Assembly: GCA_963422735.1 (NCBI GenBank)
Contig: OY730476.1
Coordinates: 3,328,001-3,392,000 of the forward strand
Reading direction: 5' to 3'
Source of the DNA: Candidatus Latescibacterota bacterium
Lineage (GTDB): Bacteria; Latescibacterota; UBA2968; UBA8231
Length of the DNA: 64,000 nucleotides
Position 1 is the stretch's first letter. Every line of letters starts with the position of its first letter. Positions 1 through 64,000 of the stretch are shown in pieces. Below the pieces are notes generated by a model. The model worked only from the letters and a program-made list of their open reading frames with translations. It searched no databases and was not told the origin of the DNA. The translations under genes and the position numbers were made by a program.

Positions 1-118
1 CGCCGACTTCCGGTTATCAAAAGGTAAAAAGTATATTAAACTAGACGCCTCGATAAACGGAGAATCGTGGGGATGCAAGGGGCAGCGCAAGCGTTTAAAA
101 AAACGCCATATATATACA

Positions 119-148
119 ACAAGCCCCCGATGATCATCGGGGGCTTGT
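119..148. terminator. Perfect 30-bp palindrome, probable terminator downstream of tRNA-Met
   Basis: ACAAGCCCCCGATGA|TCATCGGGGGCTTGT, about 40 nt past the tRNA 3' end on the minus strand. Confidence 0.65.
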
Positions 149-186
149 GTTAAATAACAGACCACCAAAGTTGGCGGCTGGCCGTT

Positions 187-263
187 TGGTAGCGGCGAAG
201 GGACTCGAACCCCCGACCCATGGATTATGATTCCACTGCTCTAACCAACTGAGCTACGCCGCC
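187..263 (-). tRNA. tRNA-Met (CAT), elongator type
   Basis: Reverse complement GGCGGCGTAGCTCAGTTGGTTAGAGCAGTGGAATCATAATCCATGGGTCGGGGGTTCGAGTCCCTTCGCCGCTACCA: cloverleaf, CAT anticodon, CCA end. Confidence 0.93.
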
Positions 264-278
264 AAAAACTTGCTTTAC

Positions 279-307
279 AAGCTAGGCGGTGGGGGGGGCT
301 CTGTCAA
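279..307 (-). promoter_or_regulatory. Sigma70-type promoter for tRNA-Met
   Basis: TTGACA (307-302), 17-nt spacer, TAGCTT (284-279) on the minus strand. Confidence 0.6.
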
Positions 308-313
308 TAGGAC

Positions 314-3202
314 TCAGAAGGCAAACAGGTCCTCCAAGCCCAGCTCGACGATCTCGCCCTGCGCTGCTAGGGCCTCTAAGTCCATTTTGCTCTTGTCGCC
401 CGTGATCGAAATCAGCTTGGGGCGGCCTTGGATGTGCTGGCGGTAGAATTCGAGCACCTCGTCGAGGTCGCTGGCTTGGATCTGCTCAAAGCGCCAAGAG
501 CGCGGGTCGCCGGCTAGCCCCTTGCGCTCCCAGCCATGCACGGTCTCTAGCACCGAGCGGAACCCGAACCGTTCAGTGCGGTACTTGTTGAGAACTGAAA
601 GCTGGGCGGCGGCAAAGCGCTCGGGCGAGGCGGGAATGTCGTTGAGCAGGCCGACGAAGGCCGCAACCGCTTCGGGCGTCTTGTCGGCTTGCGTGCCCAT
701 GCCGCCGACCATGTAGTTGTAGTCGGATTTGTCGTATCCATTGAAGTAGAGAGCACCCACCGAGTACGCGAGGGCGCGCGCTTCGCGGATCTCTTGGAAT
801 ACGATGCCGGCCATGCCTCCGTAGAAGTAGTCGTTGAATAGCTCAACTGCTGGCTCGAGTGCCGCTTGGTAGGGCACATCCACGTATTCGATCCTCACTA
901 GGGCTTGGGCCATCTCCTTGTCGAAGAAGTAGATCTGGGTTTTTTCGGGCTGGGTAAACTCCAAGACCTGATAGGGCGGCGGCTCGACCGGAGACTCGGG
1001 CAGCAGGTAGTGCTGGGCGAGGATGGCCTGTACGTCCTCGATGGGTTGCGACCCGATGTAGCTGAGGGTCTGGCGATAGGCGAGCAAGCCGCTCAACAAG
1101 TCGAGCAACTCCTCGCGGCCCAGAGCGCGAACTTCCTCGTTGGAGGGGACTCGGCGGTAGTAGGCCATGTCGCCTAAGCGGTGGTAGCGGTAGAGGGCTT
1201 CGTGTATGGTGCGGTGATCTTTGAGGGCGTCGTCGCGCCGAGCGATGATAATGGCCTGAAGCTCGGCGAGCGTGGCGTCGTCGGTGGTCGGATCGTGCAT
1301 TAACTCGGACAACAAGGCGAGCGACGCGGCAAAGTTGTCGTCGAGACCCGAGATGGAAATCGTGGTCTCTTGGTCGCCGACGCTCATCCTAAAGTCGGTG
1401 CCCAGCTTGTACCACTCCTTTTTCAGTTCTTCGGAGGTAAAGCGCGGGGTGCCCGATTTGTCGAGCAGTTCGCGGGCCACGGGCAGGCGATTTTCGGTTA
1501 GAGAACCGATGTCGATCGCGATAGAAAAGTCGAAGAGGTCGTTGAGCGGGTTGCGGGCGTAGTAGAGCTTGCTGCCATCCGCCCGCTCGCGGGTAGTAAA
1601 GTCGCGTTCAGGGACGAGATAGGCCGGCTCGATCTCCGCAAAGGGCATGGCCATGACCTCGGTGAAAAAGGCCGATTGGCGCGAGGCGTCGATGTCGATT
1701 TTTTCGATGGGCGGCTTGGCGATCTCGGGTATGTCCTGCTCTCCATCGCGGCGGTAGCCGGCGACGTACGCTCCGTTGAAATAGGTGTTGGCGACTTCGA
1801 TGATGTCTTGCTTCTCGATCTCGGCCATTCGGTCGAGGGCGCGCACCGCGTGGCTCCATTCCTCAAACCCGAGATACGCATCGCGCATGAAGCCGACCCG
1901 AGAACTGTTGTTTTCCAGCCCCTGCTTTACGCTCTTCTTGAAGTCGATGACAATGGCCGGGATGATCCAATCCTCGAATTGCCCGGCCCTGAGCAGATCG
2001 ATCTGCTCCACGAGCAGGGCCTCGACTTCCTCAAGGGTCTGGTCCTGTTTGGGAATGCCCCACAAGTACTGGGTGCCGTAGTCGTTGAGTAGATAGGGAT
2101 AAGAGCCGGCTTCGCGCACCTTCTGCTGCTGGTTGAGATTGAGGTTGATTAGCCCAGCTGTGGCGTTGTCGAGGATCATGTCGAGGATCTGCAGGGCCTC
2201 GGCGTCCTCGTGTGCGCGCCGCGCAGTGCGAAAGGCCAAAAGCACATATTCCTCGCCGGGATAGTTGACCTCGACCCGTTCCACCTCTTTGATCACAGGC
2301 TCCTTGTGCTCGGGGAATTGGGGCAGTACTCTGTGCTCCCAGAGAGAGAATTCGCGGTCGATGAGCTGGATGGTCTCGTCGATGTCGATATCGCCAGAGA
2401 TGAAGATGGCCATGTTGTTGGGCACGTAATAGGTGTGATAGAACTCATACATGCGCTCTAGCGAGGGGTTTTTCAGGTGCTCCACTGTGCCCAGCGTGGT
2501 GACGCGGTAGGGATGGACCTTGTAGAATTGCTCCTGCACGGCCTTGCGGATGACGCGGCCCTTGTTGTCGAGGGAGCGGTTTTTTTCCTCATAGACGGTT
2601 TCCAACTCGGTTTGGAAGAGGCGGAAGACCGGCTCGTGGAAGCGCTCGGCCTCGATCTTGGCCCATTGCGCTAGGCGATTGGCTGGCAGTTCCACCTTAT
2701 AGACGGTTTCCTCGACCCAGGTGTGGGCGTTGAGGCCGCGCTCGCCCATCGCGGTGTAGAGGCGGTCGAGTTCATTGGGAATGGCGTAGGCCGCGGCGAG
2801 TTGGTTTTCGGCATTGATCTGTGCGTAGATTGCGGCCCTTTTTTCCGGATCGGTCTCGCCAAAGTGTTGCTCGTAGAGCGCCTCGATGCGGTCGAGGTGG
2901 ACCTTCTCCTTTTCGTAGTTGAGAGTGCCGATCTTCTCGCTGCCCTTGAAGAGCATGTGCTCCAGATAATGGGCGATGCCGGTGGCGTCTTGGGGATCGT
3001 GTTTGGAACCAGCGCGAACGGCGATTTCGGCGTGGAAGCGCGGCTCTTCCCTGTTTTGGGTCAGATAGACCGTCAGGCCGTTGTCCAACTGGTAGATGTG
3101 GGCCTGCATGGAGTCTTTGGGGTCCGGGCCGTGGAGCAGTTTGTACTCGGCCGGAAGGGCCTCGGCCAAGACTAGAAAGAAGAGCGCGTACAGGAGGGGC
3201 AT
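314..3202 (-). CDS. Secreted M16 family (insulinase-like) zinc peptidase
   Basis: Signal peptide, HYLEH inverted zincin motif, NAHT and ELETVYEE motifs, 962 aa with two M16 halves. Confidence 0.92.
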   Translation of the reverse strand: MPLLYALFFLVLAEALPAEYKLLHGPDPKDSMQAHIYQLDNGLTVYLTQNREEPRFHAEIAVRAGSKHDPQDATGIAHYLEHMLFKGSEKIGTLNYEKEKVHLDRIEALYEQHFGETDPEKRAAIYAQINAENQLAAAYAIPNELDRLYTAMGERGLNAHTWVEETVYKVELPANRLAQWAKIEAERFHEPVFRLFQTELETVYEEKNRSLDNKGRVIRKAVQEQFYKVHPYRVTTLGTVEHLKNPSLERMYEFYHTYYVPNNMAIFISGDIDIDETIQLIDREFSLWEHRVLPQFPEHKEPVIKEVERVEVNYPGEEYVLLAFRTARRAHEDAEALQILDMILDNATAGLINLNLNQQQKVREAGSYPYLLNDYGTQYLWGIPKQDQTLEEVEALLVEQIDLLRAGQFEDWIIPAIVIDFKKSVKQGLENNSSRVGFMRDAYLGFEEWSHAVRALDRMAEIEKQDIIEVANTYFNGAYVAGYRRDGEQDIPEIAKPPIEKIDIDASRQSAFFTEVMAMPFAEIEPAYLVPERDFTTRERADGSKLYYARNPLNDLFDFSIAIDIGSLTENRLPVARELLDKSGTPRFTSEELKKEWYKLGTDFRMSVGDQETTISISGLDDNFAASLALLSELMHDPTTDDATLAELQAIIIARRDDALKDHRTIHEALYRYHRLGDMAYYRRVPSNEEVRALGREELLDLLSGLLAYRQTLSYIGSQPIEDVQAILAQHYLLPESPVEPPPYQVLEFTQPEKTQIYFFDKEMAQALVRIEYVDVPYQAALEPAVELFNDYFYGGMAGIVFQEIREARALAYSVGALYFNGYDKSDYNYMVGGMGTQADKTPEAVAAFVGLLNDIPASPERFAAAQLSVLNKYRTERFGFRSVLETVHGWERKGLAGDPRSWRFEQIQASDLDEVLEFYRQHIQGRPKLISITGDKSKMDLEALAAQGEIVELGLEDLFAF

Positions 3203-3388
3203 AACCGATCCTTTGTTCGGGGTGTAAGTTGTGTAACAAGGTCATCGGAAATACGAAAAAGGGGCGAACTATGGCAAGTCCGCAAAACAGCGGGCAGCGC
3301 GTTGGTTTGGCACGTTTTTTTCTTTGTAGTACACAACGCAGTACAGCGCACCCATGACGTGGTCTTTAGGTAACGAAAAGCGGACAAA

Positions 3389-4057
3389 ATGGAAACACTA
3401 CAGATGTGGGGCCGTGCCCTGTTGGACTTTGCCTATCCGCCGCACTGCGCGGTTTGCGAAGCGGACATCGAGGCGGCCGAGTTGCTGTGCGGGTCGTGCT
3501 GGGCGGAGATTGTGTCGCGCCGCCGGCGTCCTCAGGCCGAGGACGGAGGATGTGCGTTTGAAAAGGTCGTCGCCTTGGGGCCGTTCACCGGAGTGCTGCA
3601 ACAGGCCATTTACGCGCTTAAATTTCGCAACCAAGTGCGGCTAGGAAGGGCGTTGGGCGAGCGCATGGGGCAGTGCTTGGCCGACCAACTCGCCCCGGTG
3701 GATTGCTTGTTATCCGTGCCCTTGCACCCGGCTCGGCTGCGGGAGCGCGGGTACAATCAGAGCGCGGAAATCGCCATCGGGTTGGGGGCCGTGCTCGGCG
3801 TACCCGTGTGCCACGGGGTCGTGCGCCGACGGAGAAATACTCGGCAGCAAGCCCTCTTGTCGGCAGAGGAGCGCCGCGCCAATCTTCGCGGTGCCTTTGC
3901 GCTCATGGCCGCGCCGCCCGCAAGTGCCCGGATCGGAATAGTAGATGACGTATGGACGACCGGAGAGACCATGGCCGCCTGTGCCCAAGCCGTGGGGGGC
4001 GACCGCTTGTGGGCCGTTGTCTTGGCGCGCTCGGGCGCGGGCGATCTATTGACCTAA
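3389..4057 (+). CDS. comF: ComF family protein (zinc ribbon plus phosphoribosyltransferase)
   Basis: CAVC..CGSC, VPLHPARLRERGYNQS, VDDVWTTG. Confidence 0.9.
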   Translation: METLQMWGRALLDFAYPPHCAVCEADIEAAELLCGSCWAEIVSRRRRPQAEDGGCAFEKVVALGPFTGVLQQAIYALKFRNQVRLGRALGERMGQCLADQLAPVDCLLSVPLHPARLRERGYNQSAEIAIGLGAVLGVPVCHGVVRRRRNTRQQALLSAEERRANLRGAFALMAAPPASARIGIVDDVWTTGETMAACAQAVGGDRLWAVVLARSGAGDLLT

Positions 4058-4146
4058 TTCTAATATGCTCCTACATTTAGGCGTTTTTGAAATCCCCATA
4101 CTCCAAGCTGTACTTCAGAGTTGGCCGCGAGCCAAGGAGTCCGAAT

Positions 4147-5199
4147 ATGGCCGAAAAGATGATCGGCATATTGACCGGAGGAGGCGACTGTCCGGGCCTC
4201 AATGCCGTCATTCGCGCTGTTGTGCGCAAGGGCATTACTGCATACCGATACCGCTTCCGCGGCATTCTCAAGGGCTGGAAAGGAATGATGGAGTGCGACT
4301 GGGAGCCTTTGGGCCTGGAGGAAATTTCCGGCATTTTGCCCAAGGGCGGCACCATCCTCGGCACGTCGCGGACCAACCCGTTCAAAGAGGAAGACGGCGG
4401 CGACATCGTCGTCGATAACATGCGGCGGATGAAGTTGGATGCGCTCGTGGCGGTCGGCGGCGAGGACACGCTGGGGGTGGCCAACAAGCTAACGAGCATG
4501 GGGGTGCCGATCGTGGGTGTGCCCAAGACCATTGACAACGACCTGAACGGCACGGACTACACTTTTGGCTTTGATACAGCGGTCAATATCGTCACCGAAG
4601 CCATCGACCGGATCCACACCACGGCTGAATCCCACAACCGAGTGATGATCATTGAGGTCATGGGGCGGCACAGCGGTTGGATCGCTATCCACGCTGGCTT
4701 GGCCGGTGGCGCGGATATGATCCTCATTCCCGAGCAGAAATACACCATCGAGGAAATCGTCAGCACCATCCGCAAGCGACACGAGCGCGGCAAGGACTTT
4801 TCGATCGTGGTAGTAGCCGAGGGGGCGCAACTGATTTCCGAGAAAGGCGGGGAGGACGAATACGCGGTCTCCGAGGGAGGCCTCGACGAGTTCGGCCACG
4901 TCAAGCTAGGCGGCATTGGCCAACTCGTCGCCAACTCGGTTGAGGAGGCGACGAGCTACGAGACGCGGGTTACTGTGCTGGGGCATTTGCAGCGCGGGGG
5001 GACGCCCACGGCCTTCGACCGCGTCTTGGGCACGCGCTTTGGCATTGCCGCCATCGACTTGGTGCATGCAGGCGACTTCGGCAAGATGGTGAGTTTGCAA
5101 GGCAATGAAATCGTGGCGATCCCGCTTGCCGAGGCGGTCAATCAACTCAAGGTCGTGGATCAAGAGCTATACGACCTAGCCACGGTATTCTTCGGTTGA
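4147..5199 (+). CDS. pfkA: 6-phosphofructokinase (group III, mixed-substrate type)
   Basis: GGGDCPGLNAVIR, GGEDT, PKTIDND, EVMGR; ATG at 4147 after AGGAG. Confidence 0.95.
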   Translation: MAEKMIGILTGGGDCPGLNAVIRAVVRKGITAYRYRFRGILKGWKGMMECDWEPLGLEEISGILPKGGTILGTSRTNPFKEEDGGDIVVDNMRRMKLDALVAVGGEDTLGVANKLTSMGVPIVGVPKTIDNDLNGTDYTFGFDTAVNIVTEAIDRIHTTAESHNRVMIIEVMGRHSGWIAIHAGLAGGADMILIPEQKYTIEEIVSTIRKRHERGKDFSIVVVAEGAQLISEKGGEDEYAVSEGGLDEFGHVKLGGIGQLVANSVEEATSYETRVTVLGHLQRGGTPTAFDRVLGTRFGIAAIDLVHAGDFGKMVSLQGNEIVAIPLAEAVNQLKVVDQELYDLATVFFG

Positions 5200-5203
5200 C
5201 TTT

Positions 5204-6406
5204 ATGGCCAAGCGCACTATCAGGGAGCTTGATGTCGCTGGCAAGCGGATCCTCGTGCGAGTAGATTTCAACGTGCCGCTCGACGAGGCTGGCCGGATCG
5301 TCGAAGATACGCGGATTCGCGCAGCACTGCCAACGGTTGAGCACTTATTGGCTCGGGGTGCGTCCGTAATTCTGATGTCGCACTTGGGCCGCCCCCGGGG
5401 CCAGCGAGTACCCACACTGTCGCTGGCCCCGGTAGCCGAGCACCTGAGCCTGTTGTTGGGACGTGCGGTGGGCTTGGCTCCAGACTGCGTGGGTGCCGAG
5501 GTTGCGGCCCAAGCCGCTGCCTTGCAGCCGGGGCAGATCCTGCTCTTAGAGAACGTGCGCTTCCACCCGGGAGAGGAGCAGAACGAGCGGATTTTTGCGC
5601 AGCACTTGGCCGAGCTGGGCGATGCGTATGTCAACGACGCCTTTGGAGCGGCGCACCGGGCCCACGCCTCGACCGAGGGGGTACCGCGCTGTATGGGCGC
5701 GGGGGCCAGCGGCCTGTTGATGGAGCGGGAAATTTCCTATCTCGACGAGGCCATGCGCCGTCCGCAACGGCCATTTATCGCCGTTTTGGGCGGGGCCAAG
5801 ATATCGGGCAAGATCGAGCTGATTGAGCACTTGCTCGACCGGGTGGATGCCCTGCTCATCGGCGGCGGCATGGCCTATACCTTTTTCAAGGCCATGGGGC
5901 TGGAGATCGGGGATTCGTTGCTCGAAGAGGACCGCCTAGATACGGCCCGGGAGTTATTGACCCGAGTCGAAAATGGGGGGTTGGCTCTCCAGCTTCCTGT
6001 TGATTGCGTAGTCGCCGACCGCTTTGCCGCCGATGCCCAAGCGCAAGTGGTCGCCCGCGAGGCCATACCCCGCGATTGGCAGGGCGTGGACATCGGCTCC
6101 CAGAGCCGGCAGTACTACGCCGACCAGATCGCCCGGGGAGGCACCATAGTGTGGAACGGCCCTCTCGGAGTGTGTGAGATGGCACCCTTTGCCAAAGGTA
6201 CTCAACAGGTTGCCCAAGCCCTAGCTGCCGCCACCCGTGAGGGTGCCTTGAGCATTATTGGCGGTGGGGACACGGCCGCGGCTGTAACCCAGGCCGGATT
6301 GGCCCAAGCGATGACCCACATTTCCACTGGGGGCGGGGCTTCGCTAGAGTGCATGAGCGGGCGGGTTTTGCCCGGGGTGGCGGCCTTGGACGACGAGGAA
6401 ATCTGA
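5204..6406 (+). CDS. pgk: Phosphoglycerate kinase
   Basis: RVDFNVP, SHLGRP, LLENVRF, HISTGGGASLE. Confidence 0.98.
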   Translation: MAKRTIRELDVAGKRILVRVDFNVPLDEAGRIVEDTRIRAALPTVEHLLARGASVILMSHLGRPRGQRVPTLSLAPVAEHLSLLLGRAVGLAPDCVGAEVAAQAAALQPGQILLLENVRFHPGEEQNERIFAQHLAELGDAYVNDAFGAAHRAHASTEGVPRCMGAGASGLLMEREISYLDEAMRRPQRPFIAVLGGAKISGKIELIEHLLDRVDALLIGGGMAYTFFKAMGLEIGDSLLEEDRLDTARELLTRVENGGLALQLPVDCVVADRFAADAQAQVVAREAIPRDWQGVDIGSQSRQYYADQIARGGTIVWNGPLGVCEMAPFAKGTQQVAQALAAATREGALSIIGGGDTAAAVTQAGLAQAMTHISTGGGASLECMSGRVLPGVAALDDEEI

Positions 6407-6407
6407 G

Positions 6408-7160
6408 ATGAGCCGACCCATTGTCGCTGGCAACTGGAAGATGCACAAGACCGCTGCTGAAGCTGTCGAGCTGGTCGAAGGGATCAAGCCGCTCGTCGCG
6501 GGGCTCGACGTAGAAGTCGTCGTCTGCCCGCCTTTCACTGGCCTACAAGCCGTGCGTGAGGTTCTTGCCGACAGCACCATTGGGCTGGGGGCCCAGAACA
6601 TGCACTGGGAGCGGCAGGGAGCTTTCACCGGAGAAATATCCTCCGACATGCTCTTGGCGGTTGGTTGCTCTTATGTGTTGCTAGGGCACTCCGAGAGAAG
6701 ACAATTTTGTGGCGAGGACAACTCGCTGATCAACCGCAAGCTAGCCTGCGCCCTCCAAGTCGGCCTTTGCCCGATCGTCTGCGTGGGCGAGACGCTGCAA
6801 GAGCGCGAAGCTAAGCGAATTGAGGAAGTCGTCCTCGGCCAAGTGGGCGGTGCTCTAGCCGGGATTGAAGCGAGCACAGCCAGCGCGGTATTGTGGGCGT
6901 ACGAGCCGGTTTGGGCGATTGGCACTGGCGTGACGGCGACGGCCGTGCAAGCCGAAGAGGTACATGCGATGATCCGCCACTTTCTTGCTGGGCACTTGGG
7001 AAAAGCAGCCGCCGACGAGGTGCGCATCCAGTACGGTGGCAGCGTCAAGCCCGAAAACGCAGCCGAACTCTTTGCCCAAGACAACATTGACGGGGGCTTG
7101 ATCGGCGGTGCCGCGCTGGAAGCCGGGCAGTTTGCCGCTATTGTGAAGGCCGCCCTTTAG
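6408..7160 (+). CDS. tpiA: Triosephosphate isomerase
   Basis: AGNWKM, GHSERR, AYEPVWAIGTG, YGGSVK. Confidence 0.98.
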   Translation: MSRPIVAGNWKMHKTAAEAVELVEGIKPLVAGLDVEVVVCPPFTGLQAVREVLADSTIGLGAQNMHWERQGAFTGEISSDMLLAVGCSYVLLGHSERRQFCGEDNSLINRKLACALQVGLCPIVCVGETLQEREAKRIEEVVLGQVGGALAGIEASTASAVLWAYEPVWAIGTGVTATAVQAEEVHAMIRHFLAGHLGKAAADEVRIQYGGSVKPENAAELFAQDNIDGGLIGGAALEAGQFAAIVKAAL

Positions 7161-7246
7161 CCTTAAATTTATCTCAATTAGGGATCGCGAATTGGGGCGG
7201 TAACTCCTAATCCGTAATTTCCAGAATTGGGAGCCATCACAAAACT

Positions 7247-7636
7247 ATGATTGAGATTCTATTTACGACTTTTCACGTGCTGGTCTGCTTGCTCCTAGTC
7301 GTGACCGTGCTCTTGCAGGCGGGCAAGGGGGGCGGCTTGGCCGGATCGATCGGCGGTGGCTTAGCCTCTTCCTCAGTGTTGGGGGGCCGCACCGCAGCCA
7401 CGTTTCTGACCAAGGCCACCACCATTTTGGCTACGGCCTTTATGCTTAGCTGCTTGGTGCAGTCGGTTGCCTTTCAGACGGCCGAGACCACCCCGACGAC
7501 GGCAACGCAACGGACGATGACCGAGGGACAGGTGCCAGTAGCGCCCGCCATCCCAGAAGCAGAGCACCTGCTGGGCGAGAAGGAAGAGTCGGCCGAAACC
7601 TCAACCGCCGAGGAGCCGCCGGCCGAGGCTCAGTAG
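7247..7636 (+). CDS. secG: Preprotein translocase subunit SecG
   Basis: Two TM segments, VLLQAGKGGGL, FLTKAT; canonical tpiA-secG-tRNA-Leu synteny. Confidence 0.93.
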   Translation: MIEILFTTFHVLVCLLLVVTVLLQAGKGGGLAGSIGGGLASSSVLGGRTAATFLTKATTILATAFMLSCLVQSVAFQTAETTPTTATQRTMTEGQVPVAPAIPEAEHLLGEKEESAETSTAEEPPAEAQ

Positions 7637-7656
7637 CAGTTCAGACTAGTTTTTGT

Positions 7657-7741
7657 GCCGAAGTGGTGAAATTGGTAGACACGCTGTCTTGAGGGGGCAG
7701 TGCCTTCGGGCGTCGGGGTTCGAATCCCCGCTTCGGCACCA
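7657..7741 (+). tRNA. tRNA-Leu (GAG)
   Basis: GCCGAAGTGGTGAAATTGGTAGACACGCTGTCTTGAGGGGGCAG...GGTTCGAATCCCCGCTTCGGCACCA, long variable arm. Confidence 0.95.
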
Positions 7742-7756
7742 TACATGTAAGTTGGC

Positions 7757-7790
7757 AAAGGGACTGTACAAGCGCACAGTCCCTTTTTTT
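7757..7790. terminator. Intrinsic terminator, possibly bidirectional
   Basis: AAAGGGACTGT-loop-ACAGTCCCTTTTTTT between convergent genes. Confidence 0.8.
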
Positions 7791-7810
7791 GTTTAGACTC
7801 GGCGCAGGCG

Positions 7811-8059
7811 CTAGTAGAGTGGAACGGCCTCGTCGAGGAGCAGGATGGGGATTTCGTCCTGTATCGGATAGAGGTACGCGCCATCTGCGCGCACCAGTCC
7901 GCCGTCGATTTTGCCTTCTACGGTCTTGCCGGCCCGATTCTTGACTTCCCCGTGTGCAATGCGGCTGTTGAGCTCGGCGATGAGTCCTTCCTCGGCGAGT
8001 GCCACCGGCTCTTTGGTCTCGGGACAGGCGAGAATCTCCAACAGTTCTTTGTCGATCAT
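7811..8059 (-). CDS. Trm112/YcaR family protein
   Basis: MIDKELLEILACP...YPIQDEIPILL. Confidence 0.88.
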   Translation of the reverse strand: MIDKELLEILACPETKEPVALAEEGLIAELNSRIAHGEVKNRAGKTVEGKIDGGLVRADGAYLYPIQDEIPILLLDEAVPLY

Positions 8060-8322
8060 CAGAGGTATCTCCTCGAAAAAAATCAAAGATAGACTGGTCT
8101 GTTTCCAGCGACAAGTTCATTGAGTTTAATTGAGTTTAAGTGAAAAAATAATAACATGTTATGAAAATAGCAACCCCTTCTGTAGGTCATTGACAGCCCC
8201 TTTTGAATTGGCTATGTTTCACAAGAGGCGATGCCCTTCCCCAAGGCAAGGCAGTTTGGCCTGTTGTTCGGCCGTACTCTCTAAGTGTTCAGAGGTTTTT
8301 TTAGCGCATACAAGTAGCGGAG

Positions 8323-11300
8323 GTGGTGATGGCTTCGGCTGATTTTGTCCATTTACACGGTCACAGCGAATACAGTCTGCTCGATGGAGGGTGCCGGATC
8401 GGCGAGATGGCCGAGTTGGCGGCCGAGCACAAAATGCCAGCCTTGGCCATTACCGACCACGGCAACCTCTTTGGTGCCATCCAGCACTATCAGGCCTGCC
8501 AAGCGGCTGGCATTAACCCCATCATCGGCTGCGAGGTCTATGTAGCGATCGAAAGTCGCCACTTGCGCCAAGCCGCCCGCGGCCTGACCCACGCTTCCAA
8601 TCACCTCGTCCTGCTGGCCCAAAACGATACCGGCTACCGCAACCTGACCAAGCTCGTCTCCAAAGGCTACTTAGAAGGCTACTACTACAATCCCCGCATC
8701 GACAAAGAGATTTTGCGCCAACACGCCGACGGCCTGCTGTGCCTGTCGGCCTGCGTCAGCGGCGAAGTCGCCCATCTCATTCAGCGCGAGGGCGTATCCG
8801 CGGCGGAACGAGCCGCCCGCGAGTACATGGACATCTTTGGCGACAACTACTATCTGGAGATCCAGCGCCACGCCAACGACAGCAAAGCAAAGGTCAGAGA
8901 CGACCTCCCAAAAATCGAAGCAAAGGTCAACGACGGCCTCCTGAAGCTAGAAAAAAAGCTGGGCTTGCCCCTAGTCGCCACCAACGACTTTCACTTCCTG
9001 CACGCCGAAGACCACGCAGCCCATGACGCCCTGATCTGCATCCAGACTGGCAAGAAAATAGCCGAGACCAATCGCATGTGCTATCCCGACGGTCTCTACA
9101 TGAAAACGCCCGAGGAGATGTACGAACTGTTCGGCGATATGCCCCACGCCTTGGAGAACACCCTCGAGATTGCCGAAAAGTGCGACGTGCGGTTCGAATT
9201 CGGCGACTTCAAGCTGCCCACTTTTCCCAAGCCCAAGGGCTTTGACGACGACGGCCAATATCTCACCCACTTGGCCAACGAAGGCCTCAAACGACGCTAC
9301 GACCACATTGACGATAAGTTACAAGAGCGCCTCGACTACGAACTAAATGTCATCGTCCAGATGGGATACGCCGGCTACTTCCTCATCGTGTGGGACTACG
9401 TCCACTTTGCCCGCAACAACGGCATTTCCGTGGGCCCAGGACGAGGCTCGACTGCCGGCTGCCTAGTCGCCTATGCCTTGGGCATCACCAACACCGATCC
9501 CATCAAGTACAATCTGCTCTTCGAGCGCTTTCTCAGCTCCGAGCGGGCCGCCATGCCCGATATCGATATCGACTTTGCCGACACGGGCCGCGACCAGATC
9601 ATTCGCTACGTCATCGACAAGTACGGCGAGCAGAACGTCTCCCAGGTCATCACTTTTGCCACCATGGGTGCCAAGGCCGTCATCCGCGATGTGGGCCGCG
9701 TTTTGGGCATGGATTTCGGCGAAGTAGATCGCATAGCCAAACTGGTACCCAATGAACTCAAGATCTCCCTCGACAAAGCCATCGACACAGTCCCCGAACT
9801 CGAGCAGATGGCCGCAGCCTCCGACGAAAAAGGCCAGCTCATCGCCCACGCCCGCAGACTCGAAGGGATCTCCCGCCACGCCTCGGTGCATGCGGCCGCG
9901 GTCATTGTAGCCCCCTCGGACTTAACCGACTTCGTCCCCCTGTACAAATCCCCCAAAGACGGCCGTATCTCCACCCAGTTCGATGGAGAGACATGCGACG
10001 CGCTGGGCCTGCTCAAAATGGACTTTTTAGGGCTTAGGGAACTCTCCCTCATGGACGAGGCCGTCCGCCTCATCCGCCTCCGCATCCCCGACTTCGATCT
10101 AGAGAAAATCCCTTGGGACGACCAGGCCACTTTCGACCTGTTCGGCCGCGGCGAGACCATCGGCGTGTTCCAGTTTGAAAGCGGCGGCATGCGCGAGTAC
10201 TTGAGTCAGCTCGAGCCCGACAATATCGAGGACATCATCGCCATGAACGCCCTGTACCGGCCAGGCCCTATGGAGATGATCCCGCGCTATATCGCCCGCA
10301 AGCACGGCGAGGAACCCGCGGCTTACGACCACCCCGCTCTAGAGCCGATTCTCTCCGATACCTTCGGGGTGCTGGTTTACCAAGAGCAGGTCATGCAGGT
10401 GGCCCAAGCCTTGGCCAGTCTGTCGCTGGGTGAGGCTTATATAATGATTAAGGCCATCGGCAAGAAAAAGCCCGAAGAGATGGCCAAAATGAAAAAGGCC
10501 TTCATTGACGGGTGCTTGGCCAATGGGGTAGATCGCAAGACTGCGGATAAGGTTTTTGCTGCGGTCGAAGTATTCTCGGGCTACGGCTTCAACCGCTCGC
10601 ATTCGGCTCCTTATTCGGAAGTCGCCTACAAGAACGCCTATCTCAAGGCCAACTACCCCAAGGAGTACATGGCGGCCTCGCTGACCATGGCGCGCAACAA
10701 CACCGATACGCTCACCGTGCTTTTGGATGAGTGTCGCCGCATGGAAATCCCGGTCCTGCCGCCCGATGCCAATCAGAGCTCGCTCAACTTTACGCCGACT
10801 GATGGGGGCGTTCGCTACGGCCTAGCAGCGATCAAAAACGTCGGCGAGGGCGCAGCGCAGCGCATAGTCGAGACGCGGATTGCAGACGGGCCTTTTACCA
10901 CCCTGTTTGAGTTCTGCGAGCGCATCGATTTGCGCGCAGTCAACCGGCGCGTGGTCGAGAGTCTGGTTGCTGCTGGGGCATTGGACGGCCTTGAAGGCCA
11001 TCGCGCACAGAAAATGGAGGCGCTAGATCTGGCGTTAAAGGCCGCAGGCAAGGCCCAGGAAGACCGCGAGAAGGGGCAGATCAGCCTCTTCGACGGCGGC
11101 TCGTCCGAGCTGGTGGTGCAGGACCTGCCCGGGGTCGAGGAGTGGTCCGAGCGTGATAAACTGGCCAAGGAACGCGACCTGTTGGGCTTCTATATCTCCA
11201 GCCATCCGCTCAAGCCCTACGCCCGCGACCTAAAAAACTTCGCTCGGCCCCTAAGCGAGATAGAGGGACAGCGCAACGGTGCGCCACTGCGAGTCGGCGG

Positions 11301-11814
11301 CCTAGTCGAGGAGGTGCGCAAGCTCTTCGATCGCCGGGGCAATCCCTTTGCCTTTGTCACGCTCAAAGACCTCAAGGGCACGGGCGATATCGCGTTTTTC
11401 TCCGAAGCCTTCGCCAACCACCAACACCTACTCGTGGAAGGCGAAACCATCCTCGTAGATGGCCGCGTCTGCGAGCGCAACGGACGCCTGAGTTTACAGG
11501 CCGACCGCGCCCTGCCCCTCAAATCGGCGCGGGCGGAACTGACCAAGTCCGTCATCTTGTCATTGTCCTACCAGAAAGTGGGCGACCCCCTTCTCAGCCG
11601 GCTGCGCCACCTCTGCGAGCGCCACATGGGCGATTGCGAGTTGTGGCTCCAGCTCAAAAACGGCGACGAGCAGGACAAGATGGTCCGCTCGAAGACGATT
11701 CGCGTCGATCCCTGTGACGATTTGCTGCGCGGCATTGAGGAACTGATCGGTCCCCGATCCACCCGGCTGACGCCCAAGGTGCAAGTGCCCGTGGGCTTCC
11801 ACCATTCCAGTTAA
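8323..11814 (+). CDS. dnaE: DNA polymerase III alpha subunit
   Basis: PHP HGHSEYS/TDHGN, GPGRGS, MPDIDIDF, GLLKMDFLGL, YGFNRSH, C-terminal OB fold. Confidence 0.98.
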   Translation: MVMASADFVHLHGHSEYSLLDGGCRIGEMAELAAEHKMPALAITDHGNLFGAIQHYQACQAAGINPIIGCEVYVAIESRHLRQAARGLTHASNHLVLLAQNDTGYRNLTKLVSKGYLEGYYYNPRIDKEILRQHADGLLCLSACVSGEVAHLIQREGVSAAERAAREYMDIFGDNYYLEIQRHANDSKAKVRDDLPKIEAKVNDGLLKLEKKLGLPLVATNDFHFLHAEDHAAHDALICIQTGKKIAETNRMCYPDGLYMKTPEEMYELFGDMPHALENTLEIAEKCDVRFEFGDFKLPTFPKPKGFDDDGQYLTHLANEGLKRRYDHIDDKLQERLDYELNVIVQMGYAGYFLIVWDYVHFARNNGISVGPGRGSTAGCLVAYALGITNTDPIKYNLLFERFLSSERAAMPDIDIDFADTGRDQIIRYVIDKYGEQNVSQVITFATMGAKAVIRDVGRVLGMDFGEVDRIAKLVPNELKISLDKAIDTVPELEQMAAASDEKGQLIAHARRLEGISRHASVHAAAVIVAPSDLTDFVPLYKSPKDGRISTQFDGETCDALGLLKMDFLGLRELSLMDEAVRLIRLRIPDFDLEKIPWDDQATFDLFGRGETIGVFQFESGGMREYLSQLEPDNIEDIIAMNALYRPGPMEMIPRYIARKHGEEPAAYDHPALEPILSDTFGVLVYQEQVMQVAQALASLSLGEAYIMIKAIGKKKPEEMAKMKKAFIDGCLANGVDRKTADKVFAAVEVFSGYGFNRSHSAPYSEVAYKNAYLKANYPKEYMAASLTMARNNTDTLTVLLDECRRMEIPVLPPDANQSSLNFTPTDGGVRYGLAAIKNVGEGAAQRIVETRIADGPFTTLFEFCERIDLRAVNRRVVESLVAAGALDGLEGHRAQKMEALDLALKAAGKAQEDREKGQISLFDGGSSELVVQDLPGVEEWSERDKLAKERDLLGFYISSHPLKPYARDLKNFARPLSEIEGQRNGAPLRVGGLVEEVRKLFDRRGNPFAFVTLKDLKGTGDIAFFSEAFANHQHLLVEGETILVDGRVCERNGRLSLQADRALPLKSARAELTKSVILSLSYQKVGDPLLSRLRHLCERHMGDCELWLQLKNGDEQDKMVRSKTIRVDPCDDLLRGIEELIGPRSTRLTPKVQVPVGFHHSS

Positions 11815-11829
11815 ATACAGGACCGTACT

Positions 11830-12387
11830 ATGTGCGCAATGGCGATCAAAGGGCTTGTGAGCGGGTTGGTACTTCTAGCGCTGGGTTGTGGCTCCCCCGA
11901 GCCTCAAGGGGACAAGCTCTTCCCCCCGCAGTCTGCTAAGTGGAACGACTATCAGGGCCAAAGCGTGGATTTGCGCGATTACGAGGGCAAGGTCGTCTTG
12001 GTCAACTTCTGGGCGACTTGGTGCGGCCCGTGCCGCTACGAGATCCCAGCCTTGGTCGAGATGAGCAACGAGTACGACCCCGAGCAGGTGGCGATCATTG
12101 GCATTTCCTTAGATCAAGGCCCCACCGAGCGCGTCCTACCCCTAATAGGCGAGTTCGTCGGGCGCTTGGCCATCAACTACCCGGTGGTTCACGACAGCCA
12201 ACACGAGCTGCTCCGCGCCTTCTACAAAAAAGACTTGGCGACTGTGCCCGTGCCGCTCACCTTTATTTTTGACCGCGAAGGCCGCGTGTACAAGATGCAC
12301 TTAGGCGTACCGCAAGACAGGAGTGGCCGGCCCAATCCCCGCGGGGTATTAGGCGAGGATATCGATGCCTTGTTGGCCCGCTCTTGA
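11830..12387 (+). CDS. TlpA/ResA family disulfide reductase lipoprotein
   Basis: Lipobox LALGC, VNFWATWCGPC. Confidence 0.9.
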   Translation: MCAMAIKGLVSGLVLLALGCGSPEPQGDKLFPPQSAKWNDYQGQSVDLRDYEGKVVLVNFWATWCGPCRYEIPALVEMSNEYDPEQVAIIGISLDQGPTERVLPLIGEFVGRLAINYPVVHDSQHELLRAFYKKDLATVPVPLTFIFDREGRVYKMHLGVPQDRSGRPNPRGVLGEDIDALLARS

Positions 12388-12476
12388 TTAGTGGTTAGTG
12401 GTTAGTGGCCACTCCCAACCCCCTCGGCCCTTGCGGTGCAGGGACTAACTACTGCTCACTGGCCACCAACCACTAA
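12388..12476. repeat. Heptamer-repeat hairpin element
   Basis: (TTAGTGG)x3 at 12388-12408; degenerate inverted CCACTAA-type units at about 12443-12476. Confidence 0.65.
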
Positions 12477-12481
12477 GAGCG

Positions 12482-12518
12482 AAAGAAGGGATGGTCCGCA
12501 TGGGACCATCCCTTCTTT
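12482..12518. terminator. Bidirectional intrinsic terminator
   Basis: AAAGAAGGGATGGTCC-GCATG-GGACCATCCCTTCTTT between convergent genes. Confidence 0.85.
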
Positions 12519-12542
12519 GCATGTAGGCGATTGCGCATTGCC

Positions 12543-12836
12543 CTAGTGGTTGGAGTAGTGCTCCTCTAATACTTGCTTGCCGTGGCGCTGGACCAGCACC
12601 TCTTTGAACTTAGCAATGGAGTCGCCGGCGCGCAGGTGCTCGAGCATCGCGCTCTTGGACATGACCATCATCTTGCCATTTTTGTAGTCGGGGAAGCGAC
12701 AAAAGCTGGATTCGACTGGCTCGCCAGTGACGCAGCAGGTGTCTTCCATCTCTAGCTCGACCTGCGTGCCGGGGTCAAACGAAAATTCAGTGTTGTCGTC
12801 GTCGCTGTTGGATTGGATTTTTTTGGGTCGTGCCAT
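12543..12836 (-). CDS. Small hypothetical protein
   Basis: ATG at 12836 preceded by GAGGAG RBS; 97 aa; followed by a terminator. Confidence 0.75.
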   Translation of the reverse strand: MARPKKIQSNSDDDNTEFSFDPGTQVELEMEDTCCVTGEPVESSFCRFPDYKNGKMMVMSKSAMLEHLRAGDSIAKFKEVLVQRHGKQVLEEHYSNH

Positions 12837-12893
12837 GCTGTTCTCCTCGTGAAATGAACTTAAAAAATAAGGAAATACCACCGCTGAGCAAGC

Positions 12894-13655
12894 TCAGTAC
12901 GGCAGATCGTCAAAGCGCGACAGCACGTCCGGCCCGTCGTTGGTGACGGCCACGGTGTGCTCGTATTGAGCCGAGAGCTTGCCGTCGGCTGTGACGGCCG
13001 TCCAGTCGTCGTCGAGCACGCACGTGTCGTGTGCGCCCTCGTTGACCATCGGCTCAATGGTGAAGACCATGCCGTTTTGCAGGCGACGGCCCGTGCCGGC
13101 CTTGCCGTAGTGGAGCAACTGGGGTTCCTCGTGGAAGTTGCGGCCAATGCCGTGGCCGCAGTACGTGCGCACGATGGAAAAGCCGTGCGCTTCGACATAG
13201 CTTTGGATGGCGTGGCCAATGTCGCCGAGGCGTCGCCCGGGCGTGCAAGCGGCCAATCCCTCCTCTAAGCTCTGGCGCGTGGCGTTGAGCAGGCGTTGGG
13301 CCTTGGGGGTCACGCAGCCGGCTTTCAAGGTGACGTTCATGTCGCCGTGGAAGCCATCCTTTTTAACGGCAATGTCAACGGCGAGGATGTCCCCGTCTTG
13401 CAGGACGCGGGATCCGGGGATGCCGTGGACGACTTCGTCGTTGACCGAGATGCAGATGCTTCGTGGAAAGCCGCGGTAGCCTAAGGCACTGGCAACCGCC
13501 CCTTGGCTGCGGATGTAGCGGTCAGCTATTTGGTCGAGGTGGAGGGTAGTAACCCCGGGCGCGAGGACTTCTTCGACGCGGAGCATAGCTTCGGCGGCAA
13601 TGCGACAACTGGCGCGGATGCGGTTGATTTCCAAGGCTGATTTGAGATGTATCAT
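12894..13655 (-). CDS. map: Methionine aminopeptidase type I
   Basis: SVNDEVVHGIP, GHGIG, FHEEP, FTIEPM, SAQYEHT. Confidence 0.97.
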   Translation of the reverse strand: MIHLKSALEINRIRASCRIAAEAMLRVEEVLAPGVTTLHLDQIADRYIRSQGAVASALGYRGFPRSICISVNDEVVHGIPGSRVLQDGDILAVDIAVKKDGFHGDMNVTLKAGCVTPKAQRLLNATRQSLEEGLAACTPGRRLGDIGHAIQSYVEAHGFSIVRTYCGHGIGRNFHEEPQLLHYGKAGTGRRLQNGMVFTIEPMVNEGAHDTCVLDDDWTAVTADGKLSAQYEHTVAVTNDGPDVLSRFDDLPY

Positions 13656-13736
13656 AGAGATTAAAAATCGGGCATTGAGCGGAAAAATGTCAAGCTCTTA
13701 ACTTAGCGACTACGAAAACGCAACTAGCTAGCGACC

Positions 13737-14759
13737 ATGAAAACGCCCCGAGTATCTGTTCTACTCCCTGTGTTCAATGCATCTACCACGCTGGCGGAAA
13801 CTTTGCAGAGCATCCAAGCGCAGAGCTGCGAAGATTTTGAGGTCGTGGCCATAGACGACGGCTCGGAGGACGGGAGCGGGGACATACTATTAGAATGGAG
13901 TCGCCGCGATCCTCGCTTTAGGGTTTTGCTCACCGACCACCAAGGCATTGTCGAGGCCCCTAACCGGGGCTTGGCCTTGTGTCAGAGCGCGTACGTGGCA
14001 CGCATGGACGCCGACGACCGGATGCACCCCGAGCGCTTGGAAAAACAACTTGCTTGGTTGGAAAGAGATCTTGGCTTGAGCGTAGTGAGTTGCTTGGTGG
14101 AGATTTTTCCGCGCGAGGAGACCGGGGAGGGGATGTTGGTGTACGAGGCTTGGTTGAACGGCTTGGTGGATAGCGCAGAGATTGAACGAGAGTTTTTCGT
14201 CGAGAGTCCCATCGCCAATCCGTCGGCCATGATGCGCCGCGAGGACTTGGTGGACTTGGGGGGCTACCAAGATCGGGGATGGCCGGAGGACTACGATTTG
14301 TGGTTGCGCTATCGGGCGGCGGGCCGGTGCTTTGCCAAGGTGCCGGAGGTCTTGCACTACTGGCGCGAGCATCCGCGGCGGGCCACACACGTGCAAGGCC
14401 GCTATTCAGTGGAAAATTTCCTCCGCGCTAAAGCGCATTATCTTTGCGCCGGGCCGCTGCAAGAGCGAGACGGGCTAGCAGTCTGGGGTGCGGGCAAGAC
14501 CGGCCGACGGCTCGCCAAACACTTGGAACGCGAAGGCCGCGCTCCCGATGTGTTTGTCGATATCGCGCCCAAGAAAATCGGCGGCACCTTGCGGCGCAAG
14601 TCCGTAATTGGGCCGGAGGACTTGCTGGCTTGGTGGACGCGCCACGAGCGGCCGATTCTATTGGCGGCTGTGGCGTCGCGGGGAGCGCGGGCGCTGATTC
14701 GGGAGGCGTTGGATGGATGGGGGCTGATAGAGGGGAATGATTTTTTATGTGTGGCTTAA
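13737..14759 (+). CDS. Glycosyltransferase family 2
   Basis: VSVLLPVFN, IDDGSED, RMDADD, EDYDLW. Confidence 0.9.
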   Translation: MKTPRVSVLLPVFNASTTLAETLQSIQAQSCEDFEVVAIDDGSEDGSGDILLEWSRRDPRFRVLLTDHQGIVEAPNRGLALCQSAYVARMDADDRMHPERLEKQLAWLERDLGLSVVSCLVEIFPREETGEGMLVYEAWLNGLVDSAEIEREFFVESPIANPSAMMRREDLVDLGGYQDRGWPEDYDLWLRYRAAGRCFAKVPEVLHYWREHPRRATHVQGRYSVENFLRAKAHYLCAGPLQERDGLAVWGAGKTGRRLAKHLEREGRAPDVFVDIAPKKIGGTLRRKSVIGPEDLLAWWTRHERPILLAAVASRGARALIREALDGWGLIEGNDFLCVA

Positions 14760-14781
14760 CAAGAACAAGAAAGGAAGCAAT

Positions 14782-15591
14782 ATGACGGTGCAATACGCTC
14801 TCAACACATCGACGATCCGCCCGGCGTCGCTGATGGAGAAAATCCGCATCGCCGGACAGACCGGCTACGAGGGTATCGAACTGTGGAGCGATGACTTGAC
14901 TGCACACGAGCAGCAGGGTGGCTCGTGCGCGGACGTGCGGCAGGCACTGGCCGACTACGGGTTGGCGGTGCCGACCGTCATTGCGGTCCATGGCTGGTTG
15001 GGGTCTGAGGGCGCGGCGCGGGCGCAGGCGTTGGAAGAGGTTCGGCGGCGGATGTCGCAGGCGGTAGCGGTGGGGGCCGAGTTTATCGTCGCCAGCCCGT
15101 CGCTAGATACCTGCGACTTGAGCCGGGGCGGTGCCGATTACCGCGAATTGCTGGAGATCGGCAAAGAAATCGGTGTGCGGCCTGCTATGGAGTACCTAGG
15201 CTTTGTACAAAGCGTGTACACTATTGACCAAGCTTGGCAGATTGCCGAGGACGCCGACCATCCAGATGTAAGTTTGATCATGGATACGTTCCACATTCTA
15301 CGCGGCGGCGGATCCATTGCGAGCATTGCCAAGGTGCCCGGTGCCAAGGTTGCGGTCTGGCACTGGAACGACGCCCCAGGTGGCAAACCCTTTGCCGAAC
15401 AAAGCGACGCCGACCGGGTGATGCCGGGCGACGGGGTCGGGCCACTGCGCGAGATCGAGCGGCTGGCACGAGCGCAGGGATACGAGGGGTTTGTGTCGTT
15501 GGAGTTGTTTAATCCGGGGCTATGGGAACAGGATCCGGCGGATGTCGCCCGGATTGGTTTGGAGAAGATGCGGGCGTATTTCGCCGGCTAA
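14782..15591 (+). CDS. Sugar phosphate isomerase/epimerase (xylose isomerase-like TIM barrel)
   Basis: GYEGIELW, MEYLG, MDTFH, HWND, RVMPGDG, SLELF. Confidence 0.85.
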   Translation: MTVQYALNTSTIRPASLMEKIRIAGQTGYEGIELWSDDLTAHEQQGGSCADVRQALADYGLAVPTVIAVHGWLGSEGAARAQALEEVRRRMSQAVAVGAEFIVASPSLDTCDLSRGGADYRELLEIGKEIGVRPAMEYLGFVQSVYTIDQAWQIAEDADHPDVSLIMDTFHILRGGGSIASIAKVPGAKVAVWHWNDAPGGKPFAEQSDADRVMPGDGVGPLREIERLARAQGYEGFVSLELFNPGLWEQDPADVARIGLEKMRAYFAG

Positions 15592-15609
15592 GTGCAGCCC
15601 ACCCCCGTC

Positions 15610-16113
15610 CTATAACCCCAGAATCTCGCGCGTTTTTTGCGGCAGCGCCCGCCAGTTGGCGATGAGGTAACGGTTGCCATCGACATCCTCGATGATGGCC
15701 CGGCCGCCGGAGAGCATGCGCACATTGGTGCGATAGCTGCGGATTTCGAGCTGGCGAGGGCCGCTGGTGGTTTCGATCTGGCCGCGCAGCACCCCGAATT
15801 CCTCGTCGAGATTGTTGAAAGCGAGGACCTGCGGGTGGAAGTAAATCTTCCCGAGCTCGTCTAGGAGTGCTTGGCGGCTTTGGTCGTCGAGCTGCTGCGG
15901 GTCTTCGATTATGCCGAGTTCTTGGTCTTCGGCGGCAAAGACGCCGACATAGCGGTCGGACTCTTCTAACGGGAAGGCGCGGCGGATCTTGAGGTCAGTG
16001 TATTCCTCACCGTCGAGTCTGAGAATCAAGCTGCCTCGCTCGGAGCGGCTGAAGCGCATCTTTCGCGGGTTGAGCAGAAAATCCTCGTAGGAATAGCTGT
16101 GTGTCTCGCTCAT
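15610..16113 (-). CDS. DUF1854 domain protein
   Basis: RRAFPL..YVGV, ELG.YF.P, IEDVDGNRY; overlaps the stop of the ABC transporter gene. Confidence 0.8.
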   Translation of the reverse strand: MSETHSYSYEDFLLNPRKMRFSRSERGSLILRLDGEEYTDLKIRRAFPLEESDRYVGVFAAEDQELGIIEDPQQLDDQSRQALLDELGKIYFHPQVLAFNNLDEEFGVLRGQIETTSGPRQLEIRSYRTNVRMLSGGRAIIEDVDGNRYLIANWRALPQKTREILGL

Positions 16114-18401
16114 AGCGCCCGTACTTTCGCCATTTCGGTTTGCATATTGACCAGCCGGCGATAGACGCCGTCCTCCATATTGAGCAACTCTTCGTGGGTG
16201 CCGACCTCGGCGATGCGCCCTCGTTCTAACACCAGCAGTCGGTCGGCGTTTTTTAGCGTTGAGAGCCGGTGGGCGATGGCAAAAGTCGTGCGGCCGGCGA
16301 CTAGCCGCTCAAGCGCTTCCTGGATCTCGAATTCGGTCTGGGTATCAACCGAGGCGGTGGCCTCGTCGAGGATCAGGATGCGCGGATTGCCGATTAGGGC
16401 GCGGGCAATAGAAATTCGCTGGCGCTCTCCGCCGGAGAGCCGACCACCGCGCTCTCCGACTTGGGTGTCGTAGCCATCGGGAAAACTCATGATGAACTTG
16501 TGGGCGTTGGCCGCGCGGGCCGCCTCGATGACCTCTTGGCGCGTCGCGTTGGGGTGGCCGTAGGCGATATTGCTGGCGATGGAGCCTTGGAAAAGCAAAG
16601 GCTCTTGCAAGACCACGCCGATTTGGCCGCGCAGTGCCTGCTGTTTGAGCCGGGTAATAGGGTGCCCGTCGATGCGGACTTGGCCATCAGTGGCATCGTA
16701 GAACCGCGAAATGAGGTTGACCAAGGTTGACTTGCCAGCACCGCTGGGACCAACGATGCCGATCATCTCGCCGGGTTGGGCCTTAAAGTGGATGCGGTCT
16801 AGTATCCTAGCTGAGCCGTCGTACGTGAAGCTGACGTTGCGAAACTCTACTTCGCCTGTAAGCAGGCCGGGATCCATGGCGTCGGGGTCATCTTGGACTT
16901 CGGGCTCGGTGTCGATGATCTCAAAGACGCGCTCGGCGGTTGTCGCCGCAGCCTCTAGCTGCTCGGTGAGGTTGCACAGCGAGCGCACCGGCGCGTAGAA
17001 CATGACCATGTACGAGATAAAAGCCTGCAACTCGCCCAAGGTCAGCGCGTTGCCGAGCACTCGGTTGCCGCCGAACCACCACAGGATAATTGAGCCGACT
17101 GAGGTGGTAAAGGAGATCGTCGGAATGTAATAGGATCGCATCTTGAAGGCGGTCATCCGCGATTCGCGCAGGTCAATATTGCGCTCGTTGAAGCGGTCGA
17201 GTTCGCGGTCTTCTTGGGCAAAGGCTTTGACGACCTTAGCACCGGGGATGGTGTCGGCGAGCATGGCGTTGAGAGTAGCGATGCGACGCCATATTCGGTG
17301 GAAAACCCAGTGGATGCGGTTGCGGTAGATAATGGTGCCGATGATCATGAAGGGAATTGGGATTAGCGACAAAAGCGCCAATTCCCAATTCATTACAAAT
17401 AGCATCGTGCAGATGCCGACGATGGTCAGCCCGTCGATGACGATGTCTTGGAACCCCGAGGTGATAAAGCTGCGCATGCGCTCGGTGTCGCTGGTGACTC
17501 GGGTCATGATCCGACCGGTGCTGAGCTTGTTGTAGAACGTCAGTGACAGCGCTTGCAAGTGTTGGAAAATTTGCATCTGCAAATCGTACACGACGCGCTG
17601 GCCGAGCCACCCTAGAGCGTACATCCGTACGCCGCTGATGATGCCGCGGCCGATGTAGATACCGAGCAGGCCGATCACGACCCACAGCAGGAATTGGACG
17701 CTCGCGGTCGGGGCCGAAGTTGCCTCGCCCTCGGCGATGCCCGCGGCCTCGTATTCGCCGAGGACCGGGATGATGACATCGTCGATGAGGATGCGGTTGA
17801 GCTGGGGTGGCAGCAGGCCGATGGCCGTCAGCACAATCGTCAGCGTGAACCCGATCAGTGCCCGGCTTTTATAGGGCTTGATATAGGAAAACAACCGCCA
17901 GAAGGTCTCGGTCTGGCGCAGGCAGTTGGGGCAGACTTTGGAGCCGGAGCGGAGCGCGCGGCCGCAGGTGGGGCAGTGCTCTACTACTTTGACCGGATCG
18001 ACATGTGGCGGTGCGTCCTCCTCTGCGTCTTCTTCCTTGACCAAGCCAGCACCTTCGATGGCTTGGGGCACTCCGGAGAATTTGTAGTACGCACTCTGCG
18101 AAAAGCGCAGCAGTTCGACAGTTTCATCCTCTAACTCGACGACGAGTGCACCGCTGCCCACGTAGTTGCGGGTCTGGATGCCTTGCACTTCGTCCAAGCC
18201 GAGACGCACGGTCTCGGGTTTATCTGCGCCATTGGGGTGAAAGACGAGCATCCGCTCATCGGTGAGAGCAAACCAAGAGTCGCCGTACTGGCCGTCGGGA
18301 CGAATGTCGGCGGCTAGGAGGACGATGAGCAGCTCGCCGGGTTGCAATTCGCCGCGGATGTGGGGCAATAGGCGTTCGGGTATCGGTTCGACTAGATCCA
18401 A
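16110..18401 (-). CDS. Fused ABC transporter (TMD+NBD) with N-terminal soluble domain and Zn-ribbon
   Basis: GPSGAGKS, LSGGERQR, ILDEAT, AHRLST; CPTC..CPNC before the TMD. Confidence 0.92.
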   Translation of the reverse strand: MDLVEPIPERLLPHIRGELQPGELLIVLLAADIRPDGQYGDSWFALTDERMLVFHPNGADKPETVRLGLDEVQGIQTRNYVGSGALVVELEDETVELLRFSQSAYYKFSGVPQAIEGAGLVKEEDAEEDAPPHVDPVKVVEHCPTCGRALRSGSKVCPNCLRQTETFWRLFSYIKPYKSRALIGFTLTIVLTAIGLLPPQLNRILIDDVIIPVLGEYEAAGIAEGEATSAPTASVQFLLWVVIGLLGIYIGRGIISGVRMYALGWLGQRVVYDLQMQIFQHLQALSLTFYNKLSTGRIMTRVTSDTERMRSFITSGFQDIVIDGLTIVGICTMLFVMNWELALLSLIPIPFMIIGTIIYRNRIHWVFHRIWRRIATLNAMLADTIPGAKVVKAFAQEDRELDRFNERNIDLRESRMTAFKMRSYYIPTISFTTSVGSIILWWFGGNRVLGNALTLGELQAFISYMVMFYAPVRSLCNLTEQLEAAATTAERVFEIIDTEPEVQDDPDAMDPGLLTGEVEFRNVSFTYDGSARILDRIHFKAQPGEMIGIVGPSGAGKSTLVNLISRFYDATDGQVRIDGHPITRLKQQALRGQIGVVLQEPLLFQGSIASNIAYGHPNATRQEVIEAARAANAHKFIMSFPDGYDTQVGERGGRLSGGERQRISIARALIGNPRILILDEATASVDTQTEFEIQEALERLVAGRTTFAIAHRLSTLKNADRLLVLERGRIAEVGTHEELLNMEDGVYRRLVNMQTEMAKVRAL

Positions 18402-18610
18402 AACGAGCCTATCCTATTGTTTAAACCGTGATTTGTATTGGGGGAGGAGTGAGGCTCCAAGGAGGGCGAGAGACTATGTGGGCGTCACTATCTAAAATTA
18501 AGAGTTTTTAACAAAAGGGCAAACTCGGTGCGACTCAAGCGAGTTGCCCGATGGTTGTTTAATGGTTGTATTGAGAGCGCACGACAAAGCAACCAAAAAA
18601 GAGGAAGGCT

Positions 18611-19615
18611 ATGACTATTAGCCAAGAGGAACTGAAGGGGCGGTTGGCCGCTTTGCCGCGGTTGCAGCTAGCGTCCTTGCCCACGCCCTTGGAACAACTA
18701 AAGCGCCTTAGCACCCACCTAGCCGGCCCGCAAATTTGGGTCAAGCGCGACGATTTGACCGGCTTGGCTTTTGGCGGCAACAAGATCCGCGAGTTTGAAT
18801 ACCAGATCGCCCAAGCCGTAGAGCAGGGCTGCGACGTGCTGGTACACTCGGCCGCCGCCCAGTCGAATCAATCGCGGCAGACGGCCGCAGTGGCCGCAAA
18901 ATTGGGGCTATCTGCGGTGGTCGTCGGCCGCGACGACGCCCACGCACAGACGCAGGGGAACCTGCTGTTGACTCGCCTCTTTGGTGCAGAGGTGGAGCTG
19001 CCAGCACCCGATGAGCAGGCACAGGCCGTGGCCGCGAAGATGGCCGCGCTGACCGCGGCTGGCCGCCGCCCCTTCCACACCAGCTCGGACGCGCGCATCT
19101 TCCGCAGTGTAGCGTACGTCGATGGGGCGTTAGAACTATTGGCCCAATGCGAAGAACAAGGCGTTGAACCAGCGGCGATCTACCTGTGCTCCGGGGCGCA
19201 TACCCACGTGGGGTTGGTGGTGGCGTTCAAGGCACTGGGCATCGATATGAGGGTGGTTGGCATCAGCCCCTCACCGCGCGACGACCAGCAGGCGGCAAAG
19301 GGGCATCTCTCGCTGGGGCGGGAATGCGCCGAAATCTTGGGGCTAGATCTCTCGCTGAAGGCGGAGGATTTCGAGAGTTACGCCGCGTTTGTCGGTCCGG
19401 ACTACGGCGTCGTAACCGCCGAGAGTTGCCAAGCACTACACTTGGTGGCGCAGCAGGAAGGACTGTTGCTCGATCCTTCCTATACCAGTAAAGCCATGGC
19501 CGGGCTTTTGGCGCATGTGCGCGCTGGTTGGTGGCGTCCCGAGCAGAGCCTTATTTTTCTCCACACCGGTGGTACGCCCGCGCTTTTTGCTTACGCCAAG
19601 GACTTGGGCTACTGA
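18611..19615 (+). CDS. D-cysteine desulfhydrase/ACC deaminase family PLP enzyme
   Basis: WVKRDD..GGNKIR, QSNQ, LLDPSYTSKA, FLHTGG. Confidence 0.9.
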   Translation: MTISQEELKGRLAALPRLQLASLPTPLEQLKRLSTHLAGPQIWVKRDDLTGLAFGGNKIREFEYQIAQAVEQGCDVLVHSAAAQSNQSRQTAAVAAKLGLSAVVVGRDDAHAQTQGNLLLTRLFGAEVELPAPDEQAQAVAAKMAALTAAGRRPFHTSSDARIFRSVAYVDGALELLAQCEEQGVEPAAIYLCSGAHTHVGLVVAFKALGIDMRVVGISPSPRDDQQAAKGHLSLGRECAEILGLDLSLKAEDFESYAAFVGPDYGVVTAESCQALHLVAQQEGLLLDPSYTSKAMAGLLAHVRAGWWRPEQSLIFLHTGGTPALFAYAKDLGY

Positions 19616-21102
19616 TGCAACTTCCCACACCTGATCCTACCCGCTTCGAGCGGCGCGAATCCCTTATCGGCCGCCTGCGCGAACACTTGCACGCCGATCA
19701 GATCATTCACCGCCCCGAAGATGTAGTCGCCTATGAGTGCGACGGCCTGTCGGCGTATCGCCAGCGGCCTATGCTGGTCGCCTTACCGGATAGCACCGAG
19801 CAGGTCGCAGCCGTACTTCGGTCGTGCTCTCAACTCGACATTCCCATCGTCCCTTGGGGTGCCGGCACCGGGCTTTCGGGGGGTGCCCTGCCGAGGGAAG
19901 ACGGAGTAGTGTTGAGCACGGCGCGGATGCGAGCGGTACTCGACATTGACTTACAAAACCGCACAGTGACCGTGCAGCCGGGCGTGACCAACCGAGGTGT
20001 GACCGAAGCGGTGGAGCGGAGCGGCTTCTACTACGCGCCCGATCCTTCAAGCCAGATCGCCTGCTCAATTGGCGGCAATATCGCCGAGAATTCAGGTGGA
20101 GTACACTGCCTCAAGTACGGCACGACGACCAACAACCTCCTCGGCTTGGAGGTGGTGTTGGCTGATGGTGAGGTCGTGCGGGTCGGCGGCAAGGGCATGG
20201 ACCAAGCGGGCTACGATTTGCTCGGGCTGCTGACGGGTTCGGAAGGGCTGTTGGCCATTACCACGGAAGCCACGCTGCGGATCTTGCCCAAGCCGGAAGT
20301 GGCGCAGGCTATGATGGCCGTGTACGATTCGGTCGCCGCGGCCGGGCAGGCCGTGGCCGAGATCATCGCCGCGGGTATGGTGCCGGCCGGCATGGAAATC
20401 ATGGACCAGCTATCTGTTGAAGCGGTTGAGGGTTTTGTCGGCGCAGGCTATCCACTCGGGGTTGCGGCGCTCTTACTGGTCGAATTGGACGGGCCGAAAA
20501 GCGAGGTTGAGTGCCACAGTCGAGCGCTGGAATCGCTCTTGCGGCAGACCGGCGCGACTGCGCTTTCCCGCGCTACAACCGAGGCCGAGCGGCAAAAGTT
20601 GTGGGCTGGCCGCAAAGCGGCCTTCCCGGCGATGGGCCGAATTAGTCCCGACTACTACTGCATGGACGGGACCATCCCTCGGGGCGCACTGCCGCAGGTG
20701 CTACAGAGAATCGGCGAGTTGTCGGTCTCGTATGGCCTGCGGGTGGCCAATGTCTTCCACGCGGGCGATGGCAACCTGCATCCGCTCGTGCTGTACGACA
20801 GCAATGTCGAGGGCGATCTGGAGAAAGCCGAGTCGCTAGGGGCCGATATCTTGAAGCTCTGCGTCGAGGTGGGGGGCGTGTTGAGTGGGGAGCACGGGGT
20901 TGGCATTGAGAAACGGGATTTAATGCCGTGCATGTTCAAGGACGCGGATTTGGACGCCCAGGAGCGGGTCAAGGCCGAGTTTGACCCGCAGCAGGTATTG
21001 AATCCGGGCAAGGTGTTCCCCACCTTGCGGCGGTGTGCTGAGGGCGGGGCCATGCACGTGCATAGAGGCGAGGAAAAGTTCCCGGAGTTAGAACGATTCT
21101 AA
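19615..21102 (+). CDS. glcD: Glycolate oxidase subunit GlcD-like FAD-linked oxidase
   Basis: GAGTGLSGGA, YAPDPSSQIACSIGGNIAENSGG, HAGDGNLHP, GEHGVG; TGATG coupling to the upstream gene. Confidence 0.88.
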   Translation: MQLPTPDPTRFERRESLIGRLREHLHADQIIHRPEDVVAYECDGLSAYRQRPMLVALPDSTEQVAAVLRSCSQLDIPIVPWGAGTGLSGGALPREDGVVLSTARMRAVLDIDLQNRTVTVQPGVTNRGVTEAVERSGFYYAPDPSSQIACSIGGNIAENSGGVHCLKYGTTTNNLLGLEVVLADGEVVRVGGKGMDQAGYDLLGLLTGSEGLLAITTEATLRILPKPEVAQAMMAVYDSVAAAGQAVAEIIAAGMVPAGMEIMDQLSVEAVEGFVGAGYPLGVAALLLVELDGPKSEVECHSRALESLLRQTGATALSRATTEAERQKLWAGRKAAFPAMGRISPDYYCMDGTIPRGALPQVLQRIGELSVSYGLRVANVFHAGDGNLHPLVLYDSNVEGDLEKAESLGADILKLCVEVGGVLSGEHGVGIEKRDLMPCMFKDADLDAQERVKAEFDPQQVLNPGKVFPTLRRCAEGGAMHVHRGEEKFPELERF

Positions 21103-21155
21103 GGTGGCGAGTACGCCGCTAGTTGCAGGCGCGAAACTTGCTGAGGAGACGACTC

Positions 21156-21884
21156 ATGGCCACGGCTTTTGCCCTAGTGGGCGACCGCTATCACACGTCT
21201 GATTACATCCGCACGGCTTTGGGCCGCACCTTAGTCCAAGGCATAGGATTGTCCGTTGACTTTACCGACGAGCTTACACTGCTCAACGCCCAACATCTGT
21301 CGAGCTATCGGCTATTAATCGTCTTCCGCGACGGCATGATCTGGCCCAATGGCTACGGTATAGAGGCTTCACCCGTCAGCGAGCCGCCCGTCCAAGCCGC
21401 GGAATCCCGTCCCGTGCAGTGGATTACCGAAGCTCAGGGCCGCGCCGTGCGGAGCTTTGTGGAGGCGGGCGGGGCGGCTCTTTTCTACCACAATTCCACG
21501 TACATCGCCCCGGGCAGCAGCGACTTCCGCCACGTACTCGGTGCTGCTACGCAAGGGCACCCGCCGGTGCGTCCCTACCGAGTGCATATCACGCGCACAG
21601 ACCACCCCATAACGCGTGGCGTGGAGGACTTTGTCGTTGAGGACGAGCAGCACTTTATGCACTACGACAAGGACCCAGCCCATGTCTTGGCCGTCAGCGT
21701 CAACGACGACGGGCACACTTGGCAAGACTTGGGCACCACTTGCGAGACGGCTTGGGCGTACGAGTACGGCGCGGGCCGAGTGTGCTATTTATCGCCGGGA
21801 CACACCATCCCTGCGCTATGGAACCCGGCCTACGAGAAATTGCAGCAAAATGCCGTGCGCTGGCTGCTGCGCGACGTTTTGTAG
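21156..21884 (+). CDS. ThuA-like (class I GATase-like) domain protein
   Basis: GDRYH, HPITRGVEDFVVEDEQH, AWAYEYGAGRVCYLSPGH; AGGAG RBS. Confidence 0.82.
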   Translation: MATAFALVGDRYHTSDYIRTALGRTLVQGIGLSVDFTDELTLLNAQHLSSYRLLIVFRDGMIWPNGYGIEASPVSEPPVQAAESRPVQWITEAQGRAVRSFVEAGGAALFYHNSTYIAPGSSDFRHVLGAATQGHPPVRPYRVHITRTDHPITRGVEDFVVEDEQHFMHYDKDPAHVLAVSVNDDGHTWQDLGTTCETAWAYEYGAGRVCYLSPGHTIPALWNPAYEKLQQNAVRWLLRDVL

Positions 21885-21928
21885 AGATGCTCGGCAGCTA
21901 ACGTAGGGCTCGACGGGTTTTGGGAGGC

Positions 21929-22054
21929 GCTGCGCCGGACAAGGTGGCCGCCGACATCGTCCGCGCCTATCGGCCAAAGAAAAGCGTGTTCTACACACCG
22001 TTTTTTTGACGCTTCAAGAGCATCCCCGAGCGCATTTTTAAGAGGCTGAAATTG
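21929..22054 (+). pseudogene. C-terminal remnant of a short-chain dehydrogenase (DprE2-like SDR)
   Basis: Frame reads AAPDKVAADIVRAYRPKKSVFYTPFF*RFKSIPERIFKRLKL, with an internal stop and no start. Confidence 0.6.
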
Positions 22055-22074
22055 CGCTCTCAGTGCGGACGAAT

Positions 22075-22102
22075 CCACTTACCACTCATCACTTGCCACT
22101 AA
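22075..22102. repeat. Four degenerate CCACTAA heptamers
   Basis: CCACTTA CCACTCA TCACTTG CCACTAA directly before the ATG at 22104. Confidence 0.55.
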
Positions 22103-22103
22103 C

Positions 22104-25100
22104 ATGCAATTTTTAGCAGAGAAACTGGAAGTCAGCCGGTCGGAATTATTGGATATGGGCCTGCGTGGCAATACGCTGCTCAACTTTCGTCCCAGCGCGA
22201 AAACGCTCGAAGTGATCGACGAGAAGTCGAGAGAGGTGTTTCAGATATTGGTCGCCGAGCAAAAGCCCATGGCATTTATCCCGGTGCCCGCATCGCTGGA
22301 GGCCGAAAGCGATCCGCAAGCACTGCCGAAAATTTTGGCAGACCAGTACGCAGACCACCGCTATACCGATAACCGCCTGCAAACCAAACTCACCGCGGAC
22401 GCGCTGGATAAAAGCCTGTTAAAAATTAGCGCGGAGGCCGAAAGCTACTATCAAGAGCAGGGCGTTGATCTTTTGTATTTGGCCTTGGGCTTCTTGACTT
22501 GGTATGAAGACAAAAGCTCCTCCACGCCCCGCAAAGCACCGCTTGTATTGGTGCCGGTCGCTTTGGAGCGCGGCAGTGCGAGATCTCGCTACAAGGTGGC
22601 GTACACCGAGGCTGATCTCGGCCCGAATCTGACGCTCGCCACTAAACTAAAAAGCGAGTTCGAGATAACGCTGCCAGAGTTCGGAGAAGAGTTGGACCTT
22701 GATGGGTACTTAAAAGAAGTGGCCGATAGCGTTGATCATCAGCCGCGCTGGCAGGTGCAGGCAGATGAAATCGCGCTTGGGTTTTTTTCTTTTGGCAAGT
22801 TCCAGATGTATCAGGATTTAGATCCGAATAATTGGCCCGAAGGCCACAAGCCCTACGACCACGAAGTGTTGCAAAAATTGATCGACAGCGGATTTGGGGG
22901 CGTCGGCGATGGATCGCTTTCAACGCCGTGTGAAGAGACGTCCTCCGAACTGCCCGAACTCACGGATCTCCACTTTGTGTTGGATGCGGACTCCAGCCAA
23001 ACGCAAGCAGTCATGGCGGTGAAGCAAGGCACCAACTTGGTAATTCAAGGGCCTCCGGGCACGGGCAAATCGCAGACCATTACCAATATCATTGCCGAGG
23101 CTCTTGCCGACGAAAAAACCGTGCTCTTTGTAGCCGAAAAAATGGCCGCCTTAGAGGTGGTAAAACGTCGCCTCGACGAATGCCACTTGGGCGATGCCGT
23201 GCTGGAGCTTCACAGCCACAAGAGCAATAAGAGTGCCGTCCTGCGAGAGCTGAGGCGCACGTTGGAACTCGGCCCGCCGGCCGTGGAGAATCACGCGGCT
23301 AAAAAGCGTCGCCATGCCCAGTTGCGCGAACAACTCGATGCGTATTGCCGCGAGGTGAATCGCCCCATTCTGACTTCGGGAACGAGCTATATAAACGCCC
23401 AAGGGCACCTCCTGAAGCTGAGAGAAGAATCTGGTGAGTGCGAACTGCCGGGATTGGATTTTGCCGAGTTCCGCCATTGGGACGGGGATGCTTTTACAAA
23501 CGCCTGCGCGAATGTGCGCGAACTAGTTGAACATTTAGAGGCGATGGGTATTCCGGCCCGGAGTCCCTTTGCCCAATCGACGCTAGAGCACATTTCACCG
23601 ATTGAGCAAAACGAGGTAGTTACTTGCTTGACTAAAGCACTCGCCTCGCTCGGCGACTGTCGGAAATTGGGTGACACCCTGTCCGAAAAGATAGGGCTAG
23701 ACGGCCCAGAAAATCTCGCCGCCATGAGTGCCATTTGCCGCGCTGGCGAGCGCGTACTGAATGCACCGGCTTTAGAGGGAGTACAGCTAACCGCTGCGGA
23801 CTGGAAACACCGCAGCGAGCAAGTCGAGGCTCTCATCCAAGCCGGTGAAGAAATGACGGTGTTGCAAGACAAGCGGCGCGAGCAATTGATCGAGCAGGCT
23901 TGGCAGGCCAACCTATTGAGTGTGCGCCAAGCGTGGGCCACTACGGGTCGGCACTGGTGGCGTTTTATTTTTCCCAGTTTTCACCGAGCCCGACGCACGC
24001 TGCAAGGTTTGATGAAAGACGAACTGCCAGCCAGTGCGGAAGTATGCGTGGCACTCATCGACGACATTCTCAAGTATCAAGCTCTGTGCAAACCATACGC
24101 CGAGCATGAGTCCTTGGGCGCAAGCCTGTTGGGGATACAATGGAAAGGGCTGCACAGCGATTGGAGTTCATTGAAGGAGCTTAGTGCCTATGTAGTCGGG
24201 TTGCACAAAGAAGTGGGTGAGGGCACGGTGCCGGAAGGCTTACTAAAGTTTTTGGAAAGCGGCGGGAACCTCGGGGGTTGCGAGGAGCAGTTGGAGACGC
24301 TCGAACGCGCTGCTGGCGAACTGCAAGAGCTAATTGACGCGGTGAGCCAGCGTTTGGGGACGGAAGTGCGATCTATTGAAGAGCGACCGTTGGGCGCACT
24401 GGAAGACGAGCTCAACCGTTGGCGCGACCAAATCGGCACTTTAGAGCAGATGGTGCACTACAACCACCTTAGAAAAAAACTTCGCACCAGCGGGTTGGAA
24501 CAGATTGACCGATTGTCTTACGACTGGACATGGCCACCAGCTTTGTTGCTGATATCCCTGAAGAAAGCCTATTACGAGGGCTTAGTGAATGAGGCGTATG
24601 ACAAAAGCGAGACGCTCAAGCGGTTTAACCGGATGAGCCACGAAAGTGCCATCAATGAATTTAGACGCTTGGATGAGGAACTGTTGCACCACGCCCAAGA
24701 AGAGCTGGTCTTGAAACACTACCACAGCTTGCCGGCGGCCAACGCTGCTGGTGAGATGGCGATTATTCGCCGCGAGATAAACAAGAAGCGCCGCCACATG
24801 CCGATTCGTCGGCTAATCGTCCAAGCCGGCCGCGCGATCCAGCAAATAAAGCCCGTGTTTATGATGAGCCCTATGTCGGTGGCGACCTACTTGGAGCAGG
24901 GTGCGCTGGACTTTGATTTGGTGGTCTTTGACGAAGCTAGTCAAGTGAAAGTGGTGGATGCAATCGGCCCGATTCTGCGCGGCGAACAGGTTGTGGTGGT
25001 CGGAGACACGCGCCAGATGCCGCCGACGGACTTCTTTACTAAAGCCTTGGAGCTAGACAACGAAGAAAGTCAGACCGCCGACATTGAGAGTATTTTGAGT

Positions 25101-26762
25101 ATGTTCTTGTTGCAAGGGGCACCGGAGTCCATGTTGCGTTGGCACTATCGAAGCCGACACGATTCCCTGATTGCCGTTTCCAATCGGGAATTTTACGATG
25201 GCCGCTTGATGATCTTCCCTAGCCCCGGGGTGAATCCCTACGCCAAGGGCTTGACGTTTAACCATCTGCCCGAGTCAGTGTACGAGCGCGGTAGTTCGCG
25301 CACTAATCCGGTGGAGGCGCGTGCTGTAGCCGAGGCGGTCATGCGCCACGCCAAAGCGCACCCGGATACGACTTTGGGAGTGGTTGCATTTTCGACGGCT
25401 CAACGCGACTGTATTTTGCTGGAAATCGAGCGGTTGCGGCGCTTGGATCCGAGTTGTGAGGAATTTTTCACTACGGGTGCGCTAGAAGGCTTTTTCGTAA
25501 AAAACTTGGAGAACGTGCAGGGGGATGAGCGCGATGTGATTTTCATCAGCATTGGCTATGGCCGTACGACCGCCGGCAACATGAGTACGAGTTTTGGTCC
25601 GGTGAATCGCGACGGCGGTGAGCGCCGCTTGAATGTGTTGATCACGCGCGCGCACTTGGCGATGGAGGTCTTTAGCAATTTTACGGCGGACGACATTAAA
25701 ACCGAGAGCAATTCGCCGTTTGGGATTCGCGCCTTGAAAAGCTTCTTGCACTACGCGCAGACCGGTGAATTAGAGCATCGCCACGAAACCGGAAAGGAGG
25801 CGGATTCGCCGTTTGAGGAGGCCGTGCGCGACGCCATTCTCCGGCTAGGCTATGACATTGAGCCACAAGTGGGTTCGGCAGGTTTTTATATTGACATTGC
25901 CGTGCGCGACCCCCAAAAGCCCGGCCGCTATATTTTGGCGGTAGAGTGCGACGGCGCGAGTTATCACAGCTCAGCAACGGCCCGTGACCGCGACCGTTTG
26001 CGCCAAAGTGTGCTAGAGGGCTTAGGCTGGCGTTTCCATCGCATTTGGAGTACCGACTGGTTCCGGGATCCCCATAGAGAAAGCGTGCGTCTCAAGGATT
26101 CTATTGACCAAGTGCTGCGCTTTTACGAGGCGGAAGAAACCCACGCCGAGCAACCCCGTGCCGCAGCGCAGCCCAAGCGCATCGAGCGCGACGAGCCGAC
26201 GGAAAACAACTTGCGGGCTGACGCCTATGTGTTGGCCACGGGCGATTTGGGCATTGCTGATTTCGCTGAGATCCACGAGTTGCCATTAGGCAACGTCGCT
26301 CAGGCCATGCGCAAGGTAATTGACATTGAAGGCCCCGTTCACCTGACAGAGGCGGCGCGGCGACTCGCTGAATCGGCCGGCTTTGCCCGCGTGGGTTCGC
26401 GAATACTAGGGCATATAAAACGAGCCGCCGAATACGGCCAAAGGAATGGGTTCCTCTATTTAGAAGGCGACTTCCTGTTTGCCGATAGAGACAAGCCTGT
26501 ACGGATTCGCGACCGCTCGGACATGCCTCCCACCGTTAAGAACATCGAACTGGTACCCGACGAGGAAATTCGCGCGGCCCTGATCGCGGCAATCCGTGCA
26601 GCCTTTAGCCTATCGGAAGAAGAGGCCGTTTCTGAGGCCCTGTCGCTGATGGGCTTTCGCCGCGTAACAGTTAAAGCGAAGCGGAAGGTAGGATCCGCGC
26701 TGAGAAAGCTGGAGCAGGACGGCGCGGTAACGGTTGAGGACGGCAAGGTTTCGGTCGCTTGA
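22104..26762 (+). CDS. DUF4011 / SF1 (UPF1-like) helicase / Vsr-like endonuclease / DUF3320 protein (Hhe-like defence protein)
   Basis: LLDMGLRGNTLLNF, GPPGTGKS, DEASQ, HYRS, VQGDERD, C-terminal FYIDIAV..AVECDGASYH..RDRLRQ..GWRFHRIWSTDW. Confidence 0.88.
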   Translation: MQFLAEKLEVSRSELLDMGLRGNTLLNFRPSAKTLEVIDEKSREVFQILVAEQKPMAFIPVPASLEAESDPQALPKILADQYADHRYTDNRLQTKLTADALDKSLLKISAEAESYYQEQGVDLLYLALGFLTWYEDKSSSTPRKAPLVLVPVALERGSARSRYKVAYTEADLGPNLTLATKLKSEFEITLPEFGEELDLDGYLKEVADSVDHQPRWQVQADEIALGFFSFGKFQMYQDLDPNNWPEGHKPYDHEVLQKLIDSGFGGVGDGSLSTPCEETSSELPELTDLHFVLDADSSQTQAVMAVKQGTNLVIQGPPGTGKSQTITNIIAEALADEKTVLFVAEKMAALEVVKRRLDECHLGDAVLELHSHKSNKSAVLRELRRTLELGPPAVENHAAKKRRHAQLREQLDAYCREVNRPILTSGTSYINAQGHLLKLREESGECELPGLDFAEFRHWDGDAFTNACANVRELVEHLEAMGIPARSPFAQSTLEHISPIEQNEVVTCLTKALASLGDCRKLGDTLSEKIGLDGPENLAAMSAICRAGERVLNAPALEGVQLTAADWKHRSEQVEALIQAGEEMTVLQDKRREQLIEQAWQANLLSVRQAWATTGRHWWRFIFPSFHRARRTLQGLMKDELPASAEVCVALIDDILKYQALCKPYAEHESLGASLLGIQWKGLHSDWSSLKELSAYVVGLHKEVGEGTVPEGLLKFLESGGNLGGCEEQLETLERAAGELQELIDAVSQRLGTEVRSIEERPLGALEDELNRWRDQIGTLEQMVHYNHLRKKLRTSGLEQIDRLSYDWTWPPALLLISLKKAYYEGLVNEAYDKSETLKRFNRMSHESAINEFRRLDEELLHHAQEELVLKHYHSLPAANAAGEMAIIRREINKKRRHMPIRRLIVQAGRAIQQIKPVFMMSPMSVATYLEQGALDFDLVVFDEASQVKVVDAIGPILRGEQVVVVGDTRQMPPTDFFTKALELDNEESQTADIESILSMFLLQGAPESMLRWHYRSRHDSLIAVSNREFYDGRLMIFPSPGVNPYAKGLTFNHLPESVYERGSSRTNPVEARAVAEAVMRHAKAHPDTTLGVVAFSTAQRDCILLEIERLRRLDPSCEEFFTTGALEGFFVKNLENVQGDERDVIFISIGYGRTTAGNMSTSFGPVNRDGGERRLNVLITRAHLAMEVFSNFTADDIKTESNSPFGIRALKSFLHYAQTGELEHRHETGKEADSPFEEAVRDAILRLGYDIEPQVGSAGFYIDIAVRDPQKPGRYILAVECDGASYHSSATARDRDRLRQSVLEGLGWRFHRIWSTDWFRDPHRESVRLKDSIDQVLRFYEAEETHAEQPRAAAQPKRIERDEPTENNLRADAYVLATGDLGIADFAEIHELPLGNVAQAMRKVIDIEGPVHLTEAARRLAESAGFARVGSRILGHIKRAAEYGQRNGFLYLEGDFLFADRDKPVRIRDRSDMPPTVKNIELVPDEEIRAALIAAIRAAFSLSEEEAVSEALSLMGFRRVTVKAKRKVGSALRKLEQDGAVTVEDGKVSVA

Positions 26763-26776
26763 GTGCCTACCACGAA

Positions 26777-28945
26777 TCAATCGCTCGGCAGTGTTGATTC
26801 CAGCCGGACGGCTTGCCCCGCTTCCAGCACCACTTTGCCGCACAGCCGCTCTTTGAGCGTAGTGTAACGCTGGGCGACCTTGTCGTTTGCAATGGCCAGC
26901 TTGAGTGCCTTGGGGGTGCCGACGATGACAATCATTTGCTTGGCGCGGGTAATCGCCGTGTAGAGCAGGTTGCGCTGGAGCATCACGTAGTGCTGGGTCG
27001 TCAGCGGCAGCACTACCACGGGAAATTCCGACCCCTGAGAGCGGTGGATGCTGATGGCGTAGGCGAGGGTTAGCTGGTCGAGATCGACTTGATCGTATTC
27101 CAAGGTGTAGTCAAAGCGCACGTAGAGCACCTGCTTTTCCGCGTCGAGCCGCTCGACCGTGCCGATGTCGCCGTTAAAAACGCCCTTGTCGTAGTTGTTT
27201 TTGATCTGCATGACCTTGTCGTCCACCCGGAACTCAGCCCCGCGATGGCGGTGCGCCTCGCCGTGCGGGTTGAGGTGCTGTTGCAGCCGCTGGTTGAGGT
27301 TGAGTGCGCCGGTCTCGCCGCGGTACATGGGCGAAAGCACTTGGATGTCGTCGCGCCGATCCCACCCCCGATAGCTGGGCAGCCGCGTGGCGCACAACTT
27401 CTCCACTAGCTCGACCACCTGCTCTGGGTCGCCCTCGCGAATGAAGTAGAAATCCGCGGCCACATGGTTTTCGACGATGGGCATTTCGCCGCTGTTGATG
27501 CGGTGCGCGTTGCGGATGATGTGGCTTTTTTTGGCTTGGCGAAAAATCTGCGTCAGGCGCACCACCGGCACTTCTGAGGAGTCGATGATGTCGCGGAGCA
27601 CGTTGCCCGGCCCCACCGAGGGCAACTGGTCAATGTCGCCGACTAGCACCAACCGAACGTGGTCGGGCAGGGCGCGCAGGAGCGCGTTCATCAGCACCAC
27701 GTCAATCATGGAAGCCTCATCGACGATCAGCGCGTCGAGTTTGAGGCGGTCGTCATAGCCCTTTTTGAATTGCCGCTCGCCCGGCTGAAATCCGAGCAGC
27801 CGATGAATGGTCTTGGCCTCTCGCCCACTGGCCTCGCTTAGCCGCTTGGCGGCGCGGCCTGTAGGCGAGCACAGCGCGACCTTGAGGCCACCTTCCTCCA
27901 AGACGCGCAAGATGCGCCGCGTGACCGTCGTTTTGCCGGTGCCCGGCCCGCCGGTCAGCACTAGGACCTTGCTCGTGGCAACCAACTCCACGGCCTGTCT
28001 TTGCGCTGGGGCCAATTCCAGCCCGTCTTCATCTTCTGTGGGCACGGCCAATTCTTCGGTCGGTGCTTGCAAAAGCCGCTTTAGCGACGATGCTGCGCCC
28101 ACTTCGGCGCGGTGGAGCGGCGGCAAATAGTAGCGCAGGTCTTCGGTGACCACGCCGTCGTTGGCGCGCAGGGCCTCTAATGCTTGTGGCAACAGCTCGG
28201 CGTTGATGTCCAAAATTTCGACGGCCCGCTCCATCATTTCGACGGCCGGCAAGTACACATGGCCTTCGTCGGCCGCTTCGGAGAGCAGGTAGCGGATGCC
28301 AGCCTGCACGCGCTCGGGTGCGTCGCGGCTGAGTCCCAAACGCTGGGCAATGCGATCGGCTATGCGGAAGCCGATCCCATCCACATCGCGCTCTAGGCGA
28401 TAGGGATCGCTGCGCACCTTTTGAATGGCCTCTTGACCATAGGTCTTGAAAATTTTTACCGCATAGCCGGTGGTAATTCCGTGCGACTGCAAAAAGACCA
28501 TTACGTCCTTGATTTGCCGCTGCTCGTCCCAAGCCGCGGCAATCAGCTCGACTTTCTTCTTGCCCAGCTTGGGCACTTCCTCTAGCCGGCGGGGATCCGC
28601 GTCGATGATGTCGAGTGTTTCCGCGCCAAAGTGATCGACTATGCGCTTGGCCGACCTCGGCCCAACGCCTTTGATCAAACCGGACCCGAGGTACTTTTGC
28701 ATGCCTTCGAGCGTCGAGGGATAAACGGCCTTATAGTGCTCCACCTTGAGTTGTTTGCCGTATTTGGGATGATTGGTCCACACGCCTTCGACTTCGACGC
28801 TCTCGCCCTCTTGGATGGAGGCAAGTGCCCCTACGATTGCGATCCGCTCCCGCTGGCCCTCGACGACTAAGCGCGCAATGGTATAGCCGTTTTCCGGGTT
28901 GTGGTAAGTCAGGCGATCTATAAAGCCTTTATACGATTGGTTCAT
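26777..28945 (-). CDS. recD2: ATP-dependent RecD-like helicase RecD2
   Basis: YLGSGLIKGVG HhH, GGPGTGKTT, PTGRAAKRL, DEASM, IHRSQGSEF, YTAITRA. Confidence 0.95.
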   Translation of the reverse strand: MNQSYKGFIDRLTYHNPENGYTIARLVVEGQRERIAIVGALASIQEGESVEVEGVWTNHPKYGKQLKVEHYKAVYPSTLEGMQKYLGSGLIKGVGPRSAKRIVDHFGAETLDIIDADPRRLEEVPKLGKKKVELIAAAWDEQRQIKDVMVFLQSHGITTGYAVKIFKTYGQEAIQKVRSDPYRLERDVDGIGFRIADRIAQRLGLSRDAPERVQAGIRYLLSEAADEGHVYLPAVEMMERAVEILDINAELLPQALEALRANDGVVTEDLRYYLPPLHRAEVGAASSLKRLLQAPTEELAVPTEDEDGLELAPAQRQAVELVATSKVLVLTGGPGTGKTTVTRRILRVLEEGGLKVALCSPTGRAAKRLSEASGREAKTIHRLLGFQPGERQFKKGYDDRLKLDALIVDEASMIDVVLMNALLRALPDHVRLVLVGDIDQLPSVGPGNVLRDIIDSSEVPVVRLTQIFRQAKKSHIIRNAHRINSGEMPIVENHVAADFYFIREGDPEQVVELVEKLCATRLPSYRGWDRRDDIQVLSPMYRGETGALNLNQRLQQHLNPHGEAHRHRGAEFRVDDKVMQIKNNYDKGVFNGDIGTVERLDAEKQVLYVRFDYTLEYDQVDLDQLTLAYAISIHRSQGSEFPVVVLPLTTQHYVMLQRNLLYTAITRAKQMIVIVGTPKALKLAIANDKVAQRYTTLKERLCGKVVLEAGQAVRLESTLPSD

Positions 28946-28954
28946 GTGCCACGC

Positions 28955-29569
28955 TCACAACGTGAAAGCACTGTACAGCAGTGCCATACTCCCCGCTCCC
29001 AGCGCGCCGCCCGCACCAAGCTGCATCGGAGTATGCGCCCGCAAGTAAAGCCGCGCCCAGGCGACGGCGGGCCAACTTAGCAAGAAGGGCCACGCCGCAC
29101 TGCCGACGCTGATCAACAATACGCAGGTTGCCCCCCCAACAGCCGCCGCGTGGATGCTGATCTTATAGGAGCGATTGATCCACCAGACCAAGAGCGTATT
29201 GACGACACAGGACGCGGCCGTGGCCAGCATCAAAGATGGGGCTCCGATCCCGTAGAGAGCCGCTCCCCCCAAAGCGTAACAAAGAGCACCCAGCAGGAGC
29301 AAGATACCGCGCCTGTTGCGGTCGTCTGTATAGGCTTTGTCGAGATACCCCGAGCGCACCAAGTGCCAAAGTAGCAACCCAGGTATCAAGGAGAAGGCGC
29401 CGATCGCCACCGCGCCGGCGAGCCAGTCGCCCAGTACGCGCGCTTGGACGCCGAAGACCAAGAGTGCCAACAGCGCGGGATTGAGCAAGTGCGAGAGGAA
29501 GCGTGCGGCTTGGTGCAGACGAAAAAAGGGACGAGCTAATTGCTCGCCCCTCTCTATTTCTTTTGCCAC
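28955..29569 (-). CDS. PAP2-like integral membrane protein
   Basis: KISIH..., WARLYLRAHTPMQ; probable GTG start overlapping the PqqD stop. Confidence 0.7.
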   Translation of the reverse strand: MAKEIERGEQLARPFFRLHQAARFLSHLLNPALLALLVFGVQARVLGDWLAGAVAIGAFSLIPGLLLWHLVRSGYLDKAYTDDRNRRGILLLLGALCYALGGAALYGIGAPSLMLATAASCVVNTLLVWWINRSYKISIHAAAVGGATCVLLISVGSAAWPFLLSWPAVAWARLYLRAHTPMQLGAGGALGAGSMALLYSAFTL

Positions 29570-29985
29570 TTTTTGCCGCTGGCTGCGCCGCGGTCGGGCG
29601 CCCTCTCTTCGCCCTCTAGCGCAAAGCCGACAAAGCGTTTCTGCCCGAGGGTCTTCAAATATTGGAGCAGAGAAACTTCGGCCTCCTTGCGGTTGAGCTG
29701 GTACTTTTCGCTGAGTAATTCGATCATCTTGCCGACCGAGTTGCGGCCGTTGCACATCCGCCAGACCTCGCTGCCGACCTCGTCGAGGGTGATTTTGCGC
29801 TGCTTGGGGATATAGAAAAACTTGGACAGCAGCCGCACTCTCCAGGTCTCTTGGCGCTTTATTAAAACCTGGACCTCGTCGTTGTCGTTGTTCTCCCAGC
29901 GCAGGGACTCATTGCGCGTTGGCCGCGACGCCAGCATAGCGGCCCGGCTCAGCTTGGGTGCCTTGTTTTTCGATAAAATGCCCAT
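29554..29985 (-). CDS. PqqD family (RRE-like) protein
   Basis: ITLDEVGSEVWRMCNGRNSVGKMIELLSEKY..SLLQYLKTLGQKRFV. Confidence 0.82.
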   Translation of the reverse strand: MGILSKNKAPKLSRAAMLASRPTRNESLRWENNDNDEVQVLIKRQETWRVRLLSKFFYIPKQRKITLDEVGSEVWRMCNGRNSVGKMIELLSEKYQLNRKEAEVSLLQYLKTLGQKRFVGFALEGEERAPDRGAASGKKWQKK

Positions 29986-30901
29986 CTACTACCTTGGTGA
30001 CTAGATCGTCTTCTGTATCTTTCTTGCGGTAGAGGTGCTCGACGATTGCGATTTTGTCAATGCTGGCATCGCGCCAGACGCACCCCCGCAGATACAGGCG
30101 CGGCCTCGGGTTCATAAAGGGCAGGGGACGCAGCAATTGACGCCAGCGACTGCGCGGCCGTCCCTCGACGCGAATGCCCTCGTGCTCCTGCACGGCCTCT
30201 GGAGCAATGTCCACCACCAAGTCGCGCAATTGTTTCTTAAAAAAAACCGGATACCAGTCTTGGATATGTGCGCCTTTGAGCATGATCCGGGCCATGCTCA
30301 ACCGATGCACCCTTAGAACTTGTTTGCCGAGGGAAAACTCTAGCTGGATATGGCCCGACTTGAGGGAATGGCTTTGTAGCTTGAGGTCGCTGGGCGCAAA
30401 AAACCGCAAGCCGTACACGCTCCACAGATGAGCGGACTCGCCTTCTTGGTCCACGAGCGATCTGAACACGGCCTCGGCTTGCTCGGGCAAAAACTCGTCT
30501 AGCTTGGCCAGCACTCTCAAGAGCACAACCCGCCCTGACTCCAAGGCGAGCGCTAGGTTGTACGCGCGGAAGTCGGCCTCCCAGATGAAGACCTCGTAGT
30601 CTCGGCCTTCGAGGAACTTCTTGTTCTTGAGGAATCGAGCGCGGCGCTGGACCTCAAAAGGGGCATCGACTTTTTGGGCCTTCTTTTGCAGGTTAGCCAA
30701 GTAGCGATCTACCAACTCGGTCAGGCGCAGGGCCTCGCCGCGGCCTTTGAGACGCCGCCACTCGATCTCGGCGCGCACAATTTCGGCGTCGTCGAGGCGG
30801 GCATAGCCCTTTTCAAAATCCCCGTCAACTCGGCCGAGATTCCAGTCGTCAGGCACGGACAGCCGCAGCCCTTGCCAAGCGAAATCCACCCAATCGCTCA
30901 T
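29909..30901 (-). CDS. Hypothetical cytoplasmic protein
   Basis: 330-aa ORF starting 2 nt after the upstream gene; no signal peptide. Confidence 0.8.
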   Translation of the reverse strand: MSDWVDFAWQGLRLSVPDDWNLGRVDGDFEKGYARLDDAEIVRAEIEWRRLKGRGEALRLTELVDRYLANLQKKAQKVDAPFEVQRRARFLKNKKFLEGRDYEVFIWEADFRAYNLALALESGRVVLLRVLAKLDEFLPEQAEAVFRSLVDQEGESAHLWSVYGLRFFAPSDLKLQSHSLKSGHIQLEFSLGKQVLRVHRLSMARIMLKGAHIQDWYPVFFKKQLRDLVVDIAPEAVQEHEGIRVEGRPRSRWRQLLRPLPFMNPRPRLYLRGCVWRDASIDKIAIVEHLYRKKDTEDDLVTKVVDGHFIEKQGTQAEPGRYAGVAANAQ

Positions 30902-30902
30902 G

Positions 30903-33323
30903 CTAGAAGATCAGCACGGAGACCGATCTCTGGATTAGGGCGACCCCCACCGATGCCATCCCCATCAAGGCCATGCCGCAGGAGAAGCCCACCGCCAGAA
31001 TCGGAGCAAACTGCCGCCACTCCTGCCGCCCGTACTTGTTCCAGAAGTAGTAGCGAGCCAAGAGTGCGCCGACAATCTCGGTGACGACTAAGTGCGGTAG
31101 GGACGTCAGCGAGCGCACGAAGCCAAAGATCAACAGGATCGGCAGCCCGAGGATGGAGAGCAGAATGAAACTCACCAGCCCGAAGCCGGCCCCAAAGGCG
31201 ATGACCTCTCCCTTGAGTGCTCTATACAGCCAAGGCTCGTCGGTGGAACGCTGGATCCAGGAGCTGGTAAAGAGCGGATCGGTATCGACCTCAAAGTAGA
31301 AGGACCATCCCGCGGGAACGGCTTGCCCGGTCTTTACTTCGAGGGTTGGGCGGGGGTCGCGGATGACGGCGTCCATGGCCGGCCCTAGCGGCGCAATCGC
31401 TGGCAGGCCCTCGACAATGTCCTCTTCGGCTAGCTGTTCGTCGCGTAGGTAGCGCTCGGCGACGATGTCGGGTGCCCCTTGCTCAAAGTACGAGTAGAAA
31501 ACTTGGGTTGGCATCCACGGGCCGATTTGACCGCGCTTGCCGTTGGAGTCCAGCCACTCCTGATCCACCAGCCGCACCCGCCAGTACCACCACTCGTTCT
31601 CGATCAGGTTAGCCGGGGTCCATCCCGCCCGATCACTGTCTATGGCCAATTCGCTGCGCATGGTGCCGGTTATAAAGAGGCATTGCTGGTAGGCCCGCAG
31701 CCGCCAGAATAGCTGGGCATAGGGGTAGGAGGCCGACGGGATTGGTGCCAGTTTCCAGATATAGGAGCCGTAGAGAAAACTGGTAAAGAGCACGATTGGC
31801 ACCATGAAAACCTCGGCGCGGATGATGCTGGTAAACTGGGTGCCGGTCAATTCGATCTCGCGGAACTTCATGGTCTGGGCACCGTAATTGCCCAAGGGAA
31901 ACGGAATGAACCAGATGTCAACGCCGCGATACCCAGAGAGAATAATCGTCGCCTCGCGCACGAAGGGGATGTCCACCGTCTGCCCCACCATCCCGACTAG
32001 GCGAGCATTGACAAAGGACTGAAAGGGCGTGAATACGAAACCAAAAAAGAGGAAAAACCATATAAATTGGGCAATGCCCGGCAGCAGCCAAGCGGCGATG
32101 CCGATTAGGCCGGCCGTGGCCAAGGCATACAGGGCTAGCGCCAGCCAGATGGGGAAATCGCCGCGACCCTCAGGGGTGGCAAAGCTGCGCTTGGGACTGC
32201 CGTCATCCTCAGTGTTGGCCCTAGCTCTGTGCACGCTCTGAAGTACCTGATAGATGCCGATGACGGCGATGGCGATAGTGGTGCCGATGCCGAAGCTCAT
32301 CCAAAAATCGACGTTGTTGACGAAGAAGGTATCTATCGAGCCCATGCCTTGCCGCCACAAGTTAAGATAAGGCTCCTCTCGCCACGAAGGCGTCCAAGTA
32401 TAGAGCAGTGGATTGGCAATCGAGGCGACGACCACGCCGATAAAGGTGCCGACCACGCCCCAGAATGGCACCACTAGCCCGGTAAAGATCGGGCCCAAGT
32501 GCGCGGTAAACCCCAGCGGAGTCGCCGGGATGAAGTTGCCGGTGACTTGCGTGAAGTCAACAAAGGGAATGGGTATGAGTTGGATCGGCTCGGTCAGGAG
32601 TGCGCCGGTAATCGCCGGCAGGGCCACGTAGATCGTGCCAAAGACCAAGCCGATCATCGCTCCCGCTGAGAATACTCGCCAGCGCCAAGTCTCAAGTCCT
32701 TGAGTCGTCTCGGCCAGTGCTGTAGCACCTTGGGCGTTTACGGGCGCGAAAGGAAAGGGCAGGCGCTCGTAGTCGGAGCTGAGCCGGAAGAGCGCGTACG
32801 ACATGGTAAACCAGTTGACGCGCCAGATGATCATCCCCAAGACGAGGAGTACGATCGGCATCGCCCAATCCGCGTGCAGGAAGGTCCGCTCGACGATGGC
32901 TTGGGAGTCGGCCTGCGGTGCCACCCAAGTGGGGATCAGCTTGGCGATGCCAAACTGCTTGGCCGCCGGCGATTGCACCAAGTACTGGTTGTAGAGCAAG
33001 CCTTCAAAGGCACCGGTCTCAGCGGCAATCAGCGAGGCGGCCACGTAGAACAGCACATAGACTTCTTGACGCCGGAGGGAGGAAAAGGAGCGCTTGGTGA
33101 TTTCGGCGAAGAGGATGATGGTCACCCACTCGGCCGCCGCTCCCAAAGAGCCGCCGATCATCAGGCTCAAGTACATGTTGCCCGGCACCATGATAAAGGC
33201 GACGAAGAACACGCCGAGGATGGCCTTGATCGTAAAGCCGTTCTCGAAGCGGTCCGGGACCTGCATTAGATCCCGATATTCTTCGATTTCTTGGTTCGGG
33301 TTTCTATTTTTGCTTCCGAACAC
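30903..33323 (-). CDS. OPT-like multipass membrane transporter with extracytoplasmic beta-domain insert
   Basis: Many TM segments, GGAGG RBS, C-terminal PILAVGFSCGMALMG reminiscent of the last OPT helix. Confidence 0.72.
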   Translation of the reverse strand: MFGSKNRNPNQEIEEYRDLMQVPDRFENGFTIKAILGVFFVAFIMVPGNMYLSLMIGGSLGAAAEWVTIILFAEITKRSFSSLRRQEVYVLFYVAASLIAAETGAFEGLLYNQYLVQSPAAKQFGIAKLIPTWVAPQADSQAIVERTFLHADWAMPIVLLVLGMIIWRVNWFTMSYALFRLSSDYERLPFPFAPVNAQGATALAETTQGLETWRWRVFSAGAMIGLVFGTIYVALPAITGALLTEPIQLIPIPFVDFTQVTGNFIPATPLGFTAHLGPIFTGLVVPFWGVVGTFIGVVVASIANPLLYTWTPSWREEPYLNLWRQGMGSIDTFFVNNVDFWMSFGIGTTIAIAVIGIYQVLQSVHRARANTEDDGSPKRSFATPEGRGDFPIWLALALYALATAGLIGIAAWLLPGIAQFIWFFLFFGFVFTPFQSFVNARLVGMVGQTVDIPFVREATIILSGYRGVDIWFIPFPLGNYGAQTMKFREIELTGTQFTSIIRAEVFMVPIVLFTSFLYGSYIWKLAPIPSASYPYAQLFWRLRAYQQCLFITGTMRSELAIDSDRAGWTPANLIENEWWYWRVRLVDQEWLDSNGKRGQIGPWMPTQVFYSYFEQGAPDIVAERYLRDEQLAEEDIVEGLPAIAPLGPAMDAVIRDPRPTLEVKTGQAVPAGWSFYFEVDTDPLFTSSWIQRSTDEPWLYRALKGEVIAFGAGFGLVSFILLSILGLPILLIFGFVRSLTSLPHLVVTEIVGALLARYYFWNKYGRQEWRQFAPILAVGFSCGMALMGMASVGVALIQRSVSVLIF

Positions 33324-33336
33324 TCGCTATCCTCCC

Positions 33337-36300
33337 TTACGCCGACACTTCGCTGCGCAGCCCTTGCAGAATTTCCGCGCCCTGCTGGCGGTAGCCTTCT
33401 TTGGCCTCGGCATCCACCGTGCGCCAGATGAGGAACTGTTTGCGGATGACGTTCATAAAGCGCTGGTTGACCCTCCGCCACGAGGCGTCCTCGCCGCTGA
33501 GTCGCTTAATTTGCAGGCCGACTGCGTAAATGTTGTGCTCGGCCTCTGGCATGGCCCGCACGGTGACGTGTTGGCTGACGCCCAAGTCGAAAGGAGCCAG
33601 CCAGATATTCATGTCGATGAGGTACCCTTCGCCGTTGGGCGTTTCTTCGCGGCTTAGCTGGGCGCCGTCGGTGTAGAAGGTGCCGATGGATTCCTCGCTG
33701 TAGGAGTCGAAGTAGCCGATGAGGAATACGCTTAAGCCTAAGACCTCGTGGCCGCTGACCGTAAAGGGGAACTCGAAATCCCACTGGTCGCCATCGGGCG
33801 GCGGCAGCTTCCACTTGCGGGTCACGTCCGGCACGGCCATCTGCGAAGCCTTGCGTGCCGGATAGATCGTCGAGAGCATGACCACGGCCATCACTAGCAT
33901 ACAGGAGAGCACTGCGGCTACCGAGGAGTAGTTGAGCGTAAAGCCGCCTAAAAGATCGGACTCGATGAGCACCTTGGCGATTACTTGGCCGCTGAGATAA
34001 CCGGCGACGACGCCCAGCACCGAATATACGCAACTCTCGGCGATAAACAGCCAAGAGATATGGCCGGGGGCTAGGCCCACCGAAGAGTAGATGCCGATTT
34101 CGCGGAAGCGCTCGTACACGCTGCCCATCATGGTGTTGAGCACAATAAGCGAGGCGATCAGCATGGGGATGAACAAGTTGCTCATCCCGGAAAAGGAGGT
34201 CAGCCCTAGCGATGAGTAGATCGCCACCTTGATGTATTCGTCGCCGGGCTCCTTGATCCCGGCGAACAGCGTCACCGCGAGGCGCGAGAGGAACTCCTCG
34301 ACCTCGGTGCGCACGTCGCTGCCCTCGGGGAAGCGCACGGCCACGGATTGCAGGGGGTTGCCGCTGCCGACGTTGCGCAGCGTGTGGTAGGGCGCGATTA
34401 GGATGTTGGCTGGCTCTAGATGGACAAAGGGCTTGATGACGACCTGGGCATCCTCCAAGCCCTGCTTCTCGCGCTGCTCCTCCTCGGCTATTTCCTGCAC
34501 GGCTTGGCCGCCGGTGACGGCGAAGTCGGCCGGCGTCAGGATTTCGTCGTCGAGGTCTTTGAGGTCCTTCATCCGCTTGGAGTCGAGGACGCCTACTACT
34601 GTAAACAAGTCGCCGAAGACCCTGACTTGCGTTCGGCCGACTTCGGCCAAGTCGATGTCGAGATGGGCCTCCTTGACCATGTCGATGGGCAGGATACAGA
34701 CCTTGTCCTCGCCCGGCTTAAACCACCGCCCGGCCACTAGGGCTTGATCCAGCCCAGTGACCTCGGTTTCCTCCGGGGTCAATCCGAGGACGCCGAGCGC
34801 GTTATGGGCCTTGTCGCCGTGTTTTATTTTGATGTGTGCCTTGGCCTTGTTGCTGTACCAGCTACGCGGTGCGACCGCGGTCCGATCACCGAAATTGCTG
34901 CGGGCGTATTCGAGCACGGAATCTTCCATCGGATTCCACGCCTTGCTGCGGATTAGGATGCCTTCATAGAGGCCCTCGTTGTCGCGACTGATTTGGTTGA
35001 ACCGCAGGCCCGTGCGGATGGAAGTGAAGGAGAGGACCGTAAAGGTCAGCAACAAGAGCGTGGTGAAGGTGAGGACTGTGCGCGTCTTGCGCCGCTTCAT
35101 GTTGGAAATCCCGAGATGGAAGGCCGTCAGCGAGGCCGAAGAGCGGCTGACGTCCGTGTCGTGGATCACGGCTACCTCAGTGCGCAGCTTCTTCATTTGC
35201 TCGTTGAAGCGGCCGGAAATGATCGACATCACGAGAACGGCCAGCGCGATGATGATGAAAGCAAGCAGGATGATGAAGGGATTGGATAGCTGAAAGGCCG
35301 GATGTACCATCCACAACACGATCCAGATCGCCAGGAAAACCCCGACAAAGCCGATGATCTGATTGCGGATCGTGGCGGCCGTAAAAATAAGCCGCTCGGT
35401 AAAAAAGGCGCAGGGAAGGACGAGGGCCATAAAGAAGATAATGCCCTGAACGACGTCGTTTTGGGTGGATTTGACGTCTGGATAGGCGCGCGACTCTAGC
35501 CCGAAGGCTGCGCGCGTGTGGCGCACGAAATCGCCCCAGCGCAGCTCGGTGCCAGCCACTGCGGCTTGGTCTAGCTCGGTCTCGGCCCGGTAGTGGAGGT
35601 CGTTGAGGCGCTGGTTTTCAATGGCAAAGCTCCGCAGTTCGCGCATCCGCGACTCGTCGAGATTCCACATGTCTTGGGCGGCTTGGAAGGTCGTGCGGGC
35701 AAAAGAGGTGCCGGGGCGGATCTCAAAGCCCTCGCCTTCGGCCTTGTCTTTGTCGGTGACGCTGGTGGCGTTGAGCAGCAGCGAGCGAAAGCCGAGTATG
35801 CCCGCGCCAAAACCCATTTTTATGCGCGAGCCGGGCCGTGCGAAGAGCACTCCGACCGGCTCGTTTTGGGCCGAGGGGCCTTCGCCGATGGTGTAACCGT
35901 ACTCCACGGGCGCGCTGTTCGTCTCGTCGAAGACCTGTACGTTGGACAGCTTGGTGAGATAGCGCGGATCGACGATGTCGAAGAAATTGTAGGGCACGCA
36001 GGGGAAGAGGATGACCATCCACTGCTTGTCGCGCCAGTCCATGGAGACCTTCATCGGGTAGATCTCGTCGCCTTGTACGCCGCGGTCCGGGGCGTAGGTG
36101 ATGCGGCCGGTGATCGGGTCCATGTAGTAGCCCTCGATCTGCACGTTGTTGACCCGTACCCGATTTACGTAAAAGGCCCCCTTATCATTGACGACCTCGT
36201 AGTACTCACCGCGCACGCCTTTATACGACTTTTTCTTGCCGTTGCGCACGACGGCCACTGCGTCTGCACGCGGCAGGTCGGGGATGATGCTGCGGCGCGG

Positions 36301-38163
36301 AAAGACCATGGTCCGGCCGCGAAGCGAGCGCAGATTGTCGCGCAGGCGCATCTTGAAGTCCGGGAAAAGCTCTGGGTCTTCAAAGGCCATCTCGAACATA
36401 CCGGAGAGCACCCGGATCTGTTTGGCGAGATTGGCGTGGTTGACGCGCTCGGCCCGGTCTAAGGGCGTATCGACGAGGAAGCGCGCGTCGTTGACTGTGA
36501 CAAAGGCCAACGCTGGCGTACCGGTTGCCAACACCAATTCGCTGTTGACCGATATTTCGCCCGGTACAAAGGTCTGCCAGCTCATCCCGCCTTCGGGACT
36601 GATGCCATTGACCAGCACGTCGCGCCGCTGGTAGTCTAACTCGCGGCTGATCTTGCGCGCATAAGCCATAAAGTTCTTGCCAAAGGGCGCGAAGTAGCGC
36701 TTGTAGTAAAAGCTGGTATTGCTATTCCAGACCCCAAGTTCGTCGGTCTGCGACGAAAGGTCGAGGCTAATGAAGAGATTGACTGCGAGCGAATCGACTT
36801 TGGGGTCGGCCCAGCGTTTGTAGAGCGCGAGGCGCAAGTCGTCGTCCGAGCGCAACTCATCAACAAGTTCGTGGCGATTTTTGAATCGCTTGCCGGCGAG
36901 GTGCAGTGCGCCTTCTTCTCGGCTCAGCAGCCTCTTAATGCCCTCTATTGTCTTTTTCCACAAGCCCCATGAGCTGCTGGATGTGTCTTCCTCTTGGCCC
37001 AGCAGCCCTTCAGCGAGTGCGGCGTCGGCAATGTGCGCGGCCAAGTCGGTGCGCCCTTCGGCAACGTTCCGCACGAGGGCTTCTTTGCCGGTAAACTCCT
37101 CCTCGCCGATGGCGTAGTGGATGCCGTCTTGGGCGATCATGTTCCGTGCGAGTGCGGCATCGACGACCCGCCGCACCAGCATGTGTTCGATAAAAGGATC
37201 CTCTTTACGCAAATAGCGCTGGATGAAATCATCGACCCCGCGCAAGCCCAAGTGGTGGGCCGAAGTAGCGAGGAAGACGACCGTGCGCGCCGGCGGGTTC
37301 GCACGAAAATAGCGCGCTATTTCCAACAGCGCAGTAATACTGGAGGCCTGCTCGGCCCCCGGGGCGAGGGCCGGCACGACCGACATGGCGTCGTAGTACG
37401 CCTCCAGCACGATCACGTCCTCTTTCATCAAGGGATCGTATCCAGGGATCGTGCCGAGGATATTCCAAGCGGGACGTCGCTCCCAATCCATGCGGTACTC
37501 CAAGTGGAGCGTCTGCTCACCTCCTGCGGCCAACTGGCGGCGCAAGTGCTGGCCGGCTTGGCGATTGATCCAGAACCTCGGCAGGCCGAGCGGCATGGTG
37601 AGGAACTTCTTTTCGCCCTCCAAGTACACGGTGGAGTCCGGCTCGATAAAGACGATGGCCTGGGCCCCGAGATAGGCGGCATTGAGCCAAGCGTCGCCCG
37701 AATTGAAGTCCATCAGAGCCACAGCCCCTTCGACTTGTTTGCCGTCCATGTCCGCGTACTCGCCCTTGCCGGCGTCTATCAAGCGTCCGGTCACCCCGCC
37801 TTCGGGCAGCGTCGAGGTTTTGACTAGATTGGGCCAGAGGCCGTGGATTGGCACTTGTTCGCCGCTTTGGATGACCCGCAGGAATCCGCCCTTATCGACT
37901 GGAATCGAGACATCGTATTCGTGGACAACGACGTCGTCAAGGCCGATTGCACGGAAGCGTTCCTGCACGATCTGGGCCGCTTGATCGGCACCTGGATAGC
38001 CGGCAACTCTAGACCCCAAGCCGGCAAAAATGTCCATCGTCTGCTGCACGCGCTCGACCGGGGCCGTGCGTACCAACTCGGCAAAATCGACCTCGGCCCG
38101 GGCCAGTGCCGCGCTGGCCAAAATCCAGCCGAGGGCCATCCACCTCACCGCGAACTTAGGCAT
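33337..38163 (-). CDS. M28-like/PA ectodomain fused to MacB/FtsX-type permease (1608 aa)
   Basis: Signal peptide; SRVAGYPG, AYYDAMSVVPALAPGAEQ; NMKRRKTRTVLT; LNTMMGSVYERFREIGIYSSVG. Confidence 0.85.
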   Translation of the reverse strand: MPKFAVRWMALGWILASAALARAEVDFAELVRTAPVERVQQTMDIFAGLGSRVAGYPGADQAAQIVQERFRAIGLDDVVVHEYDVSIPVDKGGFLRVIQSGEQVPIHGLWPNLVKTSTLPEGGVTGRLIDAGKGEYADMDGKQVEGAVALMDFNSGDAWLNAAYLGAQAIVFIEPDSTVYLEGEKKFLTMPLGLPRFWINRQAGQHLRRQLAAGGEQTLHLEYRMDWERRPAWNILGTIPGYDPLMKEDVIVLEAYYDAMSVVPALAPGAEQASSITALLEIARYFRANPPARTVVFLATSAHHLGLRGVDDFIQRYLRKEDPFIEHMLVRRVVDAALARNMIAQDGIHYAIGEEEFTGKEALVRNVAEGRTDLAAHIADAALAEGLLGQEEDTSSSSWGLWKKTIEGIKRLLSREEGALHLAGKRFKNRHELVDELRSDDDLRLALYKRWADPKVDSLAVNLFISLDLSSQTDELGVWNSNTSFYYKRYFAPFGKNFMAYARKISRELDYQRRDVLVNGISPEGGMSWQTFVPGEISVNSELVLATGTPALAFVTVNDARFLVDTPLDRAERVNHANLAKQIRVLSGMFEMAFEDPELFPDFKMRLRDNLRSLRGRTMVFPRRSIIPDLPRADAVAVVRNGKKKSYKGVRGEYYEVVNDKGAFYVNRVRVNNVQIEGYYMDPITGRITYAPDRGVQGDEIYPMKVSMDWRDKQWMVILFPCVPYNFFDIVDPRYLTKLSNVQVFDETNSAPVEYGYTIGEGPSAQNEPVGVLFARPGSRIKMGFGAGILGFRSLLLNATSVTDKDKAEGEGFEIRPGTSFARTTFQAAQDMWNLDESRMRELRSFAIENQRLNDLHYRAETELDQAAVAGTELRWGDFVRHTRAAFGLESRAYPDVKSTQNDVVQGIIFFMALVLPCAFFTERLIFTAATIRNQIIGFVGVFLAIWIVLWMVHPAFQLSNPFIILLAFIIIALAVLVMSIISGRFNEQMKKLRTEVAVIHDTDVSRSSASLTAFHLGISNMKRRKTRTVLTFTTLLLLTFTVLSFTSIRTGLRFNQISRDNEGLYEGILIRSKAWNPMEDSVLEYARSNFGDRTAVAPRSWYSNKAKAHIKIKHGDKAHNALGVLGLTPEETEVTGLDQALVAGRWFKPGEDKVCILPIDMVKEAHLDIDLAEVGRTQVRVFGDLFTVVGVLDSKRMKDLKDLDDEILTPADFAVTGGQAVQEIAEEEQREKQGLEDAQVVIKPFVHLEPANILIAPYHTLRNVGSGNPLQSVAVRFPEGSDVRTEVEEFLSRLAVTLFAGIKEPGDEYIKVAIYSSLGLTSFSGMSNLFIPMLIASLIVLNTMMGSVYERFREIGIYSSVGLAPGHISWLFIAESCVYSVLGVVAGYLSGQVIAKVLIESDLLGGFTLNYSSVAAVLSCMLVMAVVMLSTIYPARKASQMAVPDVTRKWKLPPPDGDQWDFEFPFTVSGHEVLGLSVFLIGYFDSYSEESIGTFYTDGAQLSREETPNGEGYLIDMNIWLAPFDLGVSQHVTVRAMPEAEHNIYAVGLQIKRLSGEDASWRRVNQRFMNVIRKQFLIWRTVDAEAKEGYRQQGAEILQGLRSEVSA

Positions 38164-38180
38164 AGCTATAAGTGCCTTTC

Positions 38181-40151
38181 TCAGATCCAGAAGACCACAT
38201 TGTCGGTCATGCCCGTAAAAAAGTCGATAATCAACCAGAGCCCCGCGATGAAAAACTGGCCTACGATTAGGCCTAAGAAGAAGGGACGCGCCCGGCGAAA
38301 AAGGCTAGGCCCGCCGTATTTCATCGCCACTAACTTTAAGAGCCAAGCGAGGGCAATGCTAAACCACAACTGGTCCATTAGCCATACGGCACCAATGGGG
38401 TATCCGATGGGATGCAGAGGCCACCACAAGAGCCGCTGGCGCGCCCACATAAGCAGGGCCATGATGCCCCCGCCGCCAAAAGTGTGAATCCAGCCATCGA
38501 TGTTCGGCTCGGTGGGTGCGCTTAACTTGGTGGTAATATAATCAAAAGGGGCGCGAGTTCCACCACCAAAAAACCACCCGTTGAGATTGATGCCGCCGTA
38601 TTCGTAGGCGAGGTACAAAATTGCTGCGACCGAGCCGACAATGCTGACAAAAATCGCCAGCAGCATGTACCAAAAAAGCGGACGCAGCCGCGGCCCTAAC
38701 TCCTCGCCCAATTTGAGACCGTGCGCGCAGGAAGCCATGACAAACGTGCGGATGTCCGCCGCCCACACATAGGTGTAGGCGAGGCCCACCATGCCCGCCG
38801 GGCCGATCGCCGAAGAACCTACGGCTGAGACCAAGGCCGACGAAGAAATCATCGGCCCGACCGCCGCTGCCACGCCCCCCTCTGCTACCACTCGTGTCAA
38901 GCCGACGAAGATAAGAATGGCCAGCATCAGGGTCAAAAAGGCCGCCCACAGCGGCAAACCGGACTGCCACAACCAGGTGGTCATCACCGCGACTCCGGCG
39001 AGCCAAGTTAAGACCGCCGCCCGATAGGAGAGCATCTCACCACTGTCGTCGATGCGGTTGTCACCCGTGAGGGCCTTGCGCAGCACGTCGCGCAGGTGTT
39101 CGCGGCCGACCCATAGGCCGAAGAACACTAAAACGATCATCGCCCCCTGCCCTTGGTGGGCGAGAATTGGCTCGCTAGGAGCGCCGTAAATGCCCAGCTT
39201 TTCGGTGCTGCCAACCCCTAAAACCCCCAGCCCCCCTCGGATCAGCTTGGCGATGGTGTTGAAAAACCACAGGCTGAAGGCGATGTCGAGGTTGATTAGA
39301 TAGGCGAACCCCACCATGGGAAAGCTCAGGCGGAATATCAGGCTGATGGTGTTGCGCAGAATCGGGACGGAGGAGACGAGCTGGATAGCGGGGATGAAGT
39401 TGAAGTACGCGTGTAGGGCGTTGAGGCTGCTGACGAGGGCGGGCAGGGCAAAGCCGATCCACATGATCGGGTTTTTGAAGAAAGGACCTAGAGCCTGTCC
39501 ACGGCCCCCACTCTCCACCATGGCCAAGGGAACTTGCACCAGCGGGTAAACTAGCCGCTCCCGCTCCACCCACTGGCGGCGCAGAATGACCATAGACGAG
39601 ATCATAACCAAGTACAGAGCCACGATTAGCACAGCCCAATAGCACAGCGGGCCGACCCAGACAGCCCAAGGTACCCCAGCGGTGCGCGGTGCCCCTTCGT
39701 AAAACCACTTGATCGCCTCGGGATCCTGCGGCGCGATCCAGTCGGGAAGGTGCGGCAGGATGTGCAAGGCCCACTCGTTTTCTGGGGTGGCGTAGTACTG
39801 GGCACCGGTGATGATCGTCAGCCAGTATTCGCTGAGGCCCATCGTGGGGATGGCCGAGGCCGTGAGCATCATAATGTACGCGACGATTAGCTCGCAGCGC
39901 CCGAGGGCCACAGGAACAATGAGGCGGGTCAACAAGGCGTTGAACAAGCCCGTTAGCACGAAGAAGAAGAATAGGGCACCCGCCGCGCTGAAATCAATCG
40001 ACATGTAGGAGCCGCGGATGACCATGTTGCCGTAAGGTGCTCCCACGGCGATGCACAGCGACCCTAGGGTGCCTGCCACCAGCGCTTTGGCGCTGAAGAC
40101 CGGCTCGGCTCGTATTGGGGCCTGAAGGGTAGGCTCTTTCGGGAAATCCAT
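38181..40151 (-). CDS. DUF6785/DUF6784-type multipass membrane protein (OPT-like)
   Basis: LRRQWVERERLVYPLVQVP, WWPLHPIGY, RPFFLGLIVG. Confidence 0.78.
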   Translation of the reverse strand: MDFPKEPTLQAPIRAEPVFSAKALVAGTLGSLCIAVGAPYGNMVIRGSYMSIDFSAAGALFFFFVLTGLFNALLTRLIVPVALGRCELIVAYIMMLTASAIPTMGLSEYWLTIITGAQYYATPENEWALHILPHLPDWIAPQDPEAIKWFYEGAPRTAGVPWAVWVGPLCYWAVLIVALYLVMISSMVILRRQWVERERLVYPLVQVPLAMVESGGRGQALGPFFKNPIMWIGFALPALVSSLNALHAYFNFIPAIQLVSSVPILRNTISLIFRLSFPMVGFAYLINLDIAFSLWFFNTIAKLIRGGLGVLGVGSTEKLGIYGAPSEPILAHQGQGAMIVLVFFGLWVGREHLRDVLRKALTGDNRIDDSGEMLSYRAAVLTWLAGVAVMTTWLWQSGLPLWAAFLTLMLAILIFVGLTRVVAEGGVAAAVGPMISSSALVSAVGSSAIGPAGMVGLAYTYVWAADIRTFVMASCAHGLKLGEELGPRLRPLFWYMLLAIFVSIVGSVAAILYLAYEYGGINLNGWFFGGGTRAPFDYITTKLSAPTEPNIDGWIHTFGGGGIMALLMWARQRLLWWPLHPIGYPIGAVWLMDQLWFSIALAWLLKLVAMKYGGPSLFRRARPFFLGLIVGQFFIAGLWLIIDFFTGMTDNVVFWI

Positions 40152-40188
40152 TGAGGCGATCTAAAGAAAAGGTCTATACATTTATATA

Positions 40189-40776
40189 TTAATGGCCCTG
40201 GTCCAACCAGCCTATTTTCTCTAGTTGCTCCAAGGTCCACCAAGCTAATAGGCCGATCGCCCCCCCGCTCACCAAAGCGCTGAACAAGGCCAGCGGCAAA
40301 AGCGCGAACAGACCGCTGTGGCCGATATAGCCAGAGGCGAGAACGAGCTGGCTGAGTTGGTGCGCCAACGCGCCCCAGATGCTCAGGCCCACGACGCTGA
40401 AAAGCCGCGTTCCCATGCGGCGCACCGCAACCATGACCAGCCAGCTCGCCAAGCCAGCCCCGCCGCCGATGACAAAGGCCGGACCGGCAAATCCCCCGCT
40501 GAGCAAGCCACCAGCTACGATCTTGATGACACTAACGGCCAACGCCGGGCCGCCGCCAAAGCTCACCAGCGCGACCAAAACCGGCAGATTTCCGAGCCCC
40601 AACTTCATCCAGGGCAAGGGTTTGGGCACCAGCGATTCAAAGGCGAAGAGCACGATTGCTGCACTGGCCATAAGCCCCAAACGGGCCACGTCTCTAGGTC
40701 GCGCAAACATCAGCGAACCATCGCGTCTATGGGTGTGGCACCAGCGATTCTCAGCACTAGGCCGTTGGGCACGCAC
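40189..40776 (-). CDS. Gx transporter family protein (heptaprenyl diphosphate synthase component I / ECF S-like)
   Basis: FESLVPKPLPWMKLGLGN, GLSIWGALAHQLSQL; true start may be near 40710. Confidence 0.82.
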   Translation of the reverse strand: MRAQRPSAENRWCHTHRRDGSLMFARPRDVARLGLMASAAIVLFAFESLVPKPLPWMKLGLGNLPVLVALVSFGGGPALAVSVIKIVAGGLLSGGFAGPAFVIGGGAGLASWLVMVAVRRMGTRLFSVVGLSIWGALAHQLSQLVLASGYIGHSGLFALLPLALFSALVSGGAIGLLAWWTLEQLEKIGWLDQGH

Positions 40777-41099
40777 GCGGTCACGTCGCCCGCTCGCCGC
40801 ATCCAGCCCTGCCGCATGCAGATATTGTGAACGCAGGGTGCAGAAGTCACACGTACGCCCTTGGGGCCGATCTCGATCTCGCTCACTCCTAGAGGTCCTG
40901 CAACCGGCAAGATCCCGTAGTTAGAAAGGGCATGTGTGGCGGGCGCGGCCCCTGCCAACTCGACGATGAGCACACCGCCGGCCTCGGCCGTATAGCGACC
41001 GTAGAGTACCAGCCCGATCGCACTCAAGCCCACGACGAGCGCGAGGATTTTATCTGCTCGCGTCAACGCCGGTGCGTTTTCGGTATTTAGCCGCCACAT
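40710..41099 (-). CDS. NusG domain II-containing protein
   Basis: N-terminal TM; GPLG, SAPCVHNICMRQG..ACVPN. Confidence 0.85.
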   Translation of the reverse strand: MWRLNTENAPALTRADKILALVVGLSAIGLVLYGRYTAEAGGVLIVELAGAAPATHALSNYGILPVAGPLGVSEIEIGPKGVRVTSAPCVHNICMRQGWMRRAGDVTACVPNGLVLRIAGATPIDAMVR

Positions 41100-41227
41100 C
41101 CTGCGTCCTTTTTTTAATTTATCTTCTACCGCGTGTGCAAAAGAGTAGGAAGCTTCTGCTTGTATGTACTTATTTTTTTTCTATATACTTGTTTATATTG
41201 ACGGGCAAATAGAGAACGAAGGATCTC

Positions 41228-43417
41228 ATGGTCAAAACCACTCCCACGCCTCTTCCAGCCCTCCCGAATACCTACCTGGACGAGCTCGTTGAGCAGGGGG
41301 GCGACGAACTGCGGCTGTCAATGCTGCTGATCGAGGTCTCCTCCTGCAACGACCAAGCCGATTTCGCGCTGATCAACCGCGCCTACCACTTTGCCAAGGA
41401 GCATCACAGGGGCCAGATCCGCAAGTCCGGCGAGCCGTTCCTAGCCCACTGCGTCGAAGTAGCCCGGCTCCTCGCCCAGTTGGGCTTGGATCACACCACG
41501 GTTGCTGCCGGGCTTTTACACGACGTCATCGAAGATACACCGGCCACGTATGCAGAGGTCGCCGAACAATTTGGCGACAAGATCGCGGAACTGATCGCCG
41601 GGGTTACCAAAATTGATCAGATAACCTACGAAAGCCGCGAGGCGCGCCAAGCCGAGACCTACCGCAAGATGCTGCTCTCCATGGTCAAGGACATCCGCGT
41701 CATGCTCATCAAGCTGGCCGACCGCCTGCACAACATGCGTACGCTGCAATACCTAAGTCCCGAATCCCGTGAGCGGACCGCGAGCGAAACGCTCGAAGTG
41801 TACGCGCCGTTGGCCCATCGCTTTGGATTGGCGCGGATCCGCTGGCAACTGGAGGACCAAAGCCTCAAGTTCCTCGAACCCGAAATGTACCAAGAGCTGC
41901 GCGAAAACGTGGCCATGACGCGCCGAGAGCGCGAAGACTATATAAAGGAATTTAAGGTCCCGATTGAAGAGAGCCTGCACACCAATGGCATTAAAGCCGA
42001 GTTTACGAGCCGCGCCAAGAACTTCTACAGCATCTACAACAAAATGAAGGCGCGGGGTAAACCCTTTGAGGAAATTTACGACCTGCTAGCTGTGCGCATC
42101 ATCACCGGCACCGTGCGCGAATGCTATCAAATTCTCGGCTGGGTCCACCACATTTACACCCCCATCCCCGGGCGCATCAAAGACTATATATCGACTCCCA
42201 AGAGCAACATGTATCAGTCGCTGCACACCTCGGTGATCGGCCCTAAAGGCCAATACGTCGAAGTGCAAATCCGTACCGCGCAGATGCACCACACGGCCGA
42301 AATCGGCATCGCCGCCCACTGGCGCTACAAATCCAATGACACGGGTCCTAGCGATTTAAACCAACACATGAGTTGGTTGCACCAGGTCATCGACTGGCAA
42401 CAAGAGGCCACCGATCCGGTCGAGTTCATGGAAAACCTGAAGACCGAGCTGGCGTCTCAGGACGAGATTTTTGCTTTCACCCCCAAAGGCGACCTACACC
42501 AGTTGCCCAAGGGAGCCACGCCGATCGACTTTGCCTTTGCCATCCACACCGACATCGGGCTGCACTGCGCGACGGCCAAAGTAAACGACCAAGTTGTGCC
42601 GCTGAGCGCGGCTTTGAGCAGCGGGGAAACCGTGGAGATCGTCACGGTGTCGCAGCAAAAGCCCAAACTCGCTTGGCTGGACCAAGTCAAGACTGCCAAG
42701 GCCCGCCAAGCCATCCGTCGCTGGCTGCGGGAGGAGCAATACGACCACAACGTGCGCCTCGGCAAGGAGGCACTCGACAGGGGGTTGAAGCCCTATCGGG
42801 CCGACGACCCACCCGATCTCGATACAGTGGCGGAGGAATTCGGGTTCAGCGACGCCGAGCACCTCTACGCGGCCCTAGGCAACGGCGACCTGTCAATCGG
42901 CAAGGTCATCGGCAAAATAGCCCCGACCGAGCCCGAGCGGTGCGCGCTCCGGCCCCAAGACCGCAGGGACATCCGCATCCAAGGCCTGCAAAACCTGATG
43001 GTCCGCTTCGGCAAGTGCTGTGGTCCCATCCCGGGCGACGAGATTGTCGGCCTAGTCACTCGAGGCCGCGGCGTCACGGTCCACCGCACCGACTGCCCCA
43101 ACATCGGCTGGATTTCCGCAGAGCCAGACCGCCTGCTCGCGGTCGAGTGGGAGCTGGAGGACGAACCGGCCTTTACCGTTCAGCTACGCACCCGCAGTTG
43201 GGACCGCACGTACTTGCTCGCGGACATCGCGCGATCGATCAGCGACGCCGGCTCCAACATCCGCGACTCCACTACCCGCACCGATGGCCACATCGCCGAA
43301 CAGGACTTCTGGATCGACGTCGCCGATAGCGAGCAACTGCGCCAGACCATAGACCAAATCGAGCATATCGAGGGCGTTTTGGAAGTGCTGCGCGTGGATG
43401 AGCCTGCAAACAGTTAA
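41228..43417 (+). CDS. relA: Bifunctional (p)ppGpp synthetase/hydrolase Rel
   Basis: LHDVIED, DRLHNMRTL, RIKDY, YQSLHT, TGS and ACT domains. Confidence 0.95.
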   Translation: MVKTTPTPLPALPNTYLDELVEQGGDELRLSMLLIEVSSCNDQADFALINRAYHFAKEHHRGQIRKSGEPFLAHCVEVARLLAQLGLDHTTVAAGLLHDVIEDTPATYAEVAEQFGDKIAELIAGVTKIDQITYESREARQAETYRKMLLSMVKDIRVMLIKLADRLHNMRTLQYLSPESRERTASETLEVYAPLAHRFGLARIRWQLEDQSLKFLEPEMYQELRENVAMTRREREDYIKEFKVPIEESLHTNGIKAEFTSRAKNFYSIYNKMKARGKPFEEIYDLLAVRIITGTVRECYQILGWVHHIYTPIPGRIKDYISTPKSNMYQSLHTSVIGPKGQYVEVQIRTAQMHHTAEIGIAAHWRYKSNDTGPSDLNQHMSWLHQVIDWQQEATDPVEFMENLKTELASQDEIFAFTPKGDLHQLPKGATPIDFAFAIHTDIGLHCATAKVNDQVVPLSAALSSGETVEIVTVSQQKPKLAWLDQVKTAKARQAIRRWLREEQYDHNVRLGKEALDRGLKPYRADDPPDLDTVAEEFGFSDAEHLYAALGNGDLSIGKVIGKIAPTEPERCALRPQDRRDIRIQGLQNLMVRFGKCCGPIPGDEIVGLVTRGRGVTVHRTDCPNIGWISAEPDRLLAVEWELEDEPAFTVQLRTRSWDRTYLLADIARSISDAGSNIRDSTTRTDGHIAEQDFWIDVADSEQLRQTIDQIEHIEGVLEVLRVDEPANS

Positions 43418-43419
43418 TC

Positions 43420-44484
43420 ATGTCGGACCTGTTCCGCCCCAATATCGCCCGCCTGCGCGGGTACGTCCCCGGGGAACAGCCCCGCGAAAAGGGCTATATC
43501 AAGCTCAATACCAACGAAAACCCCTATCCGCCCTCCCCCTTAGTGCTAACGCGGCTGCGCGATGCCTGCGCGGCTGACCTGCGCCTCTATCCCGACCCGG
43601 ACGCTTGGGCCCTGCGCCGCAAGTTGGGCGAGGTATTCGCCATTGCCCCCCAACAGATTATGGCCGGCAACGGCTCGGACGAGTTGCTCAACGTCGTCAT
43701 CCGCAGCTTCGCCGGCGAGGGCGACAAGATCGCCTATCCTCATCCCACGTACGGCTACTACAAGCCGCTGATCGACATTCAGGGAGCTGAGGCAGTCCCG
43801 GTCGAGTTCGGCGAAGACTTCGCCCTGCCCGATGGTCTAGCGGTGCCCGGTGCCCGCATCACCTTTCTCGCCAATCCCAATGCTCCCTCGGGTACCCTCG
43901 TGCCCTACGACGAGATCGCCGCGCTCTGTGCGCGAGTTGACGGCGTCTTGGTCGTGGATGAAGCGTATGTCGATTTTTCTCAGGGCGGCTGCATTCAGCT
44001 CATTGAGGAACACCCCAACGCCATCGTCGTGCGCACCATGTCCAAGTCCTTTTCCCTCGCCGGCATGCGCATTGGCTTTGCCTTTGCTCCGGCCGCGCTG
44101 CTCGAGGGGATGTGGAAGGTCAAGGACCACTACAATCTCAATCGGCTGAGTTTGGTGGCCGCCGAGGCCGCTCTAGAAGATATCGACGCAATGCGCGCAA
44201 ACGCCGCCCGCGTCTGCGCGACGCGCCCGCGCCTGTGTGCTGGGCTGCGGACGTTGGGTTTTTACGTGTGGGATTCACAGGCGAATTTCGTGCTTGCCAA
44301 GCTCGGTGAACGCTGGGCCAATTGCGCCGCTGCCGAACTCTACGCACAGCTCAAGGAACGCCGGATATTGGTGCGCTATTTTGCCGCGCCGCCGCGCTTG
44401 GCCGACTGCCTGCGCATCTCGGTGGGCACGGATGCAGAGATCGCTGCGTTGCTGGCGGCCCTAAAAGAGCTATCACCCATTTAA
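43420..44484 (+). CDS. hisC: Histidinol-phosphate aminotransferase
   Basis: KLNTNENPY, GNGSDE, NPNAPSG, DEAY, RTMSKSFSLAGMRIG. Confidence 0.95.
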   Translation: MSDLFRPNIARLRGYVPGEQPREKGYIKLNTNENPYPPSPLVLTRLRDACAADLRLYPDPDAWALRRKLGEVFAIAPQQIMAGNGSDELLNVVIRSFAGEGDKIAYPHPTYGYYKPLIDIQGAEAVPVEFGEDFALPDGLAVPGARITFLANPNAPSGTLVPYDEIAALCARVDGVLVVDEAYVDFSQGGCIQLIEEHPNAIVVRTMSKSFSLAGMRIGFAFAPAALLEGMWKVKDHYNLNRLSLVAAEAALEDIDAMRANAARVCATRPRLCAGLRTLGFYVWDSQANFVLAKLGERWANCAAAELYAQLKERRILVRYFAAPPRLADCLRISVGTDAEIAALLAALKELSPI

Positions 44485-45441
44485 GCGCTCGGCAATGCGC
44501 GGGGTGCGCCCGCCGCGCTGGTGCATGCTGGCGATCATGTCTCCTAAAAAGCCGATGGAGAAGCACTGAATGCCGACGATGATCAGCAGGATGCCCAGCA
44601 TGAGCAGGGGATAGCGATTTTGAATGTTGCCGTGCTCGTAGCGCAACAAGGCCACATAGGCGCAGATGACCGATCCGCAAAGCGTGGAGCCAAGCCCCAA
44701 GCTGCCGAAGATGTGCATGGGCGTGGTCATAAAGCGCACGACAAAGGTCACGGTCAGCAGGTCTAAAAATCCGTTTAGCAACCGCTTGGCCCCGAATTTG
44801 GAATGGCCGAAGCGGCGGGGATGGTGCTGCACCGGGATCTCGCCGACTCGATAGCCCATCCAGTGGGCAACGGCGGGCAAAAACCGATACAATTCCCCGT
44901 AGAGGTAAGGCAGTGCATCTTCGGCCACCTCGCGCCGATACGCCTTGAGGCCGCAGTTGAAATCGCGCAGGCGGACCCCGGAGACCAGCGAGGTAGTCCG
45001 GTTGAACAAGCGGGAGGGAAGGGTCTTGCTCAAAGGGTCGCGGCGCTTCGCCTTCCAGCCCGAAACCAAGTCGTAATCGCGGTTTAGCTCGGCCAGCAGC
45101 CGGGGGATTTCGCAGGGGTCGTCTTGCAGGTCGGCATCCATGGTGACGATGACTTGGCCGCGCGACTGCTTGAAGCCGGCCGCGAGGGCTGCGGCCTTGC
45201 GGTAGTTGCGGCGGAAGCGCAAGGCGCACACCTGTGGATGCTGTTTAGCCAACGCTCCCAAGACTGCAAACGAGGCATCCGTGCTCCCGTCGTCCACGAA
45301 AATGGCCTCCCAAGCCCATTCAGCATCCGCGAGGGCGCTATCGATCTGGACCCACAGATGGGTCAGGCTTTCCTCTTCGTTAAAAACGGGAATGACGAGG
45401 GAGAGAAAAATCTCCCCTTCCGCTTCTTTTTCTTGGCCCAT
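44473..45441 (-). CDS. GT2 polyprenol-phosphate glycosyltransferase (ArnC/DPM-like)
   Basis: VIPVFNEEES, DDGSTD, MDADLQDDP, two C-terminal TMs. Confidence 0.9.
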   Translation of the reverse strand: MGQEKEAEGEIFLSLVIPVFNEEESLTHLWVQIDSALADAEWAWEAIFVDDGSTDASFAVLGALAKQHPQVCALRFRRNYRKAAALAAGFKQSRGQVIVTMDADLQDDPCEIPRLLAELNRDYDLVSGWKAKRRDPLSKTLPSRLFNRTTSLVSGVRLRDFNCGLKAYRREVAEDALPYLYGELYRFLPAVAHWMGYRVGEIPVQHHPRRFGHSKFGAKRLLNGFLDLLTVTFVVRFMTTPMHIFGSLGLGSTLCGSVICAYVALLRYEHGNIQNRYPLLMLGILLIIVGIQCFSIGFLGDMIASMHQRGGRTPRIAERLNG

Positions 45442-45551
45442 TATTTCCTCTCTTGCAAGCAAGTGCCCCACAATAAAACAATCGCCGATTGTCGCGCACA
45501 AACCGGCCCGATTCCCTTGACACCTGCATCTTCCCAATGGTATATACGGAC

Positions 45552-46979
45552 ATGCAGCTTCCCTTGGGTTCCCACATTCATTTGATTGCCGCTTGCGGCA
45601 CAGCCATGGGGTCTTTGGCCGGCATGCTGCGCGAGCGGGGGTATCGCGTCACCGGGTCGGATAGCCGCGTCTATCCTCCGATGAGCACCATGCTCTCGGA
45701 TTGGGGGATCGACTTGCGGGCCGGCTTCTCGGCGGACCACCTAGTGCCGGTGCCGGATTTGGTCGTAATTGGCAACGCGGTCTCGCGTGGTAACCCAGAG
45801 GCCGAGGCCGTACTCTCGCGCCGGATTCCGTACCTGTCGCTACCGGAAGTGGTGCGCGATTTCTTTATCCGCGGCAAGTGCTCGGTGGTGGTAACCGGAA
45901 CCCACGGCAAGACCACCACTACCGCGCTCATCGCCCACCTCTTCACCGCCTGCGACCTAGACCCTTCCTTTCTAGTTGCCGGGGTGCCGCAAAACTTTGA
46001 CCGTTCCTATCGGCTCGGTCAAGGCGCGTACTTCATCGTCGAAGGCGACGAATACGACAGCGCCTTCTTTGCCAAGTGGGCGAAGTTTTTCTACTACTTG
46101 CCCGATGTACTAATCGTCAACAACATCGAATACGACCACGCCGACATTTACCAAGACCTTGCCGAAATCGTCAAAACCTTCCGCCAACTCGTCAACATGG
46201 TGCCGCAAAACGGCCTGATTCTAGCCAACGCTACCGACCCCAATATCGCCGAACTCCTTCCCGACGCGCCGGCACCGGTGGAGACCTTTGGCCTTGAAGA
46301 GGGAGCATTTTGGCGCGCCACCAACCTCCAAGCCAGTGCCGAGGGTACGCGCTTCACCTTGTGCCGGGCGGGGCGAGAAGTGGGGATTTTCGACCTGTCG
46401 CTGAGCGGCGATTACAACGTCTGCAATGCGCTCGCCAGCTTGGCCGCTGGTTTCCACGCTGGCCTGACTGCCGGCGACCTGCGCGCGGCCCTGGCCAGCT
46501 TTGCCGGCGTCAAGCGCCGGCAGGAGCAGATTGGCCTCATCGACGACATTCTCCTCATCGACGACTTCGCCCACCATCCTACTGCGGTCGCCTACACCCT
46601 AGCAGGCCTGCGTCGATCCCATCCCGGACGCAGGCTCGTCGCGGTTTTCGAGCCGGCCAGCGCGACCAACGCCCGTGCTATCTTTGAGGGCCGCTATGTC
46701 GAGGCATTCGCCTTGGCCGACGCTTTCGTTGCAACCGCGGTCCCCCGTCCCGAACGCGCCCGGGACGACAAGCCTTTCTCGCCCGAGCGCTTGGTGGAGC
46801 GTCTCCGCGCCACCGGCAAGGCGGCGCACTACCTGCCCGTCGCCGAATCTATGGCCGCTTTTCTAGCCGCGGAAGCCCGCCCGGGCGATTTGGTGGTTTT
46901 TATGAGCAATGGAGGTTTCGGCGGCCTGCAACAGAAGCTGTGCGCGACACTCGCGGGGCGTACACACTGTATCGACTAG
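45552..46979 (+). CDS. mpl: Murein peptide ligase (UDP-MurNAc:tripeptide ligase)
   Basis: CGTAMGSLA, YPPMS, GTHGKTTT, EGDEYDSAFF, DDFAHHPT, MSNGGFGG. Confidence 0.92.
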   Translation: MQLPLGSHIHLIAACGTAMGSLAGMLRERGYRVTGSDSRVYPPMSTMLSDWGIDLRAGFSADHLVPVPDLVVIGNAVSRGNPEAEAVLSRRIPYLSLPEVVRDFFIRGKCSVVVTGTHGKTTTTALIAHLFTACDLDPSFLVAGVPQNFDRSYRLGQGAYFIVEGDEYDSAFFAKWAKFFYYLPDVLIVNNIEYDHADIYQDLAEIVKTFRQLVNMVPQNGLILANATDPNIAELLPDAPAPVETFGLEEGAFWRATNLQASAEGTRFTLCRAGREVGIFDLSLSGDYNVCNALASLAAGFHAGLTAGDLRAALASFAGVKRRQEQIGLIDDILLIDDFAHHPTAVAYTLAGLRRSHPGRRLVAVFEPASATNARAIFEGRYVEAFALADAFVATAVPRPERARDDKPFSPERLVERLRATGKAAHYLPVAESMAAFLAAEARPGDLVVFMSNGGFGGLQQKLCATLAGRTHCID

Positions 46980-47083
46980 GTGTCAGAACTGTTGCCGGAC
47001 CGACGCGCTGAGCGCGGAGAAGACGCGGAGTGTGAATTATATATGTATATATTTTTTAACATGTTATAAAAAGTAAAACCCCA

Positions 47084-47099
47084 AGGTACGCATATTGCA
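47084..47099 (+). promoter_or_regulatory. Putative sigma54 (-24/-12) promoter
   Basis: AGGTACGCATATTGCA (GG-N10-GC) following an AT-rich tract. Confidence 0.5.
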
Positions 47100-47144
47100 T
47101 TAAACGCATGGCAATTGCCATCTCACCCCAACCTGGAGGCTGCC

Positions 47145-47819
47145 ATGCGCCCTTTTATCGCCCTTATCTTTTTCGCTCTCGTCGCACCCCTTGCGGCCCA
47201 ACCCGGCCCGGTCGTCATCTCCGAGCTGATGTGGTCGGGCAGTACGGCATCTACGGCCGACGAGTGGATCGAACTCTACAACTCTAGCGACGCAGCGGTT
47301 GATCTAGCCGGCTGGACCCTGACCTATCGCAGCGGCAGCGAGGACAAGGCGATGTTCGTCCTCGACGCCGCTGCGATTCCCGCCGGACAGACCTTTCTCA
47401 TCGCCAACTACGCCGCCGATCACAAAAATTCCCTCCTCGCCGTCCAACCTCAGCTCGTTGACGCCGCCGTTTCGCTGCCCAACACCAAGCTGCTCTTACA
47501 GCTTTACGATGGCGACCCGCAAGCTGGGGGCCAACTCATCGACGTGGCCGACGATGGCCGCGGGGCCCCTTTCGCCGGTGATGCGGCCAACAAAAGTGCC
47601 ATGGTGCGGATTGCCTTTGACCAGCCCGGCGACCAGTCCGAAAGCTGGACGACGGCAACTGAACAAAGCGGCTGGGATGCGGGTGCCAGCGAGTTGGGCA
47701 CGCCGGGCTCCATTCCCGCGTACCTGCTCCAAGACGGAGACGAAGCACCCGACCGCGTCATGGGAACGAACATTTTACCGATGCCTTGGGCTTTAGTAAA
47801 AGAGCATCTATATCCATAG
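47145..47819 (+). CDS. Secreted lamin-tail-domain protein
   Basis: GGAGG RBS, signal peptide, VVISELMW..DEWIELYN..VDLAGWTL, GTPG. Confidence 0.85.
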   Translation: MRPFIALIFFALVAPLAAQPGPVVISELMWSGSTASTADEWIELYNSSDAAVDLAGWTLTYRSGSEDKAMFVLDAAAIPAGQTFLIANYAADHKNSLLAVQPQLVDAAVSLPNTKLLLQLYDGDPQAGGQLIDVADDGRGAPFAGDAANKSAMVRIAFDQPGDQSESWTTATEQSGWDAGASELGTPGSIPAYLLQDGDEAPDRVMGTNILPMPWALVKEHLYP

Positions 47820-47834
47820 CGAGGATTGCAGAAC

Positions 47835-47867
47835 AAAAGGCACTTACTTGTAGGTAGGTGCCTTTTT
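47835..47867 (+). terminator. Intrinsic terminator
   Basis: AAAAGGCACTTAC..GTAGGTGCCTTTTT. Confidence 0.8.
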
Positions 47868-47925
47868 GTTGTCTAAAAGAAAAAGGCCGTGGAAGCTGAG
47901 ATGCGCTTCGCACGGCCCTCGCCGA

Positions 47926-48002
47926 TGGTGGGCAATCGCAGATTTGAACTGCGGACCTCCGGTATGTGAGACCGGCGCTCTAACCAACTGAGCTAATCGC
48001 CC
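47926..48002 (-). tRNA. tRNA-Val (CAC)
   Basis: Reverse complement GGGCGATTAGCTCAGTTGGTTAGAGCGCCGGTCTCACATACCGGAGGTCCGCAGTTCAAATCTGCGATTGCCCACCA. Confidence 0.94.
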
Positions 48003-48039
48003 AAAGCATTTTCTAAGTTAGCCTCCAACGGGTACTGAG

Positions 48040-50232
48040 TCAATGTCCGTTGTGCCCAGCGGCAAAGCGAAATTTTGGCAGGGCTACTTCAGTTGCCGAC
48101 TGGTGGCCCTCGCGCAGGCGGTACGCTCGGTCGAGCTTCAGTCCCTGCCAGCGCTGAGTCTGATGGGTTGCCGGCCAGGTGATTTCCACAAACTCCAATG
48201 CCACAGCGACCCCCAGCCCGAGTTGCGGCGCGAGTGGATTAGCCCCAAAGCTGCCGCCTGAGCCGATGAGGTGGTGGATGTCGCGGGTGCTTCCGTCCGG
48301 TCCCCGTACGCGTACGCGTACGCGGCCGCCAATAGCACCTCGATTCGACTGCAAGCCTTGGGGAAACAATCGCAGCCAGCGATTGCCGTGCCCGGGATTT
48401 TCGTAGAGTACGTTCTGGTAGAGGTCGCCTTCAAAGGCACCGCCCATGACCTCGAAGATGTCTTGGTCTCCATCGTTGTCGAGGTCGGCAAAGGACACGC
48501 CGTGTCCTTTCTGCACGTTGCCGAAGCCGCCGGCCGTGGTGACGTCCCAAAACCGCGCACCACCGTCGTTGCGCAGCATGCGGTTGGGCGTGAGCGAGCG
48601 CAGATCGGGAATCCCGGTACCTACGTAGCAGTCGGGGAACCCATCGTTGTCCAAGTCGCCGTAGTTAGCGCCCATGGCTAGGATGACTTGCCTAAAGCCC
48701 CCCAGCGATTCGGTGACTTCGGTGAAGGTGCCATCTCCGTCGTTGTGGTACACGTGTGCGTGGTCGGCGGCAAATTCTTCGCCGAGGTACGTGCGCGCCA
48801 TGTCGCCGAGGTCGTCCATGTTGTAGCCGCCGGCAAACAAATCGAGCCAGCCGTCGTTGTCGTAGTCCCAAAACCAAGTGGGAAAGCTCTCGGTCGGCCC
48901 TGGCGCGACGACTCTCGCCGCAAAGCGCCAGCCCTCTGGTGTGTCGCCGAGGTTGCGGTAGAGGACGTTTTCTCGATAGAACTGGGATACGTATAGGTCG
49001 ATCAAACCATCGTTGTCTATATCGCCCCAAGCAACCCCTTTCACAAAGCCCACGTGATCGACGCCGACTGTGGGGGCCACATCGACAAAACGGCCGTCCC
49101 CTTGGTTGCGAAACAACTGGCATGGGTGGGGCCTCCTGCCGGATTCGTTGCCGACGAACAGGTCCAACCAGCCGTCGTTGTCGTAGTCGGCAAAGGCCGC
49201 TGAGTGGGTTGGGTGCAAGGTGAACAAGCCGGCGCGTCGTGTCACGTCTGCAAATGTGCCGTCGCCGTTGTTGCGCAACAGGGAGTTGGGCATGCGGCCC
49301 TCTTCCCCCATCCAAGCACCGCGCAAAACGAGCAGATCGACATCGCCGTCGTTGTCGTAGTCGGCCTGCTCGAGGTTGATTCCCCCGATTTGCCCGGCTA
49401 GTCCGGCCGCTGTCGTGGCCTCGATAAAAGTGCCGTCGCCCTCGTTGTGAAAATAGCGCAGGGGATCGCGCAGTCCCCACGAGGAGACTGCAATATCTAG
49501 CAGACCATCGCCGTCGAAATCCTCGACCGCGCTGCCGCCCGCTAGGCCCATGGCTGCGACTCCAGCCGTCGGTGCTACGTCGTGGAAGCGTTGGATGCCG
49601 CCGTCGCCGTCGAATACGCGCGGGGGAATGCGATAGAGGTCTGGCACCCCTTCCGGGTATTCGCCCAAGGTCATGTACGCCAAGTTCAACAGCCAGCGCG
49701 TTCCCAGATCGCTTGGGCGCTTGTTCAGGTTTATGGTATAGTGCTCGATGGCGCGGCGGGAGCCTTCCTGCAAGCGGTGGATGCCGTCGCCGCGGATCGG
49801 CAGCAAGCAGGAATTCGCGGTGTGGTTGCGCAGACAATTCTCCTGCTCTCCGAGGCGCAGATAGGCGATGGCGAGCTGGTCGTGCAGCATATAGACGAAG
49901 CCCTCGGTCGCCGGTACCTGCCCCGCCTCTACGGCCGCTAGAATGCTTTGCATCTCTTCAATGCCCGTGCGCAAATCCCCGGCTCGCACCCGCTCTTGGG
50001 CAATCCGCAGGCGCATGTTCAGCCGCTTGCCCACGCTCATCGGTTGCCCTAGCAGGGAGCTAAAGCCCTCGACGCGGGCTTGGTTCAGGTAGATGTTGGC
50101 AATGGGATCGGCCCGCTGGGCGAGGCGCGCCAGCACCGTCGCCATAAAACGCGAATCCCCGCGATCGACGCTGGCGTCCACCTGCCCCAAGACGGCTGTG
50201 GCCCATAGCAGGACGGCTATAATGCTCTGCAT
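48040..50232 (-). CDS. CRTAC1 family protein (FG-GAP repeats plus ASPIC/UnbV)
   Basis: Repeated DYDNDGxxDL motifs, NRGAIGGRVRV, C-terminal EITWP. Confidence 0.9.
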   Translation of the reverse strand: MQSIIAVLLWATAVLGQVDASVDRGDSRFMATVLARLAQRADPIANIYLNQARVEGFSSLLGQPMSVGKRLNMRLRIAQERVRAGDLRTGIEEMQSILAAVEAGQVPATEGFVYMLHDQLAIAYLRLGEQENCLRNHTANSCLLPIRGDGIHRLQEGSRRAIEHYTINLNKRPSDLGTRWLLNLAYMTLGEYPEGVPDLYRIPPRVFDGDGGIQRFHDVAPTAGVAAMGLAGGSAVEDFDGDGLLDIAVSSWGLRDPLRYFHNEGDGTFIEATTAAGLAGQIGGINLEQADYDNDGDVDLLVLRGAWMGEEGRMPNSLLRNNGDGTFADVTRRAGLFTLHPTHSAAFADYDNDGWLDLFVGNESGRRPHPCQLFRNQGDGRFVDVAPTVGVDHVGFVKGVAWGDIDNDGLIDLYVSQFYRENVLYRNLGDTPEGWRFAARVVAPGPTESFPTWFWDYDNDGWLDLFAGGYNMDDLGDMARTYLGEEFAADHAHVYHNDGDGTFTEVTESLGGFRQVILAMGANYGDLDNDGFPDCYVGTGIPDLRSLTPNRMLRNDGGARFWDVTTAGGFGNVQKGHGVSFADLDNDGDQDIFEVMGGAFEGDLYQNVLYENPGHGNRWLRLFPQGLQSNRGAIGGRVRVRVRGPDGSTRDIHHLIGSGGSFGANPLAPQLGLGVAVALEFVEITWPATHQTQRWQGLKLDRAYRLREGHQSATEVALPKFRFAAGHNGH

Positions 50233-50300
50233 AAGTAATAAAAAACGGCTACAAAAATTGGCTGCCCCAATCCTCGTAACCGCTCATGTCGCAAAAGTAA

Positions 50301-50377
<77 letters not shown>

Positions 50378-50417
50378 ATTAAGGTTAGCTAAAAACCTAG
50401 GATTTTTCCTAAGTAGG

Positions 50418-52211
50418 TCAAGAGCTTTGTTGGGCCGCGACCGCTTGGCGCTCTTGATTGAGCGCGACGAGCTCGGTGCTAATGCGTGCAATTTCGCCGT
50501 CGTCGGATGCCGCTGCGAGGGCTTGACGTGCGTTGGCAATGCGCTTTTGCAGTGCATTTTTCTGAAAGTAAAGCAAATAGTCGCGCCATTGCCGCTCGAC
50601 TTGTTCCTCGTCGAAACCTTGGGCCGCGCATTGGGCGGCTAGGCGTGTAAGTGCGTCGTCCTCTAGCTCACTGAGGATCATTCCAAGGTCGATGGCTTTG
50701 CTGTGAGCATGGCGGTCGAAGAGCGTGCGACACAGGGCCTGAGCGCGGGCGTCGCTTAGCGAGTCGGGGACGAATTCCCGGACAGTTCCGGGTATAAACT
50801 GCGGGAATTTGATCAACAAGCCGATGAATTCGAGTTCGTGACGCGGCGGGTCGGGCACGGCCGTTGGAGACGGACCGGCACCCGCCTTGCGCGATGGGTG
50901 AGGGCGGCGCATGGATGCTTGAACGCCGTCGCGCAGGGCCTGTTCGTCAACCGCGAGGCGCTGGGCGACTTCTCTCAGCAGCAGGTCGCGGCGGACCGCA
51001 TCTTGGGGTTTGTTCAGCTTGGCTATGAGCGGTTTGAATGTTTCGACAGCGCGGTCTTTGCCCTCGACACTGGATAGATCGTGCCTCTGGGCGAGTTGTC
51101 CGAGGTAGAAATCGAGGACCGACTGGGCGTTTTCGGCCCGCTCTATCAGCGCGTCTGGGCCGTGCGCTTGGACGAAGGTATCGGGGTCGTGCTCGGAGGG
51201 CAGCGAGACGACGCGGGCGTCTAGACCAGTACCTAAGAGTACTTCGAGAGCTCGCATAGCAGCCGTGGAGCCAGCCGCGTCGCCGTCGAAAAGCAGCACG
51301 ACTTTGTGGGCATAGCGAGCCAGCATGCGGCAGTGACCTTCGGTCAGGGCCGTACCAGAGGTGGCTGCCACGTGCTGGATGCCGGCCTGCGCTAGGCTGA
51401 TGAGGTCCATGTAGCCTTCGACGATTAGTACTGCATCTTGGCGGCGAATGGCGTCGCGGGTGTTGGACAGGCCGTAGAGCACTCGACTCTTGTGATAGAT
51501 GGACGTTTCGGGCGAGTTGAGGTACTTGGGCTCTTGGTCGGGCTGGAGCGCACGCGCACCAAAGGCTATGGTCCGATTGGAGAGATTGGCAATGGGAAAG
51601 GCGATCCGGTCGCGGAAGCGGTCGTAGTGGTCGCTGCCTGTGGAGCGCGGCAGAGCCAACCCCGCCCGCTCCAATATCTGGGGATTCAAGCCTCGGCGAC
51701 CGGCTACTTTGAGCAAGGCGTCCCACTCCGGCGGCGCGTAGCCCAAGCCGAAACGCTCGATGGTTTCGCCTGTAAGGCCGCGAGTCTGTAGATACGTGCG
51801 GGCACTAGCGCCGACATCGTCGTTAAGCAGCAGATGGTGAAAGTACTTTCGTGCTAGGTCGTTAGCCCGGTAGAGCTCGTCGGCGGTCGCGTCCTCCTCG
51901 CGCGATGGCCTCGAACGTTCGGGCAGGGCGACGCCGGTGCGCTCGGCGAGGAATTTGATCGCTTCGATAAAAGTGACTCGATCGATCTCTTGGATGAACT
52001 TGAAAACATCGCCGCCGACGCCACAGCCGAAGCAATGGTAGAATTGGCGGTCGGGATCGACGCTGAAAGAGGGGGATTTTTCGTCGTGAAAAGGGCAGAG
52101 GCCGGAGTAGTTGCGGCCCTTCTTGACGATCTGGACGTGTTCGGAGACCAAGTCGACGATGTCGGTGGCGTCGCGGATACGTTGGAGGATGTCTTCGGGG
52201 ACGAGTGGCAT
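50418..52211 (-). CDS. dnaG: DNA primase
   Basis: CPFHDEKSPSF, HCFGC, PKYLNSPET, VEGYMD, FDGDAAG, DPD. Confidence 0.97.
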   Translation of the reverse strand: MPLVPEDILQRIRDATDIVDLVSEHVQIVKKGRNYSGLCPFHDEKSPSFSVDPDRQFYHCFGCGVGGDVFKFIQEIDRVTFIEAIKFLAERTGVALPERSRPSREEDATADELYRANDLARKYFHHLLLNDDVGASARTYLQTRGLTGETIERFGLGYAPPEWDALLKVAGRRGLNPQILERAGLALPRSTGSDHYDRFRDRIAFPIANLSNRTIAFGARALQPDQEPKYLNSPETSIYHKSRVLYGLSNTRDAIRRQDAVLIVEGYMDLISLAQAGIQHVAATSGTALTEGHCRMLARYAHKVVLLFDGDAAGSTAAMRALEVLLGTGLDARVVSLPSEHDPDTFVQAHGPDALIERAENAQSVLDFYLGQLAQRHDLSSVEGKDRAVETFKPLIAKLNKPQDAVRRDLLLREVAQRLAVDEQALRDGVQASMRRPHPSRKAGAGPSPTAVPDPPRHELEFIGLLIKFPQFIPGTVREFVPDSLSDARAQALCRTLFDRHAHSKAIDLGMILSELEDDALTRLAAQCAAQGFDEEQVERQWRDYLLYFQKNALQKRIANARQALAAASDDGEIARISTELVALNQERQAVAAQQSS

Positions 52212-52437
52212 TGCTAGCAGTGGGCTTCTTATTTATATTAATAGTGCCATTGAGCAAAATATGGCGGCCCATTAACCGGGTCAAGAAAGTCAACTAGCGG
52301 TGTTAATTATTTGCGTTAATTCCTTGAGTTTACAGCAAACTGTTGGTATTATTGATAAGTTAGACGCTTATTCATGGCCTATGCTGGGGCCAAATTCAGA
52401 ATTTGACCCATTGAGCATTAAGAGGAGGATATTAGAT

Positions 52438-53103
52438 ATGTCGAAAGGCATAAAGGGAGCTATGGCGAGTTTGGCCTTGTTGGGACTCAGCGTTTTTCTG
52501 TGCGCGAGTCCGGCTGCAGCGCAGTTGGCGGTCTCTGGAGCTGTGGTGGATACAGACGATCTTGCACCCAGCCCTGTCGGCGGAGTACAGGCTGAGTTCA
52601 ACGAAGGTGGAAGGAGCATCACCGTCTCTTGGCCCCTGTCTGGCGACGATGTCGAGCGCCAGACCCCGACGAGTAGCGACTTTACGACGGGCGGCACCTT
52701 TGCCAACGTCAACGATGTCGCTGGTTACAATATATGGCGCCGTCCCGCCGATGACCCTGAAGGCAGCTTGGCAATAGTCGGCACTGCCGGTGCCGGCGCG
52801 ACGTCTTTAGTTGATGCCTCGATCAACGTGAGCGCGGGGAGCAGGCGGTATTTCTATATGGTCTCGGTCGTCGATGCTAGCGGCAACGAGAGCGCTCCCA
52901 TCGAGTCTGCCGAAGTCAAGAACATGTTGCTCCTCGGCGATTTTGACTACGATGGTGATGTGGACCTTTTAGACTACGGAATTTTTCAAGTCAACTTTGG
53001 CCGAGCTGAATTCGATCCAGCCACAGATATCGACGGCAACGGCGAGGTCAATCTTGAGGACTTTTTCCTTTGGGCCGACAACCTCGGTGCCAATTTGTAC
53101 TAG
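52438..53103 (+). CDS. Secreted protein with FN3-like domain and C-terminal dockerin/EF-hand pair
   Basis: AGGAGG RBS, signal peptide, DVAGYNIWR, VVDASGNES, GDFDYDGDVDLLDY..DIDGNGEVNLEDF. Confidence 0.78.
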   Translation: MSKGIKGAMASLALLGLSVFLCASPAAAQLAVSGAVVDTDDLAPSPVGGVQAEFNEGGRSITVSWPLSGDDVERQTPTSSDFTTGGTFANVNDVAGYNIWRRPADDPEGSLAIVGTAGAGATSLVDASINVSAGSRRYFYMVSVVDASGNESAPIESAEVKNMLLLGDFDYDGDVDLLDYGIFQVNFGRAEFDPATDIDGNGEVNLEDFFLWADNLGANLY

Positions 53104-53172
53104 GTGCCGGCCCCAGTATTTTTATCTCAACCTAGCTATGGTATTCCATCTTTTCACAAGGAGTACAGTTCG

Positions 53173-53862
53173 ATGAAAGAGTACATCCGCATCATCGCGC
53201 TAGCCGCTTTTTGCGCTGCTCCCGCGGCCGCTCAGTTGACTACCGCCGGGCCCGTGGCTTCCGTCGATAATATTCCTCCTGCACCTGCGACCAACCTGCA
53301 ATCGCTCGTCCCAGCCGGCGATGATCCATCCGTGTCGCTCTCTTGGACTCTATCAACAGATGACGCTCGTTCGTTTTCGACCTTTGGTGATCAGGTGGTG
53401 CCCACGGGCGACGTACACGGCTATCGCGTGTACCGTACGGATCTCTTTCTGCCCGTGGACGATGGCGGCGAGCTAGTGCTCGGTTGGTTTACGCGCGAAG
53501 GGGACAGAGTTGACTTCGACGATTTCTTCTTTTTAGCCGATCGCTTCGGTACTTCTGACGCCGATTCGGATTTTGAGTTGTTCTTCGACATAGTGCCCAA
53601 TGGCCAAATTGATGTCGATGATTTTCTTCGTTTTGCCGATGATTTCGGCAAGGCCGTAACTCAGGAACAGGGCAGTGAAAAGTTGATCGCCACGCTGGGG
53701 CCGGGCATCTCCGAATTTGTCGACGATGACGTCGTTGGTGGGGCCTCCTATATCTATGACGTAAGAGCCTTTGACGGAGACAACGAAACTGGCGTTGTCG
53801 CACCTTTTGCTTCCAATGAAGATATAGCCCGGACGGCCATCGCCGTCGGTGTCGATCAATAA
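53173..53862 (+). CDS. Secreted paralog: FN3-like domain with inserted dockerin/EF-hand pair
   Basis: AAGGAG RBS, signal peptide, DVHGYRVYR, VDFDDFFFLADRFG..NGQIDVDDFLRFADDFG, YDVRAFDG. Confidence 0.78.
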   Translation: MKEYIRIIALAAFCAAPAAAQLTTAGPVASVDNIPPAPATNLQSLVPAGDDPSVSLSWTLSTDDARSFSTFGDQVVPTGDVHGYRVYRTDLFLPVDDGGELVLGWFTREGDRVDFDDFFFLADRFGTSDADSDFELFFDIVPNGQIDVDDFLRFADDFGKAVTQEQGSEKLIATLGPGISEFVDDDVVGGASYIYDVRAFDGDNETGVVAPFASNEDIARTAIAVGVDQ

Positions 53863-53880
53863 GGGCACGAGAAGTTGCAG

Positions 53881-53922
53881 AAGATAGGACGCCCATTCGA
53901 CGAGCGAGCGTCCTATCTTTTT
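53881..53922 (+). terminator. Intrinsic terminator
   Basis: AAGATAGGACGC..GCGTCCTATCTTTTT. Confidence 0.85.
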
Positions 53923-53935
53923 GTAGTAGCACGTC

Positions 53936-53964
53936 TTGACAAACAAAGATGCTCTCTGTATTCT
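53936..53964 (+). promoter_or_regulatory. Sigma70 promoter for rho
   Basis: TTGACA-N17-TATTCT. Confidence 0.65.
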
Positions 53965-54246
53965 TTAATCTCTTTCGCCCCTTTCCTTTTCCAAGCAAAT
54001 ACCTCAGCGGTTTATTCCGCTTGAAATTCCACTCTCCCTTTAGATATTCTTCGCGATAGACCTCCTGTAGCGATTAAAGAATTTTGCCAAGGTACGGTAT
54101 ACCCTAGGTTTTAGTGTCTTAGCGGTACTACCGCTTTTAACAATCCAATCCTCGCAATAGCCCTAGGTGCTTCTAGTGCCGTATTGCACCTGAATATCCG
54201 CTTTGAGTTCCTGCACTTTAACCGCAAGAAAGGTCGCAAGGAAGAT

Positions 54247-55521
54247 ATGCCGCCTGTCAATAGAACGCAGAAGATGAATATCGTCGAGCTCCAGCGCATG
54301 AACATCTTGGATCTCCAAGAGCTGGCCAAGAAGTTGGAAGTTGTAGATTGCACCTCTTTGCGCAAGCAGGAGCTGATCTTCTCCATCCTCAAGCACCAGA
54401 CCGAGCGCAGTGGGCTGATTTTTGCCCAAGGCACTTTGGAGGTGCTGGAAGAGGGGTTCGGCTTTCTCCGCTCGCCGAGCTATAACTACTTGCCTGGCCC
54501 CGACGACATTTACGTTTCCCACTCGCAGATTAAGCGATTTAGCTTGCGTACGGGGGACACGATCTCCGGTCAAATCCGCCCGCCGAAAAACGACGAGAAG
54601 TACTTTGCGCTGCTGCGAGTCGAGGCAATCAACTTCGACGATCCAGAAGTCACCAAGAGCAAGACAATCTTCGAGAACCTGACGGCCTTGCATCCCACGG
54701 ATCGTTTCAAGTTAGAGCACAATCCCAAGGATATGACGACGCGGATTCTTGACTTGCTCTCGCCTATCGGCAAGGGGCAGCGCGGCCTAATCGTAGCGCC
54801 GCCCTTCACTGGCAAAACCATGCTCCTGCAAAAGGTCGCCAACGCCATTACTACCAACCATCCCGAAGCGATTCTCATTGTCTTGCTCATCGACGAGCGC
54901 CCCGAGGAAGTCACTGATATGCTGCGTTCGGTCCAGGGCGAAGTCGTCAGTTCGACCTTTGACGAGTCGGCTACGCGGCACGTGCAGGTGGCGGATATGG
55001 TGATCGAGAAGGCTCGGCGTCTAGTTGAGCACAAACGAGATGTAGTCGTCTTGCTCGACAGCATCACGCGCTTGGCGCGAGCTTACAATACGGTGACGCC
55101 GCACTCGGGTCGGATCCTCTCCGGCGGCGTTGACTCGACGGCTTTGCAGTGGCCGCGCCGCTTTTTCGCCGCCGCTCGCAATCTCGAAGAGGGCGGCAGC
55201 CTGACGATTATCGCCACGGCCTTGGTCGAGACCGGGAGTCGCATGGACGAAGTGATCTTTGAAGAGTTCAAAGGCACGGGCAATATGCAGGTGCAGCTAG
55301 ACCGCCGGCTGAGCAACCGCCGCGTCTATCCGGCCGTTGACGTGACGGCGACGAGCACCCGAAAAGAAGAGCTACTACTCACGGAGTTTGAATTGAACCG
55401 CTCGTGGGTACTGCGCCGCATACTCAATCAGATGGGAGTCATTGAGGGCATGGAGTTCCTCCAAGAGCGCATGCAGGGCACGGAATCCAACGAGGAATTC
55501 CTCAAGGCCATGAACGACTAG
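54247..55521 (+). CDS. rho: Transcription termination factor Rho
   Basis: [47 protein letters not shown]. Confidence 0.98.
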
Positions 55522-55606
55522 TCGCCTTGTTTTTTGAGCTTCAAGCCTCTATTTTTATTCACTCAGTCGCCGAGTTTCACCGCCAAGAAAACAGAGGAGT
55601 GCAAAG

Positions 55607-55864
55607 GTGCAAAAAGACATGCATCCCCCTTACCAAACGGTTATCTTTCTCGACACTAGCTGTGACTATAAGGTGCTGTCGCGTTCGACGATGAAGTCCG
55701 AAGAGACGATGGAGTGGGAAGATGGGAATTCCTATCCGGTGATTCGGGTCGAAATCAGCTCAGCCTCGCATCCTTTTTACACAGGCAAGCGCCAGCAGAT
55801 CATGGATCGAGGCGGGCGCATCGATCAGTTCAATCGCCGCTACGGCACAAGCGCACAAGCCTAG
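55607..55864 (+). CDS. rpmE2: 50S ribosomal protein L31 type B
   Basis: [13 protein letters not shown], no Zn-binding CxxC motifs. Confidence 0.93.
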
Positions 55865-55941
55865 CGATTCACTCCGTGCGAAGAGGTGGTAGGGCGCCCT
55901 CCTGAGGGCGGTCGTATCGCCTTTTTCGTGTACGCGAATCC

Positions 55942-56889
55942 ATGGACAGAGAACAACTCACGCAAGATCTACCAGTCGGCGGCCAAGCCGTCATCGAAGG
56001 GGTGATGATGCGCGTGCCCGGCAAAATCGTCACCGCGGTGCGGGCGGCTGACCACCAGATCGTAGTGCGCGAAGAAGCGTACGATCCCCTATCGCAGCGC
56101 TATCGCCTATTGGGCCTGCCCGTATTGCGCGGTGCCCTCTCTTTCTTTGAAATGATGCTCATCGGGCTGAAGGCCCTCAATTTCTCAGCCGATGTCGCAA
56201 GGCAGGGAGAGGAGGAGATCGAGGAACGGGAGGAGAGTTGGCGGGAGCAGTTGGCCTTGTGGGCGACGATGATCTTTTCCATGGGACTGGGCGTGGGTCT
56301 ATTCTTTTTCTTGCCGCTGCTAGCTGCCCAGCTCTTCGGCTTGCAGGAGAACGCCCTCGAATTCAACCTAGTGGCCGGTGTCGTGCGGGCGACGCTTTTG
56401 CTTCTCTACCTTTGGGCGATAAGCCAGTGGCGCGAAATCCAGCGAGTTTTTCAATACCATGGTGCCGAGCACAAAAGCGTCTTCACCTTAGAGGCCGGTG
56501 CCGAGCTGACAGTGGCAACGGCGCGGGGCTTCAGCCGGCTGCACCCGCGCTGCGGAACCAGCTTCATGGTGATCGTAGTGATCTTTGCGATCCTGATCTT
56601 CGCCTACGTAGATTCGCTTTTTCCGATCGTTTTTGGGCATACGCAGAGCCTTTTTGAGCGCTTTGCCACCCATTTTGCGGTGCTGCCTTTTGTCGCGGGG
56701 ACGAGCTTTGAGTTGCTCAAGTTCTCGGGCAAGAAGCGCAATGCGCCGCTGGTCCGGCTGCTGAGTGCCCCGGGGCTGTGGTTGCAGCGCATTACGACCC
56801 GCGAGCCGGACGATGACCAGCTAGAGGTTGCCCTGTTCGCGCTGCGCCGTGCCTTAAATGAAGAAGTCGAGGCGAACCCATCGTGTTAG
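55942..56889 (+). CDS. DUF1385 membrane protein
   Basis: [37 protein letters not shown]. Confidence 0.9.
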
Positions 56890-57950
56890 ATAAATTGAAC
56901 GAATACGAGCAGCGCTACGAGGAGCTAGGTGCGCTCATGGCCGCTCCGGCCACCAGCCAAAACCCAATCCAGTACCAGAAGCTGGCGCGGGAGATGGGTG
57001 ACTTGCAGGAAGTGGTGGATTTAGCGGGTCAGTACCGCGCCGCACTCGCACAGATCGCAGAGGCCGAGGAGATCGTCGCCGATGGCAGCGATGCAGAGCT
57101 AGTCGAATTGGCCGCAGCCGAACGCGACCAATTGCGGGAAAAAGTGGCGCAGCTAGAAGAAACACTCAAAGTGCTGCTGATTCCCAAAGACCCCAACGAC
57201 GGCCGCAATGCCATCGTCGAGATCCGCGCCGGCACCGGCGGCGACGAAGCCGGGCTTTTCGCCAGCGATCTATACCGCATGTACCACCGCTTCGCCGAGC
57301 GCAAGGGCTTGAAAACCGAGGAACTTTCCTCCAGCCAGAATCCAGCCGGCGGCTTTAAAGAGGTAGTGTTCGTGGTCTCGGGCGCGGGCGCCTTCGGTCA
57401 GCTCAAGTTCGAGAGCGGGGTACACCGCGTACAGCGGGTTCCCAAAACCGAGGCTTCGGGCCGGATTCACACATCGGCGGCTTCGGTGGCGGTCTTGCCC
57501 GAAGCCAAGGAGGTGGAGGTGGAGATCGCTCCCGAGGATTTGAAGATCGAAGTGTACCGCTCTAGCGGGCCTGGCGGCCAGAGCGTCAACACCACGGATT
57601 CGGCCGTGAAAATCACCCATATCCCAACGAGCATTATCGTCTCCTGTCAAGACGAGAAGTCGCAGTTAAAAAACAAGAACAAGGCGTTGAAGGTCCTCCG
57701 CGCCCGGCTCTACGACAAATTGCAGTCCGAACAAAAGGCCGAGCGCGACGCCGCCCGCGCTGGTCAGATCGGCTCCGGTGACCGCAGCGCGAAAATTCGC
57801 ACCTACAACTTTCCACAGAGCCGGGTCACCGATCACCGCATTGGCTTGTCCCTCTATCGCCTAGAGGAAATCCTCGACGGCGATTTTGAAAAATTCGTAG
57901 AGCAATTGGTCCTCCTATCTCAACAGGACGCGCTAGCGGCGGACCTATGA
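56883..57950 (+). CDS. prfA: Peptide chain release factor 1
   Basis: [19 protein letters not shown] (PxT), GGQ. Confidence 0.97.
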
Positions 57951-58819
57951 GCGGGTGCTCTTGGCGGCTGCTCGACATCCTCGAAAACACGAGCCATTTC
58001 TTCGCGTCAAAGGGGTTAGAAAACGCCCGACTCCAAGCAGAACTCTTGCTCGCCGCCGTACTCGGTATCAAACGCCTCGATCTCTACCTACAATTTGAAC
58101 GTCCTTTGCACCGCAGTGAAGTGGATCGCTACCGAGAATACGTGCGTCAGCGGTTGCGGCGCGTACCGGTGCAGTACATCACGGGCGTGGCTGCCTTTCG
58201 CCATCTAGATCTGGCCGTGACGCCCGCGGTGTTGATTCCGCGCCCTGAGACCGAGATACTCGTCGATGTGGCCTTGGAGCTTTTGCCCGAAGGCGGCCGG
58301 GTTCTCGACCTGTGTTGCGGTTCAGGCGCGGTCGCCCTGTCGCTGGCCCAAGAGATGGCAGCGGCCGAGGTAGTGGCAGCCGACGTATCGCCTGCTGCTT
58401 TAGAAGTAGCGAAGGCCAACGGCCAACGCTGCGGGCTAGCAGAGCGCGTCGAGTGGCACTGCGGCGATCTTTTCGCGCCCTTTTGCGGCACCGAGCCTTT
58501 TGACCTTGTCGCGGCCAACCCGCCGTATGTGCGCCGCAGCGACTTGGCGCAACTAGCACCGGAAGTACGCGACTACGAACCTCATCTCGCGCTAGATGGG
58601 GGCGAAGACGGATTGGCATACTATCGCCGCATCGCGCAGGAGGCCGCTGACTTTATTCGCCCCGGAGGCCATCTGCTGCTAGAGGTAGGAGACGGGCAAA
58701 GCGCAGCAGTGGAGGCCCTACTTACGCGGTCTGAACGCTTGACTGAGGTTCAGATAAGACCGGACTTAAATCAAATTCCCCGAGTCGTTGTCGTGTGCGC
58801 GGCTGCTCAAGCGAGTTGA
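57947..58819 (+). CDS. prmC: Release factor glutamine methyltransferase
   Basis: [27 protein letters not shown]. Confidence 0.95.
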
Positions 58820-58822
58820 GGC

Positions 58823-60196
58823 GTGGCCAAAAAGAACCGTTCCGCTTACGTCTGTCAGTCCTGCGGCCACAGTGCCGTGCGCTGGTTTGGGCGCTGTGTG
58901 GCCTGCGGCGAGTGGAACACCTGCGTCGAAGAGCGGTCCCAAGCACCCGACAGCCGACGCGAACATCTAACGGTGTCGCCCCGTTCCCAATTGCAGCCCA
59001 TTACCCAAGTCGATGACCAAGACCACGAGCGGCTGCAAATCGGCATCTCCGAGTTCGACAGAGTCTTGGGCGGCGGCATCATGCCCGGTTCGGTCGTCTT
59101 AGTCGGCGGCGATCCCGGCATCGGCAAATCGACGCTTCTGCTGCAGATGGCCGGACAGCTAGCGGCTTCTGATTTTCGCATCGCGTACATTTCCGCCGAG
59201 GAGTCGGCCGCGCAGATCCGCCTGCGCGCCGGGCGCTTAGGGGCGTTGTGCGAAAGCCTGCACGTGATGGCCGAGACCAGCCTCACGGCCATTCTCGATC
59301 AGTTACAATCCGCCGGCCCGCTGGCCATCATCATCGACTCGATCCAGACTATTTACATGCCCGAGCTGGAAAGCGCGCCCGGCAGCGTGACCCAAGTGCG
59401 CGAATGCGCTGCGCGGCTCGTCTATTTGGCCAAAGAGAGCGGCATTCCCACGTTTTTGGTGGGGCACGTGACAAAAGAGGGCACGGTCGCCGGGCCGCGG
59501 GTACTGGAGCACCTAGTCGATACCGTGCTCTATTTAGAGGGCGAGCGGCACCACCACTTCCGCATCCTGCGCGCCGCCAAAAATCGCTTTGGTTCGACCA
59601 ATGAGATCGGAATTTTTGAGATGCGGGACCAAGGGCTAATCGAGGTCGCCAACCCCTCCAAGATTCTGCTGGCCGAGCGCGCCGAGGGCGTGTCGGGTTC
59701 GGCCATCGTCTGTAGCATAGAAGGCACTCGGCCGCTCTTGATCGAAATTCAGGCCCTCGTCTCGCGCTCTAGTTTTGGTTATCCGCAGCGGGTCGCCACC
59801 GGCATCGACGCTAAGCGGCTCTCGATTATTATCGCGGTGCTCGAAAAGCGCTGCGGCCACGACCTATCGAGCGAGGACATTTTCGTCAATGTCGTAGGGG
59901 GTATTCGCCTCGACGAGCCGGCGGTGGATATGGGGGTAGGGCTGGCGATTGTATCGAGCTTCCGCAACAAGCCTATTGACGCGCAGACCGTGGCTATTGG
60001 CGAGATTGGGCTGGGGGGGGAGATCCGGCCGGTGAACCAGATTGACCGGCGGGTAGTCGAGGCGCGGAGTTTGGGGTTTGAGCAGTGTTTGGTGGCGCGG
60101 AGCAACCTACAGGGGTGGAAGCGGCCGGAGGGGATGGAGGTGGTTGGAGTGGGAGGGATGGAGGCGGCCGAAGCTCTCGCATTTGGCCCAAGCTAG
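58823..60196 (+). CDS. radA: DNA repair protein RadA/Sms
   Basis: C4 zinc finger, GDPGIGKST, KNRFG. Confidence 0.97.
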   Translation: MAKKNRSAYVCQSCGHSAVRWFGRCVACGEWNTCVEERSQAPDSRREHLTVSPRSQLQPITQVDDQDHERLQIGISEFDRVLGGGIMPGSVVLVGGDPGIGKSTLLLQMAGQLAASDFRIAYISAEESAAQIRLRAGRLGALCESLHVMAETSLTAILDQLQSAGPLAIIIDSIQTIYMPELESAPGSVTQVRECAARLVYLAKESGIPTFLVGHVTKEGTVAGPRVLEHLVDTVLYLEGERHHHFRILRAAKNRFGSTNEIGIFEMRDQGLIEVANPSKILLAERAEGVSGSAIVCSIEGTRPLLIEIQALVSRSSFGYPQRVATGIDAKRLSIIIAVLEKRCGHDLSSEDIFVNVVGGIRLDEPAVDMGVGLAIVSSFRNKPIDAQTVAIGEIGLGGEIRPVNQIDRRVVEARSLGFEQCLVARSNLQGWKRPEGMEVVGVGGMEAAEALAFGPS

Positions 60197-60308
60197 CTCC
60201 TTTTCTTCACAAAGTTGTTTCTCGCAGTTCCCAATTTTTGCTTTCCGCAGCATTTTTATCGTTTTATAACCTATTATTAAACAATAAATTGTGTGTATCC
60301 TTGCGGCT

Positions 60309-60324
60309 TGGCATGGCATTTGCA
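60309..60324 (+). promoter_or_regulatory. Putative sigma54 promoter upstream of recA
   Basis: TGGCATG-GCAT-TTGCA, one mismatch to TGGCACG-N4-TTGC; AT-rich tract upstream. Confidence 0.55.
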
Positions 60325-60368
60325 AATAAACGGGTGGAGCAGCTTAATGCATTTCAATTAAAAAATAC

Positions 60369-60409
60369 TTGACACCTGAACATTGATGCACTATCTTTTT
60401 GTTCAGGTG
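60369..60409 (+). promoter_or_regulatory. Sigma70 promoter overlapped by an inverted repeat (candidate operator)
   Basis: TTGACA-N17-TATCTT; CACCTGAACA-N17-TGTTCAGGTG. Confidence 0.65.
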
Positions 60410-60457
60410 GGCGGTGTAATAAACATCTCATAGCATAGGATACGCGAGGAGGAAATC

Positions 60458-61576
<1,119 letters not shown>

Positions 61577-61680
61577 CCTCTGCGCTCTCGCGGGTCGAGG
61601 TGCCAAGGCTGCTATTGGGGCCCCCACGCCAAGGCGGCCGCAGCGCCTCGCACCCGCGCGTCCCCCAAGGAGGTAACATC

Positions 61681-61944
61681 ATGCAGACTGCCAGACTAAA
61701 CCCCTCGGCCATCCCCTTGCAAGCGCGCATTGGCCGCGCTCGCTCTTGGGCCGACTTGGAGTTGCTGTGCGAGCACATTGACGCCGCCTACCACCGCGGC
61801 GAGCTCGATCTATCCAGCGCCGACGATCTGAGTGCCTTGGTTGCGGCTGCCACCCTAAAGGTACCCGAGCAAGCCAGTATCCCCGCCGAGGTGCTCTTAA
61901 GTCGGGAACGGGAAATGCCGCACAACGCCCGTCAAGCAGCCTGA
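61681..61944 (+). CDS. Small hypothetical protein
   Basis: AAGGAGGT RBS before ATG 61681; 87 aa; followed by a terminator. Confidence 0.7.
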   Translation: MQTARLNPSAIPLQARIGRARSWADLELLCEHIDAAYHRGELDLSSADDLSALVAAATLKVPEQASIPAEVLLSREREMPHNARQAA

Positions 61945-61985
61945 TCAAGCCGCGACACAGCTCGCCTTTAGGGCGGGCCAACATG

Positions 61986-62016
61986 GGCACCGGAGTTTTT
62001 TGCTTCGGTGCCTTTT
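61986..62016 (+). terminator. Intrinsic terminator
   Basis: GGCACCGGAG-loop-CTTCGGTGCC-TTTT. Confidence 0.78.
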
Positions 62017-62053
62017 GTTTGCAAAAAACAGCCCATGCCGTATAATCAAAAGC

Positions 62054-62599
62054 ATGCCCCGCAGTCCGTTAGAAACCCCCGCCTTAAGAGTGCTAATCAA
62101 GCGCCAGCAAGTGGAGCAGCGCATCGGCGAGTTGGCCCAAATGATAGCCGCCGACTACGCTGGGTCAGCTCCCTTATTTATCGGCCTCCTCAACGGAGCA
62201 GTGCAGTTTATGATGGCTCTGCTGGACCACTTGCCCGAGGGGCTGTTGGCGCAGTTGGACTACGACTTCGTCGGTGTTTCGAGCTATCAGGGCACGGAGA
62301 ACACCGGGCAGGTTGAGCTGACCAAAGACCTCATCGTTGCAGTGGCCGGGCGGGACGTGCTAGTGGTCGATGGCATCGTCGATACGGGCCGATCCCTAGA
62401 GTTTGTGATGGCCATGCTAGAGTCTCGGCAACCCCTTTCGCTCAGAGCATGTACGCTGCTGGACAAAAGTCTCCGCAGGGAGTTGCCAGTGCAGATAGAT
62501 TACTGTGGTTTTGAAGTTGAAGACACGTTCGTCGTCGGCTACGGCATGGATTGCAACCAGCACTACCGCGCTCTGCGCCATATCGCCGCCATTGGATGA
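62054..62599 (+). CDS. hpt: Hypoxanthine phosphoribosyltransferase
   Basis: VSSYQG, IVDTGRSL, TLLDK, FVVGYGMD. Confidence 0.88.
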   Translation: MPRSPLETPALRVLIKRQQVEQRIGELAQMIAADYAGSAPLFIGLLNGAVQFMMALLDHLPEGLLAQLDYDFVGVSSYQGTENTGQVELTKDLIVAVAGRDVLVVDGIVDTGRSLEFVMAMLESRQPLSLRACTLLDKSLRRELPVQIDYCGFEVEDTFVVGYGMDCNQHYRALRHIAAIG

Positions 62600-62619
62600 G
62601 ATAGAGGAGAAGAGGAGCT

Positions 62620-63438
62620 ATGGCCCCCAAGAAAGTCTTAATTACCGGCGTTTGCGGATTGATCGCCGGGGCTGTGTATCGGCATCTGCGCACCCAACCT
62701 GACCGCTATGACCTTTATGGCCTAGCGCGGCGGTCCCAGCTTTCGGAGCGGGCACCCGAAGACGCAGGGTTGGGAATTTCCGAAGAGAAGTTCATCCTCG
62801 CAGACCTGACCGACTACAACGCGATAGCGAAGGCCGTCGAGGGCATGGACATGGTCGTGCAGCTAGCCGCCGACCCGCGGCCAGATGCTAGTTGGGAGAG
62901 CCTGCTCAGCAGCAATATCATCGGGCCGCGCAATGTGCTGGAGGCCGCGCGCCGCGCTGGCGTCAGGCGCGTGGTCTTCGCCAGCTCGATCATGGTGTCT
63001 TGGGGCTACCAACAGGAGGATCCGTACAAGGCAATCTCCGAAGGGCGCTTCGATGCGGTCGATGCTGGTCAGGTCCAGGTCGTGACCCACGAGTGGCCGC
63101 ATCGACCCACTGGTCTCTATCCGGCGACTAAAATTTGGGGCGAAGCCCTAGCGCGCTACTACGCCGACGTACACAATATGTCGGTTCCCTGTCTGCGCAT
63201 CGGCTGGGTCAATGCCGAAGACCACCCGCGCGATGAGCGGGGCGGTGCTATCTGGTGCAGTCAGCGCGACGTGGTCCAGCTCGTGCAGCGCGCCATCGAG
63301 GCTCCCGCGGACTTGCGCTTTGATATTTTTTACGGAGTGTCTAACAACCGCTGGCGCTGGGTCGATATCGACCATCCGCGCGAGGTCTTGGGCTATATCC
63401 CAGCAGACAGTGCTGAAGAGAAATTGGGGCTGGCTTGA
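62620..63438 (+). CDS. NAD-dependent epimerase/dehydratase (uronate dehydrogenase-like)
   Basis: ITGVCGLIA, VVFASS, YPATK, CLRIG. Confidence 0.85.
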   Translation: MAPKKVLITGVCGLIAGAVYRHLRTQPDRYDLYGLARRSQLSERAPEDAGLGISEEKFILADLTDYNAIAKAVEGMDMVVQLAADPRPDASWESLLSSNIIGPRNVLEAARRAGVRRVVFASSIMVSWGYQQEDPYKAISEGRFDAVDAGQVQVVTHEWPHRPTGLYPATKIWGEALARYYADVHNMSVPCLRIGWVNAEDHPRDERGGAIWCSQRDVVQLVQRAIEAPADLRFDIFYGVSNNRWRWVDIDHPREVLGYIPADSAEEKLGLA

Positions 63439-63442
63439 GCTA

Positions 63443-64000
63443 ATGGGCCGTGTGCCTAAAACCAAAACGGACCTATTGTCCGTCAAGCTCTTCTTTCTCG
63501 TCCTAGGGGCGATTGTCGCCTACCATGTCGTTGATTGGATGCGCGGCGCGCCGGAATGGGAGAAGCGGAGCTATGAGCCGGGGGCCTTCGCAGTGCAGAT
63601 GGCCGGCCGGCCCAATCTGCGCAAGCTGCGCGAGCCATTGTCCTTTGGCGAGGTAGAGTTCCAATACCTGATGTTCGAGCGCACCGAGGTGCAATACGCC
63701 GTTGCCTACGGGGATGTGCCCGAGGCTGTCCAAGCCGACAGTGCGATTGCCGCGCACCGAGATGCCATATTGCGGAAGGTGAAGGGGACGATCCTGTCGG
63801 AAGCCACCGTTGAGATGGACGGGCATCCCGCTTGGCAGACGCAGATACAAGCTGCGGACCAAAGCCTCTTGCGATTGCAGAGCCTACAGGTGGGCCAGCG
63901 GCTCTACAGCTTGATGGCGGTCGGAGCACCTTACGCGTTTGACGACCCCTCGGATGTCGAGCGATTTTTTGCGTCCTTCAGGCTCGCCAAGCCCCAATGA
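63443..64000 (+). CDS. Membrane-anchored hypothetical protein (PsbP-like)
   Basis: N-terminal TM, FAVQM.G.P, RFFASFRL; TGA at 63998-64000. Confidence 0.65.
   Translation: MGRVPKTKTDLLSVKLFFLVLGAIVAYHVVDWMRGAPEWEKRSYEPGAFAVQMAGRPNLRKLREPLSFGEVEFQYLMFERTEVQYAVAYGDVPEAVQADSAIAAHRDAILRKVKGTILSEATVEMDGHPAWQTQIQAADQSLLRLQSLQVGQRLYSLMAVGAPYAFDDPSDVERFFASFRLAKPQ

Follow-up and report, generated by a model that had tools for sequence, protein, structure and literature searches.

Characterised OPT members are importers, and transferrin receptor and nicastrin are non-catalytic receptors with the M28 fold. To our knowledge, import is not a function of any type VII ABC system, their substrates being periplasmic or in the outer leaflet, and RREs are known from peptide maturation, not from transport. 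As far as the published accounts describe them, FtsEX-EnvC and YbbAP-TesA are type VII ABC systems with a degenerate or active periplasmic hydrolase.

The locus of a Candidatus Latescibacterota genome described here compares with these systems, and with LolCDE and MacAB-TolC, part by part. An earlier note, made from the sequence alone, stated that its author knew of no characterised system with this composition, and we found no description of such a system in print. We tentatively read the cluster, with a confidence that stops short of likely, as five parts of a conserved six-component ABC machine of type VII (MacB/LolCDE/FtsEX-type) for peptide uptake. This would be an undescribed type of machine, in which an ATP-driven MacB/FtsX-type motor works with a channel protein of OPT type and with two small proteins of peptide-binding type in the cytoplasm.

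The cluster and its proteins

The window, that is, the whole stretch of 64,000 nucleotides analysed, contains five co-oriented minus-strand ORFs (D, M, O, P4 and Q) at 29554-40151 in its ORF listing. D and M are separated by 17 nt, M and O by 13 nt and O and P4 by 1 nt, whereas P4 and Q overlap by 77 nt, with Q running over the disordered tail of P4; the earlier note had read this arrangement correctly as gaps of less than 20 nt or overlaps. Because all five proteins are conserved in congeneric genomes at 73-95% identity and across phyla at lower identity, the ORFs are real genes, not chance frames. In three studies, RNA libraries yielded contigs, 90-95% alike, that span Q-P4-O-M and M-D; such contigs may include DNA and are no proof of one transcript. 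Gx (40189..40776, minus strand), which encodes a PF07456 membrane protein (Pfam 112.2 bits), is located 37 nt upstream of D. One RNA-library contig spans the Gx-D junction, and Gx is possibly co-transcribed with the cluster on the same strand. It lies upstream of M or D-M in 24 of the 64 loci with room for it and, among the versions of the locus, is found in the Latescibacterota ones only.

M (33337..38163, minus strand; 1608 aa), which has a signal peptide, is a giant FtsX-type permease with a rewired M28/PA ectodomain. The pseudo-M28/FtsX fusion proposed earlier is borne out by its Pfam domains, all on the minus strand: Peptidase_M28 (35.9 bits, profile positions 1-79 of 193), with the core of the M28-like domain and its rewired metal/catalytic site at 37207..37464 (residues 234-319); the MacB-like periplasmic core domain (PCD) MacB_PCD (PF12704; 34.6 bits, cut-off 27) at 34519..35079 (residues 1029-1215); and the FtsX transmembrane (TM) domain (PF02687; 57 bits, cut-off 25.5) at 33838..34173 (residues 1331-1442). 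From the sequence, the N-terminal part is predicted to consist of a periplasmic M28/PA-like domain, an unassigned periplasmic region of ~450 aa and three TM helices, and the C-terminal part of a MacB-type module (TM1, PCD, TM2-4) and a 165-aa cytoplasmic tail. The closest solved sequence is the YwaD aminopeptidase for the N-terminus (E 2.5e-10) and, for the TM/PCD part at the C-terminus, the MacB chain 5lil (E 3.4e-10); the FtsX domain also matches MacB, YtrF and LolC chains. M resembles MacB in the sequence of this TM/PCD part; however, it has no fused nucleotide-binding domain, its 35 bits with the MacB equivalog fall below the cut-off of 966, and no MacA-type adaptor gene was present in the loci examined. 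A relative of M is encoded in 588 of 597 candidate stretches from species-representative genomes, and the Latescibacterota genome has six M paralogues.

Residues of the M28 site were assigned by alignment of M to 6hc6, 2ek8 and 2anp, with the roles that we take them to have from the Aeromonas aminopeptidase. The 88 M proteins examined have Y (83), F (2) or H (3) at the position of the first His ligand, E (81), D (5) or T (2) at that of the bridging Asp and H (58), F (27), Y (2) or N (1) at that of the ligand Glu, while the position of the catalytic Glu (H303 in M) is H in all of them. As judged from this alignment, the site is rewired in 88/88 M proteins, from Glu-Glu to mostly His-His/Phe. 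Since the canonical catalytic residues are lost, the ectodomain is likely to have a binding role, by analogy with transferrin receptor and nicastrin, which it resembles as an M28/PA-type ectodomain of a membrane protein without these residues. Unlike in those receptors, however, the substituted residues of M are nearly invariant (as H303 illustrates), so an altered metal site or other chemistry may be present in the M28-like domain.

The membrane protein O (30903..33323, minus strand; 806 aa) is M's core partner and lies directly 3' of M in 54 of the 70 loci with room for it. It matched no Pfam family, including PF03169 (OPT), and its score with TIGR00728 (OPT C-terminal) was sub-threshold (20.8 bits, cut-off 128.35). 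In contrast, its AF2 model (pLDDT 76.4) matched barley YS1 (HvYS1, PDB 7wst/7wsr) both in Foldseek (7wst, E 5.7e-9, target TM 0.64; next unrelated match E 1.3e-2) and in VIA-align (Z 19.9, rmsd 4.5), with 550 of 601 residues superposed at 12-13% identity; the next VIA-align matches (Z 6.4) were confined to an insert. The model thus assigns O to the OPT/YSL fold. O differs from OPT/YSL proteins in this insert, an Ig-like beta-sandwich (residues 554-694, nt 31242-31664), which is present in Latescibacterota O copies and absent from the ~663-aa copies of other lineages. Moreover, known OPTs are lone proton-coupled importers and do not share an operon with an ABC motor.

The earlier note had counted two OPT-like proteins, and D (38181..40151, minus strand; 656 aa), a polytopic membrane protein with DUF6785 (418.5 bits) and DUF6784 (105.6 bits), appears to be the second: the D and O families align in their N-terminal halves over 293 columns (hhalign, 94.9% probability, E 4.5e-8), which indicates that D is a distant homologue of O. 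D is directly upstream of M in 37 of the 66 loci with room for it and, in one locus (L011:6688-12972), forms an in-frame fusion with an M paralogue. Since it is missing upstream of M in 29/66 loci and broken in one congener (L033), D is an accessory, not a core part. The genes next to stand-alone D paralogues are of mixed kinds and suggest no substrate, which counts against the uptake reading.

P4 (29909..30901, minus strand; 330 aa) is a soluble protein of two tandem PsbP/Mog1/DcrB-like domains that belongs to no Pfam family. In its AF2 model (pLDDT 84.6), the N-domain matched CyanoP (VIA-align Z 12.3) and the C-domain PA94 (Z 9.9) and DcrB (Z 9.6); Foldseek matched the model to TplEi/Tli4, PsbP and SciW. 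The modelled fold appears to be a soluble, non-enzyme-like adaptor fold, in agreement with the cytoplasmic adaptor suggested before. The P4 family comprises 1565 clusters at E<=1e-3, and P4 is single-copy in 40 of 41 Latescibacterota relatives.

Q (29554..29985, minus strand; 143 aa) is a PqqD/RRE-type protein, with PF05402 at residues 65-119 (nt 29629-29793) scoring 42.2 bits against a cut-off of 23.4, and is the sole PqqD match in the genome. It weakly matched lasso-peptide and PQQ PqqD models. Unlike known PqqD proteins and RiPP recognition elements, however, Q scored below the cut-offs of all NCBIfam PqqD-type models and has no linked maturase or precursor. It is conserved across phyla, and the partners conserved with it are P4 and proteins of membrane transport. 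It stands alone, without RiPP enzymes nearby, as had been claimed.

The sFtsX-ABC pair and the six-gene operon

In Armatimonadota and unclassified lineages, the operon order is M-O-P4-Q-sFtsX-ABC, in which sFtsX is a second, short FtsX permease and ABC an ABC ATPase. This order is seen in the unclassified lineage L090, and L095 and L105 have M-O-Q-sFtsX-ABC; in all, 9 of 80 M loci carry the sFtsX-ABC pair, with an ATPase 69-73% identical to that of the Latescibacterota genome. Of 18 Armatimonadota loci with P4-Q, 17 have sFtsX after Q and 15 have O ahead of P4. Six of eight extended loci have the full order, while the other two have P4-Q-sFtsX-ABC without adjoining M-O, which counts against the uptake reading. 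In 81 Armatimonadota genomes, P4 was found in 64 (single copy in each), M in 65 and sFtsX in 64; 63 genomes have all three and 16 have none (79/81 concordant), and M and P4 agree in 80/81. sFtsX is also single-copy in 41/41 Latescibacterota relatives; relatives sampled as genomes are kin and not independent, which counts against the uptake reading. The six-component system is thus found in at least two bacterial phyla, and M-O-P4-Q-sFtsX-ABC is taken as the ancestral operon.

sFtsX and the ABC ATPase are inherited together with M, O, P4 and Q, and have split off from the cluster in the Latescibacterota genome, where sFtsX and a LolD/MacB-type ATPase form a single pair 1.28 Mb away (G000:C1:4648361-4649853). 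This ATPase is 71-73% identical to the operon-linked copies (next paralogue 54%) and this sFtsX 46-55% (next paralogue 35%). The cluster itself contains no radical SAM, YcaO or ATPase gene, as stated before; within the window, an ABC ATPase occurs only in a fused ORF of 763 aa (16110-18401), some 11 kb past Q, and none is closer than ~11 kb at the six M paralogue loci of the genome. The earlier picture of a single conserved multi-subunit membrane system is supported by co-conservation, operon structure in two phyla, the M-D fusion and the phyletic profile, but the system is not ATPase-less, and the profiling sets D apart from the co-conserved parts.

The best model scores of the ATPase were with LolD (227 bits, top), MacB, DarD, YbbA and FtsE. 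As in LolCDE, each machine would contain one pair of unlike FtsX-fold permeases driven by a single type of ATPase, and M has a MacB-type periplasmic core domain. However, every Lol equivalog score was below cut-off, sFtsX is nearly devoid of a periplasmic domain whereas M has an ectodomain of ~880 aa, three extra TM helices and a cytoplasmic tail, and no OPT-fold, RRE or PsbP-like partners are known in Lol. A separate LolCDE-like set is present in the genome at about 1.41 Mb.

It is very improbable that two unrelated modules merely abut, an M-O(-D) transporter and an independent cytoplasmic P4-Q pair with another role. In Latescibacterota families f2-f4, Q adjoins P4 and the pair is away from any M, O or D in 5/5 loci, which also counts against the uptake reading, and although Q is next to P4 in 18 of 30 Armatimonadota P4 loci, the other 12 have neither Q nor O beside P4 (1.5-kb flanks). 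Nevertheless, P4-Q lies between O and sFtsX-ABC in two phyla and L090, M and P4 are concordant as above, and only 1 nt separates O from P4 in the window.

Proposed direction of transport and possible role in the envelope

The composition of the machine is established; its substrate and direction we infer, and the (glyco)peptide and membrane-protein-biogenesis functions suggested in the earlier note are candidate roles. On the reading that we favour, a type VII ABC mechanotransducer would be coupled to a conduit of the OPT fold and equipped with a cytoplasmic RRE/P4 module that handles peptides, the whole serving peptide capture and uptake. An ATPase dimer would drive the M/sFtsX heterodimer, as LolD does LolC/LolE, and the ATP-powered movement of the periplasmic core domain and M28-like peptide-binding head of M would be coupled to O. 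Peptides captured outside would pass through O, and on the cytoplasmic side the RRE protein Q, together with its adaptor P4, would take them over. The six M (and five O) specificity modules of Latescibacterota would share one sFtsX/ABC/P4/Q set. We prefer uptake to export because characterised OPT members import and the Latescibacterota genome has enlarged M, O and D families (6, 5 and 42 matches), although the outward or periplasmic action of known type VII systems and the absence of RREs from known transport count against it.

Alternatively, a ribosomal peptide or a segment of a protein may be bound in the cytoplasm by Q and P4 and exported by O, after which M would capture it in the periplasm and use mechanotransmission to expel it or hand it on, as MacB does with peptide substrates in the periplasm. 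We regard this as unlikely. Q is a bona fide PqqD family member, RREs are established to bind leader peptides, known type VII systems work outward, the ATPase scores against models of the darobactin exporter DarD and the exporter DevA nearly equal that of LolD, and the P4 fold also matches SciW, an Eag chaperone that holds hydrophobic segments of exported effectors. However, the window lacks a precursor-like gene and any maturase such as a radical SAM or YcaO protein (0 of 15 radical SAM matches and not the sole YcaO match of the genome fall inside it), the scan of flanking ORFs in other lineages likewise showed none, and the small ORFs inspected were one membrane peptide and one toxin-antitoxin pair. 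Leader removal by M is doubtful because its M28-like site lacks the canonical catalytic pair, and characterised OPT members are, again, importers.

There is also a small chance that the system remodels the envelope as an FtsEX-EnvC-like regulator, in which the degenerate M28 head activates or positions a periplasmic hydrolase, O recycles cell-wall peptides and P4/Q link to cell-wall synthesis. As far as the published accounts go, the degenerate LytM domain of EnvC is a precedent for such a head, and FtsEX-EnvC and YbbAP-TesA, type VII systems with hydrolase partners, likewise combine an ATP-driven FtsX-type module with a peptidase-like or hydrolase element in the periplasm; the M28-like head is non-canonical. 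In these accounts, however, the hydrolase element is a separate protein, whereas the peptidase-like domain of M is fused to the permease, and OPT-fold or RRE partners do not appear. The FtsE and FtsX model scores were below cut-offs, a separate FtsE-like/FtsX pair is present at about 4.875 Mb besides the LolCDE-like set, no hydrolase partner is linked, and six M paralogues suit substrate diversity better than a single housekeeping regulator. Returning to what points to the envelope, P4, Q and sFtsX are single-copy with core-like conservation, and in 8 of 30 Armatimonadota loci P4, without Q, is flanked by a SEDS (FtsW/RodA) gene directly before it and a TPR gene after it, which counts against the uptake reading. 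FtsY is found upstream of M in L105, the one locus in which this adjacency was observed directly; the closely related loci L092 and L095 have an ORF of the same size at this position.

Organization and transcription of the five-gene cluster

The five genes under study lie on the minus strand in the order D (38181-40151), M (33337-38163), O (30903-33323), P4 (29909-30901) and Q (29554-29985). Genes D to P4 are separated by 17, 13 and 1 nt; P4 and Q share 77 nt. The earlier note had described five co-oriented ORFs with gaps under 20 nt or overlaps, and the ORF listing of the window gives the identical set. Its reading of the products as two OPT-like proteins, a permease with a pseudo-M28 domain and a stand-alone PqqD-type RiPP recognition element (RRE) also agrees with the analyses described here.

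The locus is covered by RNA-library contigs from three studies with 90-95% similarity to the window. Individual contigs run from Q through P4 and O into M (29570-34143) and from M into D (34777-38774; 36679-39848), which is compatible with, though no proof of, the cluster being one transcription unit. Several contigs end at 29558-29603, just past the Q stop. The stretch 28900-29310 has no contig cover in four runs, which hints only weakly at transcript termination beyond Q. The promoter/terminator scan gave 4 promoter-like sites against 4.4 expected. The C-terminus of Q (29554-29575) has a conserved ASGKKW-type tail in Latescibacterota, which is shortened in one Armatimonadota copy.

Flanking genes are unrelated to the cluster and of housekeeping or helicase type: RecD2, a PAP2-like ORF and a DUF4011 helicase-nuclease on one flank, and RelA/SpoT, an aminotransferase, GT2 and a Mur ligase on the opposite flank. 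The exception is Gx, which encodes a PF07456 membrane protein 37 nt upstream of the cluster on the same strand. The helicase-nuclease is a 1552-aa ORF (22104-26762) with DUF4011, AAA_11/AAA_12 helicase, MTES_1575 nuclease and DUF3320 domains. It adjoins the RecD2 gene in a stretch with a GC content of 0.55 versus about 0.60, and the stretch may be a defence or mobile element.

Structural features of the five proteins

O (806 aa) belongs to no Pfam family. When the AlphaFold2 model of O, built on 25 relatives (pLDDT 76.4), was searched with Foldseek, barley Yellow Stripe 1 (HvYS1) was the sole match (E 5.7e-9), the next hit having E 1.3e-2 and a TM value of about 0.1. VIA-align superposed 550 of 601 residues on HvYS1 with Z 19.9 and rmsd 4.5 Å. 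The predicted structure of O thus has the OPT/YSL transmembrane (TM) fold, but O does not reach the OPT sequence models: the NCBIfam model TIGR00728 gave 20.8 bits against a cut-off of 128.35, at C-terminal residues 749-789 only, and PF03169 was matched by neither O nor D at E<=0.1. Profiles of O and D found no match among PDB sequences. In the model, O residues 554-694 form an Ig-like beta-sandwich insert, which is absent from the ~663-aa copies of other lineages.

D (656 aa) scores 418.5 bits for DUF6785 (cut-off 25) and 105.6 bits for DUF6784 (cut-off 26.4). Comparison of the D and O families by hhalign gave 94.9% probability (E 4.5e-8) over the N-terminal halves, and the ESM Atlas gave weak leads only (0.77-0.79), to 'peptide transporter' and OPT clusters. 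D is therefore a distant homologue of O and appears to be a second OPT-like protein. Elsewhere in the same genome (G000), an M paralogue and a D paralogue are joined in frame as one 2094-aa ORF (L011:6688-12972; G000:C1:1561688-1567972) with M28-like/PCD/FtsX and DUF6785/6784 domains, PCD being the periplasmic core domain. This fusion argues that M and D may contact each other. In one congeneric genome (L033 / L042), the D gene upstream of M is split over several frames and the other four genes are intact, which is consistent with D being dispensable.

M (1608 aa) contains the FtsX C-terminal TM domain (PF02687, 57 bits, cut-off 25.5, residues 1331-1442) and, between TM1 and TM2, a PCD (PF12704 MacB_PCD, 34.6 bits, cut-off 27, residues 1029-1215). 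Its C-terminal third is closest in sequence to MacB, YtrF and LolC chains. As read from the sequence, M would start with a signal peptide followed by some 880 residues in the periplasm and three TM helices, and continue with a MacB-type TM1-PCD-TM2-4 module and a 165-aa cytoplasmic tail. The middle region (residues 455-900) gave noise only against PDB sequences (E>=0.03).

The N-terminal region of M aligns to PA-domain M28 aminopeptidases (YwaD, E 2.5e-10), and the Pfam M28 match (PF04389, 35.9 bits, cut-off 21.3) spans profile positions 1-79 of 193 only. M lacks the co-catalytic metal ligands and the Glu-Glu catalytic pair that are canonical for M28. In alignments with 6hc6, 2ek8 and 2anp, His is replaced by Tyr, Asp by Glu and Glu-Glu by His-His, the residue roles being those described for the Aeromonas enzyme. 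The window copy, its five paralogues and relatives in several phyla gave 88 M proteins for comparison. The position of the first His ligand is Tyr in 83/88 and that of the bridging Asp is Glu in 81/88; the catalytic Glu position is His in all 88, and the ligand Glu beside it is His in 58/88 and Phe in 27/88. Because the substituting residues are themselves conserved, the M28-like domain looks repurposed for binding or for a different metal site, rather than decayed. A charged, probably helical insertion of ~135 aa follows the M28-like core of the window M (36799-37204; M residues ~320-455) and is absent from all five paralogues.

P4 (330 aa) has no Pfam or NCBIfam match. Its model (pLDDT 84.6) consists of two tandem domains with the PsbP/Mog1/DcrB-like alpha/beta sandwich fold, a likeness at the level of fold and not of sequence family. 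By VIA-align, residues 2-152 match 2xb3 (Z 12.3, 139 residues, rmsd 3.1), and residues 180-312 match 1tu1 (Z 9.9) and 6e8a (Z 9.6). In Foldseek, the model was further matched by TplEi, an immunity protein of two domains, and by SciW, an Eag chaperone. Judging from the model, P4 has a binding fold and not an enzyme fold. The P4 family comprises 1565 sequence clusters at E<=1e-3, of which 783 remain at E<=1e-10. The nearest ESM Atlas clusters are all unnamed hypothetical proteins, and the P4 profile met noise only (E 0.52) among PDB sequences. Most family members carry CxxC ... WHC ... CH, which is likely a zinc site, and the window P4 and its close congeners have lost every one of these residues.

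Q (143 aa), a full-length protein of PqqD/RRE type (PF05402, 42.2 bits, cut-off 23.4), is conserved across phyla. The predicted P4-Q complex had a median score of 0.22 against a mark of 0.32. Q matches its family but stands without maturases: in keeping with the earlier note, the window holds no RiPP maturase (radical SAM, YcaO or lasso cyclase) and no precursor, and none was found among the scanned ORFs beside the operon in other lineages, lasso cyclases being sought by Pfam scans of neighbours. Small ORFs near M were considered as precursor candidates and ruled out on inspection.

Gene order across lineages and the probable distant motor

Conservation of the cluster was profiled with the 80 top-ranking M loci of species-representative genomes (588/597 candidate stretches encode relatives), each count being limited to loci with enough flanking DNA. 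O directly follows M in 54/70 loci and D directly precedes it in 37/66; P4 and Q are downstream of M in 26/67 and 28/67, respectively. Among 60 loci with room on both sides, the gene orders (4 for P4) were DMO in 14, DMO4Q in 12, MO4Q in 12, DM in 10, M alone in 6 and MO in 1. In the other 5, from distant lineages, M-O has beside it genes for a short FtsX permease (sFtsX, 214-255 aa) and an ABC ATPase. One of these also has P4 and Q (L090), two also have Q (L095, L105) and two have neither (L092, L097). In L105, from an unclassified lineage, the gene immediately upstream of M (7739-8671) encodes an SRP receptor of the FtsY type; L092 and L095 have an ORF of the same size at this place, the family scan being of L105 only. 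In one close relative of the locus, an insertion of ~6.4 kb separates M from O (L061:13824-20215).

Similar arrangements were found in Armatimonadota, where P4 is single copy in 64/81 sampled genomes. Q directly follows P4 in 18/30 P4 loci with 1.5-kb flanks, and in these 18 loci sFtsX comes after Q in 17 and O before P4 in 15. When eight loci were extended to 12-18 kb, six had M-O-P4-Q-sFtsX-ABC and two had P4-Q-sFtsX-ABC only. The same 81 genomes have M in 65 and sFtsX in 64; P4, M and sFtsX are all present in 63 and all absent in 16, and the discordant genomes are G116, without P4 only, and G088, without sFtsX only at the threshold used. These genomes are mutually related, so the co-occurrence is to be read as a pattern, not as a statistic. 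In another 8/30 P4 loci (L139-L144, L148, L153), the order is SEDS (FtsW/RodA)-P4-TPR without Q beside, a possible link to cell-wall synthesis; 4/30 have neither arrangement.

Of 41 Latescibacterota relatives, 40 carry P4 and all 41 carry sFtsX, never in more than one copy. The system is near-universal and single copy in the sampled Latescibacterota class and is present in about four fifths of the sampled Armatimonadota; relatives also occur in Omnitrophota-labelled and other uncultured lineages. In other families of the class, P4 and Q are adjacent in five loci with no M, O or D within 18-19 kb, which weakens a tight link of P4-Q to these three genes. The co-conservation for which the earlier note had proposed profiling holds for M, O, P4 and Q, together with sFtsX-ABC, in Armatimonadota and other lineages.

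The earlier note had also described the system as lacking an ATPase gene. This stands for the neighbourhood of M, since none of the six M loci of G000 has an ABC ATPase nearby, and an ATPase hidden near one of them was ruled out from genome positions. It does not stand for the genome, which encodes an orthologous sFtsX-ABC pair 1.28 Mb from the window: sFtsX (G000:C1:4648361-4649062) is 46-55% and the ATPase (G000:C1:4649083-4649853) 71-73% identical to the operon-linked copies of other lineages. The next paralogues in G000 have only 35% (sFtsX) and 54% (ATPase) identity to those copies. By its gene neighbourhood and phyletic profile, the ATPase at 4649083-4649853 is the probable cognate LolD/MacB/FtsE-type ATPase of M-O. 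Because sFtsX-ABC orthologues accompany M-O elsewhere, the machine is probably a type VII ABC system with its motor genes lying apart from the others. The case shows that cross-phylum operon comparison can locate the ATPase that seems to be lacking for an orphan FtsX permease. The sFtsX-ABC pair of G000 stands in an envelope-glycan context, being preceded by rmlD-like, GT2 and polyprenyl glycosylphosphotransferase-like genes (L134:3458-8291; G000:C1:4643458-4648291).

Relation to known systems and possible function

The best models for the ATPase are LolD, MacB, DarD, YbbA and FtsE, all below cut-offs. For LolCDE, the curated equivalog models gave 227 against 307.75 (ATPase, LolD), 54.2 against 362.45 (sFtsX, LolC/E) and 14.6 against 473 (M, LolC). 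For FtsEX, they gave 203.7 against 264.85 (ATPase, FtsE) and 25.8-30.9 against 225-255 (sFtsX, FtsX), and the curated MacB model is not reached either. The system would nevertheless work like a type VII ABC machine and has the fold-level features of that group. That sFtsX-ABC is the cell's own FtsEX or LolCDE was ruled out by separate candidates in G000, including an FtsE-like/FtsX pair at about 4.875 Mb. In the literature searched, DUF6785 and DUF6784 were not mentioned, PqqD and FtsX never came together in one paper, three of FtsX, M28, OPT and PqqD did so only in a single unrelated paper, and the type VII ABC papers found made no mention of oligopeptide or OPT transporters. Within this scope, the result agrees with the earlier note, which knew of no characterised system of this composition.

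The genome of 4.95 Mb has 42 DUF6785 matches, about 30 of full length, and 14 control genomes have none. It has six M and five O genes, and P4, Q and sFtsX-ABC are present once each. These numbers fit a plan in which one shared motor and cytoplasmic set would serve several specificity modules. They also suggest a way in which uncultured polymer degraders may have diversified a system for handling peptides or oligomers.

The composition, folds, operon, co-occurrence and altered M28 site are established by these results; the mechanism is a proposal. We tentatively suggest, with limited confidence, a hybrid transporter class in which an M/sFtsX/ATPase mechanotransducer, acting from the periplasm, would gate or load an OPT-fold channel, the stand-alone RRE with a PsbP-like adaptor would accept or donate peptides in the cytoplasm, and Latescibacterota would combine a shared motor/acceptor set with interchangeable M-O(-D) modules. 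The ATPase dimer would drive an M/sFtsX heterodimer, movement of the PCD and M28-like head of M would be coupled to the OPT-fold conduit O, and Q with P4 would handle peptide at the cytoplasmic face. Uptake is the favoured direction, because characterised OPT members are importers and because this polymer degrader has enlarged M, O and D families. Export through the same components is a live alternative, and so is an FtsEX-like regulatory role.

Type VII ABC systems (Lol, MacAB, FtsEX, YbbAP) are few, and each has defined a new envelope process. If the hybrid transporter reading is true, the present system would be another of them. It would also be the first OPT system coupled to ATP, and its RRE the first to serve transport rather than peptide maturation. 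We know of no FtsX-type motor, OPT-fold membrane protein and RRE that work together, and this partnership would be new. It would also give a functional context to DUF6785, DUF6784 and the unnamed P4 family of at least 783 clusters.

The neighbours of 20 stand-alone D paralogues (55 proteins of at least 120 aa, for paralogues with same-strand neighbours) included FG-GAP/UnbV 6 times, TPR 5 times, and sulfatase and PhyH 3 times each; no dominant partner emerged among them and no substrate could be read from them. Between the M and D paralogues at L010:8852-9489 there are two small ORFs, by eye a Phd/YefM-like antitoxin and a PIN-domain toxin, which may be a toxin-antitoxin pair inserted in this M-D module.

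Follow-up and report, generated by a model that had tools for sequence, protein, structure and literature searches.

A 1608-residue membrane protein encoded in the window (the whole 64,000-nucleotide stretch of Latescibacterota DNA analyzed here) joins an M28-like ectodomain to a MacB/FtsX-type permease module. It represents a large bacterial family in which the M28 active site has been rebuilt, under strong selection, and fused to a MacB/FtsX permease without an ATPase of its own. The explanation that we prefer, to which we give about even chances, is that the short stretch at 37230..37420 is the former catalytic center of a PA/M28 head on an inner-membrane protein, and that this head is a non-canonical ligand-binding module of an uncharacterized envelope system, possibly for peptides. 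Recognition of a substrate or ligand is the most plausible role for the ectodomain; the identity of the ligand is a guess.

Organization of the protein and its locus

The gene, its parts and its neighbors are listed below with the basis of each assignment.

33337..38163, minus strand: whole gene, 1608-aa membrane protein with M28-like ectodomain and MacB/FtsX-type permease module (ORF list)
38095..38163, minus strand: putative signal peptide, residues 1–23, with an Ala-x-Ala type end (from the translation)
36319..38094, minus strand: predicted PA-domain and M28-fold ectodomain, residues 24–615 (AF2 model, structural matches)
37230..37420, minus strand: flagged stretch with the remodelled motifs YYD (256–258), GAEQ (269–272) and AHH (302–304) (alignment to 6hc6, conservation)
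36454..36762, minus strand: remaining half of the old active site, with D468 in an LDL motif and D559, R561, D565 and D569 in an NDxR...VDTPxD motif (near-invariant in 35 diverse sequences, mapped via the outgroup P0221)
35449..36366, minus strand: distal ectodomain, residues 600–905, with transthyretin-like beta-sandwich, further beta region and juxtamembrane three-helix bundle (AF2 model)
35209..35451, minus strand: three extra transmembrane helices, about residues 905–985 (Kyte-Doolittle hydropathy)
33847..35079, minus strand: MacB/FtsX module, residues ~1029–1439, with TM1, periplasmic core domain and TM2–4 carrying the ERxREIG coupling-helix motif (Pfam, PDB profile matches, hydropathy)
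33340..33846, minus strand: conserved cytoplasmic C-terminal tail of ~170 residues, no known family (in all six paralogs)
38181..40151, minus strand: partner on the upstream side, a 656-aa polytopic membrane protein of the DUF6785/DUF6784 type (Pfam E = 4.2e-125 and 1.7e-30)
30903..33323, minus strand: P0222, the partner on the downstream side, a polytopic membrane protein of 806 aa that is a remote DUF6785 paralog with an OPT-like C-terminus (synteny, hhalign, Pfam/NCBIfam)
29909..30901, minus strand: P0223, soluble protein of 330 aa without a known family (in 57 of 80 loci)

Pfam placed Peptidase_M28 at residues 234–319 of the protein, MacB_PCD at 1029–1215 and FtsX at 1331–1442, and 619 homologs were found at E ≤ 0.001 among the 8000 candidates scored. 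An earlier reading of this DNA, made from the sequence only, had described the flagged region as part of an ectodomain. The layout bears this out: the putative signal peptide is followed by ~880 residues before the first transmembrane helix, as judged from the translation and its hydropathy. The N-terminal hydrophobic stretch is variable among homologs. The fusion to an FtsX-type permease had not been seen in that reading.

The AF2 model of the PA/M28 ectodomain had a pLDDT of 76.7 and a pTM of 0.77, and contains an insert of ~130 residues (about 330–460) that is absent from the paralogs and from divergent members of the family. The distal ectodomain was modeled with a pLDDT of 80.2, and its three-helix bundle ends in a conserved RAYPDVKSTQ motif. 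The best VIA matches to this region (Z 8–10 over ~80 residues) are to a generic beta-sandwich and hold at the level of the fold only. One of them, at rank 14 (Z = 8.0), is a chain of NOMO, a component of the nicalin complex; we treated this as a common fold and rejected it as a link. The C-terminal tail gave no Pfam match at E ≤ 10 and no match in the ESM Atlas.

The remodelled active site

The sequence-only reading had proposed that the M28 motifs are altered in the flagged stretch, which encodes residues ~249–312, with YYD for HxD, GAEQ for GADD and AHH for EE; the peptide that it quoted is residues 255–286 of the translation. The alterations from the M28 motifs HxD, GAxD and EE were confirmed when the protein was aligned by HMMER with YwaD, an aminopeptidase of Bacillus (6hc6): YYD falls opposite HYD, GAEQ opposite GAND and AHH opposite AEE, and none of the Zn-ligand His, bridging Asp, general-base Glu and ligand Glu is retained. 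A MAFFT alignment with the canonical outgroup P0221 puts D468 at the position of the Asp ligand of the NLDM motif and D565 at that of the last His ligand, in the YHxPxD motif. Where the canonical set of five ligands is His, Asp (bridging), Glu, Asp and His, this protein has Tyr256, Gln272, His304, Asp468 and Asp565. Across the family, His is changed to Tyr, the bridging Asp to Gln, Met, Asn or Ser, Glu-Glu to His-His or His-Phe, and the last His to Asp. Of the five canonical Zn ligands, at least three have been exchanged, as has the general-base Glu, and only the Asp equivalent to D468 is retained as such. The same motif replacements occur in all 121 aligned homologs.

We examined conservation in 35 diverse relatives that share 31–71% identity. 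His303, which takes the place of the M28 general-base Glu, is present in 35/35, and E271, D468 and D565 are each present in 34/35. Position 256 is Tyr in 32 sequences, His in two and Phe in one. Position 272 is never Asp or Glu (divergent members read GAES, GADS or GAEN at the GAxx motif), and position 304 is His in 17, Phe in 16, Cys in one and Tyr in one, but never acidic; the occupancy of these two positions implies that there is no canonical binuclear site. All five other paralogs of the genome have Phe at position 304. Altogether, 46 positions are at least 94% identical in the 35 sequences, and some 20 of these surround the old pocket. D258, E271, H303, D468, R561 and D565 form a new set of residues that hardly varies within the family.

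Decay, or a pseudogene, was rejected, since the substituted residues rank with the best conserved ones and an unbroken reading frame is found in hundreds of genomes; the site has been remodelled. The sequence-only reading was right that the family has lost the canonical co-catalytic Zn site, but its term “pseudopeptidase” is too strong: the exchanged positions belong to the best conserved of the protein, a pattern that leaves room for a rebuilt, possibly metal-binding site. The two most conserved pocket loops (261–267 and 559–568) are the lowest-confidence regions of the AF2 model (pLDDT < 50), so that any pocket geometry in the model is provisional.

Fold of the ectodomain and its closest relatives

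The Pfam Peptidase_M28 profile (PF04389) matched with E = 1.8e-9 and 38 bits, compared to a cut-off of 21.3 bits, over profile positions 1–79 of 193 only. The structural match is more extensive. The best one was between the AF2 model of the ectodomain and 2ek8 (Z = 29.1, rmsd 7.3, 388 of 412 residues), and superposition on the aminopeptidase AAP (1rtq; Z = 26.9, rmsd 2.7, 266 residues) is that expected of the M28 alpha/beta fold. The top Foldseek matches were 2ek8, 6hc6, the transferrin receptor (TfR) and glutamate carboxypeptidase II (GCPII). A broad family profile searched against the PDB gave 2ek8 (E = 4.5e-21 over 288 positions) and 6hc6 (E = 2.3e-18) as the best sequence matches. Both the profile and the model thus indicate that the ectodomain is a PA-domain M28 fold whose nearest relatives over the whole domain are ordinary PA-domain bacterial M28 aminopeptidases.

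The ectodomain shares with 2ek8 (Aneurinibacillus aminopeptidase) and 6hc6 (Bacillus subtilis YwaD/BSAP) both the fold and the domain order, in which an N-terminal strand region and an inserted PA domain are combined with the M28 core. Unlike the present protein, however, these are secreted enzymes whose binuclear Zn site has the complete His/Asp/Glu/Asp/His set, with Glu as the general base, whereas here the loop between HxD and GA is 3–4 residues longer and the domain heads a 1608-aa membrane protein. TfR 1 and GCPII (M28B) also carry a PA and M28-like ectodomain on a membrane protein, and TfR is a non-catalytic receptor. They matched by Foldseek with E ~1e-15 to 1e-17 (TfR Z = 24.6), while the sequence likeness to TfR is weak (E = 1e-4 with the broad profile). 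In contrast to the Latescibacterota protein, they are animal type II single-pass proteins with a C-terminal helical dimerization domain and no FtsX module. Non-catalytic M28 domains are known mostly from eukaryotes: the transferrin receptor, nicalin, nicastrin and a subunit of the GPI transamidase.

Comparison with nicalin and nicastrin

The sequence-only reading had also likened the flagged stretch to a nicalin motif and suggested a possible prokaryotic relative of nicalin and nicastrin. The motif proved genuine: when the 52-aa motif region alone was searched against the PDB, nicalin was the best sequence match (E = 0.0018), and PA-domain aminopeptidases were not reported at E ≤ 10. With the broad profile, the likeness to nicalin is significant (E = 1.7e-8), ahead of wild-type AAP, TfR and GCPII. 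Nicalin aligns without a gap across the longer loop between HxD and GA, where 2ek8 and 6hc6 need gaps of 3–4 residues; the loop is short in the two canonical M28 genes of the same genome. Like nicalin, the family combines this long loop with an acidic residue at position 3 of the GAxx motif and no Asp at position 4.

The likeness is local, however. It covers ~75 positions, compared to 288 for 2ek8; the C-terminal half of nicalin did not align, and a second stretch scored –1.0 bits. A specific kinship with nicalin is not borne out, as the best matches over the whole domain are the bacterial PA-M28 aminopeptidases. Neither nicalin nor nicastrin was among the 50 structural matches listed from a representative-wide search (lowest listed Z = 18.1), nor in the Foldseek rows listed to rank 50, which speaks to their rank only and is compatible with structural likeness. 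The link to nicastrin fared worse: the broad profile gave E = 0.17 and 13.3 bits in the PDB, a narrower profile gave no match there, and no Pfam Nicastrin match was obtained at E ≤ 10. The match to nicastrin is marginal, a weak and local one at the same motif region.

At the residue level, nicalin has “GGK” where the Latescibacterota family has its invariant His, and keeps the first His of HxD where the family mostly has Tyr. Nicastrin, in the gamma-secretase, is likewise the non-catalytic M28-clan ectodomain of a membrane complex, and has a DYIGS motif and a lid (small lobe) over the pocket. In nicalin, as here, the ectodomain precedes the membrane anchor. Nicalin has a single C-terminal TM helix and is paired with the 7-TM APH-1-like partner TMEM147 (PMC7505659). 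Unlike nicalin, which belongs to the eukaryotic ER multipass translocon, the present ectodomain is followed by three TM helices and a 4-TM FtsX module, and its partners are DUF6785/6784 and P0222 proteins. Pfam and PDB searches with these membrane partners found no relation to the 7-TM proteins that accompany nicalin and nicastrin.

Membrane partners

DUF6785/6784-type polytopic membrane proteins invariably accompany the fusion gene, and in most loci a weakly OPT-like one does so too. A DUF6785 homolog adjoins all five other paralogs and is fused to one of them. Fusion to a DUF6785/6784 protein is conserved in 15 other genomes from five genera, with junction-spanning matches without stops (11 in frames of 2118–2661 aa), which argues for physical coupling. 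P0222 follows the gene in 64 of 80 loci. Since synteny in the 80 orthologous loci extends to housekeeping genes (RecD2, RelA), phylogenetic inertia accounts for part of it; independent evidence comes from the paralog loci and from the fusion. P0223 was found at the orthologous loci only, not at those of the paralogs, and had no Pfam match at E ≤ 10. The natural fusion paralog of this genome is 2094 residues long.

P0222 is related to the DUF6785 family by hhalign (90.7%, E = 1.3e-6), a link that is visible only in profile–profile comparison, as a direct BLASTP between P0222 and the DUF6785 protein gave E = 0.14. Its C-terminus matched Pfam OPT (E = 3.2e-4) and NCBIfam OPT_sfam (1.2e-4). The Pfam OPT model has two matches in the genome, both to P0222-family genes and over the C-terminal ~95 positions only; the copy beside paralog L081, at 26.7 bits, passes the cut-off of 25.8, and P0222, at 21, does not. 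Against TIGR00728, P0222 scored 21 bits (cut-off 128). In contrast to the OPT oligopeptide transporters, the remainder of P0222 has no detectable similarity. PDB sequence searches with the DUF6785 protein and with P0222 returned nothing below E = 0.1, and P0222 gave no usable match in the ESM Atlas. The P0222-like partner of L081 has two PDZ domains. For DUF6785, DUF6784 and the P0222 family, to which no function is assigned, the present protein family supplies a firm physical partner and hence an experimental handle.

A permease module without a neighboring ATPase

The FtsX (PF02687, 57 bits) and MacB_PCD (PF12704, 34.6 bits) profiles both matched above their cut-offs, and the PDB profile matches of the module were MacB (5lil, E = 1.5e-9), YtrF, LolC and LolF. 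As in the type VII ABC permeases MacB, LolCE and FtsX, an FtsX domain is combined with a periplasmic core domain between TM1 and TM2, a 4-TM topology and the coupling-helix motif, which is nearly invariant in homologs. Unlike those permeases, the protein has no fused or neighboring nucleotide-binding domain (NBD), and has three extra TM helices, an extra N-terminal ectodomain of ~880 residues, a private cytoplasmic tail and an obligate association with DUF6785/6784-type proteins.

A tblastn and motif search found an ABC ATPase near the gene in 0 of 80 loci. The NBD nearest to each of the six fusion genes lies 16.5–82 kb away, compared to 0.45–4 kb for all 14 conventional FtsX matches. The conserved coupling-helix motif nevertheless suggests an ATPase partner, which might act in trans. 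An orphan MacB/FtsE-like NBD without a membrane neighbor was found at genome positions 64867–65619 and is 58% identical to an FtsX-adjacent NBD. Its clear orthologs were found only in the source organism's own family, f1 (59 of 63 genomes), whereas the fusion family is phylum-wide, and so it cannot be the universal partner. Just one clade, the distant f10, lacks the fusion family, and with such a contrast the co-occurrence of the orphan NBD with the fusion family says little. These observations challenge the rule that FtsX-type permeases need a cognate ABC ATPase.

Possible functions

The PA/M28 ectodomain, taken as a periplasmic head, is followed by the beta-sandwich region, a helical stalk, the three TM helices, the MacB/FtsX module and the cytoplasmic tail. 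In our preferred explanation, the head would have given up co-catalytic Zn aminopeptidase activity. The pocket of the former substrate, perhaps with one metal in it, would anchor an invariant chemical group of a ligand, most plausibly a peptide terminus, and the head would present this ligand, or hand it on, to the membrane proteins attached to it. Specificity would differ among the six paralogs of a genome. A peptide ligand is hinted at by the OPT-like P0222 genes, the PDZ domains in the L081 partner and the PA domain. Such a head would act in the manner of the transferrin receptor, nicalin and nicastrin, all non-catalytic M28 receptors, without belonging specifically to the nicalin/nicastrin group. 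Against a receptor role, a catalytic site with a single metal could be built just as well from the invariant His at the general-base position and three invariant carboxylates.

The ectodomain may accordingly still be an enzyme, its hydrolytic site rebuilt from E271, H303, D468 and D565 with a single metal or with none, and the protein would be a membrane-tethered peptidase or amidase supplying its products to the adjacent OPT-like transporters. We consider this possible, if unlikely. The four residues are more strongly conserved than a mere scaffold needs, and they lie at or beside canonical active-site positions in a fold that can be superposed on that of AAP. In every sequence search of the ectodomain, 2anp scored best among the AAP entries. 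We take it to be the E151H variant; this variant is reportedly still functional, in which case a His at the general-base position can support catalysis with metals present. The M28-fold glutaminyl cyclases, which are among the structural matches of the ectodomain, work with one Zn, but their single-Zn site presumably uses exactly the positions lost in the present family, and positions 272 and 304 often hold residues unable to bind metal (Met, Ala, Phe). It is improbable that the family is a specific prokaryotic sister group of nicalin, with nicastrin more distant and with the long loop and GA-[D/E]-x inherited rather than convergent. The gapless alignment over this loop, the short loops of the genome's canonical M28 genes, the GAES, GADS and GAEN motifs of divergent members and the similar layout, with an ectodomain N-terminal to a membrane anchor and polytopic partners, are all consistent with such a kinship. 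However, no more than ~75 of the ~590 residues are matched, the invariant His is missing from nicalin, bacterial PA-M28 enzymes rank first over the whole domain by both sequence and structure, and neither the nicastrin searches nor the membrane partners point the same way. The nicalin link is weak but testable, and if true would offer a bacterial model for how dead M28 domains become substrate receptors of membrane complexes.

We think it very improbable that the protein is a conventional type VII ABC (MacB/FtsEX-like) mechanotransmission permease, with the degenerate head acting as an EnvC-like regulator of another periplasmic enzyme and the ATPase encoded elsewhere. The two permease domains, the ERxREIG motif and the orphan NBD would fit such a system, but the distance of more than 16 kb from each of the six paralogs to any NBD and the restriction of the orphan's orthologs to one family do not, and six paralogs, each with transporter-like partners, are better explained by substrate handling than by cell-wall regulation. 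A bolder extension of the receptor explanation, which we would give only a small chance, is that the protein is the core of an undescribed ATPase-independent envelope machine, nearly universal in Latescibacterota, in which an aminopeptidase-derived receptor head with a rebuilt, possibly metal-bearing pocket sits on a repurposed FtsX scaffold, is coupled to OPT-related permeases, and captures and imports or processes peptide-like ligands; the head might also be the closest prokaryotic relative of nicalin.

Distribution and annotation

The genome contains six paralogs, the fusion gene of the window included, and the family was found in 138 of the 151 Latescibacterota genomes searched. In the article texts searched, we found no description of a Latescibacterota M28/FtsX fusion family or of ATPase-less FtsX-peptidase fusions, and no paper on DUF6785/DUF6784. 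Public annotations of homologs read “M28 family peptidase” or “FtsX-like permease”, and genome surveys count M28 matches as nutritional aminopeptidases (PMC4454575). Such annotations and counts probably misdescribe several genes per genome across the phylum.

Remodeling of the M28 Active Site

The region 37230–37420 (minus strand), which the sequence-only reading had taken for the ectodomain of a bacterial nicalin/nicastrin-like pseudopeptidase, encodes residues ≈249–312 of a single long open reading frame, 33337..38163, with a product of 1608 residues; the peptide quoted in that reading corresponds to residues 255–286. The Pfam Peptidase_M28 profile matched the protein with E = 1.8e-9, over profile positions 1–79 of 193 only. 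Residues 44–321 were aligned with the Bacillus subtilis aminopeptidase YwaD (6hc6; E = 7.3e-10) by HMMER, and in this alignment YYD, GAEQ and AHH stand against HYD, GAND and AEE. A MAFFT alignment was made with P0221, a fully canonical M28 outgroup (HYD, GADD, GEEE, NLDM and YHxPxD), in which D468 falls at the canonical Asp ligand position and D565 at that of the last canonical His ligand. The altered motifs were borne out. In the customary numbering of the Aeromonas aminopeptidase (AAP), His97 is replaced by Tyr256, Asp117 by Gln272 (directly preceded by Glu271), Glu151 and Glu152 by His303 and His304, and His256 by Asp565, while Asp99 and Asp179 are retained as Asp258 and Asp468.

Of 8000 candidates scored, at least 619 were full-length relatives at E ≤ 0.001, and the replaced positions were nearly invariant in 121 aligned sequences, which rules out decay; the active site is remodeled. 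We also compiled a diverse set of 35 sequences, 31–71% identical to the window protein and comprising orthologs, divergent fragments and the five paralogs encoded in the window's genome. In this set, 46 ectodomain positions were ≥94% identical, ≈20 of them around the old pocket, namely Y257, D258, S261–P264, P268, A270, E271, H303 and G309, as well as L467–L469, D559, R561, D565–P567 and D569. Position 256 was Tyr in 32 of 35 sequences, His in two and Phe in one; no acidic residue occurred at position 272 (Met, Gln, Asn, Ser, Ala, Arg or Thr); position 304 was His in 17, Phe in 16, and Cys and Tyr in one each. On these residues, a canonical binuclear Zn site is ruled out for the family. Since all five paralogs have [A/G]-H-F, AHH is a trait of the orthogroup to which the window protein belongs; what marks the family as a whole is an invariant His with either His or Phe after it. 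E271, H303, D468 and D565 make up a conserved set of potential ligands that occupy or adjoin the former metal sites; in the AF2 model, the loops that carry this set (261–267 and 559–568) have pLDDT < 50.

Fold and Relatives of the Ectodomain

The AF2 model of residues 24–615 (pLDDT 76.7, pTM 0.77) matched PA-domain M28 proteins best. The top Foldseek ranks were 2ek8, 6hc6, the transferrin receptor (TfR), 3iib, PaAP and GCPII. Representative-wide structural alignment gave Z = 29.1 over 388 residues for 2ek8, 26.9 over 266 residues (rmsd 2.7) for AAP (1rtq), 26.4 for 3iib and 24.6 for TfR. The sole other presumed non-peptidase M28-like chain among the matches listed was a GPI-transamidase subunit, presumably GPAA1 (7w72_A and 7wld_G, Z = 20.4). 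Nicalin and nicastrin were absent from the best 50 structural matches listed, which bears on rank only. Against PDB sequences, the ortholog profile matched 2ek8 (5e-12), 6hc6 (2.3e-10) and nicalin (7e-4), with no match to nicastrin. A broader profile, which takes in paralogs and divergent members, matched 2ek8 (4.5e-21), 6hc6 (2.3e-18), 2anp (9e-9) and nicalin (1.7e-8), and more weakly wild-type AAP (≈1e-6), TfR (1e-4) and nicastrin (0.17).

An insert of ≈130 residues (36780–37170; residues ≈330–460) splits the M28 core into two halves; in the model it appears to resemble two copies of a small unit of three strands and a helix. The window's orthogroup has this insert; divergent members and all five paralogs lack it.

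The nicalin motif given in the sequence-only reading is correct: with the 52-residue motif region alone, nicalin was the best match among PDB sequences (E = 0.0018), and PA-domain aminopeptidases were unreported at E ≤ 10. Nicalin aligns with the family without gaps from HxD to GA-[D/E]-x, whereas 2ek8 and 6hc6 need gaps of 3–4 residues between HxD and GA. The family being a specific sister group of nicalin would be consistent with this stretch, with the short HxD-to-GA loop in the genome's two canonical M28 genes, and with GAES, GADS or GAEN in divergent members. However, only ≈75 residues are alignable, nicalin has GGK at the position of the invariant His, its C-terminal half fails to align, and over the whole domain ordinary bacterial M28 enzymes are far closer. 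We consider such a sister group quite unlikely; what stands of the proposed kinship is the local motif match.

Domain Organization

The following order was obtained from hydropathy and Pfam for the 1608-residue protein:

Residues 1–23: putative signal peptide
To about residue 900: ectodomain
Residues 905–985: three transmembrane (TM) helices
Between these helices and the MacB/FtsX module: short cytoplasmic loop
TM1 1029–1049, periplasmic core domain, TM2–4 1323–1437: MacB/FtsX module
C-terminal, ≈170 residues: cytoplasmic tail

The predicted membrane orientation is self-consistent. In the PDB profile search, MacB, YtrF, LolC and LolF were also matched. The cytoplasmic tail is kept in all paralogs and matched no known family in database searches. 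Residues 600–905 were modeled (pLDDT 80.2) as a transthyretin-like β-sandwich, a further β region and a three-helix stalk, with structural matches at the fold level only (Z = 8–10). Among these, at rank 14 with Z = 8.0, was a NOMO chain (9c7u_B) from BOS, the human nicalin complex; we treat this match of the distal ectodomain (35449–36366) as a common fold, and a curious coincidence given the nicalin lead. The juxtamembrane RAYPDVKSTQ (35440–35500; residues ≈890–905), just before the first TM helix, is among the most conserved stretches and was chosen as the search pattern for finding loci.

Partner Genes, Paralogs and Distribution

In the window, a DUF6785/DUF6784 gene, the 1608-residue gene, P0222 (806 residues) and P0223 (330 residues) follow each other with gaps of 17, 13 and 1 bases. 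The genome, a single 4.95-Mb contig, holds six paralogs of this architecture; a DUF6785/6784 homolog adjoins all five others and a P0222-like protein three of them. In one paralog, the M28-like/FtsX and DUF6785/6784 proteins share a single frame:

L083:7189–13473 (C1:1561688–1567972 in the genome): single-chain fusion, 2094 residues

A 121-residue probe spanning the junction was matched without stops, from query residue ≤5 through 121, in 15 other genomes of five genera, which rules out an assembly error. The frames at these matches were 2118–2661 residues long in 11 genomes and 842–1690 in the other four. For structural studies, the fusion offers a convenient construct.

Among 80 orthologous loci from other genomes, where many misses are contig ends, P0222 was downstream in 64, P0223 present in 57 and DUF6785 upstream in 41. 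RecD2 and RelA are syntenic too, and part of the synteny is therefore inertia. Remote paralogy between P0222 and the DUF6785 family is probable from the hhalign comparison (90.7%, E = 1.3e-6, 212 columns). The Pfam OPT model had two matches genome-wide, both P0222-family genes, one above cut-off and both confined to the C-terminal ≈95 positions. The P0222-like partner at paralog locus L081 (11610–14801, 1063 residues) has two PDZ domains (E = 4.5e-15) where the window's P0222 has a variable soluble insert. At another paralog locus, a PIN-domain gene (L082:6353–6733, 126 residues, E = 3.7e-15), which may be an inserted toxin–antitoxin element, separates the M28-like/FtsX gene from its DUF6785 partner.

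Of 151 genomes of the phylum that were searched, namely the window's and 150 sampled ones, 138 had a match to the family at E ≤ 1e-20. It occurs in 13 of 14 families, the exception being 0 of 13, usually in several copies per genome. Most submitter labels read Latescibacterota; among the rest are some Gemmatimonadota.

ATPase Genes and Proposed Function

No ABC ATPase was found at the 80 orthologous loci, either by tblastn with one ATPase-domain (NBD) probe or by scanning for the Walker A and signature motifs together, a scan that detected a positive control in the window; there was none at the paralog loci. Conventional FtsX matches in the genome had an NBD 0.45–4.0 kb away in 14 of 14 cases; for the six fusion genes, the nearest was 16.5–82 kb away. 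The FtsX coupling-helix motif is nevertheless conserved. An orphan MacB/FtsE-like NBD (C1:64867–65619, 250 residues) lies without a membrane protein nearby, among neighbors that look DnaK-, UvrB- and epimerase-like by eye from their N-termini. Its orthologs were recognizable nowhere outside the family of the window, where 59 of 63 genomes sampled have one (82–96% identity); it is therefore not a universal partner, and comparing its co-occurrence with the fusion family is uninformative.

The M28 fold, loss of the canonical site, conservation of a new constellation, the FtsX fusion, the physical DUF6785/6784 link, the lack of an ATPase in cis, the paralog expansion and the phylum-wide presence are observed. 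We infer that the head would have abandoned co-catalytic Zn hydrolysis, with the old pocket serving as a conserved anchor for an invariant ligand group, and would hand the ligand to the attached permease-like proteins, the paralogs differing in specificity; we put the chances of this at about even. The group is plausibly a peptide terminus, a reading supported by descent from an aminopeptidase, by the PA domain, and by one partner having PDZ domains and another resembling OPT. The main rival, to which the conserved potential ligands are also pertinent, is a rebuilt single-metal hydrolase supplying transporters, which we regard as doubtful. Less likely, and indeed improbable, is an ordinary MacB-like mechanotransducer driven by ATP, whose dead head would resemble EnvC; the conserved coupling helix speaks for it and the lack of nearby ATPase genes against it.

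M28 domains without catalytic activity are already known, and so are FtsX permeases. No description of an M28-like head joined to FtsX, with a selected rebuilt site and without an ATPase, was found in the searchable literature, and in databases the proteins are entered only as "M28 family peptidase" or as "FtsX-like permease family protein".

Other Genes in the Window

Four further genes were noted:

40189–40776 (minus): 195-residue membrane protein (Pfam Hpre_diP_synt_I), directly upstream of the module and co-located in 65 of the 80 orthologous loci
22104–26762 (plus): 1552-residue protein with DUF4011, AAA_11/AAA_12 helicase, MTES_1575 restriction-endonuclease-like and DUF3320 domains
47115–47819 (plus): lamin-tail-domain protein (E = 5.2e-16)
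48040–50232 (minus): FG-GAP/ASPIC-UnbV repeat protein (E = 4.4e-48)

The second is a helicase–nuclease of a kind often linked to defense, and the last two are probably secreted or surface proteins.
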